Virus record (IMG/VR): IMGVR_UViG_3300012953_000013
Coordinates: 32,001-96,000 of that record
Source: a virus
Direction: 5' to 3' (one strand)
Length of the DNA stretch: 64,000 nucleotides
Part shown: positions 1-64,000 of the stretch, piece by piece
Numbering within the stretch: the first letter of the stretch is position 1
Layout: the number at the start of each line of letters is the position of its first letter
Translations under genes and position numbers: made by a program
The notes under the pieces: generated by a model
Database searches by the model: none
Seen by the model: the letters and a program-made list of their open reading frames with translations, nothing else
What the model was told of the DNA's origin: nothing

Positions 1-51
1 TTCCGCTCGGATTTAATCAACATCACCTTGCTATCCTTTCGATATATTAAT

Positions 52-678
52 TTAATCAAAAACTAGGGGATTGTTCAAAACTTTTTTGCGTAAAACTTTT
101 GGCAATCCAGGATTCACTCTGAGAGCTCTTGGCACGACTTCATGTCGAATATAATTTCTCATGTAAGAATCGTCTAAATTACTAGGGTCTTCAACGTATG
201 GAACGTTTTTTCTGTCGCACCAATCTTCTAAAACCGCTTTTCTAGTGATAAGAAAGGGTCTCAGGTATCTACCTCTTTGCGAGGGGATAAGCTTTGGATC
301 TCCGTGAAAAGACGTGAAAAGCCAGGTTTCAACGAGATCATCTAGATGGTGGCACGTAATAATTGGCCTATGAGAACAAAAAGGCATCTCAGCAACCCTG
401 CTGAAAAAACCATATCTTTGATCTCTCCAAAACTCTTCTGTAGAAACCCCAGGCGGCTGTTTTTCTTCTAAGTCTCCAACAATGCATGGAATATCTTTAG
501 ACTCGCAATATTCTGCGACAAGATCTTGCGCTTGATTTGAAAATGGAGTTCCGTGATTAAAGTGAAGAACAACTACGTCTTTATTTTTAGAAAGAAAATC
601 TAAAGCCGCCATAGAATCAGCTCCACCAGAAACCGCAATTGCGATTTTATCTGGAAGCTTCACGGACATTCTAATCAT
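52..678 (-). CDS. tilS: tRNA(Ile)-lysidine synthetase, minimal catalytic (PP-loop) domain
   Basis: SGGADS PP-loop; HFNHG; R-Y-x-FF (WRDQRYGFF); TCHHLDDLVET; RPFL; DPSN; RNYIRH. The C-terminal domains are absent. Confidence 0.9.
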   Translation of the reverse strand: MIRMSVKLPDKIAIAVSGGADSMAALDFLSKNKDVVVLHFNHGTPFSNQAQDLVAEYCESKDIPCIVGDLEEKQPPGVSTEEFWRDQRYGFFSRVAEMPFCSHRPIITCHHLDDLVETWLFTSFHGDPKLIPSQRGRYLRPFLITRKAVLEDWCDRKNVPYVEDPSNLDDSYMRNYIRHEVVPRALRVNPGLPKVLRKKVLNNPLVFD

Positions 679-1709
679 TGCGTTGCGACTCTCTTAAGAA
701 GAGGCGTTACTTGACTAAGAGAACCCTCTTTGTGTTCACGAAGCTCAATGAGGTTAGAGTTTAGTTGGGGGACAATAATCCTGGTCCATTCTATAATATC
801 TTCAAGCTGTCCTTCTGCAAGATTCTCTACGTCTACTGACTCAGTAAAGTAAAATTCGATAAATTGCATTTTTCGATTTTCTTTCATATAGAAATTACAA
901 TCAAAATCAACTTCAATATCTTTTTTCAAAACATCTTGATTTCTCTTTAGATACTCAAAGTTCTCAATCACTTTATTTGAATCTTTATCAGAAAGTTTAA
1001 TTTGAACTCTAAAAGACTTTTCGCCTCTTCCATTTTGCCTAAAAGCTGCTTCAATCTTATTGTTTCCTCCGTAGGGAGAAGGCCAATCACAGTGATAATT
1101 TGGGGTACCATGGCCATGAGAGTGACGGCCTTTGGATACACCTGCTCTTGAAAGATGCTCGATCAACTTTGGAAAAAACTCTCCATAAAAAGACTCTTTA
1201 GAAGAAACCATTCTGGAAAGCTGAGCTTTTTTCTTTACTCTAGACAAAGCTTCTTGACTGGCTGGAATTACTTCAAATGTGACAGCTGGAAGTGAATCGT
1301 CAATTTGGTATACCTTGGCTTGAACTCCGATAATGTCAATATCTGGGTGGTCATTTAAAAAGCTTATGAGTCTTTCGTCATCAGAAGAAATGTCTTCAAA
1401 AACCCAAATTGCAATTTTAGCACCAAGAGCAACAGAATAGTGAAGAGTTCTCCATCCATGGCTTGGATCAGCTTTGCCATACTGGTTTTCTACAATCGCC
1501 AAATGTTTACCATTTAGCTCTACTAACATATCTACGTGACGCTGACCGTCTCCTGCCTGAAGTTCAGTGTCCAAACACTCCATCTCGAAACCTAGCGCAT
1601 CTCCCATGACATCCATGTTCTTTGATAGCCATGGCGTAAAATGCTTTTCTTCTAACTGCCAAACACTTTTAAGAGACAGCTCATTAATAGTTCCAAGATT
1701 GATTTTCAT
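675..1709 (-). CDS. NucS-like PD-(D/E)XK nuclease domain plus DUF4268-like C-terminal domain
   Basis: E..FTPWL..N...LG..LG; RHVDML...IVENQYGKADPSH, typical of this family. Overlaps the tilS start (ATGA). Confidence 0.65.
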   Translation of the reverse strand: MKINLGTINELSLKSVWQLEEKHFTPWLSKNMDVMGDALGFEMECLDTELQAGDGQRHVDMLVELNGKHLAIVENQYGKADPSHGWRTLHYSVALGAKIAIWVFEDISSDDERLISFLNDHPDIDIIGVQAKVYQIDDSLPAVTFEVIPASQEALSRVKKKAQLSRMVSSKESFYGEFFPKLIEHLSRAGVSKGRHSHGHGTPNYHCDWPSPYGGNNKIEAAFRQNGRGEKSFRVQIKLSDKDSNKVIENFEYLKRNQDVLKKDIEVDFDCNFYMKENRKMQFIEFYFTESVDVENLAEGQLEDIIEWTRIIVPQLNSNLIELREHKEGSLSQVTPLLKRVATQ

Positions 1710-1734
1710 TTGTTCTCCCCGAACATTAAGTAAA

Positions 1735-1812
1735 TGGTCGGCTGGCCGGGACTTGAACCCGGAACCCTCTGTTTATGAGACAGACGCTCTGACCTGATTG
1801 AGCTACCAGCCG
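1735..1812 (-). tRNA. tRNA with CAU anticodon (elongator Met or Ile2)
   Basis: Cloverleaf: acceptor CGGCUGG/CCAGCCG, anticodon arm UCUGU-CUCAUAA-ACAGA, T-loop UUCAAGU, encoded CCA. C1:G72 is paired and there is no GGG/CCC stem, so it is not an initiator. Confidence 0.93.
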
Positions 1813-1888
1813 GTATTTGTTAATTCCTTACTATTAGATAATAACAACTAATAGTCAATTTTTCATTATTTTTTTTAATGAATTGACA

Positions 1889-4000
1889 TTAATTTTCAGG
1901 AGGTAAGCACAAACCCTCTAAGATTTGAACTAAAGAATTATACATTGAGATTGCGTTATCTGAAAGCTCGAAATAGCTACCGCTTGTCGCATCTGATATT
2001 TCATCCCAACCATAAGATTCGTTGGTTGAGAATGTAAAGATTTTAAGCTGGGGCGTGGCCACAGCGGCTTCAATCACAGTTTGAGTGTTTATTTCTGGAT
2101 CTAAATAGCTTTGCTCTTCTTCATCAGAAAAAACAATTATTATCTTATCGACGCCGGCTCGCCACGATACATCAAACTGGTCCTTTGGTGGGTGAGATTC
2201 TCCGACATCACCAGTCCAGTTAGATTGAGAAACATCTAAGGGGGCATTTCCTGAAATACTGTCGATAGACATATAAATCGCATCTAGTAACATTTCACTA
2301 CTCGTATCCATTCCGTCGTTTCCTAAGCCCGCAAAAGAAGCTAAGAAATCTGGAAATGGCGATATATCAGATATCATAAACAACCGGTCTTCATCGGCTC
2401 CTGGGAGATTTCTTGGTCCAACTATTAATCCCCACTGTACAGCTTCTTCTGCCTCAAAATTAATCGCAAATTGATTAAGAGCAGAGAGAACAGCGTTGAT
2501 TTCTTGATCCATTGATCCAGACCAATCTACTATAAATAAAACATCTGTGTCTGGAATCTCATTGCCCCAGTCTACTACTCCGTCGCAGTCGTCGTCTGCT
2601 CCATTGCAAATTTCGGCTGAAGGCGTCGTTTCTCCGACACATAATCCGGGCTGGAATTGATTTATTCCGTTTGTATTTCCCCAAACTCCTTCTATGCACA
2701 TAAACTCTCCAGAAGAACAGATCCCGACATTTAGAGTTTCTGGTGGACCAGTATAACATTGAGAAAACAAATCTTCATCTATATCCCCGTTACAGTTATC
2801 ATCATAATTATTGCAGTCTTCTTGTTCAAGAGGAATTCCAATAACTGGATCGCAAAATTCATTAGGGTCTTCAGGTAAATAAGCACACATTGCTTGACAA
2901 TCGGTAGTTACTATTTCTTCGCAGCTAGGGTCTACGCAAACGCAAGTTTTATAACCTAAACCACACACCATTGGTGCTTCTAAACAAGGGAAAAAAGCCC
3001 CAAGGTCATCTATACTGCACAGGCACTCTAAGCCCTCATCTATATTTCCGTCGCAGTCATTGTCGAAACCGTCGCACACCTCTTCTTGTGGCTGGTCTGC
3101 TGTACAAGAAATCCAAGAACCACTTGAACAAGTTTCAAAACCTGGGCCGCAAATAGTGTTACATTCTTGAATTAGGTCTTCATCTATAGCGCCATCACAA
3201 TTATTATCAATTCCGTCGCAGATTTCTTCAGGGACTGGGCCGCAAGATCCGCACTCATTTGTTTGACCCTCATCAATTAAGTCATCGCAATCGTTGTCTA
3301 GGTAGTCACAGATTTCTTCTTGGGGTTCAGGGCCAAAACAAATTTCTTCTCCCTGTACACAAACAGCATTTCCAGAACCGCACTCGTTTTCGCATGGGGT
3401 TACCCCCAGATCTTCGTCTACTACGCCGTCACAGTCGTCATCCGACCCATTGCAGACTTCTGGACTGCAGGGTTGGCATGGGCCGTGAAAGAGTTGCCCT
3501 TTGTTACACCAAATCTGTTGTTTTCCAAAAGTGCCATCTTCTAATTCACAGTCATACCATTCTATAAAATCTGCTGGGGCTAAAGGATTACACTCAAAAG
3601 CTAATTCACATTCTCCTTGACTTAATATCTCAGGAGGCGGGCATCCGTCATCTTGTCCATAAATACATGCATTGTTGTTCTCGTCACAGACATCGACCAA
3701 GACAGTCATAGTTCTTATGGAGTTATCTGGTGTTGGAGGGCAATACCATTGTTGGGATTTGCAGCATTGAGGGTTACAAGCGCACCAGCCTGAATGAGAA
3801 TTCGATTCAACTGAATCACATGGATCAACTTCTACATCTGGAACGTCTGGAACTCCTATTTCTAAAATAGGGATATCAGCATCAGGGTAAACATGCAGTC
3901 GTGGGCCTTCGTCAAAATCGCCCTCTCCGTTGCGTTGATCTGAGCACGACCAAATCAATGGGAGCGCGATCAGAATTAATCTGGTCCAGCGCATCGCCAT
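1889..4000 (-). CDS. Lipoprotein with six MopE-like putative metal-binding repeats and a C-terminal vWA domain
   Basis: Lipobox LIWS-C; six E-x-C-(N/D)-x-x-D-(N/D)-x-C-(D/N)-x-x-x-D repeats; MIDAS motif DVLFIVDWSGSM. Confidence 0.85.
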   Translation of the reverse strand: MAMRWTRLILIALPLIWSCSDQRNGEGDFDEGPRLHVYPDADIPILEIGVPDVPDVEVDPCDSVESNSHSGWCACNPQCCKSQQWYCPPTPDNSIRTMTVLVDVCDENNNACIYGQDDGCPPPEILSQGECELAFECNPLAPADFIEWYDCELEDGTFGKQQIWCNKGQLFHGPCQPCSPEVCNGSDDDCDGVVDEDLGVTPCENECGSGNAVCVQGEEICFGPEPQEEICDYLDNDCDDLIDEGQTNECGSCGPVPEEICDGIDNNCDGAIDEDLIQECNTICGPGFETCSSGSWISCTADQPQEEVCDGFDNDCDGNIDEGLECLCSIDDLGAFFPCLEAPMVCGLGYKTCVCVDPSCEEIVTTDCQAMCAYLPEDPNEFCDPVIGIPLEQEDCNNYDDNCNGDIDEDLFSQCYTGPPETLNVGICSSGEFMCIEGVWGNTNGINQFQPGLCVGETTPSAEICNGADDDCDGVVDWGNEIPDTDVLFIVDWSGSMDQEINAVLSALNQFAINFEAEEAVQWGLIVGPRNLPGADEDRLFMISDISPFPDFLASFAGLGNDGMDTSSEMLLDAIYMSIDSISGNAPLDVSQSNWTGDVGESHPPKDQFDVSWRAGVDKIIIVFSDEEEQSYLDPEINTQTVIEAAVATPQLKIFTFSTNESYGWDEISDATSGSYFELSDNAISMYNSLVQILEGLCLPPEN

Positions 4001-4069
4001 ATTTTTAAGTATATGATTTTTTTAAAGACTTGAAAATATTTTTTCACTCGTGATACTATATTTAAAAAT

Positions 4070-4465
4070 ATGAGTATAGAATCAATAGGCAATCAAGCCA
4101 CAACATGGGGTGTAGGAGCGATCAAATCTTCAGCTGCTCTAGGCACCGAAAAATCTGAAGAACAAACTATAAACAAGATACAAGAAAATGAAAATAAAGC
4201 TGTAAGCAACGATAAAGTATCTAAAATACAGCAAGAATTTACTTCTTTAAGTACTCAAGATTTTGTATCTCTAAGACAGCAATTTTCTCAAGGCTCTTTC
4301 GAAATTTTAGATGAAGTTATTTCTGATATGAAAGAAGATACTGAAAACGTCGGGAAAGCTATAGAAGCTATATCAGAACTCATTAAGAAAACTTCTAAAG
4401 ACCATATTGGTTTAATGGTTTTAGAAAAAACTCTTGAAGCTCTAAAAGAAAACGAACCAAAATAA
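4070..4465 (+). CDS. Hypothetical protein
   Basis: 131-aa ORF filling the gap between divergent and convergent neighbours; preceded by TATATTTA. Confidence 0.7.
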   Translation: MSIESIGNQATTWGVGAIKSSAALGTEKSEEQTINKIQENENKAVSNDKVSKIQQEFTSLSTQDFVSLRQQFSQGSFEILDEVISDMKEDTENVGKAIEAISELIKKTSKDHIGLMVLEKTLEALKENEPK

Positions 4466-4492
4466 AAAAGCGCGGGGGATAAACCCCCGCGC
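4465..4492 (-). terminator. Rho-independent terminator (probably bidirectional)
   Basis: Perfect 9-bp stem GCGCGGGGG/CCCCCGCGC with a U-tract on the minus strand, between convergent genes. Confidence 0.85.
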
Positions 4493-4516
4493 TGTCAAAT
4501 TATTTCACTTAACTAT

Positions 4517-4786
4517 TTACTGAACGTTAGTACCAGCATCGACTTCGTCATTAACGTCTTGAACCTCTGTAGCAGCATTTTCCGTATTAACAGTATTTGT
4601 TGTAACAGAATTTACTTGGGTCGTCTCAACATTATCGACAGGGGCCGAAGCAGTATTTACTTCTTCAGTTTCTGAAACTGCTGGATTGTAGTTATACACT
4701 CCATACGCTCCAAAAGCTACGAGCCCAGTGAAAATTGCGAGCTGCAACTTTTTTTCAGCCCACACGGTCTTAAACCAATTAAACAT
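4517..4786 (-). CDS. Small membrane-anchored hypothetical protein
   Basis: N-terminal hydrophobic helix followed by a T/N/V/E-rich low-complexity tail; GGAG RBS. Confidence 0.7.
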   Translation of the reverse strand: MFNWFKTVWAEKKLQLAIFTGLVAFGAYGVYNYNPAVSETEEVNTASAPVDNVETTQVNSVTTNTVNTENAATEVQDVNDEVDAGTNVQ

Positions 4787-4847
4787 ATCAAATAACTCCT
4801 AGTTGATTGTAGGCATCTATAAACCCATGCCTTCCTGCGGTTTACGA

Positions 4848-4988
4848 TTACTCTTCTACTGAAGAATCTTCGCTAGAGCCAGAATCTGCTACCTCTGCTG
4901 AATCTGACGCTGTATCTTCTTCTTTGTCGCCGCATGCAGCTAAAAGCAAACCAGCAACTGAAAGAAAAACCAAACTGCGAATTAACAT
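4848..4988 (-). CDS. 46-aa lipoprotein (not in ORF track)
   Basis: AAGGAG RBS; MLIRSLVFLSVAGLLLAACGDKEEDTASDSAEVADSGSSEDSSVEE; lipobox LAA-C. Confidence 0.8.
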   Translation of the reverse strand: MLIRSLVFLSVAGLLLAACGDKEEDTASDSAEVADSGSSEDSSVEE

Positions 4989-5030
4989 AAAGTCTCCTTC
5001 ACTCGGTAAGAGTGGATTATTCGCTCAAAC

Positions 5031-5058
5031 AAAAAAGGCACTCCAAAGGAGTGCCTTT
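5031..5058 (-). terminator. Rho-independent terminator closing the large ncRNA
   Basis: GGCACUCC-UUU-GGAGUGCC followed by UUUUUU on the minus strand. Confidence 0.85.
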
Positions 5059-5067
5059 AGATATAAA

Positions 5068-5710
5068 AAAATGAAACCCTCAGCACTTCTCGGTTCCACC
5101 TCGTGACCATCAAACCTTTTGAGTCTGTCCCCTTGCGGGTTAGATGTAAGCACACGGAATAGTTAGTTCCTTCACGAGCTTTCTCCCTGTTCTTGATCGG
5201 TAAGGATCACGGAACAGCACGCCCTACTATCGCCATAACATTCTGCGCTCATTTGAGTAAGCTGTACACTTCCCCTCTAATTTGCGCGCCACATTTCCAA
5301 ACCTTGGGTGGATGTCCATGTGACCCCTTTCGGGACGGTAGTTTTGTTGCCAATTCTACCAGAGAGACTTCTGTTACCGACAGTTGAATTCTAGAGGATC
5401 TTAATGGAAACTCTTTCCCAAGCCTTTCAGTTTGGTTATTGCCCTTATCCCGTTTTCGCGATGAATTCACAAGTCCGCGAATATCTTTGGCAGCAATTCC
5501 TCAGTGGTATGAGGACTCTTACCTTAGACTACTGGATGATATTCAGAGGTACCACCCCCTTTAACTCATCCCCTCTCTTAGTTTGGCGGCATGCCGTAAG
5601 ACCGACACCTTCCAAATCGAGGTTTTCTCTACCAACCGCTTTCGCCGCTTCTCAGGAGCCAGTAATTCCACCTGAGTTTTGAGACCCGAGAACTAGGGTC
5701 TATACCTTTC
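5068..5710 (-). ncRNA. Large ornate structured RNA (~640 nt; GOLLD/ROOL-like size class, family unassigned)
   Basis: GC-richer than its flanks, no credible ORF, many stems (GACCC/GGGUC, CUCAGG/CCUGAG, CCUCA/UGAGG, UCGCG/CGCGA, GGUAG/CUACC, CUGUUC/GAACAG, CUCGUGA/UCACGAG), GNRA loops CCC-GAAA-GGG and CCC-GCAA-GGG, upstream promoter, downstream terminator, close to tRNAs. Confidence 0.8.
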
Positions 5711-5749
5711 TAAGTTTTTAAAGATCGAATTAATTTATTAATTATCTGT

Positions 5750-5778
5750 ATTATAATGATGATTCATGCAATGTTCAA
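5750..5778 (-). promoter_or_regulatory. Sigma70-like promoter for the large ncRNA
   Basis: TTGAAC-17 nt-TATAAT. Confidence 0.7.
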
Positions 5779-5792
5779 TAAAAAGTTAATTT

Positions 5793-6260
5793 TTATTTTG
5801 TGTGAGAATCAGCAATAAAAGCCGCCCATGAATAAGGCTTAACTCTACACTTAAAGCCTGCGCCTTTTACCCATCCATTAACAGCATCGACAAAAACTCT
5901 AGTAGCTGATCTATGAGTTCTGCCGATATCTACATGGACCTCAATGTCTGCTTGAGGATATTTTTCTATTAAATCCATAGCAATGTCGATAGAATTTTGC
6001 ACTTCTTTCATTATTCTCACTCTTAAAACTGTATATTTTTCTCTTTTCAGTTTTTGTCTGTTGAAAAAATATGTTGCATAAAATTTATCTACTTGGCCGT
6101 GCAAGCAAATAGTTGTTACAAAAGTACACCTATCACTCTTAACTTGGCTATCGGTGCCTATAAATACTTTCCCACCGCCAACAATATATTTGTCGATCCG
6201 AGCCATCAGATCTGTAAAGGGTATGGGATCTCCCGATCCTGTAAACCATCGGTCTTTCAT
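5793..6260 (-). CDS. RNase H-like protein, YkuK/DUF458 family
   Basis: VFIGTDSQ, RIMKEV..SI.IA and IEVHVDIG acidic motifs. Confidence 0.8.
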   Translation of the reverse strand: MKDRWFTGSGDPIPFTDLMARIDKYIVGGGKVFIGTDSQVKSDRCTFVTTICLHGQVDKFYATYFFNRQKLKREKYTVLRVRIMKEVQNSIDIAMDLIEKYPQADIEVHVDIGRTHRSATRVFVDAVNGWVKGAGFKCRVKPYSWAAFIADSHTK

Positions 6261-6320
6261 TAACGCACCATATAACTTTAACTATTTGAGTATTAAGTTT
6301 TTTTCATAAATTGTCCAAAA

Positions 6321-6397
6321 TGGTCGGGATGGCAGGATTTGAACCTGCGACCCTCTGCTCCCAAAGCAGATGCGCTGCCAGACTGCGCTACACCCCG
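6321..6397 (-). tRNA. tRNA-Pro(UGG)
   Basis: Cloverleaf starting CGGGGUG, anticodon arm UCUGC-UUUGGGA-GCAGA, CCA end. Confidence 0.95.
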
Positions 6398-6533
6398 TAA
6401 ATCTGTCGAATTGTTTTTAGTTATCCCATATCATATTAAAAAGGTTACTGGAGGTGGTGCTCCCTCTGTTCACCTGCTTGTATTAAACCAAAGCACCTTA
6501 GCTAAAAACCATTCACTGATTTATAAAAACATT

Positions 6534-6770
6534 TTAATCTCTTTTTTTTACTATCTCTACACTTCCATCTGGTCTTCTAATTGTTATACCTTCCCAATCG
6601 CAAAAATCTTTCAAAGTCCCACCTGGCTTTAAATTGCAAGTTGATGTTTCTGGATGATTTGAACACCTTGCAAAACTTTTGGACCCCGGTGCTGTATTGT
6701 TGTGAGACCAAACAATGGGCTCAGAACACTTGGGACATAATTGTAGTTTTTTTAATCTAGCCATATTCAT
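6534..6770 (-). CDS. Small Cys-containing (Zn-ribbon-like) hypothetical protein
   Basis: CPKC plus further Cys residues; 78 aa. Confidence 0.6.
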   Translation of the reverse strand: MNMARLKKLQLCPKCSEPIVWSHNNTAPGSKSFARCSNHPETSTCNLKPGGTLKDFCDWEGITIRRPDGSVEIVKKRD

Positions 6771-6779
6771 TTAAATATA

Positions 6780-6855
6780 TGGAGCGGGTGATGAGACTCG
6801 AACTCACAACATTCAGCTTGGAAGGCTGACGCTCTACCAATTGAGCTACACCCGC
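6780..6855 (-). tRNA. tRNA-Gly(UCC)
   Basis: Cloverleaf starting GCGGGUG, anticodon arm UCAGC-CUUCCAA-GCUGA, CCA end. Confidence 0.95.
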
Positions 6856-6862
6856 ATATAAA

Positions 6863-7744
6863 TCATTCAACATGACCAGTTCCTATAACTTCCCACTTCA
6901 TATGACTCTGAAAGATTCCTCCTAAATCTTGGGAACTAATTAATTCTATTCTATGTCTAATAAAATGTACAGCCGCAATTGAATTAATTGGAAACTGCTG
7001 TATGTAAGAACCCGGAATAATCATATATCCAGAGTCATCATCCATGCAACTAACTGCTCCTAAAAAAGTCGAGCCATCTGAACTATAAACAGCAACTATT
7101 ATTTCAAACTGAGAATTAGGGACTGAAGGGTACCAATTGAATGTCGTTCCAGATTTACTAATCACTGCTTCATACGCGTAAGATGGATCAACCCACAAAA
7201 GCGTATAAGGTTCTATAGAATCAAAACCCTCTAGAGTTTGAAAAGCATTAACTATCGTGCCATTTTCACTGGACACCGTATGAAAAGTATTTCTACTATA
7301 CTCATGCTCTAATAAATTAGTGTTAGACCAAGAACCATTTCCTGAAGGATAAAGGGGGATACTGTTAAAGTACGCTGGTTGTGTTGATGGCATTCCTTGA
7401 GAAGAGACATAAGTTTCGTATATATCGGTTTTACATGTCCCAACTTCTGTCAAATGGCTAGTATAGTCAGCAGCTGTTGGCAAATGCTGTTTTAATTCAG
7501 CAACAACTTGAATTTCGCTGCTAACTCCTAAGCAAGCTTGACAAGCTACTTGCTTAAAGTGAATTTCTGCGAATCCCACCAGTAAATCCGAAATAGAATC
7601 ATTTGTGTCAACTGAACTGCTCGTATCAGTATCTACCGTTATATTATCTTGCTGCTGCGCTGTGTCATTATTTGGCAGCTTCATTATACTAACATCTTGG
7701 CTGCAAGCCAAAAACGCTAAAGACACTATGATATTTCCAAACAT
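6863..7744 (-). CDS. Hypothetical lipoprotein
   Basis: Signal peptide ending FLA-C, D/T/S-rich linker, beta-rich body with a CxxC. Confidence 0.75.
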   Translation of the reverse strand: MFGNIIVSLAFLACSQDVSIMKLPNNDTAQQQDNITVDTDTSSSVDTNDSISDLLVGFAEIHFKQVACQACLGVSSEIQVVAELKQHLPTAADYTSHLTEVGTCKTDIYETYVSSQGMPSTQPAYFNSIPLYPSGNGSWSNTNLLEHEYSRNTFHTVSSENGTIVNAFQTLEGFDSIEPYTLLWVDPSYAYEAVISKSGTTFNWYPSVPNSQFEIIVAVYSSDGSTFLGAVSCMDDDSGYMIIPGSYIQQFPINSIAAVHFIRHRIELISSQDLGGIFQSHMKWEVIGTGHVE

Positions 7745-7749
7745 AGCGC

Positions 7750-7908
7750 TTACACAGATTTTAGAAAATTATAAAAACAAATAATAGCAAAAAAAGATCC
7801 AAGAAGGCCCCAACCATAATTGCCGTGATAGAAAGAGTTTACAGCAAAACCGCAATTAAAAGCTGCACAAGCAAAACTAAATGCGGAACTATTTAAAAAA
7901 TTAATCAA
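7750..7908 (-). CDS. 52-aa two-TM membrane peptide (not in ORF track)
   Basis: TTG start after GAGG; INFLNSSAFSFACAAFNCGFAVNSFYHGNYGWGLLGSFFAIICFYNFLKSV. Confidence 0.5.
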   Translation of the reverse strand: MINFLNSSAFSFACAAFNCGFAVNSFYHGNYGWGLLGSFFAIICFYNFLKSV

Positions 7909-7935
7909 TTGTCATCCCTCAAAAATAAATTAAAA

Positions 7936-8012
<77 letters not shown>

Positions 8013-8044
8013 TCATAATATATTCTATACATAAAAAGAGAAGT

Positions 8045-8455
8045 TTACAATTTATCGATTAAAGACTTTGCTATTTCTTTTTTAAATCTCGTAGTTGACC
8101 ACTGATGGTCCCTTTGGTGATAATGAATAGGAATACTCAAATGATCTCCAGTGAACCCTCTGCCTATATAATCAGAACCAAGAATACGGACGTCTGGGCT
8201 AAGAGTCTCTAACAGTTTAACAAGATCTGATTCAGTCCAATAAGGCTGGACTTCATCAACATATTTTATAGACATCAATAAATCGTGTCTTTCTTGAGCT
8301 GTCAAAATCGGCTTCATTTTTTTTGAATTTTCTTCAGATGGATCTACATGGAGACCAACAATTAGCCAATCGCAGACGCTCTTTGAATCTTTGAACATTT
8401 TGACATATCCTGGATGAATAACATCAAAATTACCTGCTAAAAAACCTCTTTTCAT
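8045..8455 (-). CDS. Cytidylyltransferase family protein (TagD/RfaE-like)
   Basis: GNFDVIHPGY (HIGH-like), ER..LL.SIKYVDEV, GSDY, STT. Confidence 0.85.
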   Translation of the reverse strand: MKRGFLAGNFDVIHPGYVKMFKDSKSVCDWLIVGLHVDPSEENSKKMKPILTAQERHDLLMSIKYVDEVQPYWTESDLVKLLETLSPDVRILGSDYIGRGFTGDHLSIPIHYHQRDHQWSTTRFKKEIAKSLIDKL

Positions 8456-8465
8456 TTTTTACACT

Positions 8466-8759
8466 TCACCCTTTAAAACTATCCCAAAAAGAAAGAAAGT
8501 CTTGCCGAGAATCTTTCGCCTTCTTCTTGTCGAGAAATAAAAACTTGATTGGAACTGTTCTATAGCCACCGCCAGTTTGGTCCCACAAACACGCGCATGC
8601 TGCGATTTTATCATCTGGATAAAATCGTTTAATAATCCCTTCGTGTGGGGCAGCGCTATCCACCATTGGAAACCAAGCCTTTTGCTCCAGTTCCCAACCC
8701 TCGAATTCTAAAAGTCCGGGATCAACTTTTTTTACTTTATTTTTCTTTCTTCTAGCCAT
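8466..8759 (-). CDS. Hypothetical protein
   Basis: 97-aa ORF in a co-directional run. Confidence 0.65.
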   Translation of the reverse strand: MARRKKNKVKKVDPGLLEFEGWELEQKAWFPMVDSAAPHEGIIKRFYPDDKIAACACLWDQTGGGYRTVPIKFLFLDKKKAKDSRQDFLSFWDSFKG

Positions 8760-8762
8760 AAT

Positions 8763-9059
8763 TTAAAACACACTGAGTAATACTGTTAAAATAATACTAA
8801 CCAAGAAACAGAAAGCTGAAAACATTAAACAGCCTAAAAAGAGTTTCAACAAGAAGTCTAAGACGTCGCCGCCTTCACCGTCGATGTCATCTGCAACCAT
8901 AAACGGAATCATAAAAAAATCAATGATAACACCTATACCGCAAAATCCTCCAGTGCAGAGATAAAGAATGCCTGTGTAAAATCGCCCTAAATAAAACCTA
9001 TGAGCTCCAGCAAAACCAAGAGCAAATAAGAAAGCATAGGAAATTAGAAGTTTACGCAT
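8763..9059 (-). CDS. TM2/NINE-domain membrane protein
   Basis: LGFAGAHRFYLG..TGILYL.TGG..GIG.IIDF signature. Confidence 0.9.
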   Translation of the reverse strand: MRKLLISYAFLFALGFAGAHRFYLGRFYTGILYLCTGGFCGIGVIIDFFMIPFMVADDIDGEGGDVLDFLLKLFLGCLMFSAFCFLVSIILTVLLSVF

Positions 9060-9384
9060 TTTTTAGCCTCTCTTCGATAGATTTACGAATCTCTTCGTGG
9101 ACAAGTCTTCGACGAGCCCTCTTTTGTTTTGAAGTTGGTTTTGGTGAGCCAATACCATAAACTTTCTTCCATCCTTCAGTGGGACGTTTAGAATCACTCA
9201 GGGCTCTTTTCGAGATTTGCCGAAAGATTTTTCGAAACTTTCTGTTTACTTTTCTCCTCTCTTCGGGAGACATCTTTGATAGCATTTCTTCGAAATTTTC
9301 AATACTTTCCGGAGCAAATCCATTAACTGGAATCAATCCGGTCTCAAGATACTCAAGAAAAATCAAAGTTTCACGCAAGGCCAA
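9052..9384 (-). CDS. Hypothetical protein
   Basis: Basic 110-aa ORF; AAGGAG RBS and upstream promoter. Confidence 0.65.
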   Translation of the reverse strand: MALRETLIFLEYLETGLIPVNGFAPESIENFEEMLSKMSPEERRKVNRKFRKIFRQISKRALSDSKRPTEGWKKVYGIGSPKPTSKQKRARRRLVHEEIRKSIEERLKNA

Positions 9385-9398
9385 CTCCTTATAGTACT

Positions 9399-9427
9399 AT
9401 TATACCATACTACGAGCTTTTTTTCAC
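9399..9427 (-). promoter_or_regulatory. Sigma70-like promoter
   Basis: GTGAAA-17 nt-TATAAT with an extended TG. Confidence 0.65.
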
Positions 9428-9736
9428 AGTTCTTCCGCGTTTTCTTTTTTTATTTAAGGTGTTTGGTTTGGGGTTTCTTGGTTTTTTTATTATACATCTG
9501 TCAAAAACAAAAGTTTTGTCTCCAGCAGATTCAAAAGGAATTTGCCAGTTTTTTCTTAAGTAATCTGCTTCTTCTTGGAAGACTAGCTCTGCCATCCAGC
9601 CAGAGTATCCGGGCCAATCAAAATTATTGCCCCTTGAAGGTTTAACAAAAACCCTCTCAATCAATCTTACATGAATATGGGGAATCGCGTCTCCAGCAGG
9701 AGATTTCACCAGCACAACATCGCCAGCTTTTTTCAT
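9410..9736 (-). CDS. Hypothetical protein
   Basis: 108-aa ORF with a basic tail. Confidence 0.65.
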   Translation of the reverse strand: MKKAGDVVLVKSPAGDAIPHIHVRLIERVFVKPSRGNNFDWPGYSGWMAELVFQEEADYLRKNWQIPFESAGDKTFVFDRCIIKKPRNPKPNTLNKKRKRGRTVKKSS

Positions 9737-9739
9737 TAA

Positions 9740-10750
9740 TTATGTGTTAACCCAATCAGACTGAGTGTTGATTCTCTTATTAAACCTTTTGTAGAGTTCT
9801 TCTGCTTTAGAAGAATCTCCGGCAACGGAATCGTCTATAAGATCTAATAAATCTTCAGCTTCTTCCGAGGAAAAGAAAGCCCGAAAACCTGAAGGAAGAC
9901 TCGAAACACTTTCTAAATAATTTGTCATATCAACTAGTAGTCTATCTTGCGGATCTGCTGCTAATACTCTGGATTTTATTTCTGTTTTACTAACTCCACC
10001 CCTGCCGCTAAACATCGCGTAGAGAGGTGACTGAAGTCTTTGAACAGACGAATAATCTGGGTTTGGAATCTTGAAGACTCTATCTGGAGTTTGAACCATT
10101 AAACCCTCTATTGGGCCGCCAAGAAGACTTTGGTCTACAGAATAAGCTATAATACTAGAAACTAAAGATCCGTAATCTTTAAGTTCAGACCTTTTAAGCT
10201 TTCCAGAACTAAGATTTGTTTTTGCGTCTTCTAAAAGCTCAATATCTTCTGGAGAAAGTTCAAAAGAATCATGGGAAATTTCTTCTAAAGAAACAAACCT
10301 GATTCCATCTTGAGATTGATTCAGCATATTTGTTTCCTCTGCTGTCAACTCTCCAGTATACTCTATAGCAGCCGGTTGGTCACCAATCAAGTAGTTTATA
10401 TAGTCTGGTCTTGAAACCGCGTCTATAAATTCAAAAGCAAACCGTCTAGAAGAAACAGGCGTCTCTAAAGCTGATAGTGCTGTCGTTATTTGTTTTGCTT
10501 TTCCTCTAGGTTCTCCCCATGAGCTTCCAGCTTCTCTACCGCTTTTTGTCTTAGAAGAAAAAGAGCCAGTGTCAGAGCCGTGAAGTATCTCTGAATGGCT
10601 TCCAGCGAATTTTTCTGAAAAATCAAAAACGCCCTCTCCAGTCAAAACATAGTTTATAAGATCTATTATCTCTTGTTGAGAAAGATCTCCAGGTTGTTTT
10701 GTACGAGCCTCTTTGATGACTTGCTTTATTAATTTTCTCAGCTCTTTCAT
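9740..10750 (-). CDS. Hypothetical protein with ligase-like EG...FKI motif and N-terminal LRKLIKQVIKE motif
   Basis: GPIEGLMV...RVFKI resembles nucleotidyltransferase motifs IV-V; coupled to the HIGH-family gene (ATGA overlap). Confidence 0.55.
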   Translation of the reverse strand: MKELRKLIKQVIKEARTKQPGDLSQQEIIDLINYVLTGEGVFDFSEKFAGSHSEILHGSDTGSFSSKTKSGREAGSSWGEPRGKAKQITTALSALETPVSSRRFAFEFIDAVSRPDYINYLIGDQPAAIEYTGELTAEETNMLNQSQDGIRFVSLEEISHDSFELSPEDIELLEDAKTNLSSGKLKRSELKDYGSLVSSIIAYSVDQSLLGGPIEGLMVQTPDRVFKIPNPDYSSVQRLQSPLYAMFSGRGGVSKTEIKSRVLAADPQDRLLVDMTNYLESVSSLPSGFRAFFSSEEAEDLLDLIDDSVAGDSSKAEELYKRFNKRINTQSDWVNT

Positions 10751-11352
10751 TCTAACACCGCAAAAATAAAGTCTCTAACTAAATCTTCACTCAAGTTAGA
10801 TCTTAAAATATTATAGATATTTTCTCCATTAACACCAGGAGGCATGTAGCTAGAAAATTTTTCCAAGTTGCCAACTTCTAAATAGTGGCGCAGTTTTCCA
10901 CCACTTACGTTGGGGGTGCCTTCTCCACGAGTGAACCTACCAGGATCTTCTTCGGCAGCAAAAATTACCCTACCTAAACTGCACATGGGCTCCATGTACT
11001 TTTCTCTAGAGACTTCAGGGTAATTTTGGGACGTATCTTCAGGATCTGAATAAACTGTATAGATATCGTTTTCATCACCGGTTGAACATGCTTGTTCAAT
11101 AGCTTGGTAAACTTTTCTTACGGGAGACCCTCCATATTCAATGCTGACGTTTGAGGGCATTATTGCTTCAAGCTCTTCACTCCATATTCTCTGCATAGCG
11201 CTCCCAAGAACAGGAAACTCACCCTCTCTTTTTCTGTCTGAAGTAGAAACAAACAAAATTACTTGATCATTTTCTTCAGACGCTATCATTACTAGAGAAT
11301 GGTGACCAACATGATATGGTTTCGCTGATACTGGAACTAGACCGATTCGCAT
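10747..11352 (-). CDS. HIGH-superfamily nucleotidyltransferase (cytidylyl/adenylyltransferase-like)
   Basis: KPYHVGH motif; C-terminal VSGGKLR..L. Confidence 0.75.
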   Translation of the reverse strand: MRIGLVPVSAKPYHVGHHSLVMIASEENDQVILFVSTSDRKREGEFPVLGSAMQRIWSEELEAIMPSNVSIEYGGSPVRKVYQAIEQACSTGDENDIYTVYSDPEDTSQNYPEVSREKYMEPMCSLGRVIFAAEEDPGRFTRGEGTPNVSGGKLRHYLEVGNLEKFSSYMPPGVNGENIYNILRSNLSEDLVRDFIFAVLE

Positions 11353-11718
11353 TTAGAACTCCCAAAAGATTTTTTAATTACAACTAAATATATAGCAGAG
11401 CTTACAATTATGCTAACAACGACCTGCTCGATTATTCTCACTGCTCGGCTAGGTTTTCTAAGATATTTCTTTTTTCTTCTCAAACACAAAGATCACCTCT
11501 GGCATTTACAATTACAATTAGTTAACAGCGAATTTTTTGGTGGTAAATCATGAGATTGAACCCACCACCAAACAAAAATTGCTAACACTAAAGAGATCAA
11601 TGCTAGTAAAGGACTTTGCGGGATTAAAGAATGTAAGTGAAACGACTTTTTTCTTTTTTCTCGCATGTTGATCTCTTGTTTTATGCATAAGAGATTATAT
11701 TAAAAAACCAAGCTTTTT

Positions 11719-12186
11719 TCAAGAAGTAGCAACAAATAATTCTAAATCTACAGCTTCAGAATTTGCCTTGGCTTTTAAAGAAGTAAAATCGACGTATGAG
11801 TCGAAAGCACTTCCTGCAGCAGATCCAGAAATTTTAGCATTACTAAAAATAAAAGACTGCCCAGCATCTAGCCTCACATCGTAACGATTGAAATCTTCTG
11901 GAGTATTTGAGGAAGAAACAAAAGAAAGCCTAACCCAATTAGAGTTGTCTAAGTTAGTGACTCTTCCGTATTTAACACTATCAATACCAAAAGTTCCAGG
12001 GCCTACACTACCCGAAAGCTGTAGAAGCGTAGTCGTATCTGCTATCGGAACTGAAACAATTCTTTGAGACACGTCAGCCACGCCTTTTATTTTGATTTCG
12101 TTTCTATTACCGAAATCTTGATTATTTATTTTTACTTCTTCGCGGAGAACTACTGTTAAAGTTCCCGGATTAATTTTTGATCCCAT
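11719..12186 (-). CDS. Hypothetical beta-rich protein (possible virion protein)
   Basis: 155 aa; GGGAG RBS; preceded by AATAATTA. Confidence 0.6.
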   Translation of the reverse strand: MGSKINPGTLTVVLREEVKINNQDFGNRNEIKIKGVADVSQRIVSVPIADTTTLLQLSGSVGPGTFGIDSVKYGRVTNLDNSNWVRLSFVSSSNTPEDFNRYDVRLDAGQSFIFSNAKISGSAAGSAFDSYVDFTSLKAKANSEAVDLELFVATS

Positions 12187-12210
12187 ATGAAAACTCCCTA
12201 CTTTTTCTAA

Positions 12211-13056
12211 TTATTCAGGAGAGAATCTATATTTCGGCTCTATTTCAAACATTTGCGGTTCTACAGAATCATCAAGAGTTTTTAACCATTCTATTTCTTC
12301 AGAAGCAGCTTCTGGATTATTAAACGCTTTCCACCAACATGTTACATTTGGATCCCATCGATACCTTCTTTTCTTAAGCTCTGAATTTTTATCTCTAGGG
12401 CTTCCCATTGCAAAAACTCGATAGTCTGGACTGGATGCGGTTTCAACCAATTCTTGAATTTTATTATTTTTTCTCAGAACATGAATCATAGCATCAACGT
12501 CATTTGCTGCTTGGTGGGAGTCATACCAGAAACCCGTCCAAGCACACAAAACTTCTAAAGCTCTAGATGGACGGCAAAACCCTCTCCAGAATACTTGATT
12601 CATGGAGCAAGCCCAAACGCTTTCAGTGTTTTTAAGAGAAGCCCTGTTTAACTCTTTTTCAATAAAGCCTCTGTCAAAACTCGCGTTGTGACACACTACA
12701 AAATCTGCTCTATTAAGAGTTGAGTGAACCCAATTCCAGTCTATAGATTCTCCTGATACATCTTCATCAGAAATATTTGTTAAAGACTTAATTTCTTCAC
12801 TTAGAGGAAAACCGGGATCATTATAGTATGTTTTGCTTTTTGCTATAGCAGAAAACCCAAAGGTATTTCTATTGACTAAAGCAGGCCTGATGCAAATTTG
12901 AATCACTCTATCTACTTCAGCGTTCAATCCAGTAGTTTCAACGTCCAAAAAAACTACCATATAATCATCTTCGCTTCTCTCACAAGAAGGAGGATCTAGT
13001 TTTTCAAACTTATGAATCGTTACTGTTTTTTCGCCTTCAACCGCTAAATGCTTCAA
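12211..13056 (-). CDS. DEDDh 3'-5' exonuclease (DNA Pol III epsilon-like)
   Basis: LDVETTG, HNASFD and HQAANDV (Exo I-III). Confidence 0.9.
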   Translation of the reverse strand: MKHLAVEGEKTVTIHKFEKLDPPSCERSEDDYMVVFLDVETTGLNAEVDRVIQICIRPALVNRNTFGFSAIAKSKTYYNDPGFPLSEEIKSLTNISDEDVSGESIDWNWVHSTLNRADFVVCHNASFDRGFIEKELNRASLKNTESVWACSMNQVFWRGFCRPSRALEVLCAWTGFWYDSHQAANDVDAMIHVLRKNNKIQELVETASSPDYRVFAMGSPRDKNSELKKRRYRWDPNVTCWWKAFNNPEAASEEIEWLKTLDDSVEPQMFEIEPKYRFSPE

Positions 13057-13340
13057 TTTTCATACTCCTCGTCTAGTCTAGCTTGTTCTTTAATCCCCAT
13101 CAGTAGTGATTGTTCGAGCAAGCTAAAAAGCTGTTCTCTGTTATATTCTGAAATGTATTCTTGGCCGTCGCAAAATCTTTTCAAATTTTCAGTTAGAGAA
13201 GAATCTAAATCAATTAAAATATTGTTCAAATTCTCTACTAGCATATCTACTTTTTCGTCATCCCAATCACAAGCTTCTAAAATAGCAGTTTCGTTGTGAA
13301 GCATCGATATTTGTGACATCAAATATTGTATGGGATTCAT
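13053..13340 (-). CDS. Hypothetical protein
   Basis: 95-aa acidic ORF overlapping the exonuclease start. Confidence 0.6.
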   Translation of the reverse strand: MNPIQYLMSQISMLHNETAILEACDWDDEKVDMLVENLNNILIDLDSSLTENLKRFCDGQEYISEYNREQLFSLLEQSLLMGIKEQARLDEEYEN

Positions 13341-13342
13341 TT

Positions 13343-13540
13343 TTACTCATGCAGCGGCATTAAAAGGTTAATCGATATTGTTGTTTCAGTTCCATCATCA
13401 AACTTGATGTGGGCTTCTGTTTTAAGGTCAGAAGTTCCGCCAACAAACCAAGCTTTTGGCTTTTCTCTATGTAAGGAGAGAACTGTGGCTTTTACCCTCA
13501 TGTCGCTAAAAAGCGTTACTCTATCACCTGGTTTAATCAT
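13343..13540 (-). CDS. Small hypothetical protein (SH3-like pattern)
   Basis: KPGDRV...ATV...AHIKFDDG. Confidence 0.6.
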   Translation of the reverse strand: MIKPGDRVTLFSDMRVKATVLSLHREKPKAWFVGGTSDLKTEAHIKFDDGTETTISINLLMPLHE

Positions 13541-13582
13541 ATTAATATCCTATAAGTTATTTTAAGTTTGTACAAGAAATTG

Positions 13583-14443
13583 TCAAAAGATACTCAAATA
13601 TCTTTCTCCGCGGTCGCACAACATGGTGACTACAGACTTGCTTGGCTTGTTTTCTTTAACCCACCTTTCACTGGCAAGTATGTTTGCTCCGCTACTAATA
13701 CCAACGAGAATCCCTGTTTCTCGAGAGAATTTTTTTGCTCTGTCGATTGCGTCTTGAGTTTTTACCACTAAGACTTCGTTCATGTCTTCAGCTTTTGCTA
13801 AGAAATCTTTTCCATCACTTATTCCTTGAATTCCATGAGGAGATTCTGCAGGTACTACCATGCATATTTTAGTGTCTGGACACTCTCCATAGATGTTTCT
13901 CTGAACATATTGGCGTACACCTTCAATAGTTCCCCCGGTGCCAGAACCATGAATAAACGCTCCCCACTCTTCACCTAAGTTCTCTAGTTGGCAACTTATT
14001 TCTCTAGCTGTAATTGTTCTATGACACTCTATATTATCAGGGTTACTAAACTGGTCAGGACTCCAAGCATTTAAGTTTGATTTCATAAAATCATCCCGCA
14101 TTTCGATCGCTTTTTCAAAATCGCTGGGCGGGGCATCGATTATTTTAGCACCATAAGATTTCATCATTTGACGACGTTCTTCTGACATATTGCTCGGCAT
14201 AAATATATAACACTTTAATCCAAGAGAAGCAGCTATAGCACTAAGAGCAATTCCCGTATTTCCGCTAGTTGCTTCGCAGAGCACAGTATTTTCTCTTATT
14301 TCACCATAGTGCTGGGCTTTCTTTACGACATAGAAAACCATCCTGTCTTTCACAGAACCTGTAGGGTTATATGTTTCTAACTTAGCATAAATCTTATCTG
14401 AAATTTTTATGAGAGGCGTATTGCCCGTAATCTTCTCAAACAT
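13583..14443 (-). CDS. cysK: Cysteine synthase (PLP-dependent, CysK/CysM family)
   Basis: AKLE..NPTGSVKDR (PLP lysine), EATSGNTG, GSGTGGT, GISSG, CDRGERYLS. Confidence 0.92.
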   Translation of the reverse strand: MFEKITGNTPLIKISDKIYAKLETYNPTGSVKDRMVFYVVKKAQHYGEIRENTVLCEATSGNTGIALSAIAASLGLKCYIFMPSNMSEERRQMMKSYGAKIIDAPPSDFEKAIEMRDDFMKSNLNAWSPDQFSNPDNIECHRTITAREISCQLENLGEEWGAFIHGSGTGGTIEGVRQYVQRNIYGECPDTKICMVVPAESPHGIQGISDGKDFLAKAEDMNEVLVVKTQDAIDRAKKFSRETGILVGISSGANILASERWVKENKPSKSVVTMLCDRGERYLSIF

Positions 14444-14513
14444 TATTCCCTCATTCTGGTATTTTAATTCAGTGTATAGATGATTGTATGAATTAAACAG
14501 CAGAAGTTAAGAG

Positions 14514-15098
14514 CTAATTTTGAGTGTCAGCAATTTCTGAATCGATAGCTTCTTGAATGGCTTTTTCTAAAGCCGCTGAGCTCCAACCCCTTATTATTTC
14601 TACAATCACTAAATCGCTATTCAGTATATAAAAAGTCGGAAAACCCGTAATATTCCAGTATTCAGAAACTATCATATCTCTGTTTCCAGCAAGAACGGGC
14701 GCGGTGATGTTATAATGGGTACACCATCTTTCCTGAGCTTGAAGTGTTGGTGGAGAGTTTCCAGCCATATCTTCAATTAAAACAGTTACGTAAGAAAAGG
14801 GAGTATCTTTTGATATTTCATCTTGGGTTGCTTGGGTTTCTTCAGCAGCTACATGGCAATATCCACACCACTCAGTAGCAAAGTCTAAAACTATAACTTC
14901 GCCATAATGGGAATATAAATTCCAGTCTTTACCGTTTTGATCTTGGAGCGTGAAATCGCAAGCATGATCACCAACTTCGAAACCACATTCTGTCCAGTGG
15001 ATTGGATCTGGTTGGCTTGTCTCTTCATCTACTGATTTTGATCCACAGCCTGGCGAACAGCCAAAAAGAATCATTGATAATATCAGAAAACGAATCAT
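14514..15098 (-). CDS. TlpA/redoxin-family thioredoxin-fold lipoprotein
   Basis: Lipobox LFG-C; DFTLQDQNG; ATEWCGYC (CxxC); GFPT (cis-Pro). Confidence 0.88.
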   Translation of the reverse strand: MIRFLILSMILFGCSPGCGSKSVDEETSQPDPIHWTECGFEVGDHACDFTLQDQNGKDWNLYSHYGEVIVLDFATEWCGYCHVAAEETQATQDEISKDTPFSYVTVLIEDMAGNSPPTLQAQERWCTHYNITAPVLAGNRDMIVSEYWNITGFPTFYILNSDLVIVEIIRGWSSAALEKAIQEAIDSEIADTQN

Positions 15099-15137
15099 TG
15101 CGTAATACCGCCCAGTAAAGCTAAGTATTACGCAATG
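15096..15137. repeat. Perfect 13-bp inverted repeat covering the TlpA start codon
   Basis: CATTGCGTAATAC-16 nt-GTATTACGCAATG. Confidence 0.85.
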
Positions 15138-15156
15138 AGGTTTTGTAGACTAAATT

Positions 15157-17028
15157 TTAAGAATCAGAAACGTCTTCGAATTCTGCATCCACCACGTCAT
15201 CATTAGGCGGAGGGTTAGATTCTGAAGTTTGAGCACTTGAAGCATTGTATAATTCTGAGCTCAGTGCATGGAGCTTAGATTCTAGATTTTCAAATGCCGT
15301 CTTCAAATCTTCTCCTGACTCTAAAGCTGATCTTCCCTCTTCTAGAGCTTGGTTAATAGAAGACATTGTCTCTTCAGAAACATTTTCTTTATTTTCATCA
15401 ACCATCTTTTGAGTCTGGTAAATCAAAGAATCAAGCTTGTTTTTAGCTTCAACTTGTTCAAACTTTAGCTTATCTTCTTCTGCTGCTGCTTCTGCATCAG
15501 CAACCATGGATTCAATATCCTTATCAGATAATCCTCCCTGCCCTTCAATTCTAATGCTTTGTTCTTTTCCTGTAGCCTTATCTTTAGCAGCAACACTTAA
15601 AATTCCATTTGCGTCTAGATCGAAAGTAACCTCAATTTGAGGAATACCTCTAGGAGCGGGTGGAATGCCTGAAAGCTGAAACTTTCCGAGGGTTCTGTTG
15701 TCTTTAGAGAATTTTCTTTCTCCTTGAAGAACATGAATATCGACAGCAGATTGATTATCTGCAGCGGTACTAAACACCTCTGTTTTTGCTGTTGGAATAG
15801 TTGAATTTCTTTGAATTAAAACTGTATTCACACCGCCAATGGTTTCGATTCCCAAAGATAGCGGTGTTACGTCTAGCAAGAGGATGTCCGTAACATGTCC
15901 AGAAAACACCCCGCCCTGAACTGCTGCTCCAAGTGCGACTACCTCATCAGGATTAACTGAAGAGTTTGCTTCTTTTCCAAAAAAATCTTCAACAGCTTTA
16001 CGAACAGCGGGAATTCTAGTAGAACCACCCACTAGAATTACTTCATCAATATCACCTTTAGATAGGCTGGCATCTTTCAAAGCATTTTTAACTGGAACAA
16101 GAGTTTTTTGAACAAAGGAATCAATCATTTGTTCAAACTTAGCGCGAGTTAAAGAGTGAACAAGGTGCTTTGGACCACTAGCGTCTGCAGTAATAAAAGG
16201 AAGATTAATATCAGACTTCTGCGCAGAAGACAGCTCAATCTTCGTTCTTTCAGCGGCTTCCTTTACTCTTTGAAGTACAATTGCATCGCCAGAAATATCA
16301 ATCCCGGTGTCTTTCTTAAACACAGACATTAGGTGCTCAATCAAAATTTGATCGACATCATCGCCACCTAAGTGGGTATCGCCATTCGTGCTTAAAACTT
16401 CAATAACCCCATCAGCAATTTCTAGAATAGAGATATCGAAAGTACCACCACCGAGGTCAAAAACAGCTACTTTTTGCTCTTTTGATTTGTCCATCCCATA
16501 AGCAAGAGCAGCGGCTGTTGGTTCGTTAATAATTCTCTTGACGTCTAGACCCGCAATCTTTCCAGCGTCTTTTGTGGCCTGTCGCTGAGCGTCATTGAAG
16601 TACGCAGGTACAGTAATTACTGCTTCGGTTACTTCTTGACCCAAGTATTTTTCAGCTTCTCTCTTAAGCTTCATCAAAACTTGAGCTGAGATTTCTTGAG
16701 GGGATAACTTTTTGTCGCCAACAATAATCCGGCAATCTCCCGACTCACCCCCAACAATCTTATAAGGAACCTTAGAAAGTTCTTCTTTTGCTTCGTTAAA
16801 GCGCATTCCCATGAATCGCTTCACCGAGTAAATTGTTGTCTCTGGATTTACAACTGATTGTCTTCGCGCAGAAGCTCCAACTAACCTATCTCCATCTTTG
16901 GTATAAGCGACAACAGATGGGGTAGTTCTGGTACCCTCTTCGTTTGTAATAACTTTTGGATTTTTTGGATCAACAACTGCGACAGCAGAATTAGTAGTAC
17001 CCAAGTCAATTCCGATAACTTTTCCCAT
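15157..17028 (-). CDS. dnaK: Chaperone DnaK (Hsp70)
   Basis: [40 protein letters not shown]; full length, 623 aa. Confidence 0.98.
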
Positions 17029-17056
17029 TTTAACTCTTCTCCTTTTAGAATTAAAA

Positions 17057-17090
17057 TCTGGCCCGAGATATTACTCGGGCCAGAAATAAA
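17057..17090 (-). terminator. Hairpin/terminator between hsp20 and dnaK
   Basis: Perfect 11-bp stem TCTGGCCCGAG/CTCGGGCCAGA with a short U-run on the minus strand. Confidence 0.75.
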
Positions 17091-17093
17091 TTT

Positions 17094-17528
17094 TTACTGA
17101 ATTTCGATTGAAACTGGCTGAACTTCTGGGCGAGGTGGTACTTCAATTGTAAGAAGACCATTTTCGAACCGAGCGGTAGCAAGAGTCAAGTCTAGGTTAT
17201 TGTCATAATTGACAAAAGTCTTTGTGAAAGACCTGCGAGCAATACGCCGGTCATTGCGACCGTCTTCCCCAGACTCTGCAGAAACTGTGATACTCTTCTT
17301 TTCAGGCGAAATATTCACAGTAAGTTCAGATCGACTAAATCCAGCCAAAGCAAATTCCAAAATAGTGGAACCCTCTTCACCTCGATAGATATCGGCTACT
17401 GGATATCCCTGTGTCGATTGACGAAGATAAGTGGGAAACTCATTTGAGAAAACATCTCCAAAGAGATCCTCAAGAACTGAGCGGCCCAGAAGGCTTGGAC
17501 GATAAGTAGTAAGTTGTCTCGTAGTCAT
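17094..17528 (-). CDS. Small heat-shock protein (Hsp20/alpha-crystallin)
   Basis: YPVADI, EFALAGF, IARRSF and A.FENGLL.I alpha-crystallin motifs. Confidence 0.92.
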   Translation of the reverse strand: MTTRQLTTYRPSLLGRSVLEDLFGDVFSNEFPTYLRQSTQGYPVADIYRGEEGSTILEFALAGFSRSELTVNISPEKKSITVSAESGEDGRNDRRIARRSFTKTFVNYDNNLDLTLATARFENGLLTIEVPPRPEVQPVSIEIQ

Positions 17529-17535
17529 ATTAATT

Positions 17536-17552
17536 CTCCTTTACTAAGCGAG
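17536..17552 (-). promoter_or_regulatory. ROSE-like RNA thermometer hairpin occluding the hsp20 Shine-Dalgarno
   Basis: CUC-G-CUU (AGUA) AAGGAG: UCGCU pairs with AGGA leaving a bulged G, the ROSE hallmark, 7 nt before the AUG. Confidence 0.65.
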
Positions 17553-17679
17553 TGTAATTTACTGAGGCTTCAAGATCCCAAACGGCAATCTTTCCGCCTG
17601 ATTAAAAGATAATCACGGTATCAATAATGTACATTATATAAATTATTTTTTTAGACAATTATCTAAAATACAAAGAAAT

Positions 17680-17759
17680 GAGGCACCTATTCACTGGTCC
17701 TCGCAGAATCAAGTTAAGAAACCGCGTCTCGGTCGTATGTCCCGTGCCTCCCTGCGGAC
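17680..17759. ncRNA. Candidate structured RNA element (pseudoknot)
   Basis: Interleaved stems GAGGCAC/GTGCCTC and GTCC(TC)GCAG/CTGCGGAC plus an internal AACCG/CGGTC hairpin in AT-rich intergenic DNA. Confidence 0.4.
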
Positions 17760-17770
17760 TCACGACTTAA

Positions 17771-18019
17771 TTATAGGCGATTCTTAATAATATCACCCAA
17801 ATCTAAACCATGGTTATTACCGCGCTCTACAAAAGCATAAAGCTTTTCAGCCACAATAATAACATCTTCGGTTGCATAGGGATTAACCGGCTGTCGGTCA
17901 ACTTCTTCTTTAAAATGCTCGTTCTCAAACTGACGAGCACCACGGCTTTCTAAGATACCAATTGCCATACCCAATAGGTCGGCGCGGATGGCATACCCGC
18001 TCTTCTTTGAATCACTCAT
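17771..18019 (-). CDS. Hypothetical protein
   Basis: AAGGAG RBS, CA-rich leader, upstream promoter. Confidence 0.75.
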   Translation of the reverse strand: MSDSKKSGYAIRADLLGMAIGILESRGARQFENEHFKEEVDRQPVNPYATEDVIIVAEKLYAFVERGNNHGLDLGDIIKNRL

Positions 18020-18067
18020 TTTATTCTCCTTTATGTGTGTGTGTAAATGAGTTGTGGGTTAATCTCC

Positions 18068-18096
18068 ACTATAGAAGAATATCAATAATTTTGCAA
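18068..18096 (-). promoter_or_regulatory. Sigma70-like promoter
   Basis: TTGCAA-17 nt-TATAGT. Confidence 0.55.
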
Positions 18097-18187
18097 AGAT
18101 AAAATGTCATACTGCGTTTTTGAGATTAAGCCTAACTCAAACAGCTTGTCGATACACTCATTATCTCTAGATAAATGCTTTGAGAAG

Positions 18188-18548
18188 TGGTGGAGGCGGC
18201 GGGAGTCGAACCCGCGTCCGCAATAGTCTAAGTTTGAGTCATTCACAAGCTTAGTTGATTAATTCCCTAACCAACAAGGTATCTCGAAAAAATCCATCCA
18301 TCCGCATCGAGAATTAGGATCCACCTGTTAAAACAGGGTAACCGATTTTTGATCTTATTTATTTCAGTGAGATCAACCACTTATCCTAAATTGGTTAGAT
18401 GGCCTTAGGAAGCCACCCGATTAAGCTGCTAGAGCGTATTCGTAATTGTCGTTATTGTTGGCAATTATAGTTGTTGAACTTTTAAGGTTGTATCTTACCT
18501 ACTTGCACTCTCCCCCGGATTCTACCCCGTCGAAACCGTGACGCCCCC
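18188..18548 (-). ncRNA. ssrA: tmRNA; tag ANNNDNYEYALAA (18421-18462)
   Basis: 5' GGGGGCGUCACGGUUUCGAC; 3' GGUUCGACUCCCGCCGCCUCCACCA with a G3:U70 pair; tag ORF ending in YALAA-stop. Confidence 0.96.
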
Positions 18549-18553
18549 TTAAA

Positions 18554-18616
18554 TTAACAGCAACTTTTGCATTCGCATGTGCAACATTCGCAGCACTTAC
18601 AATTTTGATTTTTCAT
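18554..18616 (-). CDS. 20-aa cysteine-rich, metallothionein-like peptide (not in ORF track)
   Basis: AAAGGAG RBS, then MKNQNCKCCECCTCECKSCC-stop (9 Cys); own promoter upstream. Confidence 0.75.
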   Translation of the reverse strand: MKNQNCKCCECCTCECKSCC

Positions 18617-18648
18617 ATCAAACTCCTTTTAAGCCGGTTGTATTTCTA

Positions 18649-18677
18649 ACTATACTCTGATTCTCCAAAATTTTCAA
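18649..18677 (-). promoter_or_regulatory. Sigma70-like promoter for the Cys-peptide and tmRNA
   Basis: TTGAAA-17 nt-TATAGT. Confidence 0.65.
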
Positions 18678-18818
18678 CTAATCAGAATCGTTTTTTATTT
18701 TAACTACGTCGCATTCCATCATAGAATATGCTACACCAGAAGCAACAATGGAGCCGTATATAGTGCCTGCTCCAAAAGCTAAGCTAATAAATCCTACTTG
18801 CATTAGCCATAGTTTCAT
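18678..18818 (-). CDS. 46-aa membrane peptide (not in ORF track)
   Basis: GAGGT RBS; MKLWLMQVGFISLAFGAGTIYGSIVASGVAYSMMECDVVKIKNDSD. Confidence 0.6.
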   Translation of the reverse strand: MKLWLMQVGFISLAFGAGTIYGSIVASGVAYSMMECDVVKIKNDSD

Positions 18819-18881
18819 TTTATACCTCGCACGCTCAAATTATAAATAAGCGTTGGTATAATTATAATTCATTAGAGTTGG

Positions 18882-19247
18882 ATGTACAGAGTGAATACGA
18901 TATTTGTAAACGACAGCCCAGTAGAAGTAGAAGTTGCTGATACTGACTTTAAGAGAGGTCTTGGGTTGATGTATCGAAGAGAACTTCCGGATACGCAGGG
19001 GATGTTTTTTATTTTTCCAGAAAACAAAGACCGCTCTTTTTGGATGAAAGACACTCATATACCACTCTCTATTGCATACATAAATGATAATGGGGTTATC
19101 ATCAACATCGAAGATATGGAACCACTCAGCCTTGACAGCGTGAACTCTAAACAGCCTTGCAGATACGCTTTAGAGATGAATAGAGGCTGGTTTAAAAAAA
19201 ATAACGTCTCAGTAGGCGATGAAATTAGAGGTTTCCATGGGTGGTGA
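18882..19247 (+). CDS. DUF192 family protein
   Basis: VEVADT...GLMYR..L....GMFF; FWMKDT.IPLSIAYI; YALEMNRG. Confidence 0.9.
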   Translation: MYRVNTIFVNDSPVEVEVADTDFKRGLGLMYRRELPDTQGMFFIFPENKDRSFWMKDTHIPLSIAYINDNGVIINIEDMEPLSLDSVNSKQPCRYALEMNRGWFKKNNVSVGDEIRGFHGW

Positions 19248-20040
19248 TTATAAAGTCTTGGGGTATATAAAACCAACTTCTTCTTTTCACACAATTGAAG
19301 ATTGGCAAAACGCTGCTTTAAGATTACTCGAGCTTCAAAAATATGGAATGGATACTAGGGGCGGCGAAATAAGTTGCAAAGATATGAAATTTTGCAGCGA
19401 TGAAGACTTTCAAGAATTTGTATCCATAGTTTCTAAGTATTTTGGACACTTACTCAAAACAGAAGTTCCAAGATACGATCTCTTAACAGAGAAAAATGTT
19501 CTTGATTTTATAGAAGACTTTGTCAACCACAGAGTCTGGGGATTAGAAAATGAATTCAACAGTTATTTTCCTGATATTGACGACTTGCGCTTTAGCTACT
19601 TTTATTCTCGTGGGGACATTGAACCGTATGTCCTCCTCGATGAAACCTATACGAATCAGATCTACGGATCGACGTGGAACCCGAAAATAGTAAATCACTA
19701 TACTAGCGAAAAGGGCTTGGCAAACTTACAAAACTCAATAAGCTCTGGAGAAAGATATGACATTTCTTCTTTCACTTACATGGAAAGACCATTTTTTAGA
19801 AAAGAGTCTACAATTTGTGTTACGCTAATTGGTAATGTAAGAGCTGCTTTTCGAAGTGATATAAAATCTCTATCTACTGACAGTGGAAGAAGAGCATGTA
19901 ATCTTTACAGACTTGAATATCCCGGGAAAGACATAAACAATATTTGTTTTGATTTAGATAGATGCGATAAAACAAAGAGAACTCACTTGTGGAATGAGTT
20001 TATAGTTACGCCAATCGAAATCTTAAAAATTCAAAAATAA
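19219..20040 (+). CDS. Hypothetical protein
   Basis: 273-aa ORF overlapping the DUF192 gene. Confidence 0.7.
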   Translation: MKLEVSMGGDYKVLGYIKPTSSFHTIEDWQNAALRLLELQKYGMDTRGGEISCKDMKFCSDEDFQEFVSIVSKYFGHLLKTEVPRYDLLTEKNVLDFIEDFVNHRVWGLENEFNSYFPDIDDLRFSYFYSRGDIEPYVLLDETYTNQIYGSTWNPKIVNHYTSEKGLANLQNSISSGERYDISSFTYMERPFFRKESTICVTLIGNVRAAFRSDIKSLSTDSGRRACNLYRLEYPGKDINNICFDLDRCDKTKRTHLWNEFIVTPIEILKIQK

Positions 20041-20396
20041 ACTTGAATCGCTAATATAAGAAAAGACAAGAGGATGCAAACCATTGTTTTTGCTGTCCAC
20101 ATAGACTCCCCCAATAGTGCCCAAGTTAAAATCGGAAAGACTAGATATGAAAGGCCGAAACCAATAAATCTAATCTGCCAAACACTGCCGCTCATTGCTT
20201 CATAGATAAGTCTAGAACCATAATAACCAAGCGCCCCAATTAGAGGTCCAATTACCATCGCAAAAGCTAACCCATGATTAGAGAAAAAAGATTCTAAAGA
20301 GCTATCTTTAATGAATTGGCCATTAGCTGAAAACCACACCAAAATGTGCAGCAAAACTATAAGGGAACTTCCAAACAAGAGTCCAGTTAAATTCAT
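20031..20396 (-). CDS. Four-TM membrane protein (SMR/DMT-like topology)
   Basis: Four hydrophobic helices; coupled to dnaJ. Confidence 0.65.
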
Positions 20397-21457
20397 AATA
20401 CTTCCCTCAAAGCTTTCATTGCTTCTTCCTGCTGTTTGTTTAGTTCTTTTGGTATCTCTACTTCAATATTTACGTAATGAATACCCTTATCACCCTTATG
20501 GTTCTCTACTCCAGCGCCTTGAATCATGAGAGTAGAACCGGGCTGGCATCCGCGAGGTACTCTTAACACCCAAACGTCATTCACAGTTTTTACTTTAATC
20601 TCTCCGCCAAGAGAAGCAGTTGTGAAACAGATTTTTTCTGTAGAATAAATGTCGCTATTTTTTCTAGTAAAACCAGAATAAGAAGAGGGAGAAACAACCT
20701 CTAAATAAACATCGCCTGGGGGTACTGTAGAATCTATAGAGTGACCAGCCTTAGAAAGTCTAATTTTTTGACCGGACTTTATCCCCTTTGGAATCTTTAT
20801 CTTTGTGCTTATTTGTTCTTCAGTTACACCTTGCCCCCTGCACGCAAAACAGGCTGGTGGTGGCTCTTTTCCAGAACCTCCGCAAGCGCGGCAAGTCGTT
20901 TGAATAACCATAGAACCGTGTCTTTGAGTTATTTGTCCAGCTCCATTACATTGGCGACAAATAGATAAATCACGCTTGGTATCGAATCCAAATCCATCGC
21001 ATCTTTGACAAGTTATTTGTCTCTTATATTGAACTTCGCTTTCACCGCCACTTATACAATCCATAAAGCTCAATCGAATTTTCAAGTGAAGCGGGGGATT
21101 CTTTTGGCGTTGGCTTCTTCTTTCTCTTCGGTGACCAGAACTTCGCTGCTGAGATCCGAAAAATTCACTGAAGATGTCTCCAAATCCGCCAAAATTTCCA
21201 AATCCACCGAAGGGATTTCGGCCATGGTCTGAGCTCATGTTAGAAAATGGATTAGGGTTATCATATTCAGATCTTTTCTGTTCATCAGAAAGCACTGCGT
21301 AGGCTTCAGATATCTTCTTAAATTTATCTTCCGCTACCTTGTTTCCAGAATTTTTATCTGGGTGGTATTTAACAGCTAATTTCCGATATGCTTTTTTTAT
21401 CTCACTTTGAGTGGCATTCTTATTAACCCCTAAAATAGTGTAAAAATCTTCCATCAC
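20393..21457 (-). CDS. dnaJ: Co-chaperone DnaJ (class A)
   Basis: J-domain with HPD, G/F-rich linker, four CxxCxGxG repeats, C-terminal domain. Confidence 0.96.
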
Positions 21458-21741
21458 ACAACTCTCTTAAGATATTTTGCTGGGACTGCTTTATACAAAG
21501 TGTTTTCAAACAACAGATCAACACAAAGAATCAAAGAATTTACTATAAACATTCTTCCGTGGCGATTATTTTGGTGAATAGTAGGTTGTTCATGTTCATA
21601 AGGAGACGTCATGACAATAAGAAAATCCCCCTCTTTTAAAAGCTTAAGAGAAGTGAATAATTCTTCTTGAATTTCTGTCGCGGTCATAGATTCAACTGAT
21701 GGTAAATTTAATTGAACCAAGTCCCCTTTTTTAATAGCCAT
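21454..21741 (-). CDS. Hypothetical protein
   Basis: 95 aa, tightly coupled to its neighbours. Confidence 0.6.
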
Positions 21742-22098
21742 TTAAAACCTCAACTCTTCCCAATCGCCATTCCAATTGGTATACTTTACTTTCTTAATAC
21801 CAGACTTGCGGAGTTCTTTCTCACAAAACTTACATGGCTTAGCCATTGTAAACTCATGATTGCATTTATTAAACCGCATAACTTCAATTTCATCTCCCGG
21901 CTCTGCAAATCGCAAAACATTCATTTCTGCGTGCATATGAGATGCCCAGGTGCCGTCAGCGTAACGCCTCTTGAACCTTGGGTGAGTTTTATCAGTATTT
22001 TCACCAACCCTCACAACCTTTCCGTTACGGCGCAAGATTGCTGCTAGGTGATAAGTGCGACCATTATTGATAGCTAAATCTTTAGCTCGATAATACAC
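21742..22098 (-). CDS. Zn-dependent deaminase (CMP/dCMP deaminase fold)
   Basis: HAE and AKPCKFC motifs. Confidence 0.85.
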   Translation of the reverse strand: MYYRAKDLAINNGRTYHLAAILRRNGKVVRVGENTDKTHPRFKRRYADGTWASHMHAEMNVLRFAEPGDEIEVMRFNKCNHEFTMAKPCKFCEKELRKSGIKKVKYTNWNGDWEELRF

Positions 22099-22122
22099 TT
22101 GGCATAGTTACCTCCTCAATTA

Positions 22123-22151
22123 ATCATATCAAAAGAGAAGGAAGTGTTCAA
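22123..22151 (-). promoter_or_regulatory. Sigma70-like promoter
   Basis: TTGAAC-17 nt-TATGAT followed by GAGGAGG. Confidence 0.65.
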
Positions 22152-22364
22152 CTAAAGTTGGCATCCGGAGGTGGAATCAATTATGTCTTTGACATTTATT
22201 AGCTGATCGTCTATCATCATTAGGGGGATCAACTGAGTATCAGAGTGTTGGGCAGGGCCTATAACTTCGATAGGGTGTTGGATTTGTTTACCATACACAA
22301 AAGAATTAACTGCCCAAAGCAAAATAAACGTAGACAGCAACATAGAGACTTTAAGAAACTTCAT
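22152..22364 (-). CDS. Small secreted or membrane hypothetical protein
   Basis: N-terminal signal-like helix. Confidence 0.55.
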   Translation of the reverse strand: MKFLKVSMLLSTFILLWAVNSFVYGKQIQHPIEVIGPAQHSDTQLIPLMMIDDQLINVKDIIDSTSGCQL

Positions 22365-22399
22365 AACTAGAAACCCTTTATAATATTCCTATATATTAC

Positions 22400-24199
22400 T
22401 TACAGTTTAATTCTATCAATAACTGGATTGTAAGAATAACTAAGTTCACGATAAAGTTTTTTGATTACTTTCTTAGTTATTTCAAGAACGGCTCCTTCGA
22501 GCTGCTTTCCTTTTAATTCACGGCCCATTTCATCTTTGGCCATTTCAAGAATCATTTTTTGAAACTTAGAAGACTTGAGCTCTTTTTGAAGATTTTTTTG
22601 AAAGTCTTTGTTTTGTTGGACTCTATCAGCTTCGATTCTCTTTACGATCATTTTTTCGATTTCTTTTTTATCAGATCTTGTGAGTTCTTCATTTATAAGC
22701 TGGAGGAGTCTTCGAGATCTTCTCTTGTTTTCACTAAGGATAACTTCCATTGCTGCTTTATTTTTAACGCCATTTTCTACAGCGCTTTTAATCTTGTTTA
22801 AATCAGATAAAAATTCCATAACTGTTAGGCTGGATCCAATTTGAGATAAAACGTGGTTTTTTGCTGTGTTTGAGACATTTGAAGCTTCTAGAAATTTAAT
22901 AAAAGCTTCACCTCTTGCTGGCCAAGAAGAAGGGTCTAGTGGTTTAAGAAGATTTTCCCATGCAGCATTAACTCCTAAATCATCAGCTCCAATCGCATAA
23001 CTCCTAGCTTCTTCACCCCGGTTAGCATAAGCAGATTTAAGAGCATCTTTCAGGCTTTTTGAGTAAGGAAGGCCCGGGCTTCCAGCTATAACAGAAGCTA
23101 TATCTACAATTTCTCTTTGTTCTAAATCAGACTCTCCAGCTTCAATTTTTATAATCTCTTGCACAACACTTTGAGGAGAAGCTTCGATTAAAGAAGGGTA
23201 ATTCGCTGCTGCAAATTGGGCAGGTCCCCCAATTTGAAAATTATACGTTATTCTGCCGCTAGACTGCTGGCTGTTTGGATAAGGTGGTAGTCTTAAGGAA
23301 TTACTACTCAAATTTTCTACTTGAAAATTTCCGTTGCCCGTAATCAAAACTATATATTTTTCATCACTTCTTTCTCCTCTGACAAGAGACATTTTAGCAA
23401 TATTAGCAACATACCAGCTGATTATGGCTTTTACTTTATCATAGTCTTGAAAATCTACGGGGGATTGGCCATCTAACGTGGCGTCTATCAGTTCGTTATA
23501 AGTCCCTTTTCCTCCAAAAACTTCTGTCACTGAGTCTTGAATAAAGTTAAAGAGATCAGATTCTTCTGGAGGGGTAGTTTGAAATAACTGCTGTATGTAA
23601 ACTGAGCTGTTGGCGTTAGTTGGACCTTTAATTCCCTTTGAGGTATCTGCAAAATATTTTACGTGATACTCTGTAGAACCTTTTTTCAAATCTGCATCTT
23701 CGGGCCCACCATCTCCCGGATCTAATCCATGGAGAAGGCCAAACAAAAGCTCGCCTCTACCAATAGATGGTTGGGGTCCTCCCGCTATATTCATCACCCA
23801 ATCTGTACCAGGAGGGGCTTTAGATTTTCCAACTCCGGGAGCTCCCATTCCTCCCTTATTTAAAGTATCGTATAGAGAAGGATTTTCTATTTTTAAAACT
23901 GACCACTTTTTAGCAAAATATTTTGTAACAGGCCCCTCAGCATTTTTGCCGTCTATGTGAGCGCAAACATCTTTTGCTAGCTCCGGAATATCTTCGATAG
24001 ATACGGGAGCTGCTTCATTTGGAATCATACCAGAAGACTTAAGAGAATCAGTAACTTCAGAAGCTGTTTTTCCAGGAGAAGAAACAAAAGTGTCGTCGCC
24101 AACTTCAATAGAAATAGTCTCTTTTAAAAGCTTGTCTACTAAGCTATCAACATTTGGAGCTCTATCCCAAACTATAGGGTTTTTAGACTTCATGGTCAC
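22400..24199 (-). CDS. Large hypothetical protein, possibly with a PD-(D/E)XK-like domain and virion-type C-terminus
   Basis: IGRGELL...DADL.....YHVK segment; C-terminal LSE/INEE motifs. Confidence 0.55.
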   Translation of the reverse strand: MTMKSKNPIVWDRAPNVDSLVDKLLKETISIEVGDDTFVSSPGKTASEVTDSLKSSGMIPNEAAPVSIEDIPELAKDVCAHIDGKNAEGPVTKYFAKKWSVLKIENPSLYDTLNKGGMGAPGVGKSKAPPGTDWVMNIAGGPQPSIGRGELLFGLLHGLDPGDGGPEDADLKKGSTEYHVKYFADTSKGIKGPTNANSSVYIQQLFQTTPPEESDLFNFIQDSVTEVFGGKGTYNELIDATLDGQSPVDFQDYDKVKAIISWYVANIAKMSLVRGERSDEKYIVLITGNGNFQVENLSSNSLRLPPYPNSQQSSGRITYNFQIGGPAQFAAANYPSLIEASPQSVVQEIIKIEAGESDLEQREIVDIASVIAGSPGLPYSKSLKDALKSAYANRGEEARSYAIGADDLGVNAAWENLLKPLDPSSWPARGEAFIKFLEASNVSNTAKNHVLSQIGSSLTVMEFLSDLNKIKSAVENGVKNKAAMEVILSENKRRSRRLLQLINEELTRSDKKEIEKMIVKRIEADRVQQNKDFQKNLQKELKSSKFQKMILEMAKDEMGRELKGKQLEGAVLEITKKVIKKLYRELSYSYNPVIDRIKL

Positions 24200-24215
24200 C
24201 TTCCACTATTAATTA

Positions 24216-24602
24216 TTACGATAGTCTAGGATAATAAACAAATTCTATTGTGTTTCCATCCGGATCTGTTATATAGTGATACGCAGAACCGTCTCTGTGG
24301 TAAGATGGACTGTTTGATGGTATATCACTCAACTCTTTTACTTCAAAGCCCAGATGAGGTGGATGCTGTGAGGCAACTGTAAGAGCTATCTTAGATTCAC
24401 CAACTTTCAACATTGCCCAGGAATCATCTTCATAAATCACATCTGCCCCGAGGTTTTCTTTATACCACGAGGCAGAACTATTAATGTTATCAACATTAAG
24501 AGCTACATGATCAAGGCGCGTCACCTTCTTCTTCAATTCCGATTCGGCCGTCAAATTGGCTTTGGTATATAATTCTTCCTGCATTAGTCCTCGCATTTTC
24601 AA
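24216..24602 (-). CDS. VOC/glyoxalase family protein
   Basis: LDHVAL.V; HLGF; DPDGNTIE. Confidence 0.88.
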   Translation of the reverse strand: MKMRGLMQEELYTKANLTAESELKKKVTRLDHVALNVDNINSSASWYKENLGADVIYEDDSWAMLKVGESKIALTVASQHPPHLGFEVKELSDIPSNSPSYHRDGSAYHYITDPDGNTIEFVYYPRLS

Positions 24603-24738
24603 TTATATCTAAAGCTTCTGTGTATGTACAGCCGTGCTTCAAAAATTCTGATATTCCGTAGCTTAAAACTTCTAGAGAGGTCTCAGCGTCTAGTATTCGC
24701 TGGCCTTTTGCTTTTTCATATAGTTCTTCAAATTCCAT
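24511..24738 (-). CDS. Hypothetical protein
   Basis: 75 aa with GGAG RBS; overlaps the annotated VOC 5' end, so the VOC start may lie further downstream. Confidence 0.5.
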   Translation of the reverse strand: MEFEELYEKAKGQRILDAETSLEVLSYGISEFLKHGCTYTEALDIIENARTNAGRIIYQSQFDGRIGIEEEGDAP

Positions 24739-24771
24739 AATAATTCTCCCGAGAATATAAATATTCCGCCC

Positions 24772-25029
24772 TTATTCAAACATCACGGATGTTTCAAAAT
24801 ATGCCATGGCAGAAATATCGTCCCAGTTATTTTCTTTTTGTAGATCTTCAAATAGTTCTTGAAACTCCGAAGGGTCCAATCTACAAATTTCCATAGTTCT
24901 TTCTTTGATTTTTTCTTTTGCTTCCATGAGCTGTTGAGGTCCCAAAAGAGAAAATCTACTAATAACGTATCTAAACATTCTGACTTTTTCTGATTCTATT
25001 TCGTGCATCGACATAATGACCTCCATCAC
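24772..25029 (-). CDS. Hypothetical protein
   Basis: 85 aa; preceded by TATATTTA. Confidence 0.6.
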   Translation of the reverse strand: MMEVIMSMHEIESEKVRMFRYVISRFSLLGPQQLMEAKEKIKERTMEICRLDPSEFQELFEDLQKENNWDDISAMAYFETSVMFE

Positions 25030-25050
25030 GAAACTAAATATATCTCTAAG

Positions 25051-25704
25051 CTATTTCTTTCTCAAGTTCTTCTTTCGGATCTTCTTCCGCTTTTTAATCT
25101 CTTGAGCTGACAGATGAGATTTTTTCTTCACTCGGCCAATCGAGGGTTTATCTAAACCATCCATTTCTCTTTGCTTTCTAGCAGAACGCAAGATCTGTTT
25201 TCTAATCTTCCTCTTATACATATCAGCTGAAAACTTGTTGGCCCTGTCAAAAATCGTCTTGCCATCTAAATGATCAGCTTCGTGCTGAACCGCTAAAGAA
25301 AGTGGCGGCTCTAGATCTATTTTTTTTCTTTCTCCAGAAATATTATCGTATTCCAAAGTTATATTTTCGTGTCTTGTAACGCTTAGTTTCGCTAAAGGAA
25401 CAGAAAGACAGGCTTCTTGCCATTTCCACTCTCCTTCTTCATTACTAAACTCAGGATTTGCTATAACCCAAAAATTTGAGTCTCCTATCTCAGCATCAGG
25501 ATTAACAGCGTCAAACCTAGATGTGTCGATAACAAAAACTCTCTTGGAGATATTAACCTGGGGAGCTGCTAAGCCAGCACCGGGGATAATCTTAAGTGTA
25601 TCTATTAAGTCTGTAGAAATCCACTTGATCTCTTCAAGATCCGCTGTTTCGGCTTTTTTACTCAAGCATTTAGCCGGCCACTGTTTAATAGTTCTAAAAG
25701 GCAT
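25051..25704 (-). CDS. def: Peptide deformylase with a long Lys/Arg-rich tail
   Basis: GAGLAAPQ, EACLS and QHEADH motifs. Confidence 0.93.
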   Translation of the reverse strand: MPFRTIKQWPAKCLSKKAETADLEEIKWISTDLIDTLKIIPGAGLAAPQVNISKRVFVIDTSRFDAVNPDAEIGDSNFWVIANPEFSNEEGEWKWQEACLSVPLAKLSVTRHENITLEYDNISGERKKIDLEPPLSLAVQHEADHLDGKTIFDRANKFSADMYKRKIRKQILRSARKQREMDGLDKPSIGRVKKKSHLSAQEIKKRKKIRKKNLRKK

Positions 25705-25875
25705 TTACTCCTCCTCGTTATCTTTTTTTGTAACTAATGGAAAGGCGCAAAGCGCGCCGTTTAAAACTGCTAAAGCTGATAGCTCCATGCTGTCAAGAGC
25801 TATACCGAAAAATAAAAGACAACAGTTTATTCCTATTGCAAAATATAATATGGATTCTGGTACTTTAAAATTCAT
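25705..25875 (-). CDS. 56-aa two-TM peptide (not in ORF track)
   Basis: MNFKVPESILYFAIGINCCLLFFGIALDSMELSALAVLNGALCAFPLVTKKDNEEE; TGATG and TAATG coupling to both neighbours. Confidence 0.65.
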   Translation of the reverse strand: MNFKVPESILYFAIGINCCLLFFGIALDSMELSALAVLNGALCAFPLVTKKDNEEE

Positions 25876-26117
25876 CAATGAAAATCTTCATCATCAGGCT
25901 CTTCAAACTCTATCGTAGAATTAATTGCTCCGCAAGCGCCGCACTGATAATTATTAATCTCTGTGTTAGATTCGAATATTAAATTAGCGTCACTAACCAT
26001 AGAGACAAACTGAATCCACTCTTCAAAAGTAAATTTAAGAACCAGCGATTCTCCAACTGGAAAGATGACCAAATTATTCTGGCCATCTATTACTATCCCG
26101 TTTTCTAAACTGATCAT
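25875..26117 (-). CDS. Hypothetical protein with CxxC
   Basis: 80 aa; CGAC. Confidence 0.6.
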   Translation of the reverse strand: MISLENGIVIDGQNNLVIFPVGESLVLKFTFEEWIQFVSMVSDANLIFESNTEINNYQCGACGAINSTIEFEEPDDEDFH

Positions 26118-26120
26118 ACT

Positions 26121-26507
26121 CTACTCTGGATTATCGGTTTGAGTTTTGGGAGCTGTTTTCGTTGTTCTTTTTTTACGAGGTTTTCTTTTTGAGATATCAG
26201 TTTTTTGAGCTGTACTTGTTTTTTTACGACGAGTATATTTTCTTTTTGGTTTTACAGAAGGTTTTTCTTCTGGGATTTCTTCAACTTCTATCTTTTCTAA
26301 AATCTTAGAAGGAGTTGGCTCTAAAGTAATTTGAGCTTTTTCTTCACGGACAAACAAGTGTTCCACCTCTGACTCTAGAGGTGGAACACAGTCTCCAGTA
26401 TTGATTCTAGAGAGAAGTTGCTCGTAGCTTCTAATATCCCTACTTTTAAAGTAGGAAACTAAATCTAACTTACGTATTTTTACATAGTCTTTCCAAGCAA
26501 GAGCCAT
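26121..26507 (-). CDS. Hypothetical protein with Lys/Arg-rich C-terminal tail
   Basis: KPKRKYTRRKK...KRKPRKKR. Confidence 0.7.
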   Translation of the reverse strand: MALAWKDYVKIRKLDLVSYFKSRDIRSYEQLLSRINTGDCVPPLESEVEHLFVREEKAQITLEPTPSKILEKIEVEEIPEEKPSVKPKRKYTRRKKTSTAQKTDISKRKPRKKRTTKTAPKTQTDNPE

Positions 26508-26541
26508 TTTTTCTCCTAAGCATAATCAAAAAATCATACTA

Positions 26542-26817
26542 TTAAATATCAATATATTCATGAATGATCTCTTGTACACATGACTGAAATCTCGGATCGT
26601 TAGCCAGCTTTTGAGCATCTGGCCCACCGTATTCTTCTGTGATTGGCTTTGCAATCTTTTGCATAGCTCTCAAGAAAATATTTCTAGCGGTAGAATGATT
26701 CATATTGTGACCATCTTCTGTCATTTTTTCAGCAATTTCTCGATATCCTAAGCACCCGTCTTGGCTACTAACAGTTGCATATCCAGTTTCTACTTTATGT
26801 CCTTTTGGCATACTCAT
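26542..26817 (-). CDS. Sigma region-4.2-like helix-turn-helix protein (putative second half of a split sigma factor)
   Basis: ATG overlaps the sigma stop (TAATG) after GAGGTG; LGYREIAEKM...NHSTARNIFLRAMQKI aligns with TLEEVG...TRERIRQIEAKALRKL. Confidence 0.65.
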   Translation of the reverse strand: MSMPKGHKVETGYATVSSQDGCLGYREIAEKMTEDGHNMNHSTARNIFLRAMQKIAKPITEEYGGPDAQKLANDPRFQSCVQEIIHEYIDI

Positions 26818-27578
26818 TACAAACACCTCTCGTTTAGTTGTTTAAGTTCTTTTTTAGTGATTGGAAAATTTTCATGATCGTTTGGTTCTTCTTCAATTCC
26901 AAAGCGAAGCCGCACGACCAATTCTTCTCTCTTAGAAAGAGAGCCTAAAGACTGTCTAATTAGACTTGCAAGTTCTTCTCTTTCAAGCTTAGACTCCATA
27001 GACTCGCTTTCGTCTGGAATGATTTCTGAAATTCGGCGTCCGCCATCATCATTCCATGAGACTGTTGCATCGATAGAAATTGCAGGCCGAGCGCTTTTAA
27101 TAATAGAGTCCAAAGTAGACTTCTTTACGCCCAAAATATCTGCAACTTCTTCTGGAGTCGGCTCAACTCCAAACTCTTCTTCGTACTCTTCTTTGACGAC
27201 TTTCATCTTCCACAACAACCCGCGAGCGTGAGTTGGAAGTTTGATCTGTCCAGTGTTTGAAGAAACATGCTTTCGAAGTGCTTGCTTAATCCACCAAACT
27301 GCATAGGTGCTAAACTTAAAGCCCTTTCGCCAATCGAAACGATCAACAGCCTTAATAAGACCTAAACTAGACTCTTGGATAAGGTCTTCTAGTTTGCAAC
27401 CAGTGTTTGTATAGTTTTTTGCTAGGCTGATTGCTAGCCGAAGATTGGCTTCAATCATGTGATTTCTAGCAGCTAAGTCGCCCTTTTCAATTCTTTGAGC
27501 TAGCTCAACTTCTTGCGATTTAGTAAGAAGATCTCTCTTTCCTACTTCTTTGAAAAATGAAGATAATTCATTACTCAT
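26817..27578 (-). CDS. RpoD/SigA-like sigma factor truncated in region 4
   Basis: Region 1.2 LLTKSQEVELA; region 2 EANLRL, DLIQE, FDWRKGFKFSTYAVWWIKQ; region 3; region 4.1 LSKREELVVRLRFG; no 4.2 helix. Confidence 0.92.
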   Translation of the reverse strand: MSNELSSFFKEVGKRDLLTKSQEVELAQRIEKGDLAARNHMIEANLRLAISLAKNYTNTGCKLEDLIQESSLGLIKAVDRFDWRKGFKFSTYAVWWIKQALRKHVSSNTGQIKLPTHARGLLWKMKVVKEEYEEEFGVEPTPEEVADILGVKKSTLDSIIKSARPAISIDATVSWNDDGGRRISEIIPDESESMESKLEREELASLIRQSLGSLSKREELVVRLRFGIEEEPNDHENFPITKKELKQLNERCL

Positions 27579-27620
27579 ATTTTTTCCTTGTTTTAAATGT
27601 TTAAATTGTTAATTGTTTAT

Positions 27621-27878
27621 TTATCTGCGGGTGTTCTTGCGAGGTCGCCTCCCTTCCATGAATTTTTGATGAGCTTCCTTACGAGCTCTGCGAATATTCA
27701 GCTCTCGCTGAAGATAACACAGTTCTGTTTCTAGCTTAACCCGCTTTTTATGAGAAAACTTGTTCCCATTCAGCAGCTTTCGCAGAGTGTTGTACTGGCG
27801 ATCCAGATCACCATCAGAAATACGACCGAGCTCCCTCTTTTCAGACTCCAAAGTGCACCTCCTATTCAAATTATGCAC
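27621..27878 (-). CDS. Hypothetical basic helical protein
   Basis: 85 aa; GAGG RBS; first gene of the sigma operon. Confidence 0.7.
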   Translation of the reverse strand: MHNLNRRCTLESEKRELGRISDGDLDRQYNTLRKLLNGNKFSHKKRVKLETELCYLQRELNIRRARKEAHQKFMEGRRPRKNTRR

Positions 27879-27902
27879 GTCTAAACCTCACCTTGTATAG
27901 AT

Positions 27903-27931
27903 ATTATACCACATCTAGACAACTTTTTCAC
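27903..27931 (-). promoter_or_regulatory. Sigma70-like promoter for the sigma operon
   Basis: GTGAAA-17 nt-TATAAT with an extended TG. Confidence 0.7.
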
Positions 27932-27955
27932 GAAACATCCGCATTTTTTTTATTT

Positions 27956-29530
27956 TTATTCGTCATATACTATAGAGCAACCTACTGACAGCAGAGAATT
28001 AGCTGCTGCAACAGAGTTTTCTAAAGCGCATCTCACTACTTTCTTTGGATCTATAATCCCAAGCTCTAGTAAATTTCCAAATTTTTTCTCTCTAGCATCA
28101 TATCCAACAAAATCTTCTTCTTCTAAAAGCTTGTGGATTATCAAATCAGGAGACTCTCCACAATTAACGCTAATGTTCCACGCAGGTGCTTTAATAGCCT
28201 GAAGAAGCATATTATATCCAGCATAAAAATCAGTGTCCCAAGATTTATTAGATCTTACTTTTGAAGATGCTCTCAAGAGAGCTAAGCCGCCTCCAGGAAG
28301 GATCCCTTCTTCGACAGCTGCTTGAGTGGCATGAAGGGCGTCTTCCACTCTATCTTTTTTCTCTTTTAGCTCAGTTTCAGTAGACCCGCCGACTCTTAAA
28401 ACTGCTACAGCTCCCGCAAGGTTCGATAACCTTCTTCTCAAAACATCTGTTTCATTAGAGTCTAGACTTGAAGTTTGCAACATTTTTTTAATAGCAGAAA
28501 CCCTTGATTCTATTTCATCACTCGAATCAGCAGTCACAAAAATTGATTCATGTCTACTGATTATAACTTTTTTAACTCTTCCCAATTCTTCAATTTTAGT
28601 TGGAAAATCTTCGGCTCCAGAATAAGATTTTGTGTTGAACATCAGCGATAAATCGCTCATGGTATCTACCCTAGCGTTTCCAAACTCGGGGCTTCTAATT
28701 ACACAGACTTTTAAAACTCCCTTAATTGAGTTTAAAACCAGGGCTTTCAATACTTCACCCTCAACTTCATCTGCAACTATCACCAACGGTTTACCATCTC
28801 TAGCGCAAACTTCCAAAATAGGAAGAAGATCTCCCATTGAGCTTATGACTTGGTTTGCTAAAAGAACTACAGGGTTATCTAGCTCACAAACTAATCTGTC
28901 ACTATTAGTAACAAAATACGGTGATACAAACCCCCTGTTTAACTTAAGTCCATCTACGACATCCAAGGAAGTCATAAAGCCTTTTGCTTCTTCCACTGTT
29001 ATGATGCCATCTTTTCCAACAGCATTCATAGCCCTACAAAGAAACTCGCCGATCTCTCTGTCTCCATTCGCAGAAATAGTTCCTACATTTATTATATCTT
29101 CGTCTCCCTTAACAGGACGGGACATTTTATCTAGCTTGTTTAAGACTTCATTTTTTGCTGCTATCATCCCTTCACGGACTTTTACAGCGTTGTGGCCAGA
29201 TGTGAGAAGCTTCATCCCTTCTTGGAAAAGAGCTTGAGATAAAACTGTTGCTGTGGTTGTGCCATCTCCAGCGACTTCAGCTGTTCTAGACGCAGCTTCT
29301 TTAATAAGTTGAACTCCTAAATTCTTATAAGAGTCTTTAAGGTTAATCGACCTGGCAACTGTTACACCATCTTTAGTTAAAATAGGAGGGCCATCAGCAG
29401 ATTCAATAATAACATTTTGCCCAGATGGACCCATTGTGGTTTTTACTGCGTTTGCTAGTAAATTTACACCCTCTAGTAATTCTTCTCTAGCATCGTGAGA
29501 AAAAACTAAAACCCTATTTTCATCTTTCAT
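27956..29530 (-). CDS. groEL: Chaperonin GroEL (phage-type, no GGM tail)
   Basis: TMGPSG, TKDGVTVA, AGDGTTTAT, RVEDALHAT, GGG; 524 aa. Confidence 0.96.
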   Translation of the reverse strand: MKDENRVLVFSHDAREELLEGVNLLANAVKTTMGPSGQNVIIESADGPPILTKDGVTVARSINLKDSYKNLGVQLIKEAASRTAEVAGDGTTTATVLSQALFQEGMKLLTSGHNAVKVREGMIAAKNEVLNKLDKMSRPVKGDEDIINVGTISANGDREIGEFLCRAMNAVGKDGIITVEEAKGFMTSLDVVDGLKLNRGFVSPYFVTNSDRLVCELDNPVVLLANQVISSMGDLLPILEVCARDGKPLVIVADEVEGEVLKALVLNSIKGVLKVCVIRSPEFGNARVDTMSDLSLMFNTKSYSGAEDFPTKIEELGRVKKVIISRHESIFVTADSSDEIESRVSAIKKMLQTSSLDSNETDVLRRRLSNLAGAVAVLRVGGSTETELKEKKDRVEDALHATQAAVEEGILPGGGLALLRASSKVRSNKSWDTDFYAGYNMLLQAIKAPAWNISVNCGESPDLIIHKLLEEEDFVGYDAREKKFGNLLELGIIDPKKVVRCALENSVAAANSLLSVGCSIVYDE

Positions 29531-29533
29531 TTA

Positions 29534-29731
29534 TTACCCCTTTAACAAAGACGGCTTAGAAGATTCTCTAAGAAGACTTGCGCCCTCTTGAATCGCTCGT
29601 TTTTCGCTAGTTATAACGTTTTCTGCGACCAATATATCTCCTGCCCAATATGCAACTTCTTCTGAAGAAATGACTCCATTCAACCTGAGATGGTCTAAAT
29701 AAATTTTTTCTAGATAATTTTGTTTGCTCAT
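29534..29731 (-). CDS. Hypothetical protein (not GroES-like)
   Basis: 65 aa; no PLxDRV motif. Confidence 0.6.
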   Translation of the reverse strand: MSKQNYLEKIYLDHLRLNGVISSEEVAYWAGDILVAENVITSEKRAIQEGASLLRESSKPSLLKG

Positions 29732-30558
29732 TTTAAAACTCCAAAAGTATCAACAAACTTTTTCCATGGCTTCTCTTTAATAATAGAGTTAAAGCCAAAA
29801 TTAGTAAATTGATTTAAAACCCTATCAATATTAAAACAATTTTCTGACTTCTGTATAAGGTTTTCATCTTCTATATCATGAAATTTAATCATAAAAATAT
29901 TATGGTTGAAGGTATCATTTCTTGAAGGGTCTTTTGATAAAAATTCGTTTAGCAACTCTGGATCTTTCGTCATCTTAAGAGCGGTTTTATCTCCAACCCC
30001 CTTAAACCCTTGAATGTTATCAGAACTATCTCCTCGCAAAGCTTTCCAAACGACATAATCAAAATCTGGAGGCTCTACAAAACTCTTTTTAACAGGGTTA
30101 TAGACTTGAATATTACTATGCTCAGAAAAAACCTGGTGAAAATCAGTGTCTGTAGAGACTATAATAACTTCATCTTCTGAGTGGTCTTTATATGCTACAT
30201 GGGCAATAATGTCGTCGCACTCATAGTTAGGGTGTTTTAAGACAGTGATAGGAAAATCATTAATAAGAGCGTTAATAATCTCACGTTTTTGATTTGAATA
30301 ATTTTCGTCTACTTCGTATTCTCTAGTTCCTTTATAGTCAGGCGCTGCTTCTAATCTTGCTTTCGGGCTTCCCTCTAAAACAAAATAAGCTTTTTCAGCA
30401 TCTAGATCCTCTATCAATTTCCTAAGAGATCTAAAAAAATTGTATGTTATTGTGTGAGGGCCTTGCTTTTGCCACCGGGCAGAAAACTTAGCTCTATAAA
30501 GTAAATTGTAGCCATCTAAAATAACTACTCTAGTCTTTGAGTCTTGCGACACGGCCAT
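29728..30558 (-). CDS. 5'-3' exonuclease / flap endonuclease (PolI N-terminal or T4 RNase H-like)
   Basis: LDGYNL, DYKGTR, YECDD, STDTDF, GDSSDNIQG..GVGDKTA. Confidence 0.92.
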   Translation of the reverse strand: MAVSQDSKTRVVILDGYNLLYRAKFSARWQKQGPHTITYNFFRSLRKLIEDLDAEKAYFVLEGSPKARLEAAPDYKGTREYEVDENYSNQKREIINALINDFPITVLKHPNYECDDIIAHVAYKDHSEDEVIIVSTDTDFHQVFSEHSNIQVYNPVKKSFVEPPDFDYVVWKALRGDSSDNIQGFKGVGDKTALKMTKDPELLNEFLSKDPSRNDTFNHNIFMIKFHDIEDENLIQKSENCFNIDRVLNQFTNFGFNSIIKEKPWKKFVDTFGVLK

Positions 30559-30940
30559 CTCCTAAGTCTACTAAAGTACTGTTGCCTGATTGATTTTCAA
30601 TAGGAGAATCAGAACTGGCTTTCTTTTTTGCTATCATCATAGGAGCAGCTGTTTCTCCCCATTTCTCTATAGCTTCATTCGTGGCTTTTTCAACCAAAGA
30701 ATTTATGTTGATTTTAAGCGTTTGAAAAAGGTGGTCTTTCACTTTTTCAGGATTGTCGAAAATAGACCCTTCAAAATCTGAAAGATTTAACAAAGAAGAA
30801 GCGCCAGGAACTTCTACATAAAAATACTCTTCTTCACCAGCTATAGTTTTCTTAGTTACTTGCTCAAAAACTCTAGCTGGAAGTACAGCATTTCTTTGCG
30901 GATCTAAAAGATAAATAACTTGGCCTACATTATACTGCAT
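30530..30940 (-). CDS. Hypothetical protein
   Basis: 136 aa; GAGGTG RBS. Confidence 0.65.
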   Translation of the reverse strand: MQYNVGQVIYLLDPQRNAVLPARVFEQVTKKTIAGEEEYFYVEVPGASSLLNLSDFEGSIFDNPEKVKDHLFQTLKININSLVEKATNEAIEKWGETAAPMMIAKKKASSDSPIENQSGNSTLVDLGDGRVARLKD

Positions 30941-30988
30941 AAAATCACCTCTTTACTAAAAACTATCTAAAAACCTAAAAAAGTACAG

Positions 30989-31645
30989 TTAAACTTTTTC
31001 TAATGAAATTGAATAGCTTGCAGGGTTAGATTGCCAATACTCTAAAGATTTCTTAGCCATTTTTTCTTCATACAGAGTTTCAGCAGCAAGTAGCTTGGCT
31101 TTAGCCTTTAAGATAAACTGCTCATTTCTATTTTCGATTTTTCCCACTAGAGGAGTACATCTTTCGATGCAGTTTCTCACCAAGAGTCTAGACTTTCCTC
31201 TAGAGCCTGGAGCTGGAGGTTTAAAATCAGAAACAGTCAAATCTTTAAAATAAAAAACTGCGAAGTTTTCGAAATATTCATCGCAGCAAACATAAAGAAA
31301 ATCGCAACTACCTTTACGCTCTAGCGTTGCGTAATCTGCTTGAAAAGCCCATGATCCGCCCTTCCTCTTCGTAGTTATCTTACACTCTAGTTCTTTGTTG
31401 ATTTCGGGAACTAAAATATCTGGTTGTCCCGTCCGTCCGTCAGAAATAGCGGTGCTAAACCGCTTTTGAATTTCTTGGCAGAAAAATACTTCTTGGGGAC
31501 GAGACATTAAGATGTTTCTGCGACCCAAGTCTTGATAAAAATCTAGATCATAATCACAGTGAACAGACTCTAAGTCCTTATGGAACTTCTTCATTTTTTC
31601 GATAGCACTTTTTGCCATCTGCGCATTTAAATAATGCATACACAC
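30989..31645 (-). CDS. PD-(D/E)XK restriction-endonuclease-like protein
   Basis: PE...Q...GQPDIL...LECKIT catalytic pattern. Confidence 0.6.
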   Translation of the reverse strand: MCMHYLNAQMAKSAIEKMKKFHKDLESVHCDYDLDFYQDLGRRNILMSRPQEVFFCQEIQKRFSTAISDGRTGQPDILVPEINKELECKITTKRKGGSWAFQADYATLERKGSCDFLYVCCDEYFENFAVFYFKDLTVSDFKPPAPGSRGKSRLLVRNCIERCTPLVGKIENRNEQFILKAKAKLLAAETLYEEKMAKKSLEYWQSNPASYSISLEKV

Positions 31646-31662
31646 CTCCTAACGATATGTTT

Positions 31663-31691
31663 ATTATATCATAGTCGAGGGTATTTTTCAC
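31663..31691 (-). promoter_or_regulatory. Sigma70-like promoter
   Basis: GTGAAA-17 nt-TATAAT with an extended TG. Confidence 0.7.
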
Positions 31692-31699
31692 GCTTTTAT

Positions 31700-32062
31700 T
31701 TAATTATTTTCCATTTTGTTTCTGACACTTTCGGTTATTTTCTGCCCTTTTGAAACTGCTTCTTGAAGAGGCTCAAGACCAAGAGCAATCCTCACCTTAT
31801 CATAAGATGCGGCATCAAATTTTTCTTTTAAAACAGATAAATCGGCATACTGATGCAGATCGAGCTGAACTACTGGAACTGGGTCTCCGTCTAGTCCGGG
31901 CTCAAATTCTCCAGTTTCTCTAGACTCAAAAACAAAAAGCATTTTTGGCATCTCTTGTTCTTGCGGTACTTGAATAAATGGGATATGCGAGCTTATTCCA
32001 TCTACTTCTTCTTCATAACAAATTTCTGGCACCCAATTGCTTGGAGCGTTATTCTTTTTCAT
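31700..32062 (-). CDS. Hypothetical protein
   Basis: 120 aa; AAGGAG RBS. Confidence 0.75.
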   Translation of the reverse strand: MKKNNAPSNWVPEICYEEEVDGISSHIPFIQVPQEQEMPKMLFVFESRETGEFEPGLDGDPVPVVQLDLHQYADLSVLKEKFDAASYDKVRIALGLEPLQEAVSKGQKITESVRNKMENN

Positions 32063-32081
32063 TTTATCTCCTTTTGATGAA

Positions 32082-32110
32082 ATAATACTCTAACTACGAT
32101 TAATTTACAA
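32082..32110 (-). promoter_or_regulatory. Sigma70-like promoter
   Basis: TTGTAA-17 nt-TATTAT. Confidence 0.55.
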
Positions 32111-32206
32111 CTTTATTGTCTGGCAATCGTATTAGATTCGTCAATCTTCTCTGCTATTATATCTTTCATTTATTCAGTGTAATACTTTGAATTCTTTGAT
32201 AGCATT

Positions 32207-32713
32207 CTAAAAAGTCTTTCTCCAATCTCGAGCTCCACCAACAGTTTTAGAACACTCTAGAGCATCTTCATAAGTAATATCATCATCTTCTTCAGAGTCA
32301 AACCAAAGAGCTCCTCTCAGCCTAACTGGCAAATACCTAACTGTTAATTCTTCCCCTGCTTTAATATCTCTTCTAGTTGTAAACTCAATAGTTTCATATT
32401 CGAAATTTTGCCGCCAAACAACGCTACAATCTCTTAAGTGGTTATAAACTGCAGCCCAACCCAAAGCATAAGCTAAAAATCCATCTTTCCACGCAAAAGG
32501 ATAATCTTGAAGTATATGTCGACAGTTGTTAATCTCGTAAAGATGCTCTGATATGGAGTTATGGACAAGAACAACAGGAGCAGACTCTATCATTGTATGA
32601 GCTGGAATATCTTCTTTAGCAAACATCCCCCACCTGTGAATAGGAGACTCTGCGACTTCTACTCTGCTATCTATAAAAACTTTTGGAAATGAATTACGAG
32701 GTTCTCTAAACAC
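32207..32713 (-). CDS. SET-domain protein-lysine methyltransferase
   Basis: SPIHRWGMFAKEDI, YNH, RDIKAGEELTVRY. Confidence 0.9.
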   Translation of the reverse strand: MFREPRNSFPKVFIDSRVEVAESPIHRWGMFAKEDIPAHTMIESAPVVLVHNSISEHLYEINNCRHILQDYPFAWKDGFLAYALGWAAVYNHLRDCSVVWRQNFEYETIEFTTRRDIKAGEELTVRYLPVRLRGALWFDSEEDDDITYEDALECSKTVGGARDWRKTF

Positions 32714-33993
32714 TACACACTCACTGAAGAAACTGATGTTCGCATTGCTTTCAGTAATTCTTCAGTCTGGAGTCCGAGCTGTCCATATTCTGAATCTTCT
32801 ATTATCTTTTTCACATCTGCATCCACATCATCTGGGTATAATACATCATAAGCATTTTTATGAGTCTCGTAAATACCGTTTGCTGCTTCGTGTGCACTTT
32901 GTCTTAATCTTACAATAATATTTCCAAACGCAACAGACCTAATTTGCTGCATTTTTTCTTCTTCAGTAACTGCAGCTAATTCTTCTTCTGATGGCTCTCT
33001 ATTTCCTTGACTTGCAAGAACCATTTTTGCAGCTTCTTCAGATGCTCCGTCTTGAGCTGCTATCTCTTTTGAGTCTGCCGCTAACGAAGCTTCTAGTTCA
33101 GCTTTAGAAGGCATGCCTGTTTCAGGGCTTATTTGCTGTAGCTTATCAAGAACTGCTAAATAATCATTTAACCCTTGTACTGCGCCAAGTTCTCCAAGGA
33201 TCTCGACTAAACTATTAGCAGATTTCACGTCGTCTAAAAGCTCTGATGCGTCATTAATCATGGCTTTTCTAGCTTCTTCAACCCCAGGGAGACCACCGTT
33301 CTCATCAATAATAAGATTAATACCTTCTTCAGTCAATTCAACACCATCAAAATCTCTCTCTTCAAATGGAGGGATATCTTCTTGCTGTTCTTCTTGCTCT
33401 AAAATCATATTAGATCCCGGATCATATCCGGCCATAAATAAACTGTTTAGACCGCGAAGGGCTTTTGAAATCAGTCCGGACTGCTCTCTTTTTCTTGCTC
33501 TTGCTACACTATTTCTATCGGGGCTAGCTAATTCGCCCGGAGTATAATCACCAAAACCAGCACCTCGAAAAAATTCTGCAACTCCTTCTACTGCTCCTCT
33601 ACCACCCTGGGTTTTTGCTGCGACGAACGCGCCAGGATTTAAAAGGAATGCACCTATAGCTACGTCCTGGCTTATCGGTAACTTATCTAAAAGCTGCTGG
33701 GTTTGACCATCTAAGTCTCTCATTCTATCATTATGATTGTCCATAATGTTTTGAATTTTTTGCCTATTGAAGCTTGTCATGACTCTAAACAAAGTCAAGA
33801 GATTCGCAAGCGTTTTTTGAGCTTCAAGCTTTGCTATTTTTAAAACTTCTATCCAGGGTTGGATTAAAGCATCCCAAACTTGACTGGCAGAAAAATTAAT
33901 TGTATACTGCTCAGAAATAATTGGAGACTCTTTTTTATTTTTTAAAGCATGCCTGATTGCTTCTCTTAGTTCTTCTTCGGTAACTTGTTGCAT
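32713..33993 (-). CDS. Acidic hypothetical protein (probable virion protein)
   Basis: EELREAIRHAL, IISE and ILEQE motifs shared with the 38-48 kb block. Confidence 0.65.
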   Translation of the reverse strand: MQQVTEEELREAIRHALKNKKESPIISEQYTINFSASQVWDALIQPWIEVLKIAKLEAQKTLANLLTLFRVMTSFNRQKIQNIMDNHNDRMRDLDGQTQQLLDKLPISQDVAIGAFLLNPGAFVAAKTQGGRGAVEGVAEFFRGAGFGDYTPGELASPDRNSVARARKREQSGLISKALRGLNSLFMAGYDPGSNMILEQEEQQEDIPPFEERDFDGVELTEEGINLIIDENGGLPGVEEARKAMINDASELLDDVKSANSLVEILGELGAVQGLNDYLAVLDKLQQISPETGMPSKAELEASLAADSKEIAAQDGASEEAAKMVLASQGNREPSEEELAAVTEEEKMQQIRSVAFGNIIVRLRQSAHEAANGIYETHKNAYDVLYPDDVDADVKKIIEDSEYGQLGLQTEELLKAMRTSVSSVSV

Positions 33994-34046
33994 ATTTCCT
34001 TCACCATTTTATGTAAAACACTGACTACCTCTATAAGTATTATAAA

Positions 34047-34739
34047 GTGGGTAATTCTTTCATGAAACGAGTTTTTACATTTTTATTAGCTTTAGGGTTG
34101 TTAATGCCAAACTTTACGATGGCAACACCCTCCCCTGATATATTCTTATCTTCTAACTCAGTTGTAAACCGTCATCATAGAGAAAGTAGAGAATCTTCGG
34201 TAAAAATAGTAACTCTTCGAGGGCATGGATCTGGTAGTTATTTCAGGGCTGGCCAAAGACATTTTATCCTTACTGCCAAGCATGTTTTAAGAGGGGTGGA
34301 AATTGTTACAATTCAAGCCGGAGGAAATGAGCTGGTTATAGGAGAGGTTAAGTGGAGATCTGAAACTCAAGATATAGCAATAATCGAGATACCAGAACTT
34401 CAAACAAGAAACCCTGCGAGAATACGAACTTCCAACATCAGAGAATTAGAAATTGGAGATGAGCTCGTGTATTCTGGATATCCGGGAAGAAACAGCTTAC
34501 TAACTTCTGGAGCAATGGTCTCTGGAACAAACAATGGAAGATATATTCTACAAGGGTTTGCGTGGCCTGGGTCTTCAGGCAGTGGAATAATAGACGAAAG
34601 AGGAAAAATAAGAGGCGTTTTAGTAGCCATAGGAATCGAATGGGCAGCTGGGAATCCCCAACTTCTTGAAACAGTAGTTTGGATGGAACCCATTACCACG
34701 ATGACGTGGAGGGAGATAAGAACAGCTCTAGAGTTATAG
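34047..34739 (+). CDS. Secreted trypsin-like (S1) serine protease
   Basis: Signal peptide; GSG, LTAKH, DIAI and PGSSGS catalytic triad motifs. Confidence 0.9.
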   Translation: MGNSFMKRVFTFLLALGLLMPNFTMATPSPDIFLSSNSVVNRHHRESRESSVKIVTLRGHGSGSYFRAGQRHFILTAKHVLRGVEIVTIQAGGNELVIGEVKWRSETQDIAIIEIPELQTRNPARIRTSNIRELEIGDELVYSGYPGRNSLLTSGAMVSGTNNGRYILQGFAWPGSSGSGIIDERGKIRGVLVAIGIEWAAGNPQLLETVVWMEPITTMTWREIRTALEL

Positions 34740-34799
34740 TTTTAAGTTTAGTCATCGTTGCACTTTCAGTTCTTTTCCAAAAGAGATTAGGAGGATCCT

Positions 34800-36365
34800 A
34801 TGCGGAAAAAAGTACTTGCAGCATGTATACTAGCTATCACTGGTTGTAGTGATTACAACTTAGAAAAAATTGTTCAACTCGCGCCAGAAATCGAGGTTAC
34901 TCCTCTGGAGCACGACTACGGAGCTCTAAACGCTGACGGGGAATCAAGCGAAATAACCGTGACTATAACAAATATTGGAAACGATGATCTAGAACTAGAA
35001 TCCATTTATCTTTTAAACGATTATTCAAACTTTAATATAGAAGACTCTTACCCCTCTTTTTTGCAGCCTGGAGAAAACACTGAATTAAGAATTTCATATG
35101 ATCCACTGACTTATGAAACAAATGAAGACCATTTAGTTATTATATCTAACGACGGAGATGAATCAGAAATTTATATTCCGTTAAATGGATCTGGGGATGC
35201 TCCAGTAATTTACGTAAAACCAGACTACTATGATTTTGGATTAACATATATCGGATGCGAAGACCAACTAGAAATTATTATTTCAAACGTAGGAAACGTA
35301 GACTTAGAAGTAAGCGACATAGATTACTACGTTACTACACCTCAAAATTTATATTCTGATCCTGAAGAGGCGAATGGGCCACTACCATGGACTCTTACGC
35401 CGGGTGAGGAAGTTTATTTAAGCGTAGACTATCTTCCGGCTGATTTAGTTGATGACGACGCATATGCTAGAATATCCTCTAATGATCCACTGAGGCCCGA
35501 AGTAGACGCTGTCCAAATAGGATATGGGGATTATGAAGATATTATAATAGACGTACACGAACAGGGAGACGTTACCCCCGTAGATATACTTTTTGTTGTC
35601 GATAATTCTGGGTCTATGAGTGCTAATCAAACGCAGCTAGCAAACAACTTTGATACTTTTATCAACGTATTCGCAGTCTCAGGAGTAGATTATCAAATTG
35701 CATTTATAACAACTGACGACCCAGACTTTGTCGGAGATATTATTACGCCATTAACTACAGACCCTGTAGCTGAGGCAACAAGTCAGATTGCTTCTATCGG
35801 ATGGAGCGGGAGTCCCCATGAAAAAGGGTTTGATATGTCATACCAAGCAACTAGTGCAGGAGGAGACGCAGCCCCAGGATCTACTTTTTTAAGAGATGAT
35901 GCCAGGTTAGTTGTTATATACATTTCTGACGAAGATGACTTTTCAACCACTATCTCTCTAGGTGTTGACATGGCTAACCACCTATACTCTCTTAAGTCGA
36001 GCCCATCCTTAGCCATAGCTCACGCTGTAGCCGGTGATGTTCCTTCTGGGTGTGCTGGAAACGGAGGAGCAACAGCAGCAACTGAATACAATAATGCTGT
36101 TGTCGCAATGAGTGGAACATTTTTATCGATTTGCGCTACAGATTGGGGCACCCCAATGGAAGAACTAGCTAGAGACTCAGTTGGTTTGGTACAGTTTGCA
36201 CTTTCAGAACAACCAATTGAAGACACTATATGGATAACAGTTGATGGGGTTGTTAATACTGATTGGACATATGATTCAACTACTCAAGCCGTCATATTCA
36301 GTATTCCTCCGCCTGAAGGTTCTGAAATTGTTATAACTTATGCGCTATTTCCTGAATGTAATTAA
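34800..36365 (+). CDS. Lipoprotein with two Ig-like (choice-of-anchor D/ASH-type) domains and a vWA domain
   Basis: Lipobox ITG-C; two TI.N.G...L...SND repeats; MIDAS DILFVVDNSGSM. Confidence 0.85.
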   Translation: MRKKVLAACILAITGCSDYNLEKIVQLAPEIEVTPLEHDYGALNADGESSEITVTITNIGNDDLELESIYLLNDYSNFNIEDSYPSFLQPGENTELRISYDPLTYETNEDHLVIISNDGDESEIYIPLNGSGDAPVIYVKPDYYDFGLTYIGCEDQLEIIISNVGNVDLEVSDIDYYVTTPQNLYSDPEEANGPLPWTLTPGEEVYLSVDYLPADLVDDDAYARISSNDPLRPEVDAVQIGYGDYEDIIIDVHEQGDVTPVDILFVVDNSGSMSANQTQLANNFDTFINVFAVSGVDYQIAFITTDDPDFVGDIITPLTTDPVAEATSQIASIGWSGSPHEKGFDMSYQATSAGGDAAPGSTFLRDDARLVVIYISDEDDFSTTISLGVDMANHLYSLKSSPSLAIAHAVAGDVPSGCAGNGGATAATEYNNAVVAMSGTFLSICATDWGTPMEELARDSVGLVQFALSEQPIEDTIWITVDGVVNTDWTYDSTTQAVIFSIPPPEGSEIVITYALFPECN

Positions 36366-37627
36366 AATCGAGACATTGAATTAATTAATCTTATCTCATT
36401 TGCAATTTCATTAAGCGATTCTGAATCTTGGACAGGGGGAATTTTTCCCCTGCCATATCTTGGAATTCCGAGAATGTGATTTAAGGGAGCAAAATTTCCC
36501 GTAATCTTGTATGTAGAGTCATTAAAGCCGTAATTAAAAACAAGTCCCTCTACCGGTGAAGTTATTCTGCCGCATTTTTCAAACTTATCAACATATCGTT
36601 CAATAAGCTTTTTTCTAGCAGACTCATGTCCATCAGAACAAGATTCTACCAGCATGATCGCTGCTTGAACTGAATTTTGAAGACGAGTTTTCTCCCTAGC
36701 AGAATCTTCAATCATCACAGAATCTACATTTTCTAAAATTCGAGCTCCCGTATAAGTCACAACTAGCTCAATTGGAAGCATAGCACTGCCAATAACTTTG
36801 TTTCTATTAACAGATTTACCCAGTTCCGAAACTTGATTTGCGATGTATGGAGGTAAACCTTTTTTGATTTTAACTAGAGAAGTATCTCCTTCTCCAAAGA
36901 TATGAGCCATTAATTGCTTTTTTCTGTCTGGAGAAATTCGAAGATTATTGATAACCCCATTTTCTAAAGTTACTTTTGCAAAATCTCGAAGAGTTGATTT
37001 TGAGTTGCATCCAGAAGCCAGCATAATTTTATTCATACTGTCTTCAAAATTGCTTAAAACTCCATCTCCACGCAAATCTTCAAGCTCTACTAATACAGGA
37101 GGAGAAACTCGCCATTCATTACCATTTACCATAACGGAAAATTCTGAACATCCATGGGCATAACTACTAAAAGATTCTGCTATTCCTCCAGGAGCGTCTC
37201 CAAAAAAATTGCGTACCCCGTGAAACACAATCGCGCATTCATCATAATCAATGGTCATCGGGCGATGCTTGTTGATTAGATCGCAATTAACCCAGTTCCT
37301 ACCGGTAAAACCAAATGGCCAAAACGAGTTTTTGGTAAGCCGATAAAGAGCTTCTGAACCATCTACAAAAGTCTGTTCTGCAGGGTGCCCTTCCATTAAT
37401 TTTGCAAATTGAGGTTGAGTTAAACCGCCTGCGTCGCGATGCTTTCCACTAGTTGAGAATCGGAGATCTCCAGATGAGTCTACCCTAAAGTGGACGTTGA
37501 TACCGTCGAATTTCTCTGTGGCCCTGAGATTGCCCGTACAGGTTTGGTAAAAGATTTCATTAATATCACCAAAGGTAAGATCTAAATCCTCCCAGAGGTG
37601 GCTCATGTGTCCGCCAAGTGATCCCAT
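36362..37627 (-). CDS. Ligase-type nucleotidyltransferase fold protein (DUF6267-like)
   Basis: GGHMSHLWE; TEKFDG (KxDG motif I); VEGLV...YKITG (motifs IV-V). Confidence 0.65.
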   Translation of the reverse strand: MGSLGGHMSHLWEDLDLTFGDINEIFYQTCTGNLRATEKFDGINVHFRVDSSGDLRFSTSGKHRDAGGLTQPQFAKLMEGHPAEQTFVDGSEALYRLTKNSFWPFGFTGRNWVNCDLINKHRPMTIDYDECAIVFHGVRNFFGDAPGGIAESFSSYAHGCSEFSVMVNGNEWRVSPPVLVELEDLRGDGVLSNFEDSMNKIMLASGCNSKSTLRDFAKVTLENGVINNLRISPDRKKQLMAHIFGEGDTSLVKIKKGLPPYIANQVSELGKSVNRNKVIGSAMLPIELVVTYTGARILENVDSVMIEDSAREKTRLQNSVQAAIMLVESCSDGHESARKKLIERYVDKFEKCGRITSPVEGLVFNYGFNDSTYKITGNFAPLNHILGIPRYGRGKIPPVQDSESLNEIANEIRLINSMSRF

Positions 37628-37650
37628 ATTTATTCTCCTTTTATAATATT

Positions 37651-37679
37651 ATTATATAAGAGAACACTGGATTTTACAA
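37651..37679 (-). promoter_or_regulatory. Sigma70-like promoter
   Basis: TTGTAA-17 nt-TATAAT. Confidence 0.65.
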
Positions 37680-37690
37680 GCAAAAAATAT

Positions 37691-38503
37691 CTAATCTACC
37701 ATTCTCTTTTTAAGCTCTTTAGCCGAATTGACTTCACCAACAATAATTGGAGCATCAACCCCTCCTCCAGAATCTGGAGAATCTGAAGGATCAGATTTCT
37801 TTAGTCTTTTACGGGGTTTTTCCTTTGGAGCTGCACCCATTTCTACATTATAAGGTGCAATACTCGGTTTGGAGATTTTCTCTACTTCAGTATCTCCAGT
37901 GATTATCTGAGCTATACCATCTAAAAAAGCTTTTAAAGCAATTTTTTCAGGACCAGACAATCCTTCCCACCAAAAGTCAAATCTCTCTTTGACCTCTCCG
38001 TCTTTAAGAGACTTACCAGCCCTAATAATATTAAGCATTTTAGAAATATCTTCTGGCTCCATAGCCGAAGGTAGCTTTTGAGCTTTAACTGTGGGAGAAG
38101 CTTGGTCTTCAGGGGTTTGCTTAGGGGTTTCTTCAGTCGCATCCTCTTGTTCATCTTGAACAGATTCATCATTTTTTTCCGCTCTTAAACCAAGCTTATC
38201 AATCTTATCAGAAGTTTTAGACTGCTTGCTTTTCTCACTTTCAGTCATTATTTTTTCTAGCAAAATATTAACTGAGTCATTGGTCGCAGCTCTTATAAGA
38301 TTGTCTAGAAAAGAGGGCTGAAAATTGGCAATATTACTCTCTTTAACTTGCTTTTTTCGACCGTGTAAGTTATTAGCTTCAGCTTCTTGGTCTGAAGTCA
38401 ACCTATTTCTTTTTGTCATTTTTCTGCCCAGTGTTATACTTGATTCTATTTTGCCATCTTTCTCTATAGAGTCTATTGTATTCTCTCTGGGGAGAATCGG
38501 CAT
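37691..38503 (-). CDS. Hypothetical protein (the true start may lie downstream)
   Basis: 270 aa, low-complexity linker, conserved-looking LNIIRAGKSL.D core. Confidence 0.6.
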   Translation of the reverse strand: MPILPRENTIDSIEKDGKIESSITLGRKMTKRNRLTSDQEAEANNLHGRKKQVKESNIANFQPSFLDNLIRAATNDSVNILLEKIMTESEKSKQSKTSDKIDKLGLRAEKNDESVQDEQEDATEETPKQTPEDQASPTVKAQKLPSAMEPEDISKMLNIIRAGKSLKDGEVKERFDFWWEGLSGPEKIALKAFLDGIAQIITGDTEVEKISKPSIAPYNVEMGAAPKEKPRKRLKKSDPSDSPDSGGGVDAPIIVGEVNSAKELKKRMVD

Positions 38504-38600
38504 GCTCTTCGGTATATTCCTTAAGACGATCTCTTTTTATACTATCTTTCTTCTCGAAAGAATCCATAAATTTCTTAAAATATTCTGATACGCTCATCAC
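38403..38600 (-). CDS. Hypothetical protein
   Basis: AGGAGG RBS; 65 aa. Confidence 0.65.
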   Translation of the reverse strand: MMSVSEYFKKFMDSFEKKDSIKRDRLKEYTEEHADSPQREYNRLYRERWQNRIKYNTGQKNDKKK

Positions 38601-38613
38601 TAACCTCCTGTTT

Positions 38614-38994
38614 CTAATTATATCTCTTAAGAAACACTGTTATTTGAAGCTCTGTGTTTAATGAATCTACTTCAATTTTAAACATAGATCCAGTAATTAT
38701 ATTCTTCTTAATCTTGATTGTACACCCTGCTCCGGGGTTCATCTTTAAAACGCTGTCTAAAAAACTATCAGAAACTAAAAAAGAAATAGCTAAAAGTTCT
38801 TCAGGATCACTAGAAGCATCAACAGAATATCCCAAAAACTTTCCACTAATGGAATTACTTCCACAAGTGAGATCCACAGATATTTCTGGAAGCGCTTCAT
38901 CTTCAAAATCGATTCTCCCAAGTAGAGAATCACTTACTATCAAGTTATCTGGATTTTTTAAAACTCTTTGAAGTTCTTTGTCATTACCGCTCAT
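38614..38994 (-). CDS. Hypothetical protein
   Basis: 126 aa, coupled to the upstream gene. Confidence 0.6.
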   Translation of the reverse strand: MSGNDKELQRVLKNPDNLIVSDSLLGRIDFEDEALPEISVDLTCGSNSISGKFLGYSVDASSDPEELLAISFLVSDSFLDSVLKMNPGAGCTIKIKKNIITGSMFKIEVDSLNTELQITVFLKRYN

Positions 38995-39358
38995 AATCTA
39001 TTACATCCTTATAGATTTGATCGAGCTCTTCTGCATATTCTAAATCTAACTCTGTTATTTCTTCAACTGAGTGAGTGTATACTTCAACTACTATTTTGTT
39101 GCCCTCTATTTTAATAGACCCGTTATGCGAAACTGATTGCTCATATTGCAGAACCTCTTTAACGAATTGCAGAACTTGGTTAGAGCCCTTAAAACTGAAA
39201 GACCTTGATAACCTTTGGGGTTTATCTAAAGTTATCCAAACGGGATCACGCTGTGGCTGTATTGGAAATTCTTTATTAATTTTTCCAAAAAGAGAATCTT
39301 TTATCTCAGCCTGAGTTGATTCATTTAGATATTCTTTCATGAGCAAAGTTAAGTTCAT
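38984..39358 (-). CDS. Pterin-4a-carbinolamine dehydratase-like protein with N-terminal extension
   Basis: W......LSRSFSF......FV..V...E....HN..I......V.V.VYTHS...ITELD...A. Confidence 0.8.
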   Translation of the reverse strand: MNLTLLMKEYLNESTQAEIKDSLFGKINKEFPIQPQRDPVWITLDKPQRLSRSFSFKGSNQVLQFVKEVLQYEQSVSHNGSIKIEGNKIVVEVYTHSVEEITELDLEYAEELDQIYKDVIDYER

Positions 39359-40521
39359 TTCTTACCAGTTTTTTCATATTGTGGAAATAGGTCTAAAAAT
39401 AGTCTATATTGTTCTGGATCTTCTTGTTTAAGAAGCTCTACAAATTCTTTGTCTGCTTGTTTTTCGTCAGACACCTCAGCTCTTGCTTTTGCCAAAAGCC
39501 TTTTCATATCGCTTTTTCGAAGCCGCTTAGTGTAAGTCACAATATCAGCAAGAAAGTGTTGGTTCAGATTTTTATCAGCTTTTAAAGCATCTTTTACTAT
39601 TTTCTTAAACAAAAAAGTTCTCAAAACTCTAAGCACTTCTGGATCGTTAAAAGTCGGATCAATTTCTACAAAATGATAGGAAATATAGTCTGTAGCGTCT
39701 TTAAGATCTTCATCATCTACATCTCCAATGTGTTGTAGATAATTAGCAAAAAGCCTTTGCAGCCCGACTGTTACTCCAGAATCACCAGATTTTCCATAAT
39801 AAGGAGCAACATATTTTCCTTTTATTTCTCTCTTATTCGACTGATAAAACTCTTCAAATTCTTCGTCTTCTTTTTTAGACTTCATTCCAGAAGGAGCTCC
39901 CTCGCCGGCTTCCATCGCTTCAAGCTCTTCTTCAGTTGGTTCCCGATCTTCGTCACCATAAAGAGCGTCGTAGTGATTTCCAAGCTTAATACTTCCCCAA
40001 TCACTCATCGCTTCATTAAGCAACAAATCTCTAATTATTTTTCTTAATCTATTTTCGTAAGTTTTCATATTTCCAGTAGCTCCCACTAATTCGGATTCTA
40101 ATTCAGCTTCATCAGCTTCTTCTTCTTCCTGTTCTTCAGTAGGTTCTTCATCATCGTCGTCTTCTACATCGAGAGATCCAACAGCTTCTAGTTCTCGCTT
40201 AACAACATTGTAAAAATCATCTACTTTAGAATCAGGAACTTCTCCTCCAATAGCAGCCAAAGCACTACTCAAAGCAGCGGGATTGTTTGGAGAATATTCT
40301 TCATCATCAATAGGGGGTTTTTCGATAGCTATCCTGTTGGGCATTAGATCAGATGGCTCAACTGGTAAATCTACTTCTCCCCACGCAATAGGGTCTCCAG
40401 AGTCTTTGGGAATAGGTTGACCGCCCTGCCCTTTTGGATGCGACATATACTCTGATCCGTATTTTTGCCAAACATCTTCAAATAGAATTTTTCGAGCTGT
40501 AGCTCTTAGTTTATCACTCAT
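39355..40521 (-). CDS. Acidic hypothetical protein (probable virion protein)
   Basis: RKILFE and LRKIIRDLLLNE motifs. Confidence 0.65.
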   Translation of the reverse strand: MSDKLRATARKILFEDVWQKYGSEYMSHPKGQGGQPIPKDSGDPIAWGEVDLPVEPSDLMPNRIAIEKPPIDDEEYSPNNPAALSSALAAIGGEVPDSKVDDFYNVVKRELEAVGSLDVEDDDDEEPTEEQEEEEADEAELESELVGATGNMKTYENRLRKIIRDLLLNEAMSDWGSIKLGNHYDALYGDEDREPTEEELEAMEAGEGAPSGMKSKKEDEEFEEFYQSNKREIKGKYVAPYYGKSGDSGVTVGLQRLFANYLQHIGDVDDEDLKDATDYISYHFVEIDPTFNDPEVLRVLRTFLFKKIVKDALKADKNLNQHFLADIVTYTKRLRKSDMKRLLAKARAEVSDEKQADKEFVELLKQEDPEQYRLFLDLFPQYEKTGKK

Positions 40522-40592
40522 GGAAACCCTCCAGATAATAACTATTAATCTGAATCAGATAATAATAAGAAACTTCAATTAAGAAATATAAA

Positions 40593-41045
40593 TCAAGGAG
40601 TGTTTACAGCGTAGGTAACTCCAACAGTTGTAGCTGTACCTATTACTAACCCGATTGCAGTCCAAAAAACAGGATGCTCATACCATTGAGGAGGACTGTA
40701 TTGTTCTTGCAGAAACTCAATTTGCTGGTCTCTTATCAAAAGCCTCTGGTTGTAGAGCTCTGTAGACGTGTCAAATCTAATCTGCAGTTGATCTATATTG
40801 AGTTGAAGTTCTGCTTCTTTTAACCCAACAGCCCTGGTAATCCTTAAATTACAAGACTCTTCTGTTAATTGCAACTCCGCCAGCATTCTTGCAGTAGCTT
40901 CTGTGTTAAAGAGAGTACCAGTAAATGGGGCTGGATCTCCCTCGGTAACAGTTGCTACTTGCTCATCTGCAAAAGCAGGGAGGGGAATTAACAAAGATTG
41001 TGCTAAAAAAGCAACAAGTGTAAAATGTGCAATAAAAGACTTCAT
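40593..41045 (-). CDS. Envelope protein: signal peptide, coiled coil and C-terminal TM (spanin-like topology)
   Basis: Signal peptide ending PAFA-D; C-terminal hydrophobic helix. Confidence 0.5.
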   Translation of the reverse strand: MKSFIAHFTLVAFLAQSLLIPLPAFADEQVATVTEGDPAPFTGTLFNTEATARMLAELQLTEESCNLRITRAVGLKEAELQLNIDQLQIRFDTSTELYNQRLLIRDQQIEFLQEQYSPPQWYEHPVFWTAIGLVIGTATTVGVTYAVNTP

Positions 41046-41079
41046 AATATAATCTTATTGCCAAAGTTATTGGAGTAAA

Positions 41080-42177
41080 TTAACCGTTTAAGATACCAGC
41101 CAATTTATTCCATCTTTCCATAATTCTCTGGTCTGTAGAGCTAACACTTTCTTTTTGCTGGTTTCCTAGAGCGTTTCCGATTGCTGTCAAAGCAGGAATC
41201 AAATCATCAGCGTTTCCATCAACTACATGCACGTTACTATGGTTAAGACCGCCGCCAGTACCGATAAAAGCTCCAGACCACCGGTGGTGACCATCTAAAA
41301 TCTCTCCAGCGGAAGTTACAAAAGCCCCGCCCATATCTGAAAGATCTGTATTTCCAGTCCCTTGGAGGAAGGCAAACAAGAGAGATTTACCGGCAAGAAT
41401 ATTACTTTGGGTTGGAACCATCTTGGAGTTAGCAAGAGATCCACCGACTTGAACTTGAATGTTGTCATCTTTTTCGTTGCCATCATGCTTTCCTTTAACT
41501 AGAAAAGCGAGGGCTTTACCAACAGGATCTGCGCCACCGCCAGCACCGACTAACTTTCCAGGCCCAGGGAATTTATCTTCTTTAAAAAGACCCTCTTTTT
41601 TTACCTCTGGTTCTTTTCCACCAGCTATAGCTTCTTGATCTTTGTCTGATAGAGAACTTATCCAAGCATCAACACTCTCTTCCCCACCAGCATAATCTGC
41701 TTCGAGGTCTATGTTGAATCTTCCGCCCGGAGACAGGGCGTCTTTAACAGCAGGAGCGTCGTCGCCTTCAAGAGCAGGCATCTGGTTCTTGGGTAGGCCG
41801 CTTCCTGGCAAAGCACTTCCGACTTTAGATATTCTAGAAGCTAACTCGCTCTCTCCTGTCTCTTCAGCCCAAGCCTTGATAGCCTCTGCTCCACCGGCTT
41901 TTCCAACTGCACCTGCAGACCAGCTTGTTGCATTCATCATAGCTTGGATAAGAGGAGCGTTTTCATCTCCAGAACTTAACTGCTTATAAGCTTCAGCCCC
42001 ATCAAGGTCAGCAATATTAGTACTAGTGTCAACAGCAGCAAAATTGGCCGCAGCCTCTTCTTCTTGTTCTCTTAATACAGCTCTATATTCTTCTAAAATA
42101 ATCTTTCTAAGATCTCTTGAATCAATTTTTTTAGCTGGCTTCTTAAAGCCATAAATTTCCGAAAGCGTCTTTGCCAT
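41080..42177 (-). CDS. Hypothetical virion-type protein with a ParB/Srx-like C-terminal domain
   Basis: MVPTQSNI...ILDGHHRW; LRKIILEE; RWNKLAGI. Confidence 0.65.
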   Translation of the reverse strand: MAKTLSEIYGFKKPAKKIDSRDLRKIILEEYRAVLREQEEEAAANFAAVDTSTNIADLDGAEAYKQLSSGDENAPLIQAMMNATSWSAGAVGKAGGAEAIKAWAEETGESELASRISKVGSALPGSGLPKNQMPALEGDDAPAVKDALSPGGRFNIDLEADYAGGEESVDAWISSLSDKDQEAIAGGKEPEVKKEGLFKEDKFPGPGKLVGAGGGADPVGKALAFLVKGKHDGNEKDDNIQVQVGGSLANSKMVPTQSNILAGKSLLFAFLQGTGNTDLSDMGGAFVTSAGEILDGHHRWSGAFIGTGGGLNHSNVHVVDGNADDLIPALTAIGNALGNQQKESVSSTDQRIMERWNKLAGILNG

Positions 42178-42188
42178 TTTAATATCTC

Positions 42189-42629
42189 CTATGCGAAATC
42201 GCCATTAACTAGTTTACCAGACACAGATTTCATAGCAGCTAATACTACCTTACGAATCTCTACTGTTATATCATTTTCTAAATCATACGACGCTGCGTCC
42301 ACTTGCTCTCTCCACCAATCTTTGGCTTCAGCCTGGCTCATTTCACCGTCATTTGTCATGGAAGGATCACCGGGATCATAGGCGCTCATTTCCATATCAT
42401 GCCACTTATCGACTAATTCTCCAACAGAGCTGTCCCAAGCAATTCTTGGCCAATGGTGGTCTCCATTAGATCCATCTGGATTTTCTAAATCGATTTCGTC
42501 TAGACTCCCAGACTCATTTTCTGTATCAAGACCTGGCTTAACTCCGCCACCAGCCTCAGTTTCTTCTAGAAGAATTCTAATTTTTTCTTCTTTAATAATT
42601 CTTCGCAATTGATTCTTGGATAATTTCAT
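42189..42629 (-). CDS. Acidic hypothetical protein (probable virion protein)
   Basis: MKLSKNQLRRIIKEE N-terminus. Confidence 0.7.
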   Translation of the reverse strand: MKLSKNQLRRIIKEEKIRILLEETEAGGGVKPGLDTENESGSLDEIDLENPDGSNGDHHWPRIAWDSSVGELVDKWHDMEMSAYDPGDPSMTNDGEMSQAEAKDWWREQVDAASYDLENDITVEIRKVVLAAMKSVSGKLVNGDFA

Positions 42630-42648
42630 TATAGCGCTCCCGTATGCA

Positions 42649-43062
42649 TTAATTATATAGCTTAAAGCCCATTATTTCAGATATCTTTTCAGTCAACACT
42701 TCTGGGTCTTCTTCTGACTCTTTTAATAAAGCGTCGATTTTCTCTTTTTTATCTTCTTCCAAGTCATCAGAAAGCTCTGCATATCTTTTTTCGACATCTT
42801 CGATAGTTTTTTTGTATTTATCATTTGCTTTCTGAAGCTCTTCTATTTCTTTGAGACGCGATTTTTCAATCGCGTCCAACTCTTTTTCGTGATCTTCTCT
42901 GATTCTGCTTAAAACTTTTCCAGCACCAGAGCCTCTTCCAGCCAAAATCATTATAACAATTGGAATAGCAGCGCCTACTAATAGCTGCCAATATTTCTTA
43001 CACCAAGCCCAGGCTTTTTTAAGCCACGTCTTGAATGTTAGCCATGCGATTGCCGCAGTCAT
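42649..43062 (-). CDS. TM-anchored coiled-coil protein (possible inner-membrane spanin)
   Basis: N-terminal TM then a long charged coiled coil; adjacent to a holin-like gene. Confidence 0.45.
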   Translation of the reverse strand: MTAAIAWLTFKTWLKKAWAWCKKYWQLLVGAAIPIVIMILAGRGSGAGKVLSRIREDHEKELDAIEKSRLKEIEELQKANDKYKKTIEDVEKRYAELSDDLEEDKKEKIDALLKESEEDPEVLTEKISEIMGFKLYN

Positions 43063-43316
43063 TATCTTTTAAACCCGTGCTTCCAAGAAACTGCAGCATC
43101 TATAACAGTTTGACCACCGATATAAATAGCTGCAATCATTCCCCAGATATCCGGAGTAAGTGTACTCCATATCATCAAACCAGTTGCTGTCAAGAAAACA
43201 AAAAACTTTCTAGAAATCATCCGACCCAAAATTTGGTCTAAAATCCCAAGTTTTTCTCCCTCAATCAAAGCCTTGGCTTCTTTAATATCAATATTATTAT
43301 CTGCCATGTTTATCAT
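43062..43316 (-). CDS. Two-TM holin-like protein
   Basis: SRKFFVFLTA...W..IAAIYIGGQ..ID pattern. Confidence 0.5.
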   Translation of the reverse strand: MINMADNNIDIKEAKALIEGEKLGILDQILGRMISRKFFVFLTATGLMIWSTLTPDIWGMIAAIYIGGQTVIDAAVSWKHGFKR

Positions 43317-43325
43317 CTCAATCTC

Positions 43326-43640
43326 CTAATTCCAGTTATTTCCATCGTCGTCATCGTCATCATCTTTATCTCTGAAAGAAAAACGGAATTCATTTTTGTT
43401 GACAGGTTTCATCAACGCATAAAGTACATCTTGGAGACTGGTAACCTCTTCAGCTAATCCTTGATAAGTGGTAAGAATTAGCTGCAAAGAAACTTGAACG
43501 TCTTTGAGGTTTGTTTTTATTTGTTCAAGCTCTAAATTACTTTGGAGTAACTTGTTTTCAAGCTCTGAGTTTTTGAGCGTCATCTCCTGAACTCTCTTTT
43601 CTAACTCACTATAGTTCCCTTTAAAAAATTTATCTAACAT
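43326..43640 (-). CDS. Coiled-coil hypothetical protein
   Basis: Heptad Leu pattern; acidic tail. Confidence 0.6.
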   Translation of the reverse strand: MLDKFFKGNYSELEKRVQEMTLKNSELENKLLQSNLELEQIKTNLKDVQVSLQLILTTYQGLAEEVTSLQDVLYALMKPVNKNEFRFSFRDKDDDDDDDGNNWN

Positions 43641-43924
43641 CAGCGACCCTCCAGAGGGTTTTCTTGATTGATCGCGTCAAAAATACTTTCAGCATCTGTT
43701 GAGTTGACTTTCTTTTCAAAAACCCTGTTCTTTTTATTATATTCGATTTCATCAAGAAATTTAGTAAGGGTCTCATCCCCATCAACTATTTTCACTGCAA
43801 GAAATTCAAAAACCTCCTGCATAGAAAGCTCTCTCTTAAACAAAGCCATTCTAAACTCTGTGTGAGTGTCTTTGTTAAGATTTATATGAATTGATTTTTT
43901 AAGTTGAAAGGGACTTGATGTCAT
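43640..43924 (-). CDS. Ribbon-helix-helix-like DNA-binding protein
   Basis: KKSIHINL (strand) followed by two helices with SMQEVF. Confidence 0.55.
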   Translation of the reverse strand: MTSSPFQLKKSIHINLNKDTHTEFRMALFKRELSMQEVFEFLAVKIVDGDETLTKFLDEIEYNKKNRVFEKKVNSTDAESIFDAINQENPLEGR

Positions 43925-44652
43925 TAAACAGCTCCGCCTCCACCGCCACCGCCAGCGCCAACTGCAAGCGGAGCAGCTACTTCTATGTCTTCTAATTCTT
44001 CTATCTCTGAATCAAAATCTAAATCATGGCGCAATCTCAAAATTTCTGCAAAAGCTTCAGCAACTTCTTCACCATACTTTATCATTAAAAACTCTTTTGC
44101 TTTGTTAAAGATAATAGATTCCATATCCATTAAAGTTTGATAATTCATTATCAGTCTTGCGACGTCACTGGAAAAAAGCTCAATATCTAATTCATTCTCT
44201 GAAACGATTTCTTCTTCGACTGTTGCTGGTTCTTCTTGCTCAAACAGCAAATCACTCAAATTTCTACTGTACCACTCGTTAGTAGAGTCTGTGACAACAT
44301 CTTCTACGACTTCTTCTTTTGCAATTACGTGAATTTGAGCGCTTTTTAAAGCATTCACTTCATAATCTTGAAGTATTGAATCGAGCGCTATATCGAATTG
44401 TTTTCCAAGCCTGACTTCGTCTCCAGCTTCAATAGCGACAACTTCTTCTTCTTCTTCAGCTGCTGCTTCGCCTTCTTCGCCGCCTTCTTCGCCAGTATCT
44501 TCAGCTGCTTCATCACCTTCAGCTGCTTCATCGTCTCCGTCTGCTGCATCATCGCCGCCAGCGTCGTCTCCGAACAAATCTTCTTCTTCATCTTGCTCAG
44601 TCAATAAGTTATATTGGCGTTGAAAAAATTCTTTTAGTTGTTCTCTTTTCAT
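43924..44652 (-). CDS. Highly acidic hypothetical protein (possible scaffold or core protein)
   Basis: D/E/A/G-rich linker; LLTE and LLFE motifs; poly-Gly tail. Confidence 0.7.
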   Translation of the reverse strand: MKREQLKEFFQRQYNLLTEQDEEEDLFGDDAGGDDAADGDDEAAEGDEAAEDTGEEGGEEGEAAAEEEEEVVAIEAGDEVRLGKQFDIALDSILQDYEVNALKSAQIHVIAKEEVVEDVVTDSTNEWYSRNLSDLLFEQEEPATVEEEIVSENELDIELFSSDVARLIMNYQTLMDMESIIFNKAKEFLMIKYGEEVAEAFAEILRLRHDLDFDSEIEELEDIEVAAPLAVGAGGGGGGGAV

Positions 44653-45365
44653 TTTAAAACCTTTGAAACTTTTTCTGCATTTTTAAATCTACCTTCGATA
44701 ACAGACCAATTAAATTGTTTCATCATCGCATATATAAACGCTTTTTTATCATCTAAATAATCTCTATAGTAAGCATGCTCCCACATGTCCATGACAATAA
44801 CTGGGTAGCAGTTAATTGGAACATGCAGACTGTGAAGGTCTACTACTACATTCATATACCTTTTTAGAAAACCATTATAAACTGTAATTGCCCACCCATT
44901 TCTAGAAGCTAGGCAGCAAGCAATAAAGTCTTTTTGCCACGCATCAAAAGTTCCAAAATCTCTTTCGAGCCTAATAAATGAAAGGGTGTCCATCGAAACT
45001 TTAGAATGGAGGTCTGATATGTTTTCAAAATAAAGAGCATGCAGAAAAGCAGCATTGCAATTGTAAGTCTCGTCTTGCTTTAAAGACCTGAATTGAGAGT
45101 CTCGAGAATTTACTCCATCTCTGTCAACTGTGTCTAATTGAGCAGAAACTTCATTCAGAGTTTCAACATATTGCTCGAAAAGATTCTGATGAGACTGTTT
45201 TGCTTTGTTACTCAAAAGTTCTGTTTGCAAGCTAAACTTTTTAGCTTGAGTTACATAAGCTTCTTGTAGGCTTTCTGATGGAGGAAGGCCGAGGCCCTCT
45301 CTAATTGTGGTTACCACTTCTTCAGAGAGCGTATTTGTTTTTTTGTCATTTTTGTCGTTGGCCAT
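44649..45365 (-). CDS. Fe/Mn superoxide dismutase-like protein
   Basis: H..L...Y, LH.LYF, FGTFDAWQ.DF, GWA and MDMWEHAYY metal ligands. Confidence 0.9.
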   Translation of the reverse strand: MANDKNDKKTNTLSEEVVTTIREGLGLPPSESLQEAYVTQAKKFSLQTELLSNKAKQSHQNLFEQYVETLNEVSAQLDTVDRDGVNSRDSQFRSLKQDETYNCNAAFLHALYFENISDLHSKVSMDTLSFIRLERDFGTFDAWQKDFIACCLASRNGWAITVYNGFLKRYMNVVVDLHSLHVPINCYPVIVMDMWEHAYYRDYLDDKKAFIYAMMKQFNWSVIEGRFKNAEKVSKVLK

Positions 45366-45398
45366 GTAATAATCCTCAATATTATTAACTATTAGACT

Positions 45399-45806
45399 CT
45401 AATCTAATTCGTAATCTTTTTCAAACTCGTCTTTATCTATAATATAGAGAGTTTCTTCTTCGTCTTCTTCAGTGGAGTCTATTTCAGCTTCTTCGTCTTC
45501 TGGAGCAGTTTCTTGATTCGAAAATTGCCTTGGATGATTATCCGGTAGGTGACCATCCATGATTACACCTTCTTCACCCTCTGGTTCAACGCGGGGCTCT
45601 TCAGGGTCTCTTAAAACAACTTGTATTCCATCTTCATCAGATACCACATCATCAACAGTATATTCGTATCCACTGTCTTTATGCCTGACCTTTAAATCTT
45701 TAGAAACTATAATGTTCCCTTGGTCGTCTAAAACATCTACTTCAGAAAGAGCATTAACTAATTTCTTCGTGTATTCTTCTAGTAAAACTTTTCTTAATTT
45801 AATCAT
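45399..45806 (-). CDS. Acidic hypothetical protein
   Basis: Likely start MIKLRKVLLEE at 45806, overlapping the upstream stop. Confidence 0.65.
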   Translation of the reverse strand: MIKLRKVLLEEYTKKLVNALSEVDVLDDQGNIIVSKDLKVRHKDSGYEYTVDDVVSDEDGIQVVLRDPEEPRVEPEGEEGVIMDGHLPDNHPRQFSNQETAPEDEEAEIDSTEEDEEETLYIIDKDEFEKDYELD

Positions 45807-48519
45807 CTTGAATGCCCGCCAATTTTCTCCAACGCGCCATGGCGTCATAGTCATTAGATTCAGTTAAAACGTATTTATCTTCTTCAAAAAATCCGTAATC
45901 AAAATTTTCAGCGAAAACTTCCATACCAGCAGCCATGTTAATAGCTTTCCTCAGCTTTCTACGCGCTCTAGTTGCTTTTTGGCCCTGGCTTACGATATCG
46001 GGATGTTTCTTTAGAATCGCCGCTAACTTATTTTTATCTATTGGAATCTTTCCGAGAGTGCCTGCAGCTTTTTTAGCTTCATCATCAAGCTTCTTTTGCT
46101 CTTCATCAGTAATGCCTGCGGGATCCTCAATGTCCAATTCAGCGTTTGGATCAACTGCTTCTTCTTCTCCAGAAAGAGCCGTTTTTAAAGCTTCTAAATC
46201 TGGCTCAGGAACACCAGATACTTCGACTCCAAGCTCTTTAAAAGATGGAATAGCCTTTGCAAAGACTGCATATAATAAATCAGTTGAGATATCTCCTGCG
46301 TGCTTGTCAATAGTTTTTTGTACATCAACCCAAGAATACTGTCCCTCAAAAAGTAAACCAGAGAGACTTTTTCTAAAGTAATTTTCTTCAAGCTGGAAAT
46401 CATCTCCAAAAAGCTCTTGGGAAACTTTTGCTAACACTGTAGGTACTTCTTTATCTTGGCCATCCGCTCCTATTAAATCAAGAAGCTCCTCGTCATTACC
46501 ATATACATCATCAATGGCAGATGCAATCTTACCACTAAACTCAGAAGTCTTTATGGAATTTGTAGCGCTTTCTTCTTCGCCGCCTTCTTCTTCCTCTTCT
46601 TCTGGTTGTTCATCGCCGCCAATTTTGTACTTAGCATATTCTTCGCTTTTTTCTGCAGCTTTATTGACTAGGTCCACAAACTCTGGAACATCTGCCAATT
46701 TGGGTGCTCCATCTCCTTTTTGATCAGTGTATGTGTTATTAAAGTCAACATCCATATCTTTAAGATCGTCTTGTTCATAACCAGCTCTATCAGAAGCACC
46801 TAAAAGAACTTCAAAGGTATCTAAAGACGGGGGACCACCATAGAAATATTTTCCGTCTAACCAGAATCCAAGCTGTGATCGCCTTTTAGCAGTGGCATCT
46901 AAGTCATCCCATTTCGGAAGAGCTTCTTCGATTTCTAAATCAATAGCTTGGTCTGAAAAAACTTGGTTGATTTTTTGAACTAATCCACTTGTGTCGACGT
47001 CTTTAAAAACTTCTTCATTTTCTTCCATCGCTGCGCCGACGATTGCTTGATAGTCTTCAGCCGAAACAGATGCTTCTGTTAAAGCTCCTAAATTCTTGTA
47101 TCGTAAACTTTCTTCAATCGTTATATTCAGATTCTTGAAAATGTCGGAATCTAACAATTTACTTACTATTATACTGCCTGCTTCTCCAGAAATCTCTTTT
47201 GCCTTAGCCAGTATTTCTTTTTTAGATAAAACTTGAGATACATCTTCTGGATCTAATTCTTCAGCACCTTCAGCTTCATCTTCTAGATCTTCAATAGCTT
47301 CATCAGTTTCACCCGTAGGGGGCTTAATTGGGTTGCCTGATTTATCAACTACCTCAATGCCTTGGTCTACTAATGCTTGAGCAAAGGGGGCTATCAGTGG
47401 CTCTATGGCGTCAGCGCCTAATCCCTTAAGTGGCCCGGGTGCATGTTTTCCAAAAACACCTACAAGGTCTGGCCATTTTACTTGCTCTAAAAGTAAAAAA
47501 GATAGAGAAGATCTATAAGACTCAGACAGGCCGGCAATCTTTTTAAAGTCCGGATCTTTAGAAACAGCGGCCATCCACTGCTGACCGAGCTTTAAAAGTC
47601 CTGCATCAGCACCATCAGATTTAAGCTTATCGAGCCACGCCTGTCCAGCTTTTCCAATTTCATCAGCTGTTAAATTGGTATCTGCCTCTTCTTCAGTTCC
47701 GCCTGTTGAATCTTCGTTATTAGCATTAGACATTGCGTCATCTACAGCACCATCGTCTGGTGTGGGTACCGAATTAAGCGCTTCTACCAAGCTTGCCAAC
47801 TCGGGAAGAGTTAACTCCATAATTTCTGGCATGACGTTTTCAAGAGGAAATTCTGATAAAGTGACCCCAGGAATCTTGGCAGCTTTTCCGCCAAGCTTCT
47901 TCATTAGGCCTTGAGAGTCTTTAAGTTCCTCATTTCCCATAGATTTGTCAAAAGCTTTTTTAATTCCGGAAGCAATGTCTTCTTTAGTAAGTCCAGTCTC
48001 AGCAGGAACATCAACCAATTTTATTTCGTCAGCTAACTTTCCCTCTAAGTTTCTTTGAACCAGTGCAGTGGCCTCTCCTAGTGCTTTAAGTCCGCCAGCA
48101 GCTTGCGTATCTATTAATGCAACAGCAGCAACTCCATTTGCCACTGTAAAACCTTTCCCAAAAACGCTCTTAACCCAGTCTTTAGCGCCCTTAGGCTTAT
48201 TCAAATCCAGCTTCATCACAAATTTTTCTGCAGCTTGGATATTTCTACCTTGGGCTTGGTACCACGCAGCGGCAGATGGAAGCTTAGTACTTAAAGCCTC
48301 TACTTTCAAAATATTAACTAAATACTCTTTGAGTTTTGTTGTGGATGTTCTAAGAGCTTCTACATCGGGCTGGTCTAAATCACCTTCGGTGATAAGATAC
48401 AATAAATTTCCCTCTAAGAGAGCTTCATCTTCCGACAAAGATTTTCTCAATATCTCTCTTAAGAACTCTTGATTTTGCGGATAAAAACTGTTAAAAGATT
48501 CTGACATTTTCGTTCCCAT
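45799..48519 (-). CDS. 906-aa acidic hypothetical protein (probable internal head protein)
   Basis: Repeated ES.R..L..LL.E linkers; ends RWRKLAGI. Confidence 0.75.
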   Translation of the reverse strand: MGTKMSESFNSFYPQNQEFLREILRKSLSEDEALLEGNLLYLITEGDLDQPDVEALRTSTTKLKEYLVNILKVEALSTKLPSAAAWYQAQGRNIQAAEKFVMKLDLNKPKGAKDWVKSVFGKGFTVANGVAAVALIDTQAAGGLKALGEATALVQRNLEGKLADEIKLVDVPAETGLTKEDIASGIKKAFDKSMGNEELKDSQGLMKKLGGKAAKIPGVTLSEFPLENVMPEIMELTLPELASLVEALNSVPTPDDGAVDDAMSNANNEDSTGGTEEEADTNLTADEIGKAGQAWLDKLKSDGADAGLLKLGQQWMAAVSKDPDFKKIAGLSESYRSSLSFLLLEQVKWPDLVGVFGKHAPGPLKGLGADAIEPLIAPFAQALVDQGIEVVDKSGNPIKPPTGETDEAIEDLEDEAEGAEELDPEDVSQVLSKKEILAKAKEISGEAGSIIVSKLLDSDIFKNLNITIEESLRYKNLGALTEASVSAEDYQAIVGAAMEENEEVFKDVDTSGLVQKINQVFSDQAIDLEIEEALPKWDDLDATAKRRSQLGFWLDGKYFYGGPPSLDTFEVLLGASDRAGYEQDDLKDMDVDFNNTYTDQKGDGAPKLADVPEFVDLVNKAAEKSEEYAKYKIGGDEQPEEEEEEGGEEESATNSIKTSEFSGKIASAIDDVYGNDEELLDLIGADGQDKEVPTVLAKVSQELFGDDFQLEENYFRKSLSGLLFEGQYSWVDVQKTIDKHAGDISTDLLYAVFAKAIPSFKELGVEVSGVPEPDLEALKTALSGEEEAVDPNAELDIEDPAGITDEEQKKLDDEAKKAAGTLGKIPIDKNKLAAILKKHPDIVSQGQKATRARRKLRKAINMAAGMEVFAENFDYGFFEEDKYVLTESNDYDAMARWRKLAGIQDD

Positions 48520-48625
48520 TTAAATTCTAATTATTAACTATTACGTCAGACGTTAAAAGGTAACCACCTTTATTTCATGATTGACAGCTTGAAATCTATA
48601 AAATTTCAGTAATCAGTTAATATAA

Positions 48626-49183
48626 TCAGCTTTTAAGAGCGTTCCAAAGCTCCCACTCCAAACCAATCTCTTTCAAGTGATTCTTTATTTTCTTTTCTCT
48701 AGAAGACCAATCATTTCCCTTTAATTTTCTCGAATGCCACTCTATAAACAATTTATCTACTCTGTTTATTACGCCAGTCTCTATCAAATCTTCTAATACG
48801 ACATACTCAGCGCCCTCAATATCCAGTTTAAGATATATTAAGTCGTTTTCTTCTGTGTTGCTTGAAATAAAAGTAGACAATCTCACGGTCTCTACTTTAG
48901 AAGGATTTTTTCTATCTAGCTTTCCAGAATTTTTCTCAGCAATCAAAGTAGAGCCGCCAGAGCCCTTTCTTTTGTCTACCAAAAAATCCATTGTGCCGTC
49001 TTCATTCCAGACCGCTTTATTAATTAGTTCGTGATTTTTAAACCCTTCATACTTATTATTCCAAGCACTACGAGGTTCAAATGTTATTATACGAAAAGAT
49101 TTATCTTTGTCGTGATTTTTCCTAAAGTGTCTCACTGAACACCCGTTATTTCCACCTGCATCTATAAAAAATTTTCTCGACAT
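48626..49183 (-). CDS. FkbM-family SAM methyltransferase
   Basis: IDAGGNNG; FEP; AVWNEDG; LKLDIEGAEY; IEWH. Confidence 0.85.
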   Translation of the reverse strand: MSRKFFIDAGGNNGCSVRHFRKNHDKDKSFRIITFEPRSAWNNKYEGFKNHELINKAVWNEDGTMDFLVDKRKGSGGSTLIAEKNSGKLDRKNPSKVETVRLSTFISSNTEENDLIYLKLDIEGAEYVVLEDLIETGVINRVDKLFIEWHSRKLKGNDWSSREKKIKNHLKEIGLEWELWNALKS

Positions 49184-49587
49184 TAAAAAGCCCTGACTTT
49201 AATTCCAGATTTTTTTAGTATATCTACGCCAGACATATCTCTATAAGCTTCTTTATAGATAACTTCATCAATCCCTGAATTAACTATTGCTTTCGCGCAC
49301 ATTCTACACGGAGATAGTGTTAAATAAAGCTTTTTCTTCTTGGGATTATTATAATCTAGTTTTATTAAAGCGTTAATCTCAGCATGGAGCATTCCAGAAT
49401 TCCCAGGAACTTGTGATTCTACTTCATTGGGTCCGCCTGCATAGTTTCCATTGTATCCAATCGCTAAAACTTGGCAATTATCTTCAGTTACGATCACCGA
49501 TCCGACTTGAAATCTAGGGTCGTAAGACCTTTTAGCAATAGCGTGACAAAAGTCCATCCATATCTCATCCCAATTTGGTCGACTCAT
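49183..49587 (-). CDS. dCMP deaminase (ComEB-like)
   Basis: VGSVIV, GYNG, HAEINA, SPCRMC. Confidence 0.9.
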   Translation of the reverse strand: MSRPNWDEIWMDFCHAIAKRSYDPRFQVGSVIVTEDNCQVLAIGYNGNYAGGPNEVESQVPGNSGMLHAEINALIKLDYNNPKKKKLYLTLSPCRMCAKAIVNSGIDEVIYKEAYRDMSGVDILKKSGIKVRAF

Positions 49588-49591
49588 TTTA

Positions 49592-50317
49592 TTAATCTCC
49601 TAAGTTCTCAAACTCGTAAGGGTACATTTTTAAAAATTTCAAATACTGCTGTTGAACCTTTTCTTTTTTTCGTTGGCCAGATTCTCCCATATAGTAAGTT
49701 GAATAGTGGCGACGATCTTTTCTAGTTTTTACCCATATTCCCCATTTTTTTAATTCTACGCGAGGGGCTTTAAGAATATACAATAACTCATTGAAGTCTT
49801 CTTCTAGATTCTCAAACCTTAAAGTATGATCTATACAGGGCTTACCATCTAGCAAATAATATTTCTGCCATGGCAAAAACCGGTCTTTAGTCTGAAAAGA
49901 ATTGTTGACGTGCTTTGGATCTTTATCGACAAGATTTTGCTTTTTGTTGCTCCACCAAAAAGAAGATACTTCTGCATCCCATGGATTTCTAATTACGGCA
50001 ACTTTCAGATAATCTTTCCAAACAGAGTTGCCCCATTTTTTCTTGAATCTCGTTTGCTTTAAGATATTTTGCACTTGCCTTGGTGACCAATGTTTACCGT
50101 AACGCTTTGCAAGAGCAAATGCATCTTCGTCAAAAGACTCTTTTTTTAAAGTTTCATAGTAACTTACATTGTCATAAATACTTTCAATATCTTTTTTATT
50201 CCTAAAACACCAGATGTCAGACCCAGCGCAAATCTCAGCTAAAGAAACTTGAACGCTAGTAGAACCTGTTTTTTGAGGATTAAAAAATATAAACTTGTAT
50301 TTGTGATTTACTATCAA
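49592..50317 (-). CDS. Sulfotransferase family 2 protein
   Basis: FIFF..QKTGSTS (5'-PSB), VIRNPWD..VS (3'-PB), RFENLEEDF. Confidence 0.82.
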   Translation of the reverse strand: MIVNHKYKFIFFNPQKTGSTSVQVSLAEICAGSDIWCFRNKKDIESIYDNVSYYETLKKESFDEDAFALAKRYGKHWSPRQVQNILKQTRFKKKWGNSVWKDYLKVAVIRNPWDAEVSSFWWSNKKQNLVDKDPKHVNNSFQTKDRFLPWQKYYLLDGKPCIDHTLRFENLEEDFNELLYILKAPRVELKKWGIWVKTRKDRRHYSTYYMGESGQRKKEKVQQQYLKFLKMYPYEFENLGD

Positions 50318-51213
50318 CCCTTATCTACCTTCGGTTTAGAAGTCTTTGCTGCGCGGCGTTTTCGTGCAGTTTTTGGCTTGTCGAATAGGTCTTCCACATG
50401 CTGTCCTACTGGTAACTGGAATCCTGCAGCTTTTTTATGACCACCTCCGCCAAACCTCTTTGCTATTTCTGAAACATCAACAGTTTCGTGAAATGCCCTA
50501 AGACTTACTTTGGTTTCTCTTGCTTCATGGTCCCAATACCAAATCATTGCAAAATCTCAGTCTGGGCTTAACCTGGAGCCAATCTCTGACATCCAATGAG
50601 AGGCGTTTACAACCATAACATGCTTATCGTCCATTTTTCTATGAGAAGCTTTTTCGCATACTTTTTTAATAACTGTTTTTGAATATGCTAAAACATATGA
50701 TCCACGCTTTACTGCATCATCGAAAACTGAATCATCTTCAAATTTCTCAAACTCTTCAAACTCAAAAGGTACCATGTCAAACGCAGCAGCAAATTCTTTT
50801 GAATATGGAAGTTCCCACTTCCATAAATCTCTGTCCTCAATATAATTGATAAACTTTGGCGGCTCTTTTCCTGGGTGAAAAAAGTCCCACGCTAATCTAG
50901 CGCCTGAGTGCTTCATATCGAATATAGTGTTGCTGATATCGTGAAGTTCTACCACTGCAGATTTATGGTGGTCTATTACAATAAGCGCAGCAGCTTCCTC
51001 TATCATTTGTTTTGTTGTAGCGTTATCAAAAGAAAAATCTAAAATTGCTACATGCTTCCCTTTAATATCAGGGGGAGAGTCTCCATGCTTACAAGCATGA
51101 TACTCGGCTCTATTGCCAAGTAATTTCCATGCAGAATAAGCTGCACCGAATCCGTCAGTACAGTTAGCATGGTAAATTACGCAATCAATAAGTGATGGTT
51201 CTACTATAGGCAT
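50314..51213 (-). pseudogene. DHH/DHHA1 phosphoesterase interrupted by a single in-frame TGA at 50557-50559
   Basis: HANCTDG, LDF, IDHH and EDRD in the 5' part; ...RLSPD-TGA-DFAMIWY...SLR...GGGGHKKAAG continues in the same frame. Confidence 0.75.
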
Positions 51214-51229
51214 TTTCTATCCATTGATT

Positions 51230-51637
51230 CTAGGTTTCAGTTTTTCGTCCATAGTCGTCAAACAACATTACACTTCCAGTATTAGAAGAACTTCCAATTT
51301 CAAAGACTTCGGAATCTTCTAATGCTGTAAGTCTATATGGACAACCAGACTGTATACAAAAAGAATCACCCTCTTTTAGATTAGTGCTATTAAAATCAGA
51401 TGGATACTTTTTGTGGGTAGAATTTTCATCTCCCCATAAAACTCTAACTCTACCGCGCCTAACTAAAAGAACTTCATCTTTTTGAAGATAATATTTCAGA
51501 CTAGTAGATTGGCCCTTGTTTAAGAGTAATACTTTTCCACAAACGCCTCTAAGAGATGCCCAAGAGATTTCATAACCCCAGGGTTTTTCTTCTTTAGAGT
51601 TTCTACCTCGCCAACAAGTTTTTGCTTCGTCGTTCAT
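51230..51637 (-). CDS. Cupin protein (mannose-6-phosphate isomerase type II-like)
   Basis: EEKPWGYE...K.L.L..GQSTSL.Y...KDE. Confidence 0.75.
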   Translation of the reverse strand: MNDEAKTCWRGRNSKEEKPWGYEISWASLRGVCGKVLLLNKGQSTSLKYYLQKDEVLLVRRGRVRVLWGDENSTHKKYPSDFNSTNLKEGDSFCIQSGCPYRLTALEDSEVFEIGSSSNTGSVMLFDDYGRKTET

Positions 51638-51687
51638 AATACCGTCCCTTAATTATTTTATCAAAAATGTTAATTTTGTTTCGAATA

Positions 51688-52251
51688 TTAAGGGTTAAAG
51701 TGTAAAAAACACTTCGGCTGATACATTTCTGACCCACCGACTTCAATTTGATGGTCTGAACGACCTCCGATTTTTTTTGTATAGTGTGCATCTAATCCGC
51801 AGGTTGAACATACTGCAGGGCAAACTTCTATTTTGGTTGCATAGGGCATCATTTCTTGCATTTCTTTATAAGGAGTAAAATCAGAAGAAAGCTGCAGAGA
51901 AGAAGCTAAGATAGTATGACCCTCTTTGAACAAAGAAACCAGAACTTCTCCCACTCCATCTATCATAAAAGCTTCGTCGACAGCAATTACAAAAGTTTCG
52001 TCTTCTTCTTGCCAAGCTGTGGCTTCTCTCAAATACCTTAGCAGCTCTTTGCCATCACCAATCCTTTTGGCAGATAGTTTGCCGCCCCAATGAGTGACAA
52101 TTTCTTCTTTAGAATAACGCTCATCAACATTTGGTTTAAATGCCAATATATTTCTACCTTGGTATGTGTACCTGTCTATAGCGCTTAAAAGCTTTGTAGT
52201 TTTCCCTCCAAACATTGGACCCACAAATAGCGTAAATTCATTATTCATCAA
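51688..52251 (-). CDS. tdk: Thymidine kinase
   Basis: GPMFGGKTT P-loop, IAVDEA, CSTC...C..H zinc site, YQPKC. Confidence 0.92.
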   Translation of the reverse strand: MMNNEFTLFVGPMFGGKTTKLLSAIDRYTYQGRNILAFKPNVDERYSKEEIVTHWGGKLSAKRIGDGKELLRYLREATAWQEEDETFVIAVDEAFMIDGVGEVLVSLFKEGHTILASSLQLSSDFTPYKEMQEMMPYATKIEVCPAVCSTCGLDAHYTKKIGGRSDHQIEVGGSEMYQPKCFLHFNP

Positions 52252-53233
52252 ACCCCCACCAAGAAAAAGTCTTTTCCAGACCGCTTATTAAACTATATTT
52301 TGGGAAGAACCCTAATTCTCTCTCTGCTTTTTTAGTACATGCTAAAGTGTGTTTTACGTCTCCAGGGCGAACTGGAGCATTTACAATCTCAACGCCAGGA
52401 AACTTTTCTTTAAAAATATCTAAAATATCATTATTTGAATAAGATTTTCCTGTACCTATATTAATTCTATCACCACAGAAATTTTGTTCACGAATAGCTG
52501 CTAAAATATTTGCCTCAGCAACATCTTCTACAAAAACCATATCTCTAGTTTGAGTGCCATCGCCATCACTTCTTAATGGCAAACCCTTTTTAACTTTATC
52601 GCACCAAGAAACAACAGCAGTCGAGTAAGGAGAATCACCGTATTGGTTAGGACCAAATACGTTAAAATATCTTAGACAAGCAATATCTAAATCATAGGCC
52701 TTAGAATAAAGCCGAGCCCATTCTTCTACATTTAATTTCTGAAGTGCATAAGGACTATTGGGATTTTTCCCGTGATCTTCTGTTGTGGGGAGAGACCACG
52801 GATCTCCATATACAGAGCAGCTTGAAGAAAATACGATCCTTTTGACATTTCCAATAGAGTGGGTAAACAATTGGATTGTTTTCATAAAATTTTCGTGTGT
52901 AGTTTCTACGGGATTCTGAATGGAGTACTCAACTCGGGGATTTGCAGCGCAGTGAAAAATCACGTCATATCTTTGGTCTACGATTCTTCTTATTACTTCT
53001 TGACTTACAAAATCTCCAACTAAAACTAAAATTTGGTCTGGAAAATTCTTGACTTGTTGTTCAAAAATATGCCCCATTTGAGTCGGTACTGTTCTAAAAG
53101 AGTGATCATCTAAGAAAGCATAATCACCATTCGACATGTCATCTACAATCTCAACTTCCCAGCCGTTATCTACTAATTTTTTTGAAATACATGACCCGAT
53201 AAATCCACAACCACCAGTTACAAGCGCTCGCAT
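52241..53233 (-). CDS. NAD-dependent epimerase/dehydratase (extended SDR)
   Basis: TGGCGFIG, SSCSVYG, YALQK, LRYFNVFGP, RDMVFVEDVA. Confidence 0.92.
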   Translation of the reverse strand: MRALVTGGCGFIGSCISKKLVDNGWEVEIVDDMSNGDYAFLDDHSFRTVPTQMGHIFEQQVKNFPDQILVLVGDFVSQEVIRRIVDQRYDVIFHCAANPRVEYSIQNPVETTHENFMKTIQLFTHSIGNVKRIVFSSSCSVYGDPWSLPTTEDHGKNPNSPYALQKLNVEEWARLYSKAYDLDIACLRYFNVFGPNQYGDSPYSTAVVSWCDKVKKGLPLRSDGDGTQTRDMVFVEDVAEANILAAIREQNFCGDRINIGTGKSYSNNDILDIFKEKFPGVEIVNAPVRPGDVKHTLACTKKAERELGFFPKYSLISGLEKTFSWWGFDE

Positions 53234-54396
53234 AATACAATTTCCTCCTTCAAGTTATTTTGCATTAAAAAACTTTCTTCTGCCAATTCTAAACCGCCAT
53301 TTAAATATTCAACTACTTGAGTTGTCATATCTCGAGCTGTACATGTTGGAACATTTTGCGCTATTACATTCAACTGTTTTCTATCCGCCATTTCAAAATC
53401 ATGGGGTAAACCCATCATATGCAATAACTCTCTTATTGACATTCCTCTATCTTCTTTGGGATGAACAAGATGAGTAAGAGTTCTTCCAACTATTGCGTTT
53501 GTTCTGTTGTAGTAATATCCCGGAGAAGCGTCCATAAATCTTCCGCCAGACTGAACTTTTTTATAAATAGCTCGAAGCCTGCGATGTTCGGCAGTTTCTT
53601 CTATTCCTCTTTTCTCGATCCATTCAATACACTCTTTTAGTAATTCATTTTCAGCTAAATAAGAAAATATTGAATGAATAGAACCTGAGTCGTTATTTTT
53701 AACAAAATGCTCATGAGTTACACCTAGATGCTGTAATACAAAAGCATACGAATCAAAGTTTTCTGAAATTTTTCCTTCGATATTAAATTGATCTTGTAGT
53801 GAAGCTTCAGCTGGGATCTCTTCAATATAATCTGCAAAAGACGGCATTGGGGTATTGAAATAATTCAAGAGTGGCGGATTTGAATCTCTCCAGAAAAAAT
53901 AAAATGTCCTCACCCTTCTTTGCGGGATGCCATGACGCTGAGTATCTGTCTTATAGAGAGAAAAGGTGTATCCATGCTCTCTAGCTAGACCTTTTAATTT
54001 ATCTCGTACGTACGCGCCCGAATTTGTAAAAAGGCCGGGGGCATTCTCGCCCCAAAAAACTCTTGGACGAACCTGACCCAAAACGGTCCTTGCAGATTCA
54101 TACATCCAATAATTCTTTCCCTCTCTTGTATCTTTGCTTCTAGAAGTATTAAGCTGGCTCAGTCCAGCACATGGACAAACCGAATTTATAAAATCTATAT
54201 CACCACCAGGAATTTTGCCACCTTCATCTAAAACAATTCTTGGAACATCTTCCCAGTAATCTGTAAGATATTTTTCATTTGCTCCAAAAGCAGAATAACT
54301 TAAGTGGTATTCTGGTTTTTTATTTGTCGCTTTATAACACCCTATGGCGCTTCCTCCGACCAGAGGAATAATAGTTCCCCACTTTAAGTTATCCAT
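53218..54396 (-). CDS. Divergent C5-cytosine DNA methyltransferase
   Basis: Motif IV CPC, VI ENA, VIII QRRVR, IX R.SIRE, X IAQNV; motif I degenerate (IPLVGG). Confidence 0.75.
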   Translation of the reverse strand: MDNLKWGTIIPLVGGSAIGCYKATNKKPEYHLSYSAFGANEKYLTDYWEDVPRIVLDEGGKIPGGDIDFINSVCPCAGLSQLNTSRSKDTREGKNYWMYESARTVLGQVRPRVFWGENAPGLFTNSGAYVRDKLKGLAREHGYTFSLYKTDTQRHGIPQRRVRTFYFFWRDSNPPLLNYFNTPMPSFADYIEEIPAEASLQDQFNIEGKISENFDSYAFVLQHLGVTHEHFVKNNDSGSIHSIFSYLAENELLKECIEWIEKRGIEETAEHRRLRAIYKKVQSGGRFMDASPGYYYNRTNAIVGRTLTHLVHPKEDRGMSIRELLHMMGLPHDFEMADRKQLNVIAQNVPTCTARDMTTQVVEYLNGGLELAEESFLMQNNLKEEIVLCERL

Positions 54397-54397
54397 A

Positions 54398-55264
54398 TCA
54401 GTCTTCTTCCTTTATTGTATATCCGTATTCTTCAAAATCAACTTTATAATCTACTGCTAACATTTTTTTAATTTTTTCTGAAATGATATTCTCAGTTTTC
54501 ATGTAGCGTATTTTTACAATATTTGAATGAGGGAGAACAGAATCACTCGAAATTATATCTCTATCTTTGAGATCTTTTAATAGATTTTCAAGATCTTCAA
54601 ATTTATAAATTTTTGTTTCAGGAGAAACATACCATCGGCATGGGTTTCTCTGCACACCGCCTCGGCCAAGGTCTGCAGTATTTTTAAAGTAAAATTCTAA
54701 CTGAGCGCCTGGTTCCATATTTCGAAAATCTAAACCGGTTTTTTCATAAAAATTACGGATAGTATATAGAATTTGCGACTCCGCTCTCTGTTTTCCTGGC
54801 AGCTCTATTAGGCTTTCAATATATTTTTTAATTCCAGCATGAGCTTTTTCAACTGGGGCATCTCTAACAGAAACAAATTCGTCTTCATGCGATACTTCTA
54901 AGCCTAATCGATGAAAATGATCCATAAAGTATTTGTCGTCATATGATATTTGCCCCTTTAACATTTTCCACACAGGTTCAACTTCAGTTTCATAATAAAG
55001 GTAGTTAAACCACATATTAAAATGAGAAACAACTCTTGTGTAGGGATGCCTGACAACTGTAAAAGTAAAGCCTGCGTTAACTGCTTCTTTCCAGTCTCTC
55101 CAAACACTATATACTTGGTGTCCTCCACCCACAGGAAAGTAATCTGGTTCTTTTATCCTGGTCCAGCCATTTTCTTCAATTAATTTTCTGACAGACATAC
55201 CTCCACATTTTGGTATGTGGATAAAATGAATGGTCTCACCATTTCTTTCGTAGAGTGGCATCAA
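54398..55264 (-). CDS. Sulfotransferase family 2 protein
   Basis: FIHIPKCGGMS; VRHPYTRVVS. Confidence 0.8.
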   Translation of the reverse strand: MMPLYERNGETIHFIHIPKCGGMSVRKLIEENGWTRIKEPDYFPVGGGHQVYSVWRDWKEAVNAGFTFTVVRHPYTRVVSHFNMWFNYLYYETEVEPVWKMLKGQISYDDKYFMDHFHRLGLEVSHEDEFVSVRDAPVEKAHAGIKKYIESLIELPGKQRAESQILYTIRNFYEKTGLDFRNMEPGAQLEFYFKNTADLGRGGVQRNPCRWYVSPETKIYKFEDLENLLKDLKDRDIISSDSVLPHSNIVKIRYMKTENIISEKIKKMLAVDYKVDFEEYGYTIKEED

Positions 55265-56133
55265 TCACCAACCTTATAATCGAATAACGAATAGTCGTCA
55301 CCATATAAAAACAAAAATACACTTTGAAAGCTTTGTGAAAACTCGCTTAGTGAAAAAGATTCTTTTTTAGATAATGAATATAGCTTTTTATTCTCTACAG
55401 AGAGCCCACGCTTGTACGACTCTTGATTTATTATATTTTTTTCTAAAAGCCTCTCTAATAGATTTTCTTTTTCTTCTAATTTAAAAACTTCAACAGTGGG
55501 ATCTACATAAAGTCTAGAAGGAGTGGGATTACCACCCCCGTGATTTATTTTATGGAACTTATGTTTCAAAAAACTATATAAAAAATTCTCTAGAATAGAT
55601 GATGAATACTTTATGCCTGAAATTTCTTCCCAAGCTGCAGCTAAAACCCTATGTTTATGAATCATATTAGCGTTGCGATCTTCAGATATTAGAGTTGTCA
55701 ATTTCATAAAACTTTTTTGTAGTTCTTCTGGTTTTAAAATAATATCTTTAGGGTAAGAGATACCAAGTTCAGAAAACACTAAATCAATATAATTTAGAAT
55801 AACCCAGTTATATTCGTGCTCTATCCCGTTAATTTGCATCTCCAAAACTTCATATAATCTCTCCATGTAGAGATCACCGTTTGTAGACATCCACATATTG
55901 CAGTGAGATACGATCCTGTCAATCGGGTTTCTAACTAAAGTAAATTTAAATTCGCACTCTTGTATTGCAGGAAAATTTCCCCAACATATTCTCGGTACAT
56001 GCGGAATCCCGCCCACTTCTGCTGGCAAATACTCCCAGTTATTGTCTGTCAAAAGTTTTTTTACAGATGTACCGCCACATTTAGGGATATGAGCAAAAAA
56101 TATTTTTTCATTATCTCTAATAAACGTTGGCAT
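55261..56133 (-). CDS. Sulfotransferase family 2 protein (tandem paralog)
   Basis: FAHIPKCGGTS; VRNPIDRIVS. Confidence 0.8.
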   Translation of the reverse strand: MPTFIRDNEKIFFAHIPKCGGTSVKKLLTDNNWEYLPAEVGGIPHVPRICWGNFPAIQECEFKFTLVRNPIDRIVSHCNMWMSTNGDLYMERLYEVLEMQINGIEHEYNWVILNYIDLVFSELGISYPKDIILKPEELQKSFMKLTTLISEDRNANMIHKHRVLAAAWEEISGIKYSSSILENFLYSFLKHKFHKINHGGGNPTPSRLYVDPTVEVFKLEEKENLLERLLEKNIINQESYKRGLSVENKKLYSLSKKESFSLSEFSQSFQSVFLFLYGDDYSLFDYKVGD

Positions 56134-57638
56134 TACAGTGCTCGATAAATTTTATCTTCTTTAGCGACGACTCCCTTTTTTACTAACTTCTGGAGAATCA
56201 TCCAACTTTCTTTCCAAGTTCCGTTTTGCTTATAGTGAACCAAACCCTTAGATTCAATTACCTTAGCAACCTCAGCGTGTTTACAAGCTCCACCAAGGCT
56301 ATTCATTATTGAAAGTATTTCAAGCTCTTTATTTGTAGCTGAAAAATCTAAACCAGTAGATTCAGACGGTGGTACAGTTGTCACTTCAGGACCTGAAGGT
56401 TCGGGGAGAGATTCTTGTTCCGGAACTTTTGATTCTAGGTCTGGAACACTATCTTCTTTCATAAATCCAAGCTTTTGCATTATGGATTTTGGCGTAATAA
56501 TCATTTTAACTTCCTCTTTTGAAATTGGGGCTGAAGCCCTTCGATTAGCAAGTTTCTTGTCTTCTCTAAGCTTTCTGTAAACACCAAACTGACAACAAGA
56601 AATTTCGCAACCAAAATTTGTAAAATATCCAAGCTCTGAAACTTTTTTCATATAGTAATCTGATTTATCAGAGCTCTTTAAATCAAAAAAACTGTTTTGA
56701 TGACGTCTTATAGCATTAATAAGCTTTTTTCCAACTTTGTCGTTAATCGAATGACCGCGATGTTCATAAAACCAGTTTATTGCATTCATCGCACCGACTC
56801 CAGGAACCACATAATCGTCATCTTCATCAATGTTTCCCGGCATTCCCTCAAATATTAAATTACCAACTTCTGGCATACGAGCCAAGTTACAGCTAAAGTG
56901 ATAACCGTAATAATTTCCAATCCCTTTATATGAATTTAGAAATTTAAATGACTCTTCCATCGTTGGCTTAGTTTTATAAAATTCAACCCATTGAGGGCCC
57001 AAAAAAGTAAACCAAAATAAAATATCTGATGGTCTAAGCATTCTTTTGGACCGATCGATGGCTGATGTTTTCTCCAAAATGTCAATTGGTGATCCTACAC
57101 TTCTAGCGTAGTTTCTAGCTGAGGTTTGTAAGCTGGTCCTAAGCTCAGTTGTTCCATAGATTTTTTCTTTATTTTTAACTACTTCTTCTATGTTTACGCA
57201 GAGTTTCTCTAGATATTTTGGATCATTGATAAACTTTTTATATACAACAAAATCATCTCCTGTACCCTCAACCATCATTTTAAGGGTCTTCGATGGCCCA
57301 TAGAATTTCACAATTGCAGCGTTAATAAGCTTATCTTCAAAAGTTGCTTTGGGGTTATAGAATAGGTTCTCGTTTAACCAGATAATCTCATCGTGAAAGC
57401 TACGGTTAGGGTGGAAGTAGGGAACTGACTTTCCATCAACTATAAACCCAAGCTTATACAAAAGAACTTTGTTTGGTTCGTGTTGAAACGTATCAAATGT
57501 GCAAGACTTTGCAAACCTAACAAGATATTCTCTTCGATTCAACTCTTTAATAAAATGAACAAAATCATCTTTCTTATACTGAGGGATTTCATCGAAGAGT
57601 TCTTCGTCTGTATATTTTAAAAGCTCTCTATTGCTCAT
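56133..57638 (-). CDS. aGPT-Pplase1 / 5-hmdU DNA kinase-type helical protein with C-terminal winged helix
   Basis: YFHPNR..D, LINAAI, E....L....GIG.YY (HhH), D...V.PGVGA, E...CQF..Y.K; last ~70 aa look like a wHTH. Confidence 0.65.
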   Translation of the reverse strand: MSNRELLKYTDEELFDEIPQYKKDDFVHFIKELNRREYLVRFAKSCTFDTFQHEPNKVLLYKLGFIVDGKSVPYFHPNRSFHDEIIWLNENLFYNPKATFEDKLINAAIVKFYGPSKTLKMMVEGTGDDFVVYKKFINDPKYLEKLCVNIEEVVKNKEKIYGTTELRTSLQTSARNYARSVGSPIDILEKTSAIDRSKRMLRPSDILFWFTFLGPQWVEFYKTKPTMEESFKFLNSYKGIGNYYGYHFSCNLARMPEVGNLIFEGMPGNIDEDDDYVVPGVGAMNAINWFYEHRGHSINDKVGKKLINAIRRHQNSFFDLKSSDKSDYYMKKVSELGYFTNFGCEISCCQFGVYRKLREDKKLANRRASAPISKEEVKMIITPKSIMQKLGFMKEDSVPDLESKVPEQESLPEPSGPEVTTVPPSESTGLDFSATNKELEILSIMNSLGGACKHAEVAKVIESKGLVHYKQNGTWKESWMILQKLVKKGVVAKEDKIYRAL

Positions 57639-58047
57639 GCAAATCCTCTAAGTGCCTTCTGTTTTCTTTAGCAACGTGAGGGTTGTTAACATGAATCACT
57701 TTCGTTCCAATATTCCAGGTTTCTACTTCATTTAATTTTCTTTCTATCTCAGCTTTTTGAACTTCATCATCTTCAAAAAAATATTGAACGCTGAGTCCTG
57801 CTCTATGGAGAATCTTAATAGTTTCTCCTTTGTGCCACCCTGAACTCTGACGAGTTTTTTCTGAGTAGTCACATTGATTAAAGAAAACTGGGTTATTAAT
57901 TCCATTACGACGAAGAAAAGCCAAAGTTTCAGCTTCTTCTTCATAACTACGACCAGTGATAATTACATCTCCTGGGCCTGGACGAATTCCACAAACTCCA
58001 TCGCCAAGATGGATAACGCCATCAATATCAAAACCGTTAACCTTCAT
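57628..58047 (-). CDS. HAD-superfamily phosphatase
   Basis: FDIDGV (motif I), ITGR (II), FEDD (IV). Confidence 0.8.
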   Translation of the reverse strand: MKVNGFDIDGVIHLGDGVCGIRPGPGDVIITGRSYEEEAETLAFLRRNGINNPVFFNQCDYSEKTRQSSGWHKGETIKILHRAGLSVQYFFEDDEVQKAEIERKLNEVETWNIGTKVIHVNNPHVAKENRRHLEDLHEQ

Positions 58048-58756
58048 TGAATTCTCCTCTTTTTCTTATAAAAAACTGAGTGCCTAAAATCATCATGTCT
58101 AAAGACCTTGTGTCACACCAAACCCTATAATGAGGAGATAGAGCCTGGCCGTTTCCTGGGTTGAGCATTTCGCTTAAACCAATTAGTTTCGTATTCCCAG
58201 TCTTCCAAGCAATTAAAGTATTCTCGTGTGGAGGAGTCAAACCAATAGACATTGCAAATTGATTGACTGCTTCTACAGCTCCCCAATCTGATTTTTGTGT
58301 ATAATCATCTCCAGTTATCCAACCGCCCGGCTTAAGTTTTGGCCACCAACTCTCAAGATCTATTTTTACAGCTTCATACCTATGGTCGCCATCAATGTAA
58401 ATCCAGTCAAAATAATTGTTAGAAAAATTCTTAGCAGCGTTTTCAGAAAAATCTCTGTATACAGAAATCTTGGTTTCATCGCTGCTCATCTCATCAGCCC
58501 AATTTTTTACTTTTTGAAACCTAGCATCTTGTTCTTCTTGAGAGTCTTTTGCGTGTTGGTCGTGCTGATCTGTTTGCTGCACCCAAGGGTCTACTAAGTG
58601 AATTTCTGACGGGTTTTTGGAAAAAATCTTGCGAGAAAATGCGCCATTGAAAACACCTATTTCTGCACACTTAGCTCCCTGGGCTATTTTTTCTAAAACC
58701 CTGTCTTCGTAGACTCTTTCTCCTGGATTTTCTTTTTTGAAATTATCTCTAAGCAT
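58037..58756 (-). CDS. Class I SAM methyltransferase (Methyltransf_24-like)
   Basis: EIGVFNG, VDPW, IYIDGDH.YE, LKPGG..TGDDY. Confidence 0.85.
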   Translation of the reverse strand: MLRDNFKKENPGERVYEDRVLEKIAQGAKCAEIGVFNGAFSRKIFSKNPSEIHLVDPWVQQTDQHDQHAKDSQEEQDARFQKVKNWADEMSSDETKISVYRDFSENAAKNFSNNYFDWIYIDGDHRYEAVKIDLESWWPKLKPGGWITGDDYTQKSDWGAVEAVNQFAMSIGLTPPHENTLIAWKTGNTKLIGLSEMLNPGNGQALSPHYRVWCDTRSLDMMILGTQFFIRKRGEFNEG

Positions 58757-59468
58757 TATCTTTCCTAAAGAAAGTATAGTCTAAAACTTTCGTTGTTCCA
58801 TACATTAAAATTGGATGTTCTACCTTCTTCCACTTAGACTCTGGAAAAAACAGACTAGGATATTGATCAAAAGGAGAACGAGTGTTATGAAATTCAATGC
58901 CAACAATTTCAACAAAATCCGGAATTTTTGGAATAGAATCTAGGATATCGTACTCTTTGCCTTCAATATCAATCTTTAATATTTCTGGTCGGTATTTTTC
59001 TAAAAGACTAGAAAAAGAAATCCCGGGGACTGAAATAGTAGTAGAAGATGCATTCCTTCTCCGAAGAGTTGATGAAGAAACAGAATTACGCTTGGATTTA
59101 GCGTAGTGAAAAACTACTTCATTTTCATCTTCTTCACACACTGCGGCGTTAATACACTCTACACCCGGGGCATTAATTTCCAAAAGTTGAAAATTATGAG
59201 GGCAGGGCTCGAGTGCAATAATCTTCTTTGCGCCGTTATCCAAACACATCTTAGCAAATCCACCAATATTGGCCCCAAGGTCTAATACGGTTTTGCCTTC
59301 AACTGGAATGCATGTGTAATTGTCTATACACTCCTTAATTGAACTCAAATCAAATGTATCGGGACGATACCACATCCCTTTTCTTGAGTTCCATTTTATT
59401 TCGCACTCTTCGAAGGCTGGTACAGCTGGATTAAACCGCATGCCCGTCTGTTCGTGGATTTTAGCCAT
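58749..59468 (-). CDS. FkbM-family SAM methyltransferase
   Basis: VLDLGANIG, ALEP, LKIDIEG.EY. Confidence 0.88.
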   Translation of the reverse strand: MAKIHEQTGMRFNPAVPAFEECEIKWNSRKGMWYRPDTFDLSSIKECIDNYTCIPVEGKTVLDLGANIGGFAKMCLDNGAKKIIALEPCPHNFQLLEINAPGVECINAAVCEEDENEVVFHYAKSKRNSVSSSTLRRRNASSTTISVPGISFSSLLEKYRPEILKIDIEGKEYDILDSIPKIPDFVEIVGIEFHNTRSPFDQYPSLFFPESKWKKVEHPILMYGTTKVLDYTFFRKDNA

Positions 59469-60658
59469 TAATCTACCTCTTTGTTATGAGATGGACAAAT
59501 CTTATAAAGCTCTTCAGCGTCGTAAGAAGATGTCTGCCTCTTTGTGAATCTGGTTAATTGTCGCTCTGAAAGTGCATCACATTCATAAAGCGTTTCGCTA
59601 AACATAAGTTGTTGTGGAGGAGTTTTTTGCGTAAATGCTGACGGGCCTCGAAGAGCACCAACAATCCCCATTTCTCTAGCGGTCTTGAGATAACGAACTG
59701 CATCAATAACAACTCCGCCAGAGTTTGGAGAATCAATTACAGAGAGTCGAGCATCAAAAGTTACCGGAGCGCCAAGAAACCCTTCCATCTCTACTCTAAA
59801 ATTAGCAACCTTGTTATCTCCATAATAGCGAATGTATTCTGAAGGTCCCGCATGGAGAAATGACTCATCTGGGTCGACTCCCCGAATTACATGTTGAGAG
59901 CGAATAACGTTTTCCTTAGATACCTTTTTATACTTGAGGCGCGATTGATCGACCATGTTCAAGAAATCAGTGTTTCCGCCAACATTTCTCTGAATATGAG
60001 CTTTAACATTTAAGCCGCGAGCAAAGGCCAGTTCTTGTAGCATTTGAGAAAGAATAGAAGCTCCAAACTGTGATTTCATATCATCACCAATTAATGGAAT
60101 TCCAGCATCGATAAACTTTTGTTCCCACTCTGGATTAGAAGCAATAAATACGGGAATGCAGTTTAGTAGAGAAACACCAGCATCTAGACAAGCTTGGGCG
60201 TAATACTCTGTAGCTTTCTGAGACCCAACTGGAAGATAATTGATTAGAATATCAACCTTGCGATCTTCTAGTATCTGAACCACATCTACGGGCTCTTCAT
60301 TTGAAACTCTGAAGGCTTCATCATCTGGATAATCACTCATCAAGCTTGGTACCCCATCAAGCACTGGACCCATTTGAACTATTGGACCATCAGGTACATT
60401 CGCTTCGTATTCTGGAGTACAGTTTGGCTTAGCCCACATTGCTTCCCTAAAACACTTACCGACTTTTCGCTTATCTACGTCAAATGCAGCCACAACCTCA
60501 ATATTCGCAACTGAGTATCCGCCAATTCGAGACTTCATTACTCCGTCTCTTTCTTGGCCGGCTGTATATCCAGCATAGTATGTTAAACCTTGATAAAGCG
60601 AATTTGCGCAGTTTCCGACGCCTACAATTGCTACTCTAATATTTTGCTTTTTACTCAT
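59468..60658 (-). CDS. ino1: myo-Inositol-1-phosphate synthase (inositol-3-phosphate synthase)
   Basis: VAIVGVGNCA, AAFDVD..KVG, NYLPVGS, N.IPVFIA, GDD.KSQFGA, NVGGNTDF.NM, DSPNSGG. Confidence 0.93.
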   Translation of the reverse strand: MSKKQNIRVAIVGVGNCANSLYQGLTYYAGYTAGQERDGVMKSRIGGYSVANIEVVAAFDVDKRKVGKCFREAMWAKPNCTPEYEANVPDGPIVQMGPVLDGVPSLMSDYPDDEAFRVSNEEPVDVVQILEDRKVDILINYLPVGSQKATEYYAQACLDAGVSLLNCIPVFIASNPEWEQKFIDAGIPLIGDDMKSQFGASILSQMLQELAFARGLNVKAHIQRNVGGNTDFLNMVDQSRLKYKKVSKENVIRSQHVIRGVDPDESFLHAGPSEYIRYYGDNKVANFRVEMEGFLGAPVTFDARLSVIDSPNSGGVVIDAVRYLKTAREMGIVGALRGPSAFTQKTPPQQLMFSETLYECDALSERQLTRFTKRQTSSYDAEELYKICPSHNKEVD

Positions 60659-60681
60659 TAATTCTTTCTCCTAATTTAGAA

Positions 60682-61746
60682 TTATTCTTTATTATGTCGC
60701 GGGTTGGGTTGATTGTTAAATAAATCCCAGTAATAAGACATCGGACTCAAATGAACACTTTTTGGGCGTTCCATATATTCAAAATCAAGCTCCCCCGATT
60801 CATTCAAAAATCCCGGTGGCCACTCAAAAGTTTGCCACTTATTCTCTATTGATATTTTATCAACAGCAGCATTAAATGTATTGACTAACTTTGTTCTTTC
60901 TTCCCAAGTTCCAAAATATGGAGTCTTCTTATAATATCCAGTTTTAGGGAGCTTTCTAGAAATATTTTCTATTGGAAGAGCATGAACAATCTCAACGTTT
61001 GGAACTCCAAGAGACTTAAGCTGGTGCCCGAGCTCGATTCCCATCGCGTGGGCTTTCTCAAACGGGTTTTCTTGCCTCATGAGGTGATGGCGAATATCAA
61101 TATTCCCCATATAGAAAGTCAAGTGAGTCAAATCGCTTACTTTCATACCAGATTTTTCTTCAATAATTTCTTTTACACCGTCGCGTATAGTAGAAAAAAG
61201 AGTAAGGCCATCATTTCGGCATACAGAATAACCGGGTTTCCAAGTAGAAAAACAATGGCTATCTCCGAAACAAAGTTTTGTAGTTTCTTCAACATGATTA
61301 AACCCCGGAGTTCTTTTACAAATTTCATCAAGCTTGTTTAAGTCTAGCTGGCCGACATTAGCACTTGTGGATTTATTATGCAATCTTCCCCTGATGGTCG
61401 TTCCAATGAGCGGCATCTCATGATTCATAATGTACGTGGGGCCAGAAAACTCTTGAATTCTCTTGAATCTACGAACTACGTTATCGTCGACGCCAAAGAA
61501 AAAGTTAATTGTGCCAGCATAAGCAATCCCGGGATAAAAAATCATGGCATCATACCCTTCATAGGTATCATGGTTTCCAAGAATAGTTACGTCTGTCCAG
61601 CCTGATGAATGGAGCATATTTTTATAAAGCCATACCCAAGCTGCATTGTGGCTATGCTTTCGGGTTGGAATATTTCGCTCTAGTCCATCAATTCCGATCT
61701 TAGCATCTTTTGGAAGATCTGATGCGACTTCTAAAAATGTTTTCAC
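60682..61746 (-). CDS. Hypothetical protein with an SGNH-hydrolase-like C-terminal domain
   Basis: Start GTG at 61746 after AGGAG; GDSH, DG, GNID and SVHLSP blocks. Confidence 0.55.
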   Translation of the reverse strand: MKTFLEVASDLPKDAKIGIDGLERNIPTRKHSHNAAWVWLYKNMLHSSGWTDVTILGNHDTYEGYDAMIFYPGIAYAGTINFFFGVDDNVVRRFKRIQEFSGPTYIMNHEMPLIGTTIRGRLHNKSTSANVGQLDLNKLDEICKRTPGFNHVEETTKLCFGDSHCFSTWKPGYSVCRNDGLTLFSTIRDGVKEIIEEKSGMKVSDLTHLTFYMGNIDIRHHLMRQENPFEKAHAMGIELGHQLKSLGVPNVEIVHALPIENISRKLPKTGYYKKTPYFGTWEERTKLVNTFNAAVDKISIENKWQTFEWPPGFLNESGELDFEYMERPKSVHLSPMSYYWDLFNNQPNPRHNKE

Positions 61747-61747
61747 A

Positions 61748-62188
61748 TTAAACTCCTGTGCTGCCAAAGCCGCCAGCACCACGGGTTGTAGTTGAATAAA
61801 AAAGCTCTTTATCTGGCACTACTTTTACATCAGGATACTTGACTGGCAACAATAAAAATTGAACAATTTTTTCTCCTCCCTCTAAAGCTACCGGCTCTGT
61901 ACCAGAATTCATGAGGTGCAGATGAATTTCGCCCTGGTAGTCTTCATCAACGACGCAAGCTCCCACTGTTAACTTCTTTTTCAGAGCTACGCCACTCTTG
62001 TTGTGAGCTACAAAAGCGTAGCCTTTAGGGACATTAACTCTGATTCCAGATGGAATACAGACGTCTCCTCCTGGAGGCACGCTTGCTGATAAGCCATCAG
62101 GTACATAAAAGTCTAGACCTGCAGATCCAGGGGTTCCTCGAGTCGGCGTCTTTACTTCTCTAGTTTTTGACATTTTTATGTTTTTCAT
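61748..62188 (-). CDS. dut: Trimeric dUTPase
   Basis: SAGLD, KSG, GACVVDEDYQGEI, QFLL, RGAGGFGSTG. Confidence 0.92.
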   Translation of the reverse strand: MKNIKMSKTREVKTPTRGTPGSAGLDFYVPDGLSASVPPGGDVCIPSGIRVNVPKGYAFVAHNKSGVALKKKLTVGACVVDEDYQGEIHLHLMNSGTEPVALEGGEKIVQFLLLPVKYPDVKVVPDKELFYSTTTRGAGGFGSTGV

Positions 62189-62190
62189 TT

Positions 62191-62421
62191 TTACCCCAAC
62201 TTTGATTCTGCGGCTTCTACCATTTCTCCAAGACTGTCGTCTGAAACATCCAGCCTAGACTTAATCTTAGCAATACTAATTGCCGCTTTTACAGCTTTGA
62301 TGTCTAGCTTAGACTTATAATCATCAAATAGCTGCTTCTGCTCTTCTGCAAGAAGCTGCTTTTCCCCATCAATTCTCATAAGCTGTTCTACCAAATCTTT
62401 AATATCGTCTTGTACGCTCAT
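62191..62421 (-). CDS. DsbA/GapR (DUF2312)-like dsDNA-binding protein
   Basis: IKDLVEQLMRID.EK..L.EE.K.L....K..LD.KAVK. Confidence 0.6.
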   Translation of the reverse strand: MSVQDDIKDLVEQLMRIDGEKQLLAEEQKQLFDDYKSKLDIKAVKAAISIAKIKSRLDVSDDSLGEMVEAAESKLG

Positions 62422-62431
62422 TATTTTCTCC

Positions 62432-62629
62432 TTATTGAAACTTTACGTAATCTTTAAGCAAACTGTCAATGCTTTTAATAACTTGTTCACAAAGCACTGA
62501 AGTATGCTTCGTATTCATAACTGAAGTTGAAGAATGCTTCTCTTCAAGCCCATCATAGAATTCAATAACGTGCCTTCGAAGCTTCACCAACTTTTCAATC
62601 TCTTCATTTTTCATTACTTCTCCTTTTTT
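62432..62629 (-). CDS. Hypothetical protein
   Basis: About 65 aa; likely start MKKGEV or MKNEE. Confidence 0.55.
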   Translation of the reverse strand, partial: KKGEVMKNEEIEKLVKLRRHVIEFYDGLEEKHSSTSVMNTKHTSVLCEQVIKSIDSLLKDYVKFQ

Positions 62630-62888
62630 CATTGATGTAATTTTGCCATCCCCCAATATAAGCAACAGCGTCTAGTAAATTGTCTTCTTTAAAATTGTAA
62701 GACTGCCTAGAAAACTTGAGAGCAATCATGGCGATAAACATATCGTCCGCGGTCCAGTTTCGACCTGACATCCCACTAGCAATCATTGCAGCGCGCTCAA
62801 AACCTTCGCCCAAGGGACCATATTGACGCTCTTTTTCTTCTGAGCGATTATTGATTATTTCATCTGCTTGTTTTAGAATATTAGCCAT
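62604..62888 (-). CDS. DUF6378-like all-alpha (MazG-type) nucleotide-associated protein
   Basis: IL..A..II...R.....QYG; M.ALK.SR......DN..D...Y. Confidence 0.7.
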   Translation of the reverse strand: MANILKQADEIINNRSEEKERQYGPLGEGFERAAMIASGMSGRNWTADDMFIAMIALKFSRQSYNFKEDNLLDAVAYIGGWQNYINEKRRSNEK

Positions 62889-63759
62889 TGAAAATAACTC
62901 CCTTTATTTTGTTTACGTGATCAAATATTTCAGATTTTTCCATATCACTAGATGGAAGCTCTGCTGACAAAGATAAAAGCTTTTTATAAGTTAGATCTGG
63001 CTTTAAAACCGTTTTATCAGTTTGGGGATAATGACCACCCAAAACGCTTACATAATAATTGTCTAAAATCTTATCCATCATCTTAAAGTGTCTCTCATAA
63101 ATGTGAAAACTTCCTGCATTATGATAATATGTCCCAAGATGGAGATTCATGCCGTGATCGTTTAAGTGATTAAGCATCAACTGTTGAAAAAGAGCGAATG
63201 TAAAAACATCGTTGCAAAAACCAAAAATGGCATCATTAGATCTCATATAGACGCCCATATCCAAAACACCTTCTCTTATAAAAAACTGAATATATTGAGT
63301 ACATGGATAATCTTTAGAATTTTTTTCTTTATGATATGGCTGGTTAATTGCTATAGTTGCTCTCCTGGTGTCTGGATCGCTTACTAGCTCATTTACAACC
63401 CAATTCCATTGAGAAATATACATTTTGTTCAAAACAGGAAAAATATAAGACCCATAATTTGACTCTGCTTCGCCAAATTGGTCTTGGATATCAGCCCAAA
63501 TAGATGCAAGCTTAGATATGTTGTTTACTTTTTGGTTTGAAGATACGTACCAAAGCCACTCTGCAATAGCATAATTTATGTTAAATTTTCGAGCAGGAAC
63601 AATAATATCTAGCTGTTCAGGGTTCTTAATTTGAAAGGAAACAAATGTTCTTTCTAGCTGTTTAGAGCCCCTAGAATGAACTATATTTCCGGCCATTTTT
63701 AGTTTAGCTAGCTCTTCAACGAAAGCTTCATTTAGATTATAGTACATCATTTTTACCAC
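62881..63759 (-). CDS. Thymidylate-synthase-family enzyme with dCMP-hydroxymethylase signature
   Basis: DTRRA, DYPCT (catalytic Cys), MRSNDAIFGFCND (Asp where dUMP-specific TS has Asn), HIYERHF. Confidence 0.85.
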   Translation of the reverse strand: MVKMMYYNLNEAFVEELAKLKMAGNIVHSRGSKQLERTFVSFQIKNPEQLDIIVPARKFNINYAIAEWLWYVSSNQKVNNISKLASIWADIQDQFGEAESNYGSYIFPVLNKMYISQWNWVVNELVSDPDTRRATIAINQPYHKEKNSKDYPCTQYIQFFIREGVLDMGVYMRSNDAIFGFCNDVFTFALFQQLMLNHLNDHGMNLHLGTYYHNAGSFHIYERHFKMMDKILDNYYVSVLGGHYPQTDKTVLKPDLTYKKLLSLSAELPSSDMEKSEIFDHVNKIKGVIFNG

Positions 63760-63766
63760 CTATAGA

Positions 63767-63795
63767 ATCATACTAAAATTTACGTAATTGTTCAG
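63767..63795 (-). promoter_or_regulatory. Sigma70-like promoter for the modification operon
   Basis: CTGAAC-17 nt-TATGAT. Confidence 0.5.
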
Positions 63796-63796
63796 A

Positions 63797-64000
63797 TTAT
63801 AATTCGATTATTTTGAGCCTGTGCCACTTGGTACTACAGCCAAAATCGTTCTTATCAATTTCCGCGACGCAGAAGCTGTAGGGTTGAATTTCTGCATCTT
63901 TCGGAGTTCCCCAACAAAAGATTTTTGAAATTTTTCCAGTAGAAGCTATGCCGTTTAGAAGAAAGTAAGGCTTTTTGTTTTTCGTTAGCTTTGGCACCGC
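63797..64000 (-). CDS. 3' end of a gene running off the window; possibly the C-terminal OB-fold of a DnaE-type polymerase
   Basis: K.TKNKKPY.......G....IFCWG.....Y......FG.ST pattern; fragment only. Confidence 0.4.
   Translation of the reverse strand, partial: AVPKLTKNKKPYFLLNGIASTGKISKIFCWGTPKDAEIQPYSFCVAEIDKNDFGCSTKWHRLKIIEL

Follow-up and report, generated by a model that had tools for sequence, protein, structure and literature searches.

GOLLD and ROOL, the closest described counterparts of the RNA reported here, are phage or prophage RNAs that lie near tRNA islands and have no known protein partner (PMC12286853). Both assemble into cages, in which pairings at first taken for tertiary proved to be intermolecular (PMC12286853); a GOLLD nanocage has been seen by cryo-EM (Kretsch et al. 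2025, PMC12286853), and the 659-nt ROOL env-120 forms an octameric cage (PMC12286853). That an RNA both large and ornate can function together with proteins is seen in OLE (PMC12286853). Few natural RNAs of such size and complexity are known, and rRNA, RNase P, introns, OLE, GOLLD and ROOL have all rewarded study. The tRNA cluster of phage T4 yields two further stable RNAs, C and D, which are not tRNAs, are co-transcribed with the tRNAs and have no known function; they are simple and only about 120-140 nt long.

Here we analyse a gene in a window of 64,000 nt (positions 32,001 to 96,000 of IMG/VR record IMGVR_UViG_3300012953_000013). It almost certainly belongs to an uncatalogued family of real structured RNA genes. 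Our main reading, to which we give a probability of roughly 60%, is that a large, compactly folded non-coding RNA of mostly T4-like marine phages is encoded here by a gene of its own and acts in trans. Like GOLLD, this is a large, ornate, stand-alone phage RNA that is often near tRNA islands and occurs in marine metagenomes, with many covarying pseudoknots and kissing loops, no known protein partner and no known function. It differs from GOLLD in size (about 630-700 nt, versus more than 800 nt), in being conserved over its whole length where GOLLD has a variable 5' half, in carrying a BoxA-like leader and in the absence of any sequence or structure match. With ROOL it shares near-equal size, a phage or prophage setting near tRNA islands, multiple pseudoknots, the lack of a protein partner and a variable linker region (here about 5450-5425). 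However, ROOL has been found in phages of the rumen and of Lactobacillales while the present family comes from marine T4-like phages, and their helices and conserved motifs are unrelated. T4 RNAs C and D resemble it in being non-tRNA RNAs of a T4-type phage set among tRNA genes.

Results

A non-coding unit with its own promoter and terminator

The unit occupies the minus strand of the window from 5778 to 5031. An earlier note, made from the letters of this DNA, had described a non-coding, GC-richer island bounded by a promoter and a terminator, and all of these features are found (Table 1). GC content reaches 0.45-0.50 over 5000-5700; the sequence just upstream has 0.30-0.39, and that downstream 0.41-0.43. 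There is no credible ORF, the longest within the unit being 92 aa on the plus strand and 73 aa on the minus strand. Conservation among the homologues does not follow a reading frame either: it has no 3-base periodicity (period-3 power ranks 334 of 347 frequencies), and the longest open frame has a median of 91 aa among 94 members.

In a consensus scan, the promoter matches the sigma-70 consensus at 10 of 12 positions. The arrangement TTGAAC-N17-TATAAT is kept in the close relatives L008, L014, L013 and L009, and in other family members a same-strand tRNA replaces it. Transcription would start near 5743, giving a primary transcript of about 680-715 nt and a folded RNA of about 630-700 nt; we infer transcription, the RNA ends and abundance from sequence. 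Two terminator-like hairpins lie at the 3' end. The stem of the first (helices 37-38 of the first structure described below) covaries, and a T-run follows the end of the model in 87/94 members. At the site of the second, close relatives also have a hairpin and a T-run, of different sequence.

Table 1. Features of the RNA gene, in window coordinates. Helix numbers are those of the curated fold.
Feature	Position	Strand	Sequence, partners and remarks
Sigma-70-type promoter	5750..5778	-	-35 TTGAAC 5778-5773, 17-nt spacer, -10 TATAAT 5755-5750
BoxA-like leader element	5716..5726	-	GATCTTTAAAA; putative NusB/NusE site for processive antitermination
Folded core	5074..5699	-	about 626 nt; nhmmer profile end to end in 128 copies
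5' domain, multi-branched hairpins	5455..5699	-	helices 3-18, each 91-100% paired, most pairs compensatory
5' domain hairpin	5676-5651	-	CUCAGG.../...CCUGAG
5' domain hairpin	5571-5534	-	GGAUGA/UCAUCC
5' domain hairpin	5515-5498	-	UCCUCA/UGAGGA
5' domain hairpin	5481-5455	-	UUCGCGG/UCGCGAA
Pseudoknot A	5575..5602	-	hairpin loop GUCUUA 5602-5597 with UAAGAG 5580-5575
Kissing loops B	5504..5555	-	GUGGUA 5555-5550 with UACCAC 5509-5504
Pseudoknot C	5385..5469	-	loop UGAAUUC 5469-5463 with GAAUUCA 5391-5385
Long-range helix D (helix 23)	5303..5422	-	CUUGGG 5422-5417 with CCCAAG 5308-5303
Central domain (helices 25-36)	5226..5384	-	closed by ACUGUCG 5384-5378 with CGAUAGU 5232-5226
Invariant GAAA hairpin	5334-5325	-	CCC-GAAA-GGG; inside central domain
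Invariant palindromic loop	5268-5263	-	UGUACA; central domain; palindrome scan
Hairpin with never-varying stem base	5187..5217	-	CUGUUC 5217-5212 with GAACAG 5192-5187
3' domain (helices 38-44)	5100..5178	-	closed by CUCGUGA 5178-5172 with UCACGAG 5106-5100
GCAA hairpin, 3' domain	5139-5130	-	CCC-GCAA-GGG
Inner helix, 3' domain		-	CAUC 5146-5143 with GAUG 5111-5108
Short tertiary pairing E (helix 22)	5161..5425	-	AG 5425-5424 with CU 5162-5161
Kissing loops F	5083..5153	-	GUGCUU 5153-5148 (3' domain) with AAGUGC 5088-5083 (terminal hairpin loop)
First terminator-like hairpin	5097-5073	-	followed by U7 5071-5065; loop is part of the fold
Second, stronger intrinsic terminator	5028..5058	-	11-bp hairpin 5058-5034 and T-run; terminator scan

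A family in large marine phages

Seven relatives were collected via a neighbouring gene, about 35 IMG/VR contigs with three partly independent sequence patterns, and at least 119 contigs from marine metagenomes, and the family now totals more than 150 sequences. Among the matches listed, from IMG/VR phage contigs and marine metagenomes, 128 homologues are full-length; 94 of these form a non-redundant set (<97% identity) with a mean identity of 66%. Six genomes each hold a single copy of the RNA gene. A Gp23-type capsid gene is present in the window's genome and in 3/5 other carriers, among them two genomes that are complete (204 and 293 kb). The carriers are large, mostly T4-like, uncultured marine phages, and they number well over a hundred. 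Large T4-like phages of this kind are common in the ocean.

The RNA has no blastn match, in distant mode, among 50,697 GenBank phage records, and the exact 19-mer around the GAAA hairpin has no match. One search of IMG/VR for related loci via the YkuK-type neighbour confirmed no relative. BLAST did not find the RNA in the DnaK-linked relatives L002-L006, most of which are short fragments, and the more distant YkuK loci L016-L018 are without it, their ORF-free gaps being tRNA arrays and tmRNA. One of the related phage loci, L005, has a group I intron in its dnaK.

Comparative evidence for the fold

Folding of the single sequence gives z-scores of -3.6 for the sense strand and -3.0 for the antisense strand; since such values are weak evidence, the case rests on comparative data. 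The minus strand is taken as sense because the pair tables contain many G-U alternatives that the opposite strand would turn into A-C mismatches, and because 46/50 of the nearest tRNAs are co-oriented with the RNA gene. In an alignment of 28 sequences, the curated fold with pseudoknots has 95.7% of its cells paired and changes on both sides (compensatory) in 120/187 pairs, while the first structure reached 93.1% with double changes in 126/187 pairs. None of 500 shuffles attained the values of either structure, and slid controls were 41-47% paired. The folded core comprises about 45 helices, tertiary pairings included, and six long-range or kissing-loop pairings covary; the tertiary pairs were recovered independently by an MI scan. 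Compensatory changes across 94 members whose identity averages 66% indicate strong purifying selection rather than decay.

These data also settle what the earlier note had said of the RNA itself. Both GNRA-capped hairpins are present, compensatory changes in homologues preserve most of the local stems as well as the long-range CUCGUGA/UCACGAG helix, and with strong covariation in 28 to 94 homologues the call of a large, ornate, stand-alone non-coding RNA stands. The family offers 94 well-spread variants and an unusual density of covarying tertiary contacts, and its fold is constrained enough to serve cryo-EM and benchmarks of 3D prediction.

The 5' domain has two candidate closures, in which ACCC pairs with a local GGGU or with a distant GGG. 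Pseudoknot A (helix 11), found by the MI scan, is 94% paired, with 3/6 pairs changed on both sides. Kissing loops B (helix 14) are 91.6% paired and include a U-A to A-U switch, other members having GUGGAA/UUCCAC. Pseudoknot C (helix 20) is 100% paired, with 4/7 pairs changed on both sides. Helix D ties the linker to the central domain; in 94 sequences, one of its pairs is C-G in 79 and U-A in 14, and another is G-C in 67 and U-A in 22. A local CCAAGA/UCUUGG hairpin was considered in its place and rejected, as covariation favours the long-range CUUGGG/CCCAAG pairing. An SD-like AAGGAGG was likewise rejected as an anti-16S site, the segment being a covarying strand of a helix.

Some elements do not vary. 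The UGUACA loop of the central domain never does, and thus gives no covariation evidence. In the hairpin that follows this domain, the six CUGUUC/GAACAG base pairs are identical in 28/28 sequences, an invariance that is partly by construction among the matches because this block was a family search pattern; an independent pattern nevertheless recovered the block unchanged. The five pairs at the tip of the same hairpin (helix 37) covary, and directly after it stands the invariant GGGAGAAA.

The closing helix of the 3' domain is 95.9% paired, with 4/7 pairs compensatory. The short pairing E, of 2-4 bp in other members, has one pair that is A-U in 58 sequences, U-A in 25, G-C in 5 and C-G in 3, and a next pair that is G-C in 71, C-G in 11 and U-A in 8. 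Kissing loops F (helix 41) are 98.2% paired, with one pair split between C-G (14) and U-A (14) and another between U-A (17) and C-G (11); over 94 sequences, one pair is C-G in 55 and U-A in 39.

BoxA-like leader

Between the promoter and the folded core lies a BoxA-like element. The gamma-proteobacterial BoxA consensus is GYTCTTTAANA (Baniulyte et al. 2017, PMC5725501), from which GATCTTTAAAA departs by one mismatch. Among the family leaders, the motif is exact in 29/89 and has at most one mismatch in 72/89, versus 0.1% and 1% of shuffled leaders; position 8 is variable across the family, and position 2 is A in the window. RNAalifold pairs UCUUU of the motif with the invariant GGAGA at 5186-5182. 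As the motif is nearly invariant, covariation gives no means of telling protein binding from a role in structure.

The likeness is to rRNA operons, in which an 11-nt BoxA likewise stands just 5' of a long, highly structured, untranslated RNA, and where, in the leader and the 16S-23S spacer, it lies downstream of a strong promoter or a tRNA. The RNA behind the phage element differs in having no rRNA similarity. We infer a role for the leader element in antitermination; it also hints at proteobacterial hosts, and it offers a first testable handle on how the RNA is made.

Genomic setting

A tRNA cluster had been placed within about 600 nt of the unit, and tRNA-Pro (6321-6397) indeed lies 543 nt from the promoter, with tRNA-Gly, tRNA-Arg, tRNA-Met and tmRNA also nearby on the same strand. 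Genes for DnaK and GroEL are near as well, beside the tRNAs and tmRNA. In the family as a whole, 32/94 loci have a tRNA within 1 kb and two thirds show none in that distance. A same-strand tRNA stands directly upstream in 13/83 loci (e.g. L033, L030, L032 and L028), and at L028 the RNA is inside a tRNA array. Why large phages keep a giant RNA near tRNA genes is a question to which the family adds an independent case beside GOLLD and ROOL.

The neighbouring proteins are not constant: any one protein family recurs in at most 8 of about 34 neighbourhoods. A YkuK RNase H-like protein was rejected as an obligate partner, being adjacent only in loci that had been found through YkuK. Downstream of the window's unit, at a distance of 40 nt, a same-strand ORF at 4988-4848 encodes a 46-aa lipoprotein-like product.

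Tests against known RNA families

No Rfam 15 family matches the RNA, either in the window at the gathering threshold or in region 4700-6100 at E<=10, and ten diverse members gave no Rfam match at E<=1. This bears out the earlier statement that hallmarks of RNase P, group I and II introns, tmRNA and SRP are lacking, and the cmscan covered GOLLD, ROOL, OLE and HEARO, with no match in the region at E<=10. For GOLLD (RF02032, gathering score 150 bits), nothing was found in the region, and the whole genome gave only a 5-bit chance match elsewhere. For ROOL (RF03087, cut-off 99.1 bits), cmscan found no match in the window, the region or the ten members; a whole-genome model search was also negative, but the control genomes were silent too, so it is cmscan that carries weight. 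OLE (RF01071), an RNA of Bacillota that stands beside oapA, had no Rfam match; the setting here is a marine T4-like phage, and no OapA-like neighbour occurs among the recurrent clusters. RNase P (RF00010 and relatives) is absent from the region at E<=10, and RNase P type A from the whole genome, while it was matched in 11/14 control genomes. Group I and II introns have no Rfam match in the region, and the unit stands between genes with its own promoter and terminator.

The note had left the choice between a divergent GOLLD or ROOL and a new class. The latter part stands against Rfam 15, and the former finds no model match; judged by these searches, the RNA is not a GOLLD or ROOL member, and is a separate class of the same kind. 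It is new relative to Rfam 15 and the literature searched; a survey of structured RNAs in IMG/VR (PMC10690425), with 8,495 unnamed candidates, may include pieces of it. The RNA is not described in the Minerva preprint.

Discussion

How the RNA may be made and act

The RNA is most likely produced in the manner of rRNA, with BoxA antitermination, and active as a free folded particle. Host RNA polymerase would transcribe it by starting at the unit's sigma-70-type promoter or by reading through from a tRNA upstream, and BoxA would recruit the Nus antitermination complex, as it does on rRNA operons, which would shield the long untranslated transcript from Rho and aid its folding. We consider it fairly probable that transcription by the host polymerase and BoxA/Nus antitermination both apply. 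The ends of the RNA would be set by tRNA-processing enzymes and the terminal hairpin, and the mature RNA would accumulate during infection as a free folded particle.

The mode of action that we prefer, though only tentatively and by analogy, is that of an RNA-only particle like GOLLD and ROOL, serving a phage translation-takeover module of tRNAs and tmRNA. The particle might be a homo-oligomer, with some of the 'tertiary' pairings formed between copies. It is possible, again by analogy and with equal reserve, that the family represents a third class of giant phage RNA, of independent evolutionary origin, whose copies need no protein to assemble into a defined quaternary structure, in which case some of the six covarying pairings and the UGUACA loop would be contacts between copies, and the rRNA-like BoxA route would make such particles in abundant marine T4-like phages. 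Symmetric kissing loops have a published signature, loops that change from one palindrome to another, and a palindrome scan found none of these; there is only the invariant UGUACA, and one self-complementary 6-mer is about the chance expectation for that much conserved unpaired sequence. The invariant blocks CUGUUC/GAACAG, GUCCCGAAAGGG and GAAGNCUCUCU, around which neighbouring stems covary freely, would be no less expected of a catalytic core or a site of protein binding than of a cage.

Alternative explanations

One alternative would make the RNA a scaffold or decoy that binds a host or phage protein and sequesters or re-targets it during infection. Candidate partners are a ribosomal protein, a nuclease, a tRNA-modifying enzyme or a defence protein; for OLE, bS21 has been proposed. 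Invariant blocks amid covarying helices are the usual mark of sequence-specific recognition, and the CUGUUC/GAACAG stem and the GAAA hairpin are such blocks. Many translation and chaperone genes (tRNAs, tmRNA, DnaK and GroEL) are also nearby. Against this, no protein neighbour is consistent: the most frequent ones recur at 8 of about 34 loci, and the YkuK-type RNase H-like protein next to this unit is absent from loci found without YkuK. A partner encoded elsewhere or by the host would still be compatible, and we regard this explanation as rather unlikely.

That the RNA is a new ribozyme, acting on phage tRNA or tmRNA precursors or processing itself out of a tRNA-array transcript, seems to us improbable. 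Its compact, multi-pseudoknotted fold, which has unpaired nucleotides that never vary and six tertiary pairings that covary, speaks for catalysis; comparable complexity is known elsewhere from RNase P, the group I and II introns and rRNA. The loci with a same-strand tRNA directly upstream, and L028 within its tRNA array, would also fit. However, the equally ornate GOLLD and ROOL are not known to catalyse any reaction (PMC12286853). Neither the region (E<=10) nor the ten members (E<=1) resemble an Rfam 15 ribozyme, and the analysis revealed no candidate for a cleavage site and no pairing to a substrate. The genome's lack of a type A RNase P, which most control genomes have, counts against this explanation too.

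The region might also be a known element that has decayed or taken an unusual form: a group I or II intron without an ORF, a piece of rRNA, an RNase P that has diverged, or a protein gene that uses another code. Such elements have size and hairpin density in common with the unit, and group I introns do occur in related phages (dnaK of L005), but this explanation is most improbable given the lack of any Rfam match or coding periodicity, the presence of a promoter and terminator without flanking exons, and the strong purifying selection, with compensatory changes, over 94 members at 66% mean identity.

The reading of the RNA as a cis-acting leader, a riboswitch or attenuator of the 46-aa lipoprotein-like ORF, is close to refuted: the ORF is on the same strand only 40 nt away, and its N-terminus recurs downstream in L014 and L009, but two terminator-like hairpins with U-runs lie between RNA and ORF, we know of no cis-acting leader that approaches 626 nt with six tertiary pairings, and the downstream genes vary among loci, with FKBP in 5 and tRNAs or unrelated ORFs elsewhere.

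Homologues and carriers

Upstream of the giant RNA lies a YkuK-type gene, and its metagenomic relatives led to contigs with an ORF-free gap of ~800 nt 3′ of the gene; these gaps share 77-98% identity with the window's RNA (blastn and nhmmer). In one contig (L015), the RNA is 2 kb away on the opposite side of the YkuK gene. The copy in L033 can be aligned with the window's RNA over its full length. Three search patterns were then drawn from the alignments, of which the third reuses one block of the first and the second has no block in common with either. Together they recovered ~35 contigs from IMG/VR, the longest of 316 kb, and a three-block pattern found at least 119 contigs in marine metagenomes and, among 185,579 species genomes, three MAG contigs only (L171-L173). 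The discordant labels of these three (Halobacteriovorax, Methylococcaceae (TMED69) and Flavobacteriales) suggest that they are probably phage contigs mis-binned into MAGs. One of them has 101,404 bp, as does IMG/VR contig 2788500220_000014. The full-length copies number 128 (94 under 97% identity); pairwise identity averages 66%, and each of the six genomes checked whole carries exactly one.

The carriers are large phages, including two complete genomes of 204 and 293 kb. A T4-type Gp23 capsid gene is found in the window's own record (184,866 bp) and in three of five other carriers tested. The 293-kb genome, the record behind L027, has tandem Gp23-type major capsid genes of 640 and 631 aa (G007:C1:176509-180120).

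Proximity to tRNAs, which the earlier note had pointed out, is borne out: besides tRNA-Pro, the genes for tRNA-Gly, tRNA-Arg, tRNA-Met and a tmRNA lie nearby on the same strand as the RNA. A tRNA occurs within 1 kb in 32 of 94 non-redundant loci, the nearest tRNAs are co-oriented with the RNA in 46/50, and of the 83 loci whose flank is long enough, 13 have a same-strand tRNA that finishes at most 100 nt from the RNA's 5′ end; in L028, a tRNA array surrounds the RNA. No protein family is a constant neighbour: the most that any reaches is 8 of ~34 loci, and those seen repeatedly are a cytidylyltransferase-like protein, an FKBP isomerase and the YkuK protein. The YkuK gene was rejected as an obligate neighbour, since it is absent from the loci found without using it. 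In many related contigs of marine phages (L007-L018), it does occur in the tRNA/tmRNA/giant-RNA islands, beside tRNA arrays in L017 and a tmRNA in L016, and its product may act on stable RNAs.

Transcription unit and leader

The earlier note had described a non-coding, GC-richer island with its own promoter and terminator, and both points hold. Positions 5778-5028 apparently read as one minus-strand transcription unit, no ORF across the region exceeds 92 aa, and the GC content of the RNA body is 0.45-0.50 versus 0.30-0.39 upstream. Three features fix the strand: the promoter and terminators, the orientation of the neighbouring tRNAs, and pair tables rich in G-U alternatives.

Features of the giant RNA and its surroundings in the window
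Feature	Coordinates	Strand	Remark
703-aa secreted-looking protein	1889-4000	minus	just downstream of the giant-RNA locus
46-aa ORF	4848-4988	minus	40 nt past the terminator
Second, stronger terminator	5058-5034	minus
Hairpin + U7	5097-5065	minus
Pairing F	5153-5148 with 5088-5083	minus	GUGCUU/AAGUGC
Pairing E	5425-5424 with 5162-5161	minus
Pairing D	5422-5417 with 5308-5303	minus	CUUGGG/CCCAAG
Pairing C	5469-5463 with 5391-5385	minus
Pairing B	5555-5550 with 5509-5504	minus	kissing loops, GUGGUA/UACCAC
Pairing A	5602-5597 with 5580-5575	minus
BoxA-like motif	5726-5716	minus	GATCTTTAAAA; leader
AT-rich leader		minus	between promoter and GC-richer body
Promoter	5778-5750	minus	TTGAAC-17-TATAAT
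YkuK-type RNase H-like gene	5793-6260	minus	PF04308, YkuK/DUF458
tRNA-Pro	6321-6397	minus
DnaK	15157-17028	minus	full-length
tmRNA	18188-18548	minus	tag peptide ANNNDNYEYALAA
GroEL	27956-29530	minus	full-length
Invariant block			CUGUUC/GAACAG stem, then GGGAGAAA; neighbours covary
Invariant block			GUCCCGAAAGGG; neighbours covary
Invariant block			GAAGNCUCUCU; neighbours covary
Invariant block			GAAGUGUACAGCU; neighbours covary

A near-invariant leader motif, G(U/A)UCUUUNA(A/C)A, stands ~25-35 nt 5′ of the first helix. Measured against the BoxA consensus GYTCTTTAANA, which was derived for gamma-proteobacteria (PMC5725501), 29 of 89 leaders match exactly (0.1% of shuffles) and 72 of 89 with at most one mismatch (1% of shuffles). 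In L033, the motif is kept though a tRNA replaces the promoter directly upstream, an arrangement reminiscent of the BoxA in rRNA-operon spacers. The best reading, which we infer from the motif, is that the transcript would be made under Nus-factor antitermination via this leader. On rRNA, such antitermination also helps folding. Alternatively, UCUUU may pair with the invariant GGAGA at 5186-5182, a pairing beyond covariation testing because both sides are invariant.

Fold and covariation

The single-sequence fold mildly beats shuffles (z = −3.6 and −3.0 on the two strands); being similar on both strands, this score on its own is no proof of a structured RNA. In the homologues, RNAalifold on 17 sequences gives compensatory changes in 99 of 155 pairs, and on 28 sequences (A3) the first structure has 93.1% paired cells, with both-side changes in 126 of 187 pairs. 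Mutual information across the 94-sequence alignment picks out the nested helices again, plus six pairings beyond them (A-F); with these included, 95.7% of cells are paired, with double changes in 120 of 187 pairs. None of 500 shuffles matched the observed pairing and covariation values, and sliding the partners by 1-3 columns cut the paired share to 41-47% and the covariation score from 0.48 to 0.08-0.12. The stems named in the earlier note are all present, most of them supported in the homologue alignments. Since pairing F anchors the loop of the terminal hairpin in the fold, this hairpin belongs to the RNA and is more than a terminator. In these MAFFT-based alignments, the 5′-domain closure and the variable linker (~5450-5425) are provisional. 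The invariance of the four blocks listed in the table is partly by construction, because they partly served as search patterns; every pattern recovered the remaining blocks unchanged.

Identity and mode of action

At gathering thresholds, Rfam 15 finds only tRNAs and the tmRNA in the window. At E≤10, the giant-RNA region yields scattered chance matches to small RNA models, all far under gathering scores, and ten diverse family members at E≤1 yield only tRNAs and chance fragments. The GOLLD (RF02032), ROOL (RF03087) and bacterial RNase P models match nothing relevant in the whole record; the RNase P search gave matches in 11 of 14 control genomes. Blastn against GenBank phages detects no relative, and full-text literature searches on large phage RNAs return GOLLD, ROOL, OLE and two large surveys, with no account of this RNA. 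Thus, of the two options once offered, a divergent GOLLD or ROOL member is ruled out by the model searches, and a separate class, new relative to Rfam 15 and the papers covered, stands. Judging from sequence and covariation, we put at about 0.97 the probability that the region encodes a genuine structured RNA that is expressed independently, acts in trans and belongs to an uncatalogued family.

GOLLD and ROOL, although excluded as its family, are RNAs of the same kind: giant, ornate, phage-borne, near tRNA islands and without a known protein partner (PMC12286853). By this analogy, we tentatively rank first an RNA-only particle, possibly a homo-oligomer. Palindromes switching between palindromes, a published sign of symmetric intermolecular kissing loops, were not found in the RNA, whose only conserved palindromic loop is the invariant UGUACA. 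A protein-binding scaffold or decoy comes second and is rather unlikely, and a new ribozyme, third, is doubtful. Cis-regulation, a decayed known element and coding are together very improbable; conservation that follows a reading frame, named earlier as evidence against a non-coding RNA, is not seen, as conservation shows no 3-base periodicity along the RNA, which argues against coding.

Other observations

The DnaK encoded in the window shares 58% identity with DnaK of bacteria and megaphages; with GroEL, the tRNAs and the tmRNA, it forms an unusually complete proteostasis/translation module. A tmRNA also occurs in L033, a related giant-RNA carrier (tag ANNNYYFEESRLAA), and in L016. In L005, a phage contig of 180 kb from IMG/VR, dnaK is split by a group I intron at 10573-10962, plus strand (RF00028 in Rfam, 50.6 bits), and the DnaK match falls in two pieces. 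The 703-aa protein has at least four Cys-rich metal-binding repeats of the MopE type (PF11617), together with a weak VWA domain. The 46-aa ORF carries a signal of the lipoprotein type (…LLAAC), and its tail is acidic; the N-terminal part is conserved at the corresponding place in L014 and L009.

Follow-up and report, generated by a model that had tools for sequence, protein, structure and literature searches.

A phage myo-inositol synthase gene linked to a putative cytosine hypermodification module

Introduction

Why a phage should encode a myo-inositol-3-phosphate synthase (MIPS) among genes for DNA-base modification is the question raised by a cluster from an uncultured marine T4-like giant phage. 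The window analyzed, 64,000 nucleotides in full, carries this module on the minus strand. An earlier sequence-only reading had proposed that 5-hydroxymethylcytosine (hmC) in the phage DNA is activated and joined to inositol. That interpretation is supported here; the adduct, the activating step and the role of the SGNH-fold protein are not shown. That the phage attaches inositol of its own making to cytosine in DNA, at the C5 methylene, is rated slightly more likely than not, the chemistry being unproven and the product inferred. A literature search returned no report describing an inositol-bearing DNA base of this kind. The likely benefit of such a modification, if true, is phage DNA shielded from host nucleases.

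Gene content of the cluster

The genes at 56133-61746 (minus strand) form a tightly coupled run with junctions that overlap or span at most 23 nt. Its products are MIPS, a minimal HAD phosphatase, a pair of enzymes of the O-methyltransferase type, a two-domain protein with an SGNH fold, and a helical HhH protein that bears a winged helix. All six products had been named in the sequence-only reading and each was found where it had been placed, on the minus strand. A TS homolog with a dCMP-hydroxymethylase signature lies upstream of all six genes. Chance can hardly account for this arrangement, since the gene set turns up in dozens of viral contigs. Recurrence was counted over 69 loci, with helical-protein clusters made at 70% identity and a neighborhood of 7 kb. 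The contig is ∼71% complete and absences of genes are therefore provisional. The features are as follows.

62881-63759, minus strand: TS homolog with dCMP-hydroxymethylase signature, predicted 5hmdCMP synthase (PF00303, PDB matches, signature residues)
62604-62888, minus strand: DUF6378 protein (PF19905 at 1.4e-10)
61748-62188, minus strand: dUTPase-family nucleotide pyrophosphatase (PF00692 at 8e-23)
60682-61746, minus strand: protein with Rossmann-like N-half and SGNH-fold C-half (model, structure matches, invariant blocks)
59468-60658, minus strand: myo-inositol-3-phosphate synthase, MIPS/Ino1 type (PF01658, 1gr0, phrog_33138)
58749-59468, minus strand: FkbM-family O-methyltransferase (PF05050 at 5.6e-16; TIGR01444 at 83 bits)
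58037-58756, minus strand: Methyltransf_24 / TylF-like methyltransferase (PF13578 at 6e-18)
57628-58047, minus strand: minimal HAD phosphatase, MIPS partner (four invariant HAD motifs)
56133-57638, minus strand: aGPT-Pplase/HMUDK_hel-superfamily helical HhH protein with winged helix (PF18723, model, motif)
55261-56133, minus strand: sulfotransferase, Sulfotransfer_2 (PF03567 at 38.5 bits, PAPS motifs)
54398-55264, minus strand: second sulfotransferase, paralog at 32% identity (PF03567 at 25 bits)
53218-54396, minus strand: C5 cytosine DNA methylase-like (C5MT-like) protein (PF00145 at 5.9e-19)
52241-53233, minus strand: NAD-dependent SDR epimerase/dehydratase (PF01370 at 1.6e-46)

The window further encodes a thymidine kinase and a cupin, and its sulfotransferase-type genes number three.

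Predicted supply of hydroxymethylcytosine

The TS homolog matches PF00303 at 82 bits, with MilA (7.7e-30) and T4 gp42 (2e-20) as best PDB matches. In alignments to 1b49 and 5b6d, Asp occupies the positions of ThyA N177 and L143, and Asp169 is kept. The protein meets the criteria for a dCMP hydroxymethylase of the T4 gp42 type, namely the catalytic Cys, Asp at N177, an acidic residue at L143 and Asp169. Under the residue rule for TS homologs, D169N is the signature of a 5-hydroxy-dCMP synthase (PMC13326640); Asp169 is retained here, and the signature is thus lacking. Judged by these residues the enzyme would make 5-hydroxymethyl-dCMP, from which it follows that the phage DNA would carry hmC.

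In the alignment, TS homologs of this module have Asp at ThyA 177 and the ADDT-linked ones in loci L023 and L025 have Asn. Supply of hmU by a dUMP hydroxymethylase (Asn at ThyA 177) was ruled against on the Asp of the module homologs. The DUF6378 gene adjoins the SGNH gene in 50 of the 69 loci, and in relatives it stays together with the TS homolog and the module. The dUTPase-family gene holds a conserved position between the TS homolog and SGNH genes in the lineage of the window.

Predicted inositol synthesis

MIPS was matched to PF01658 at 78.9 bits and 3.9e-22 (cut-off 27 bits), to phrog_33138 at 3.9e-149 and to M. tuberculosis Ino1 (1gr0) at 1.3e-90, residues 6-352 aligning with 15-353 at ∼50% identity over the full length. 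The best and only NCBIfam match, TIGR03450 (mycothiol INO1), gave 344 bits, below its cut-off of 638, and exact function is not established. By homology the product is a bona fide inositol-3-phosphate synthase, with conversion of glucose-6-phosphate inferred. Synthesis of a different cyclitol phosphate (for example five-membered, as in carbocyclic nucleoside pathways) that feeds an unusual nucleotide and not a base adduct is considered very improbable. It is favored by the missed INO1 equivalog cut-off and by the second-best solved relative, the five-membered-cyclitol-phosphate synthase 6k96 (1.9e-52), but true Ino1 is much closer and no further carbocycle-tailoring enzymes were recognized in the module.

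In the HAD phosphatase, D7-x-D9-G-V, T31-G-R-S, K73 and D93-D94 are invariant or nearly so (11 homologs). Profile support is weak (Hydrolase_6, E 0.17; phrog_415, polynucleotide kinase, 2.8e-8), no PDB match was obtained by sequence or profile, and in the Atlas the closest clusters consist of small viral HAD phosphatases (score 0.92). The HAD gene follows MIPS in hmC-, hmU- and deazaguanine-type clusters. Bacteria obtain myo-inositol through Ino1 and inositol monophosphatase, for instance when actinobacteria make mycothiol and phosphatidylinositol. The phage pair is likewise an Ino1-type synthase followed by a phosphatase; it differs in that the phosphatase is a minimal HAD instead of an IMPase fold, and in being embedded in DNA-modification clusters without downstream lipid or thiol pathway genes.

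Helical HhH protein

In the model of the helical protein (pLDDT 87), residues 1-380 form a helical HhH domain, which a linker joins to a winged helix at the C terminus (436-500; Z 9.8 to MecI). With its HhH-like G-I-G hairpin this agrees with the HhH-type protein with winged helix described earlier. PF18723 (HMUDK_hel) was matched at 26.3 bits, marginal against the cut-off of 25. BFVD matches were the SP10 5-hmdU DNA kinase (2.5e-4), HMUDK-helical proteins and Pplase1 (4.6e-3), all with probability 1.0. In the PDB, 8z2m was matched with Z 9.7 and rmsd 4.3 over 231 residues. This is PaMx11 gp46, the 5-PmdU glycinyltransferase (a glycine:DNA transferase); the Z score is within the range reachable by chance among helical folds.

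E345 and C349 of the sequence Glu345-x3-Cys349-Gln are invariant among homologs. They align with the invariant E258 and C262 of ADDT in the sole hhalign match, a weak one (E 0.22), and E-x3-C-Q-[FY] recurs as a motif in 21 of 24 distant relatives. The BFVD matches, the PaMx11 transferase and the Glu-x3-Cys-Gln motif concur with the aGPT-Pplase1 assignment made from the sequence. Pfam ADDT (PF18724) gave no match to the helical protein even at E <= 10, while true ADDT proteins in L024, L025 and Cr30 scored 1e-25 to 1e-52 against it. Within the superfamily the helical protein falls on the HMUDK_hel/Pplase1 side and outside Pfam ADDT. For the aGPT-Pplase2 enzymes M6 gp51 and ViI gp247, Cys and Glu are essential and a serine hydroxyl can be the nucleophile (PMC8989533).

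Thymidine hypermodification in phages M6, ViI, PaMx11 and PhiW-14 uses a 5-hmdU DNA kinase and an amino-acid:DNA transferase (aGPT-Pplase2/ADDT) (PMC8989533, PMC11472151). The proposed system is alike in acting after replication on a 5-hydroxymethylpyrimidine from a TS homolog, in relying on a helical enzyme that flips the base and bears a Glu-x3-Cys motif, in using a free small-molecule nucleophile (a hydroxyl for ViI gp247) and in having tailoring enzymes encoded alongside. It differs in the base, which is cytosine here and uracil there; in having an SGNH-fold protein as fixed partner where the known systems have a P-loop DNA kinase; and in the inferred nucleophile, a phage-made cyclitol in place of an amino acid or polyamine.

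SGNH-fold partner protein

The SGNH-like protein (60682-61746) was modeled with confidence (pLDDT 88) and has no Pfam match. Its C-half (residues 154-354) matches GDSL esterases and PatB/OatA at Z 10-12.7 (12.7 to 7e16) with a Foldseek probability of 1.0. G161-D-S-H164, G214-N-I-D217 and H332 are invariant, leaving the block I Ser, block III Asn and block V His set intact. The N-half is a Rossmann-like fold to which no function was assigned. The protein is the obligate partner of the helical protein; SGNH and helical domains are found fused in both orders, and in a further fusion (P0093) an FkbM methyltransferase is joined to the helical domain. We know of no SGNH enzyme that acts on DNA.

The earlier remark that no P-loop kinase domain is evident in the window can be extended, as no DNA-kinase family was found in 185 kb either: AAA_33, HMUD2 and a second HMUDK_hel gave no match (contig ∼71% complete; the HMUD2 control gave no signal). 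A regular-expression scan for Walker A (G-x4-G-K-[ST]) was negative in all 24 distant representatives of the helical family. In 5-hmdU DNA kinases (P-loop kinase fused to HMUDK_hel, e.g. SP10 gp186) the helical domain has the same fold and Pfam family and is similarly fused or coupled to a catalytic partner acting on the hydroxymethyl group; the partner is a P-loop kinase there and an SGNH fold here.

It is improbable, though conceivable, that the C5-methylase-like protein swaps the hmC hydroxyl for the cyclitol and that the role of the helical protein is limited to offering the base to the SGNH protein and methyltransferases. In the absence of SAM, C5 methylases are able to attach nucleophiles to hmC in vitro, which speaks for this scheme, as does the fusion of the helical domain to a catalytic kinase domain in 5-hmdU DNA kinases. 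The C5MT-like gene adjoins the module in 23 of the 69 loci, including distant ones ordered helical-SGNH-C5MT, but in the largest lineage (35 loci) none was found within 7 kb of the helical gene, and the helical protein retains the Glu-x3-Cys-Gln motif of the transferases.

Recurrence of the module

MIPS lies within 7 kb of the helical gene in 12 of the 13 helical-protein clusters and the SGNH protein in all 13, with at least 4 gene orders. Failure of MIPS to co-occur with the modification genes in relatives had been named in advance as a refutation; MIPS and HAD stand beside the helical and SGNH genes in those 12 clusters in several orders. Because many of the co-occurring loci belong to related phages, they do not count as independent events. 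The exception without MIPS is the lineage of Aeromonas phages 31/44RR, which carries an SGNH-helical fusion gene. An SGLT-type Na+/sugar-polyol symporter is encoded directly upstream of it, in place of MIPS.

MIPS was also located in clusters for thymine hypermodification, namely those of Caulobacter phage Cr30 and Ralstonia phage RP13. ADDT, TAGT, HMUDK_hel or HMUD2 are held by the MIPS-bearing clusters L023-L025, Cr30 and RP13, and 7-deazaguanine genes (QueC-like, QueE, TGT or FolE) by those of Stenotrophomonas phages, L021, L022 and L027. In the MIPS tree these contexts are interleaved, and its well-supported branches require no fewer than 3-5 switches for each context. The neighbors of MIPS are DNA-base enzymes in every context examined. 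Linkage recurring across many phages thus points to an inositol-bearing DNA base, not yet shown chemically.

The main alternative of the sequence-only reading was use of inositol outside DNA, in host or virion glycans, inositol lipids or compatible solutes, the region merely collecting auxiliary genes. The SDR epimerase, cupin and sulfotransferases of the window are typical of glycan pathways, and sulfotransferase homologs elsewhere accompany epimerases. Little credence is given to this explanation. The 185 kb examined (contig ∼71% complete) yielded no gene that would put inositol into lipids or glycans (no CDP-alcohol phosphatidyltransferase, sugar nucleotidyltransferase, TAGT, GT2 or other glycosyltransferase). 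The constancy of DNA-base enzymes around MIPS counts against it, as do the fusions of FkbM and SGNH proteins to a domain that flips DNA bases, which tie the module to DNA.

Alternatively, the SGNH and helical proteins could modify hmC with another group (an acyl ester or small nucleophile), MIPS and HAD serving only in support (cofactor, regulator or osmolyte). SGNH enzymes are esterases or acyltransferases, the fusion protein of 31/44RR works without MIPS, and no activation step for ether formation was identified. This is thought unlikely: MIPS and HAD are inserted between the partner genes and retained through several rearrangements, MIPS also joins unrelated base-modification systems, and a sugar/polyol importer replaces it in 31/44RR.

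Proposed pathway

Attachment of inositol to cytosine, the preferred reading, would be a post-replicative DNA hypermodification pathway beginning with the 5-hydroxymethyl-dCMP predicted above. MIPS, on the strength of close homology, would convert host glucose-6-phosphate to inositol-3-phosphate, from which HAD would take off the phosphate, before or after cyclitol attachment. By fold, motif and analogy to amino-acid:DNA transferases, the helical HhH protein would flip out the modified cytosine; Cys349 would attack C6 and Glu345 would assist expulsion of the C5-methylene group, and addition of a cyclitol hydroxyl to the exocyclic methylene would give the ether 5-(inosityl-oxymethyl)cytosine (hmdC + 162 Da). 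In the least certain step, the SGNH protein, occupying the place of the P-loop kinase in 5-hmdU DNA kinases, would most likely prepare the leaving group, e.g. as an ester, or otherwise handle the hydroxymethyl; it may instead acylate the product, as guessed in the sequence-only reading. FkbM methyltransferase would then O-methylate the DNA-bound group, and in this phage the TylF-like methyltransferase and two or three sulfotransferases may decorate it further.

T4 hmC glucosylation and RB69/DLP3 5-hydroxycytosine arabinosylation (PMC13326640) are similar in that a TS homolog of a T4-like phage pre-makes the modified dCMP, the base hydroxyl is decorated after replication and the cluster encodes a small HAD phosphatase for sugar phosphates (DLP3 gp81). 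Unlike in those systems, no glycosyltransferase or NDP-sugar route was found here and the donor would be an unactivated cyclitol joined via the base methylene; the Asp169 of the TS homolog marks the hmC type, unlike the 5-hydroxy type of RB69/DLP3. Alpha- and beta-glucosyltransferase (PF09198, PF11440) gave no match, with controls that gave no signal and an incomplete contig.

Accessory genes

FkbM methyltransferase is present in 51 of the 69 loci. The TylF-like methyltransferase is specific to the cluster version of this phage and absent from related module loci, and in other viral contigs its homologs accompany sulfotransferases. The sulfotransferase at 55261-56133 carries the PAPS 5'-PSB (PKCGGTS) and 3'-PB (RNPIDRIVS) motifs; it has no homolog in related module loci and is an insertion specific to this phage. 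Both paralogs contain PKCGG[TM]S and R-x-P-x-x-R-[IV]-V-S and exceed the PF03567 cut-off of 22 bits, and a third copy (49592-50317) is below it. Homologs of the sulfotransferase and TylF-like proteins in other viral contigs are found with sugar epimerases, not with this module, and the link of the two to DNA is weak. The SDR epimerase/dehydratase is GalE-like, below equivalog cut-offs, and is conserved after the C5MT-like gene in the lineage of the window; tailoring and an unrelated sugar function are both possible roles.

Gene content and layout of the cluster

The source record comprises 184,866 bases and is estimated to be ~71% complete; these 185 kb were the scope of all searches for absent genes. 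Almost all genes of the window lie on the minus strand. From 63759 down to ~48600 the genes are ordered as follows.

From 63759: TS homolog (dCMP-hydroxymethylase-like), DUF6378 gene, two small ORFs, dUTPase
56133-61746, minus strand: 354-aa SGNH protein (60682-61746), inositol-3-phosphate synthase homolog (MIPS), FkbM methyltransferase, Methyltransf_24 methyltransferase, 139-aa HAD protein, 501-aa helical protein (56133-57638)
54398-56133: two sulfotransferases, Sulfotransfer_2-type
Following: C5 cytosine methylase-like protein (C5MT), SDR epimerase, thymidine kinase, cupin
50314-51213: DHH-family phosphoesterase
49592-50317: third sulfotransferase-like gene, Sulfotransfer_2-type
48626-49587: dCMP-deaminase-type protein (134 aa), second FkbM-family methyltransferase (185 aa), forming the distal end

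All junctions within 56133-61746 are overlaps of 1-11 nt or gaps of 23 nt or less, so the sequence-only reading was correct in calling this one coupled run, and the gene set that it described is real. A scan for promoters and terminators gave a signal no higher than shuffled background. Megablast with the cluster as query returned no match among cultured phages.

The DHH-family phosphoesterase appears to be encoded in two pieces, of 218 aa (the DHH part) and 77 aa; the smaller has a Gly-Gly-Gly-His stretch resembling the DHHA1 domain, and related phages conserve both. A 906-aa ORF (45799-48519) immediately beyond the downstream end of the cluster has no Pfam or PHROG match and is weakly conserved (31-33%) in related contigs, over its first ~240-320 residues only.

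Target base

The TS homolog aligned best with MilA and T4 gp42 and carries Asp at the positions of ThyA N177 and L143. Look-alike enzymes that make 5-hydroxy-dCMP are marked by D169N (PMC13326640, 2026). Because Asp169 is retained in the TS homolog, hmC is its expected product, and assignment as a 5-hydroxy-dCMP synthase of the RB69/DLP3 type was rejected. TS homologs adjoining the module (SGNH protein, MIPS, HAD and helical protein, with or without FkbM) in distant loci are likewise Asp-type.

Fold and catalytic motif of the helical protein

The helical protein passed the PF18723 (HMUDK_hel) cut-off marginally. Its model has three parts, a helical domain (residues 1-380), a disordered linker and a winged helix (436-500). 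Foldseek searches of the PDB with the helical domain gave no significant match; fold relations were obtained with VIA-align and BFVD. The best PDB match outside the winged helix was PaMx11 gp46, a 5-phosphomethyl-dU glycinyltransferase (Z 9.7, 231 residues), followed by the queuine-salvage glycosylase fold and Mag1. In BFVD the protein matched Aeromonas phage 31 ORF233c, the SP10 5-hmdU DNA kinase, several 'HMUDK helical domain' proteins and two Pplase1 proteins. These PDB and BFVD matches bear out, at fold level, the earlier assignment to the aGPT-Pplase1 family.

Among 1.84 billion representatives, a profile search identified 65 relatives. E345 and C349 are invariant in the family, and E-x3-C-Q-[FY] is present in 21 of the 24 distant relatives examined. 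An alignment of true ADDT proteins shows the same local pattern at invariant E258 and C262. The sole match in an hhalign comparison of the helical and ADDT profiles superposes E345/C349 on E258/C262, exact in position and weak in score (E 0.22); comparing the family with individual ADDT or HMUDK_hel sequences by hhalign was uninformative. In aGPT-Pplase2 enzymes, for which a structure is available (PMC11472151), this Cys and Glu are essential: after attack at C6 the leaving group on the C5-methylene is lost and a free nucleophile adds, a hydroxyl in the case of ViI gp247 (PMC8989533).

In two close relatives of the window's phage (L004 12442-13875 and L019 11660-13114) the helical slot holds a much more divergent homolog, at 23-25% identity, while MIPS remains 77-90% identical.

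MIPS, HAD and SGNH proteins

MIPS is closely related to M. tuberculosis Ino1 (1.3e-90, nearly full length); a five-membered-cyclitol-phosphate synthase comes second by a wide margin. Profile matches to the HAD protein were weak only. All four HAD motifs are invariant in an alignment of 11 homologs, and in the Atlas the protein lies closest to clusters of small viral HAD phosphatases.

The SGNH protein belongs to no Pfam family, yet its family is large (514 matches). In its model, which is confident, the C-terminal half has an SGNH fold (Z 12.7 to a GDSL esterase, with PatB and OatA also matching), and GDSH, GNID and the block-V His are all invariant. An Atlas search with the Rossmann-like N-terminal half gave no usable match. 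Sequence and profile searches of PDB sequences with the helical, SGNH and HAD queries yielded nothing useful.

Linkage of the module across viral loci

Searching with MIPS located 26 viral loci, ∼17 of which share the order TS-DUF6378-dUTPase-SGNH-MIPS-(FkbM)-HAD-helical-C5MT. The helical family query located 62 loci, with MIPS, HAD and SGNH genes alongside in all except the Aeromonas phage. Counted as helical-protein clusters at 70% identity, MIPS lies within 7 kb in 12/13 and an SGNH gene in 13/13, with at least four gene orders among them. Between or beside the module genes lie homing endonucleases, a deoxyribosyltransferase-like gene, a UDG-superfamily gene and RNR genes; the surroundings are therefore those of DNA and nucleotide metabolism throughout.

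The homing-endonuclease genes (NUMOD3, HNH, NUMOD1) are inserted among module genes at L068 8749-9360, L075 12606-13205 and L043 11736-12605, and may help the module to move. In some lineages the nucleoside 2-deoxyribosyltransferase-like and UDG-superfamily genes lie inside the module (L075 9153-9626, L076 7223-7648).

Three kinds of fusion were found: SGNH-helical (Aeromonas phages 44RR/31, phrog_17781), helical-SGNH (P0063, and P0342 with an extra domain) and FkbM-helical (P0093). The only MIPS-less lineage is that of Aeromonas phages 31/44RR, in which the fusion gene has immediately upstream of it a Na+/solute symporter gene, most similar to vSGLT and human SGLT1/2; this lineage seems to import a sugar or polyol in place of synthesis. 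In phage 31 (L002 5286-6809) the SGLT-family symporter is ORF234c (vSGLT at 9e-104), and the SGNH-helical fusion gene immediately downstream of it is ORF233c.

Absent genes and the activating step

No DNA-kinase family, CDP-alcohol phosphatidyltransferase, sugar nucleotidyltransferase, GT2 or TAGT gene was found in the 185 kb. Searches for T4 glucosyltransferases over the same sequence were also blank, with no working control. The inositol could instead serve lipids or glycans; the absence of genes for these argues against such a use being phage-encoded. Coupling of a free, unactivated cyclitol to DNA fits the absences, which leave the activating step open. Since in fused forms the SGNH protein sits where the kinase domain would be, activation was assigned to it, with low confidence.

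Methyltransferase and sulfotransferase genes

Every related module locus lacks the TylF-like (Methyltransf_24) methyltransferase and the sulfotransferases. Homologs of these genes in other viral contigs accompany each other and SDR epimerases, not the module. These genes may tailor a DNA-bound cyclitol, or may represent a separate glycan function that has landed here, and we do not decide between the two. A phage APS kinase was not found in the 185 kb, so PAPS would need to be supplied by the host. The possibility that the sulfotransferase-like genes are disguised P-loop DNA kinases was rejected, both PAPS motifs being intact.

Sulfotransfer_2-type genes are common among marine viral contigs (L098-L176), often near TylF-like methyltransferases (10 loci) or SDR epimerases (20 loci), and with these neighbors look like a separate glycan-type module of unknown target.

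MIPS in other base-modification systems

MIPS loci without the module's helical family are not random in context. In three viral loci (L023-L025), Caulobacter phage Cr30 and Ralstonia phage RP13, MIPS, often with HAD, adjoins ADDT, TAGT-like, HMUDK_hel, HMUD2 or small P-loop kinase genes, and an Asn-type (uracil) TS homolog is nearby in L023 and L025. In Stenotrophomonas Menderavirus phages and loci L021, L022 and L027, MIPS occurs among FolE, QueC-like, radical-SAM and TGT-like genes. The MIPS tree intermixes the three contexts, and its well-supported branches force several switches; the association of MIPS with base modification has therefore been repeatedly kept or re-made.

Cr30 (L096 3729-7176; gp123 ADDT, gp122 TAGT-like, gp121 MIPS) and RP13 (L097 1924-11544; ORF120 HMUDK_hel, ORF125 MIPS, ORF133 HMUD2) are cultured phages with MIPS inside thymine-hypermodification gene sets. 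The 7-deazaguanine clusters, in which the radical SAM is QueE-type and a small HAD usually accompanies MIPS, are located as follows.

L001 (Stenotrophomonas phage IME-SM1), 8323-13623
L021, 8068-14085, with a HAD-QueC-like fusion
L022, 9161-11593
L027, 9998-13307

These clusters suggest a cyclitol derivative of the deazaguanine base.

Interpretation

Known phage DNA hypermodifications are sugars from NDP-sugars, or amino acids or polyamines installed by a kinase/transferase pair. The cluster points to a third adduct class, a cyclitol of the phage's own making; to Pplase-type exchange chemistry that reaches beyond thymine to cytosine; and to an unexplained SGNH partner in the expected kinase position. 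The proposal that hmC in DNA is joined to phage-made inositol or inositol phosphate, then methylated or acylated, has comparative and structural support and is chemically unproven. Full-text literature searches returned no report tying phage MIPS or inositol to DNA modification.

The most extended form of the proposal, which we consider improbable as a whole, is that all cytosines of the phage DNA bear an inositol ether, further O-methylated and O-sulfated; that there is no DNA kinase, an SGNH-fold enzyme rather than ATP activating the hydroxymethyl group and a Pplase-type Cys enzyme coupling free, unactivated cyclitol; and that phages use inositol more widely in their DNA, on C, T and 7-deazaguanine, this being one case. 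If that reading were true, the base would be the first to bear a cyclitol and the first to be sulfated.

The main proposal, if real, would itself supply a new DNA base and a kinase-free functionalization of hmC, of interest for epigenetic labeling tools, and the modification would be an added obstacle for restriction and CRISPR defenses. The idea is directly testable, as cultured phages carry sister systems: MIPS lies in modification clusters of Caulobacter Cr30, Ralstonia RP13 and Stenotrophomonas Menderavirus, and the SGNH-helical fusion is present in Aeromonas 31/44RR.

What the first reader, a model, noticed from the sequence alone, without database searches (positions are those of the whole stretch)
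61748..63795. The thymidylate-synthase homolog has the cytosine-specifying Asp: the phage likely replaces C with 5-hydroxymethyl-C or a related base
Seen: MRSNDAIFGFCND. Known: the last residue aligns with Asn177 of E. coli ThyA (dUMP) but is Asp in T4 dCMP hydroxymethylase (MRSNDVVFGFRND). Seen: it heads an operon with a MazG-like DUF6378 protein, a DsbA-like protein and dUTPase, directly after a probable DNA polymerase fragment. Inference: pre-replicative C5 modification of dCMP, with DUF6378 or the dUTPase removing dCTP. No T4-type glucosyltransferase is present in the window, so the downstream chemistry probably differs.
Basis: partly seen in the sequence, partly recalled or inferred. Interest (0 to 1): 0.75.

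Follow-up and report, generated by a model that had tools for sequence, protein, structure and literature searches.

The report
Marine phage hydroxymethyl-cytosine synthase module
This uncultured marine giant phage carries an enzyme with the same active-site fingerprint as the T4 enzyme that makes hydroxymethyl-cytosine. It sits in a conserved three-gene unit, and the genes that follow it differ between related phages, which suggests each lineage decorates that DNA base differently.

Summary
Window 62881-63759 (minus strand) encodes a thymidylate-synthase-fold protein containing MRSNDAIFGFCND, and its last Asp aligns with T4 gp42 Asp179 / E. coli Asn177.

All six diagnostic positions (E. coli numbering: L143D, C146, H147T, C168N, D169, N177D) match T4 and Aeromonas phage 44RR dCMP hydroxymethylases. 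They differ from ThyA, dUMP hydroxymethylases, the RB69 5-hydroxy-dCMP synthase and the XP12 enzyme. The genome has its own ThyX, so dTMP synthesis does not need this gene.

In 61 related viral contigs the unit TS homolog-DUF6378-dUTPase is nearly universal. The slot after it varies. Some relatives carry T4-type beta- or alpha-glucosyltransferase homologs there. This phage carries an SGNH-fold protein, an inositol-phosphate-synthase homolog, methyltransferases, a HAD-like protein and an M6 gp55-like protein.

- **Not supported:** the "DsbA-like" gene and "MazG-like" DUF6378.
- **Not found:** any T4-type dCTPase or dNMP kinase, even in a complete 293-kb sibling genome. Full replacement of C is therefore unproven.

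The most likely function is dCMP hydroxymethylase (about 0.75-0.8). Other notes from this scan cover the downstream cluster on this same genome.

The parts
63797..64000 (-). 3' end (last 67 codons) of the PolIII-alpha (DnaE-type) replicative polymerase gene. The whole gene is genome 95797-99426, 1209 aa.
   Evidence: Pfam DNA_pol3_alpha 189.9 bits, finger 119.5, PHP 89, HHH_6. It lies about 3.6 kb upstream of the TS homolog in about 37 of 61 related loci.
63760..63796 (-). 37-nt intergenic gap with an AGGTGG ribosome-binding site and a weak sigma-70-like match (TGAACA-16-TATGAT).
   Evidence: The promoter match scores 9/12, and such matches are no more frequent here than in shuffles (18 found against 11.5 +/- 3.5).
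62881..63759 (-). TS-fold protein, predicted dCMP 5-hydroxymethylase (T4 gp42 type). Key residues: R132, R133, D150, C153, T154, R173, S174, N175, D176, G180, D184, H219, Y221.
   Evidence: PF00303 E 3.9e-23. Best PDB matches are MilA at 7.7e-30 and T4 dCMP hydroxymethylase at 2e-20. Signature, family conservation, tree.
63208..63246 (-). Motif MRSNDAIFGFCND. The codon of the cytosine-specifying Asp184 is 63208-63210. Asp176 (E. coli D169) is retained.
63298..63315 (-). KDYPCT: Asp150 (E. coli L143 position, hydroxymethyl-type), catalytic Cys153 and Thr154.
   Evidence: The meaning of the residues comes from PMC13326640.
62604..62888 (-). DUF6378 protein, 94 aa. Its start overlaps the end of the TS gene by 8 nt. 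It is a conserved partner of the hydroxymethylase with unknown biochemical activity.
   Evidence: PF19905 41.7 bits. It lies directly downstream of the TS ortholog in about 54 of 61 loci. It occurs fused to a D-type TS homolog, to dUTPase, to PRA-PH and to a HAD hydrolase. The model is a four-helix fold with pLDDT 92.
62432..62665 (-). 77-aa ORF with no family. It is a lineage-specific insert.
   Evidence: No Pfam, PHROG or NCBIfam hit and no CxxC. Not found in relatives.
62191..62421 (-). 76-aa GapR-like DNA-binding protein. It is a lineage-specific insert.
   Evidence: PF10073 25 bits against a cut-off of 22.6. Not found in relatives.
61748..62188 (-). Trimeric dUTPase, third member of the conserved unit.
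   Evidence: PF00692 81 bits and TIGR00576 106.9 bits, above the cut-off. All PDB matches are dUTPases and all five motifs are present.
60682..61782 (-). First gene of the variable tailoring cassette: 366-aa (probably 354-aa) protein with an N-terminal alpha/beta domain and a C-terminal SGNH/GDSL-hydrolase fold. Invariant motifs are GDSH and GNxD..HH.
   Evidence: Model pLDDT 89. Fold matches with Z up to 12.9 over residues 164-365. Invariant residues. It matches the N-terminal half of Aeromonas phage 44RR ORF233c.
59468..60658 (-). Myo-inositol-1-phosphate-synthase family protein.
   Evidence: PF01658 78.9 bits. TIGR03450 scores 344 bits, below the equivalog cut-off of 638.
58037..59468 (-). 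Two methyltransferases: FkbM type (58749-59468) and Methyltransf_24 (58037-58756).
57628..58047 (-). 139-aa HAD/PNK-phosphatase-like protein.
   Evidence: phrog_415 2.8e-8. The Pfam Hydrolase_6 hit is weak.
56133..57638 (-). 501-aa protein with a PF18723 domain (M6 gp55 type, not the P-loop kinase) and a C-terminal tail. It matches the C-terminal half of 44RR ORF233c.
   Evidence: PF18723 26.3 bits. phrog_17781 spans this protein and the 366-aa protein together. In M6, PF18723 maps to gp55, not to the kinase gp54. 42% identity to 44RR/31 ORF233c.

Best explanation
The gene at 62881-63759 (-) encodes a deoxycytidylate 5-hydroxymethylase of the T4 gp42 type. Cys153 attacks C6 of dCMP. Asp184 reads the cytosine N3/N4 edge, methylene-tetrahydrofolate donates the carbon, and water adds to the exocyclic methylene to give 5-hm-dCMP; Asp150 occupies the site where ThyA has the water-excluding Leu143. 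dTMP supply is left to the phage's own ThyX. The enzyme works within a conserved three-gene unit with a small DUF6378 protein and a standard dUTPase. After phosphorylation, by enzymes not identified here, hm-dCTP is incorporated by the phage PolIII-alpha replicase. The 5-hmC in DNA is then tailored by a cassette that differs between lineages. Sibling phages have T4-type alpha- or beta-glucosyltransferase homologs in that slot. This phage has an SGNH-fold protein, a MIPS homolog, methyltransferases, a HAD-like protein and an M6 gp55-like protein. Shown here: fold, residue signature, conservation, synteny and domain fusions. Inferred: substrate, product, incorporation into DNA, extent of replacement and the cassette's chemistry.
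For: (1) Fold and nearest characterised relatives: PF00303 E 3.9e-23. The best PDB matches are two cytosine hydroxymethylases, MilA at 7.7e-30 and T4 dCMP hydroxymethylase at 2e-20, ahead of any true TS at 1e-15. It scores far below every NCBIfam ThyA equivalog cut-off.
(2) Signature D143/C146/T147/N168/D169/D177 is identical to T4 gp42 and 44RR gp42. Five verified dUMP hydroxymethylases have N177, RB69 gp48 has D169N, XP12 has N143 and ThyA has L143/N177. The meaning of these positions comes from PMC13326640, PMC8670742 and PMC5175136.
(3) The deoxyribose-type residues Arg132 and Ser174 are present, not the Lys/Ala of MilA.
(4) D143, C146, T147 and D177 are invariant in 118/118 homologs. 56 of 61 IMG/VR orthologs have the full signature.
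(5) In the tree the marine clade joins T4 gp42 and RsoM2USA gp10 (support 94/93), apart from the dUMP-hydroxymethylase clade and from ThyA/XP12.
(6) ThyX is present in the same genome at 161.5 bits.
(7) Orthologs with the same signature sit beside a T4 beta-glucosyltransferase homolog (PF09198, 72 bits, 7 loci) or an alpha-glucosyltransferase homolog (PF11440, 44 bits, 5 loci) in the slot that this phage fills with its own cassette.
(8) The cassette's 366-aa and 501-aa proteins occur fused as ORF233c only in Aeromonas T4-like phages. Those phages have gene 42 but no glucosyltransferase genes (PMC2993671).
(9) DUF6378 occurs fused to a D-type TS homolog, to dUTPase and to PRA-PH.
Against: No enzyme assay or nucleoside analysis exists for this clade, and identity to T4 gp42 is only about 33%. 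The tree node joining it to gp42 involves long branches and is not fully supported. No gp56-like, MazG or PRA-PH dCTPase was found in the 185-kb record. No gp1-like, thymidylate-kinase or dNK-type kinase was found either. A complete 293-kb and a 96%-complete sibling genome also lack them. How dCTP is excluded and how hm-dCMP is phosphorylated is therefore unexplained. A C5-cytosine DNA methyltransferase homolog in the same cluster would need unmodified C if it is a plain methylase. The position-143 rule for hydroxymethyl versus methyl products is a correlation, not a proven determinant.
Confidence: 0.77

Rival explanations
1. It is a dCMP methyltransferase like the phage XP12 enzyme, so the phage DNA carries 5-methylcytosine rather than 5-hmC.
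For: Asp at position 177 also fits dCMP methylation, as shown by N177D/N229D TS mutants and XP12. A C5-methyltransferase homolog lies in the cluster.
Against: Position 143 is Asp, as in all hydroxymethylases aligned, whereas XP12 has Asn and ThyA has Leu. XP12 groups with ThyA (99/99) far from the query. Sibling orthologs with the identical signature are followed by homologs of hmC-specific glucosyltransferases, which need a hydroxyl group.
Confidence: 0.07
2. It is a 5-hydroxy-dCMP synthase like RB69 gp48 / DLP3 gp80, giving 5-hydroxycytosine as the handle for glycosylation.
For: It has the same fold, N177D and an acidic residue at 143. MilA is also the best structural hit reported for those enzymes. 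Downstream glycan-type tailoring genes are present.
Against: The residue reported as diagnostic, D169N, is absent: the query and 103/118 relatives keep Asp. G173 and Y209 are kept, whereas RB69 gp48 has V and F. No arabinose or UDP-sugar pathway of the RB69 type was seen.
Confidence: 0.06
3. It acts on dUMP, either as a dUMP hydroxymethylase or as an odd thymidylate synthase. The neighbouring dUTPase and the dCMP deaminase feed it, as in SPO1 or phiW-14, and the PF18723 protein marks a thymidine-hypermodification pathway.
For: dUTPase, dCMP deaminase and thymidine kinase are in the same gene run. A PF18723 domain, otherwise known from hmU clusters, is present.
Against: Asp, not Asn, is at position 177 in every member, while all five verified dUMP hydroxymethylases keep Asn. 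The query falls in a separate tree clade. No P-loop 5-HMUDK or aGPT-Pplase2 homolog was found (phmmer with M6 gp54 and gp51). ThyX already covers dTMP. T4 itself combines gp42 with a dCMP deaminase.
Confidence: 0.05
4. The enzyme makes hm-dCMP, but the phage only partly substitutes C or uses the nucleotide for something other than bulk DNA replacement. This would explain why no dCTPase or dedicated kinase is present.
For: No dCTPase or dNMP kinase of any family searched was found, even in complete sibling genomes. A C5-cytosine methyltransferase homolog is retained.
Against: The tight conserved unit next to the replicase gene, and the tailoring cassettes that include DNA glucosyltransferase homologs, argue for a DNA fate. 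DUF6378 is unassigned and could supply the missing step. Host kinases may accept hm-dCMP.
Confidence: 0.3

Closest known systems
T4 gp42 deoxycytidylate 5-hydroxymethylase (EC 2.1.2.8; PDB 1B5E/1B49) and its 44RR homolog
   Same: TS fold with an identical six-residue active-site signature (D143, C146, T147, N168, D169, D177). The deoxyribose-type Arg and Ser are also the same. It is a phage gene in a replication and nucleotide-metabolism region. Relatives are followed by alpha/beta-glucosyltransferase homologs.
   Different: Only about 33% identity, and 292 aa against 246 aa with a different C-terminal extension. It is paired with DUF6378 and a trimeric dUTPase instead of gp56 (dCTPase/dUTPase) and gp1 (dNMP kinase). 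The replicase is PolIII-alpha rather than a family-B polymerase. No glucosyltransferase is present in this phage.
MilA CMP 5-hydroxymethylase of Streptomyces rimofaciens (PDB 5B6D/5JNH)
   Same: Best sequence match among solved structures (E 7.7e-30), with Asp at both the 143 and 177 positions.
   Different: MilA has Lys133/Ala176, which select ribose. The phage protein has Arg132/Ser174, the deoxyribose-type pair. MilA also serves antibiotic biosynthesis, not DNA.
dUMP hydroxymethylases of SPO1, SP10, M6, ViI and phiW-14, with their thymidine-hypermodification clusters
   Same: TS homolog with Asp143. A post-replicative tailoring cluster lies next to it, and a PF18723 (M6 gp55-type) protein is present.
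   Different: Those enzymes keep Asn177 and act on dUMP. Their clusters include a P-loop 5-HMUDK and aGPT-Pplase2, neither of which was found here.
RB69 gp48 / DLP3 gp80 5-hydroxy-dCMP synthases (Lee et al. 2026, PMC13326640)
   Same: Cytosine-type TS homolog (N177D, acidic residue at 143) that supplies a hydroxyl handle for later tailoring.
   Different: They carry D169N, which the query lacks. Their product has the oxygen directly on C5, and their clusters encode arabinose pathways.
MetaGPA metavirome TS homologs with Asp177, and the 5hmC carbamoyltransferase clusters (PMC8670742)
   Same: Uncultured-virus TS homologs in which Asp177 marks contigs with modified cytosine. They co-occur with NTP pyrophosphatase, deaminase and a variable tailoring enzyme.
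   Different: The partner there is PRA-PH and a carbamoyltransferase. Here the partner is DUF6378 and a different cassette.

Membership tests
dCMP 5-hydroxymethylase (T4 gp42 type) | Thymidylate-synthase fold with the catalytic Cys (E. coli C146) | tested here: met
   PF00303 at 82.4 bits. Cys153 is aligned and invariant in 118/118 homologs.
dCMP 5-hydroxymethylase (T4 gp42 type) | Asp in place of ThyA Asn177 (cytosine specificity) | tested here: met
   Asp184 aligns with T4 D179 and E. coli N177. It is invariant in the family.
dCMP 5-hydroxymethylase (T4 gp42 type) | Acidic residue in place of ThyA Leu143 (admits water, giving a hydroxymethyl product) | tested here: met
   Asp150. The rule comes from PMC13326640 and is correlative.
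dCMP 5-hydroxymethylase (T4 gp42 type) | Asp169 retained (distinguishes it from 5-hydroxy-dCMP synthases) | tested here: met
   Asp176.
dCMP 5-hydroxymethylase (T4 gp42 type) | Deoxyribose-selecting Arg126'/Ser167 (against Lys/Ala in MilA) | tested here: met
   Arg132 and Ser174.
dCMP 5-hydroxymethylase (T4 gp42 type) | Catalysis: dCMP + CH2-THF + H2O gives 5-hm-dCMP + THF | not testable with these tools
   Needs an enzyme assay.
T4-style hmC replacement pathway | dCTPase (gp56 / all-alpha NTP pyrophosphatase) and hm-dCMP kinase (gp1) | tested here: not met
   phmmer with gp56 and gp1 gave no hit. PF03819, PF01503, PF02223, PF01712 and gp1 are absent from the record and from six sibling records, including one 100% complete genome. 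Distant or novel analogues cannot be excluded.
T4-style hmC replacement pathway | hmC-DNA glucosyltransferase (alpha-gt PF11440 / beta-gt PF09198) | tested here: not met
   None found in this genome. Homologs are present in sibling loci L080 (72 bits) and L077 (44 bits).
Canonical thymidylate synthase ThyA | Asn177 and Leu143, and a score above the NCBIfam equivalog cut-offs | tested here: not met
   The query has D184 and D150. Its best equivalog score is 70 bits against a cut-off of 327.
5-hydroxy-dCMP synthase (RB69 gp48 type) | D169N substitution | tested here: not met
   The query keeps Asp176.
dUMP hydroxymethylase (SPO1 gp29 type) | Asn177 retained together with an acidic residue at 143 | tested here: not met
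   The query has Asp at 177, while all five reference enzymes have Asn.
MazG / all-alpha NTP pyrophosphatase (claimed for DUF6378) | Sequence-profile or fold similarity to MazG, PRA-PH or gp56 | tested here: inconclusive
   hhalign probability is 0.5% against T4 gp56 and 0.3% against PRA-PH. The Foldseek best E is 1.1, with MazG/DCTPP1 rows only at E 8-10. The best VIA Z is 5.7, on generic helical matches. The model is a four-helix protein with conserved acidic and basic residues.
DsbA/thioredoxin-like (claimed for a small ORF) | Thioredoxin-fold family match and a CxxC motif | tested here: not met
   No family hit for the 77-aa ORF, which has a single Cys. The 76-aa ORF is GapR-like.
Trimeric dUTPase | Five dUTPase motifs and a family score above the cut-off | tested here: met
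   TIGR00576 at 106.9 bits against a cut-off of 102.55. All 60 PDB matches listed (68 found) are dUTPases.

The most novel reading that the evidence does not exclude
The TS homolog-DUF6378-dUTPase unit is a portable hmC-synthesis module that works without T4's gp56 and gp1. DUF6378 would be a new kind of dNTP-pool factor, either a dCTP-removing enzyme or a channeling adaptor. The cassette behind the module in this phage would convert 5-hmC in DNA into a cytosine hypermodification not yet described, possibly carrying an inositol-derived, acylated, methylated or sulfated group. That cassette comprises an SGNH-fold protein, a MIPS homolog, a HAD-like protein, O-methyltransferases, an M6 gp55-like protein and sulfotransferases. 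It occupies the slot that sibling phages fill with T4-type glucosyltransferase homologs.
Probability: 0.35. Interest if true: 0.85.

Novelty: new variant of a known kind. Interest (0 to 1): 0.62.

Why it matters
5-hmC replacement is the textbook phage defence against restriction, but it has been worked out almost only in T-even coliphages. This family has several hundred members in marine metagenomes (462 proteins at E <= 0.001). It sits in giant uncultured phages with a PolIII-type replicase and lacks the T4 accessory enzymes.

It offers two things that can be tested directly:
- **DUF6378.** This is a tiny, extremely conserved protein (80-97% identity across more than 100 clusters). It is fused in nature to each enzyme of the pathway and so marks an unknown step in making or channeling hm-dCTP.
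- **A natural swap experiment.** The same synthase is followed in different lineages by alpha-gt, by beta-gt, by nothing, or by several unrelated cassettes. This points to undescribed cytosine hypermodifications and to enzymes that could be used on hmC DNA. It also bears on how marine viral DNA behaves in sequencing and restriction-based methods.

Tried and rejected
- **Nucleotide search.** blastn of the region against 50,697 phage records gave no match.
- **DUF6378.** PDB phmmer found nothing. Foldseek and VIA-align gave only generic helical matches. hhalign against T4 gp56 and PRA-PH gave probabilities under 1%. The ESM Atlas had no usable hit. tblastn found only mycobacteriophage copies, mislabelled 'phosphofructokinase'.
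- **Complex prediction.** Complex prediction of the TS dimer with DUF6378 returned no verdict (score 0.00). This is neither support nor evidence against binding.
- **T4 proteins against all ORFs of the record.** phmmer with T4 gp56, gp1, alpha-gt, beta-gt and Dam, and with M6 gp51, gp54, gp55, gp56 and gp59, gave no hits except those from 44RR ORF233c.
- **Family searches.** Pfam MazG, PRA-PH, Thymidylate_kin and dNK, and T4 gp1, gave nothing in the record or in six sibling records.
- **366-aa protein against beta-glucosyltransferases.** hhalign gave weak probabilities of 3.9% and 19.7%, sharing only an NFFGG-like motif. I do not count this as evidence. PDB phmmer for this protein gave nothing useful.
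- **The 501-aa protein as a 5-hmdU DNA kinase.** Rejected. PF18723 maps to M6 gp55, not to the kinase gp54, and the protein has no Walker A motif.
- **The dUTPase as a disguised dCTPase or dCTP deaminase.** No support; it looks like a standard dUTPase.
Full report
**What is there.** The window is bases 32001-96000 of a 184,866-bp IMG/VR virus record, estimated 71% complete. Almost all genes lie on the minus strand. At 62881-63759 (-) there is a 292-aa ORF. Its likely true start is the ATG at 63750, eight bases after an AGGTGG site, which gives the 288-289 aa seen in database copies. It matches Pfam Thymidylat_synt (E 3.9e-23) and PHROG thymidylate-synthase families. It scores far below every NCBIfam ThyA equivalog cut-off, 70 bits against 327.

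**Neighbouring genes.** Upstream is a 1209-aa PolIII-alpha (DnaE-type) polymerase gene, of which the window holds only the last 67 codons. Downstream, in order, are:
- a DUF6378 protein whose start overlaps the TS stop by 8 nt;
- a 77-aa ORF without any family;
- a 76-aa GapR-like protein;
- a trimeric dUTPase.

There is no DsbA-like gene. The two small ORFs are absent from relatives.

**Which substrate and product.** Among solved structures the best matches are the two known cytosine hydroxymethylases: MilA at 7.7e-30 and T4 dCMP hydroxymethylase at 2e-20. They rank ahead of any true thymidylate synthase, the best of which is 1e-15. The HMMER alignments put the motif's last Asp opposite T4 Asp179.

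I fetched reference enzymes of known specificity from phage records and aligned them. In E. coli numbering:

| Enzyme | Residues |
|---|---|
| Query | D143, C146, T147, N168, D169, D177 |
| T4 gp42 and 44RR gp42 | identical to the query |
| Five verified dUMP hydroxymethylases (SPO1, SP10, M6, ViI, phiW-14) | D143 but N177 |
| RB69 gp48 (5-hydroxy-dCMP synthase) | E143, N169, D177 |
| XP12 enzyme (5-methylcytosine phage) | N143, D177 |
| ThyA | L143, N177 |

The meaning of these positions is taken from the literature:
- N177D switches the enzyme to dCMP.
- An acidic residue at 143 goes with hydroxymethyl products.
- D169N marks 5-hydroxy-dCMP synthases (PMC13326640; PMC8670742).
- Arg/Ser rather than the Lys/Ala of MilA selects deoxyribose (PMC5175136). 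The query has Arg132 and Ser174.

D143, C146, T147 and D177 are invariant in 118 of 118 close homologs. 56 of 61 orthologs in IMG/VR contigs have the full six-residue signature.

A maximum-likelihood tree joins the marine clade to T4 gp42 and Ralstonia phage RsoM2USA gp10. Support is 94/93, on long branches, so this is only moderate evidence. That group is separate from the dUMP-hydroxymethylase clade and from ThyA plus XP12. The genome also encodes ThyX (161.5 bits, genome 107214-107837), so dTMP synthesis does not depend on this gene. An earlier scan note gave the lead for that check.

**The conserved unit.** The search for related loci returned 61 viral contigs with orthologs at 38-59% identity. 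tblastn of the window's proteins against them gave the following:
- DUF6378 lies directly after the TS ortholog in about 54 loci.
- The dUTPase follows in about 50.
- PolIII-alpha lies about 3.6 kb upstream in about 37.

DUF6378 is remarkable in two ways. First, it is far more conserved than the enzyme it accompanies: the best 120 database clusters are 81-100% identical to it, against at most 83% for the nearest non-identical TS homolog. Second, in an exhaustive profile search it appears fused to each enzyme of this nucleotide step:
- a TS homolog with the same D143/D169/D177 residues (P0390);
- dUTPase (P0385, P0394);
- PRA-PH NTP pyrophosphatase (P0458, P0466, P0467);
- a HAD hydrolase (P0472).

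Its AlphaFold model is a confident four-helix protein (pLDDT 92). Conserved residues are R15, E18, R21, K58, R61, K67, D69, D73 and Y77. I found no significant fold or profile match to MazG, PRA-PH, T4 gp56 or anything else. Its tie to the pathway is therefore strong, but its activity is unknown.

Two readings remain open for DUF6378. It could be a very divergent NTP pyrophosphatase that removes dCTP. Or it could be an adaptor that couples the NTPase and the hydroxymethylase, in the spirit of the T4 dNTP-synthetase complex.

The dUTPase itself looks ordinary.

**What is missing.** T4 needs gp56 (dCTPase) and gp1 (hm-dCMP kinase) to replace C completely. phmmer with both proteins found nothing in the record. 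Pfam searches for MazG, PRA-PH, thymidylate kinase and deoxynucleoside kinase found nothing either. Six sibling records gave the same result, including a 293-kb genome with terminal repeats (100% complete, same cassette as this window) and a 96%-complete one. Synthesis of hm-dCMP is therefore well supported. The steps to hm-dCTP and the exclusion of dCTP are inferred, and complete replacement is not shown.

**The variable slot.** The genes after the dUTPase differ between lineages:

| Content of the slot | Loci |
|---|---|
| T4 beta-glucosyltransferase homolog (PF09198, 72 bits), inserted between DUF6378 and dUTPase | 7 |
| T4 DNA alpha-glucosyltransferase homolog (PF11440, 44 bits) with an APH-type kinase | 5 |
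| Sulfotransferase, amidinotransferase-like enzyme and APH-type kinase | 3 |
| Argininosuccinate synthase and a lyase | 1 |
| Nothing; the run goes straight on to a DHH phosphoesterase and dCMP deaminase | 4 |
| The window's cassette | about 13 |

All of these orthologs share the query's signature. Finding homologs of the two T4 hmC-DNA glucosyltransferases behind the same synthase is the best comparative evidence that the product ends up as 5-hmC in DNA. It also indicates that the slot holds tailoring enzymes.

**This phage's cassette.** It starts with a 366-aa protein. Its model (pLDDT 89) has a C-terminal SGNH/GDSL-hydrolase fold (Z up to 12.9 over residues 164-365) with invariant GDSH and GNxD..HH motifs. 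Then follow:
- a MIPS-family protein;
- FkbM-type and Methyltransf_24 methyltransferases;
- a small HAD-like protein;
- a 501-aa protein with a PF18723 domain;
- two sulfotransferase-family proteins;
- a C5-methyltransferase homolog;
- an epimerase;
- thymidine kinase;
- a cupin;
- a DHH protein;
- a third sulfotransferase-family protein;
- dCMP deaminase.

Despite its name, PF18723 maps in phage M6 to gp55 and not to the kinase gp54. gp55 was dispensable in the M6 in vitro reconstitution (PMC8989533). The 501-aa protein has no Walker A motif.

The 366-aa and 501-aa proteins are the two halves of one 795-aa protein, ORF233c. Among 50,697 phage records this protein occurs only in 19 Aeromonas T4-like phages. 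Those phages carry genes 42 and 56 but no glucosyltransferases, and their hmC tailoring has long been an open question (PMC2993671). 44RR gp42 has the same signature as the query.

This makes the pair a good candidate for an alternative hmC-tailoring enzyme, but the chemistry is not established. I found no paper linking inositol synthase to phage DNA modification.

**Verdict.** The enzyme type is known, and TS homologs with Asp177 in metaviromes have been described (PMC8670742, PMC13326640). I found no description in the papers searched of three things:
- the three-gene unit with DUF6378;
- the absence of gp56/gp1-type partners;
- the lineage-specific cassettes in one slot.

Other notes of this scan treat the downstream cluster on this same genome. 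I used them as leads and re-tested what I cite.

Noticed in passing
L104 (Stenotrophomonas phage Mendera NC_048804, locus 8101-13627): A 54%-identical homolog of the window's MIPS-like protein sits inside a 7-deazaguanine DNA-modification cluster (GTP cyclohydrolase, MIPS, QueC-like, QueE-like) in Menderavirus phages. Phage MIPS homologs therefore recur next to DNA base-modification genes of different kinds.
   Followed up: partly
L089:8046-10590: In one sibling contig the slot after the TS ortholog holds an argininosuccinate synthase (192 and 184 bits) and a fumarate-lyase-family enzyme (171 bits). This may be a different, amino-acid-type tailoring of the modified cytosine.
   Followed up: no
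L091:10858-15102 (also L092, L078): Another slot variant holds a Sulfotransfer_3 protein, an arginine-deiminase/amidinotransferase-like protein and an APH-type kinase.
   Followed up: no
TS homolog family (P0002-P0120); one IMG/VR ortholog: 15 of 118 close homologs have Cys instead of Asp at the E. coli D169 position, which is the position whose change to Asn marks 5-hydroxy-dCMP synthases. This may be a further product variant.
   Followed up: no
L032 (Maribacter phage Molly_1, locus 4554-7047): Molly's TS homolog has Asp143 but Asn177, the uracil type, and it sits directly after a 'beta glucosyl transferase' and sugar-nucleotide enzymes. This suggests glycosylated hydroxymethyl-uracil rather than cytosine.
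   Followed up: partly
L031 (Enterococcus phage VPE25, locus 5998-8356): VPE25 has a D143/D177-type TS homolog followed by a dUTPase and a beta-glucosyltransferase, with a PolIII-alpha gene nearby. This is a cultured phage with the same logic as the window, but without DUF6378.
   Followed up: partly
L029:4286-8266 (Aeromonas phage 44RR2.8t): The fused 795-aa ORF233c lies next to a phage-encoded sodium:solute (glucose-type) symporter homolog. This may supply a substrate for the modification.
   Followed up: no
window 62604-62888: DUF6378 is 80-97% identical across more than 100 database clusters from marine samples, far more conserved than the neighbouring enzyme. RefSeq labels its mycobacteriophage homologs 'phosphofructokinase', which looks spurious for an 80-90-aa helical protein.
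   Followed up: partly
window 8045-8455 (-): A 136-aa ORF here is homologous (phmmer 3.7e-35) to the 151-aa ORF that lies between the APH-like kinase and the alpha-glucosyltransferase homolog in sibling locus L077.
   Followed up: no
window 53218-54396 (-): A C5-cytosine DNA methyltransferase homolog lies within the same gene run. It also follows the alpha-glucosyltransferase cassette in siblings (L077, L079, L100). Its substrate in a phage that pre-makes hmC is unclear.
   Followed up: no
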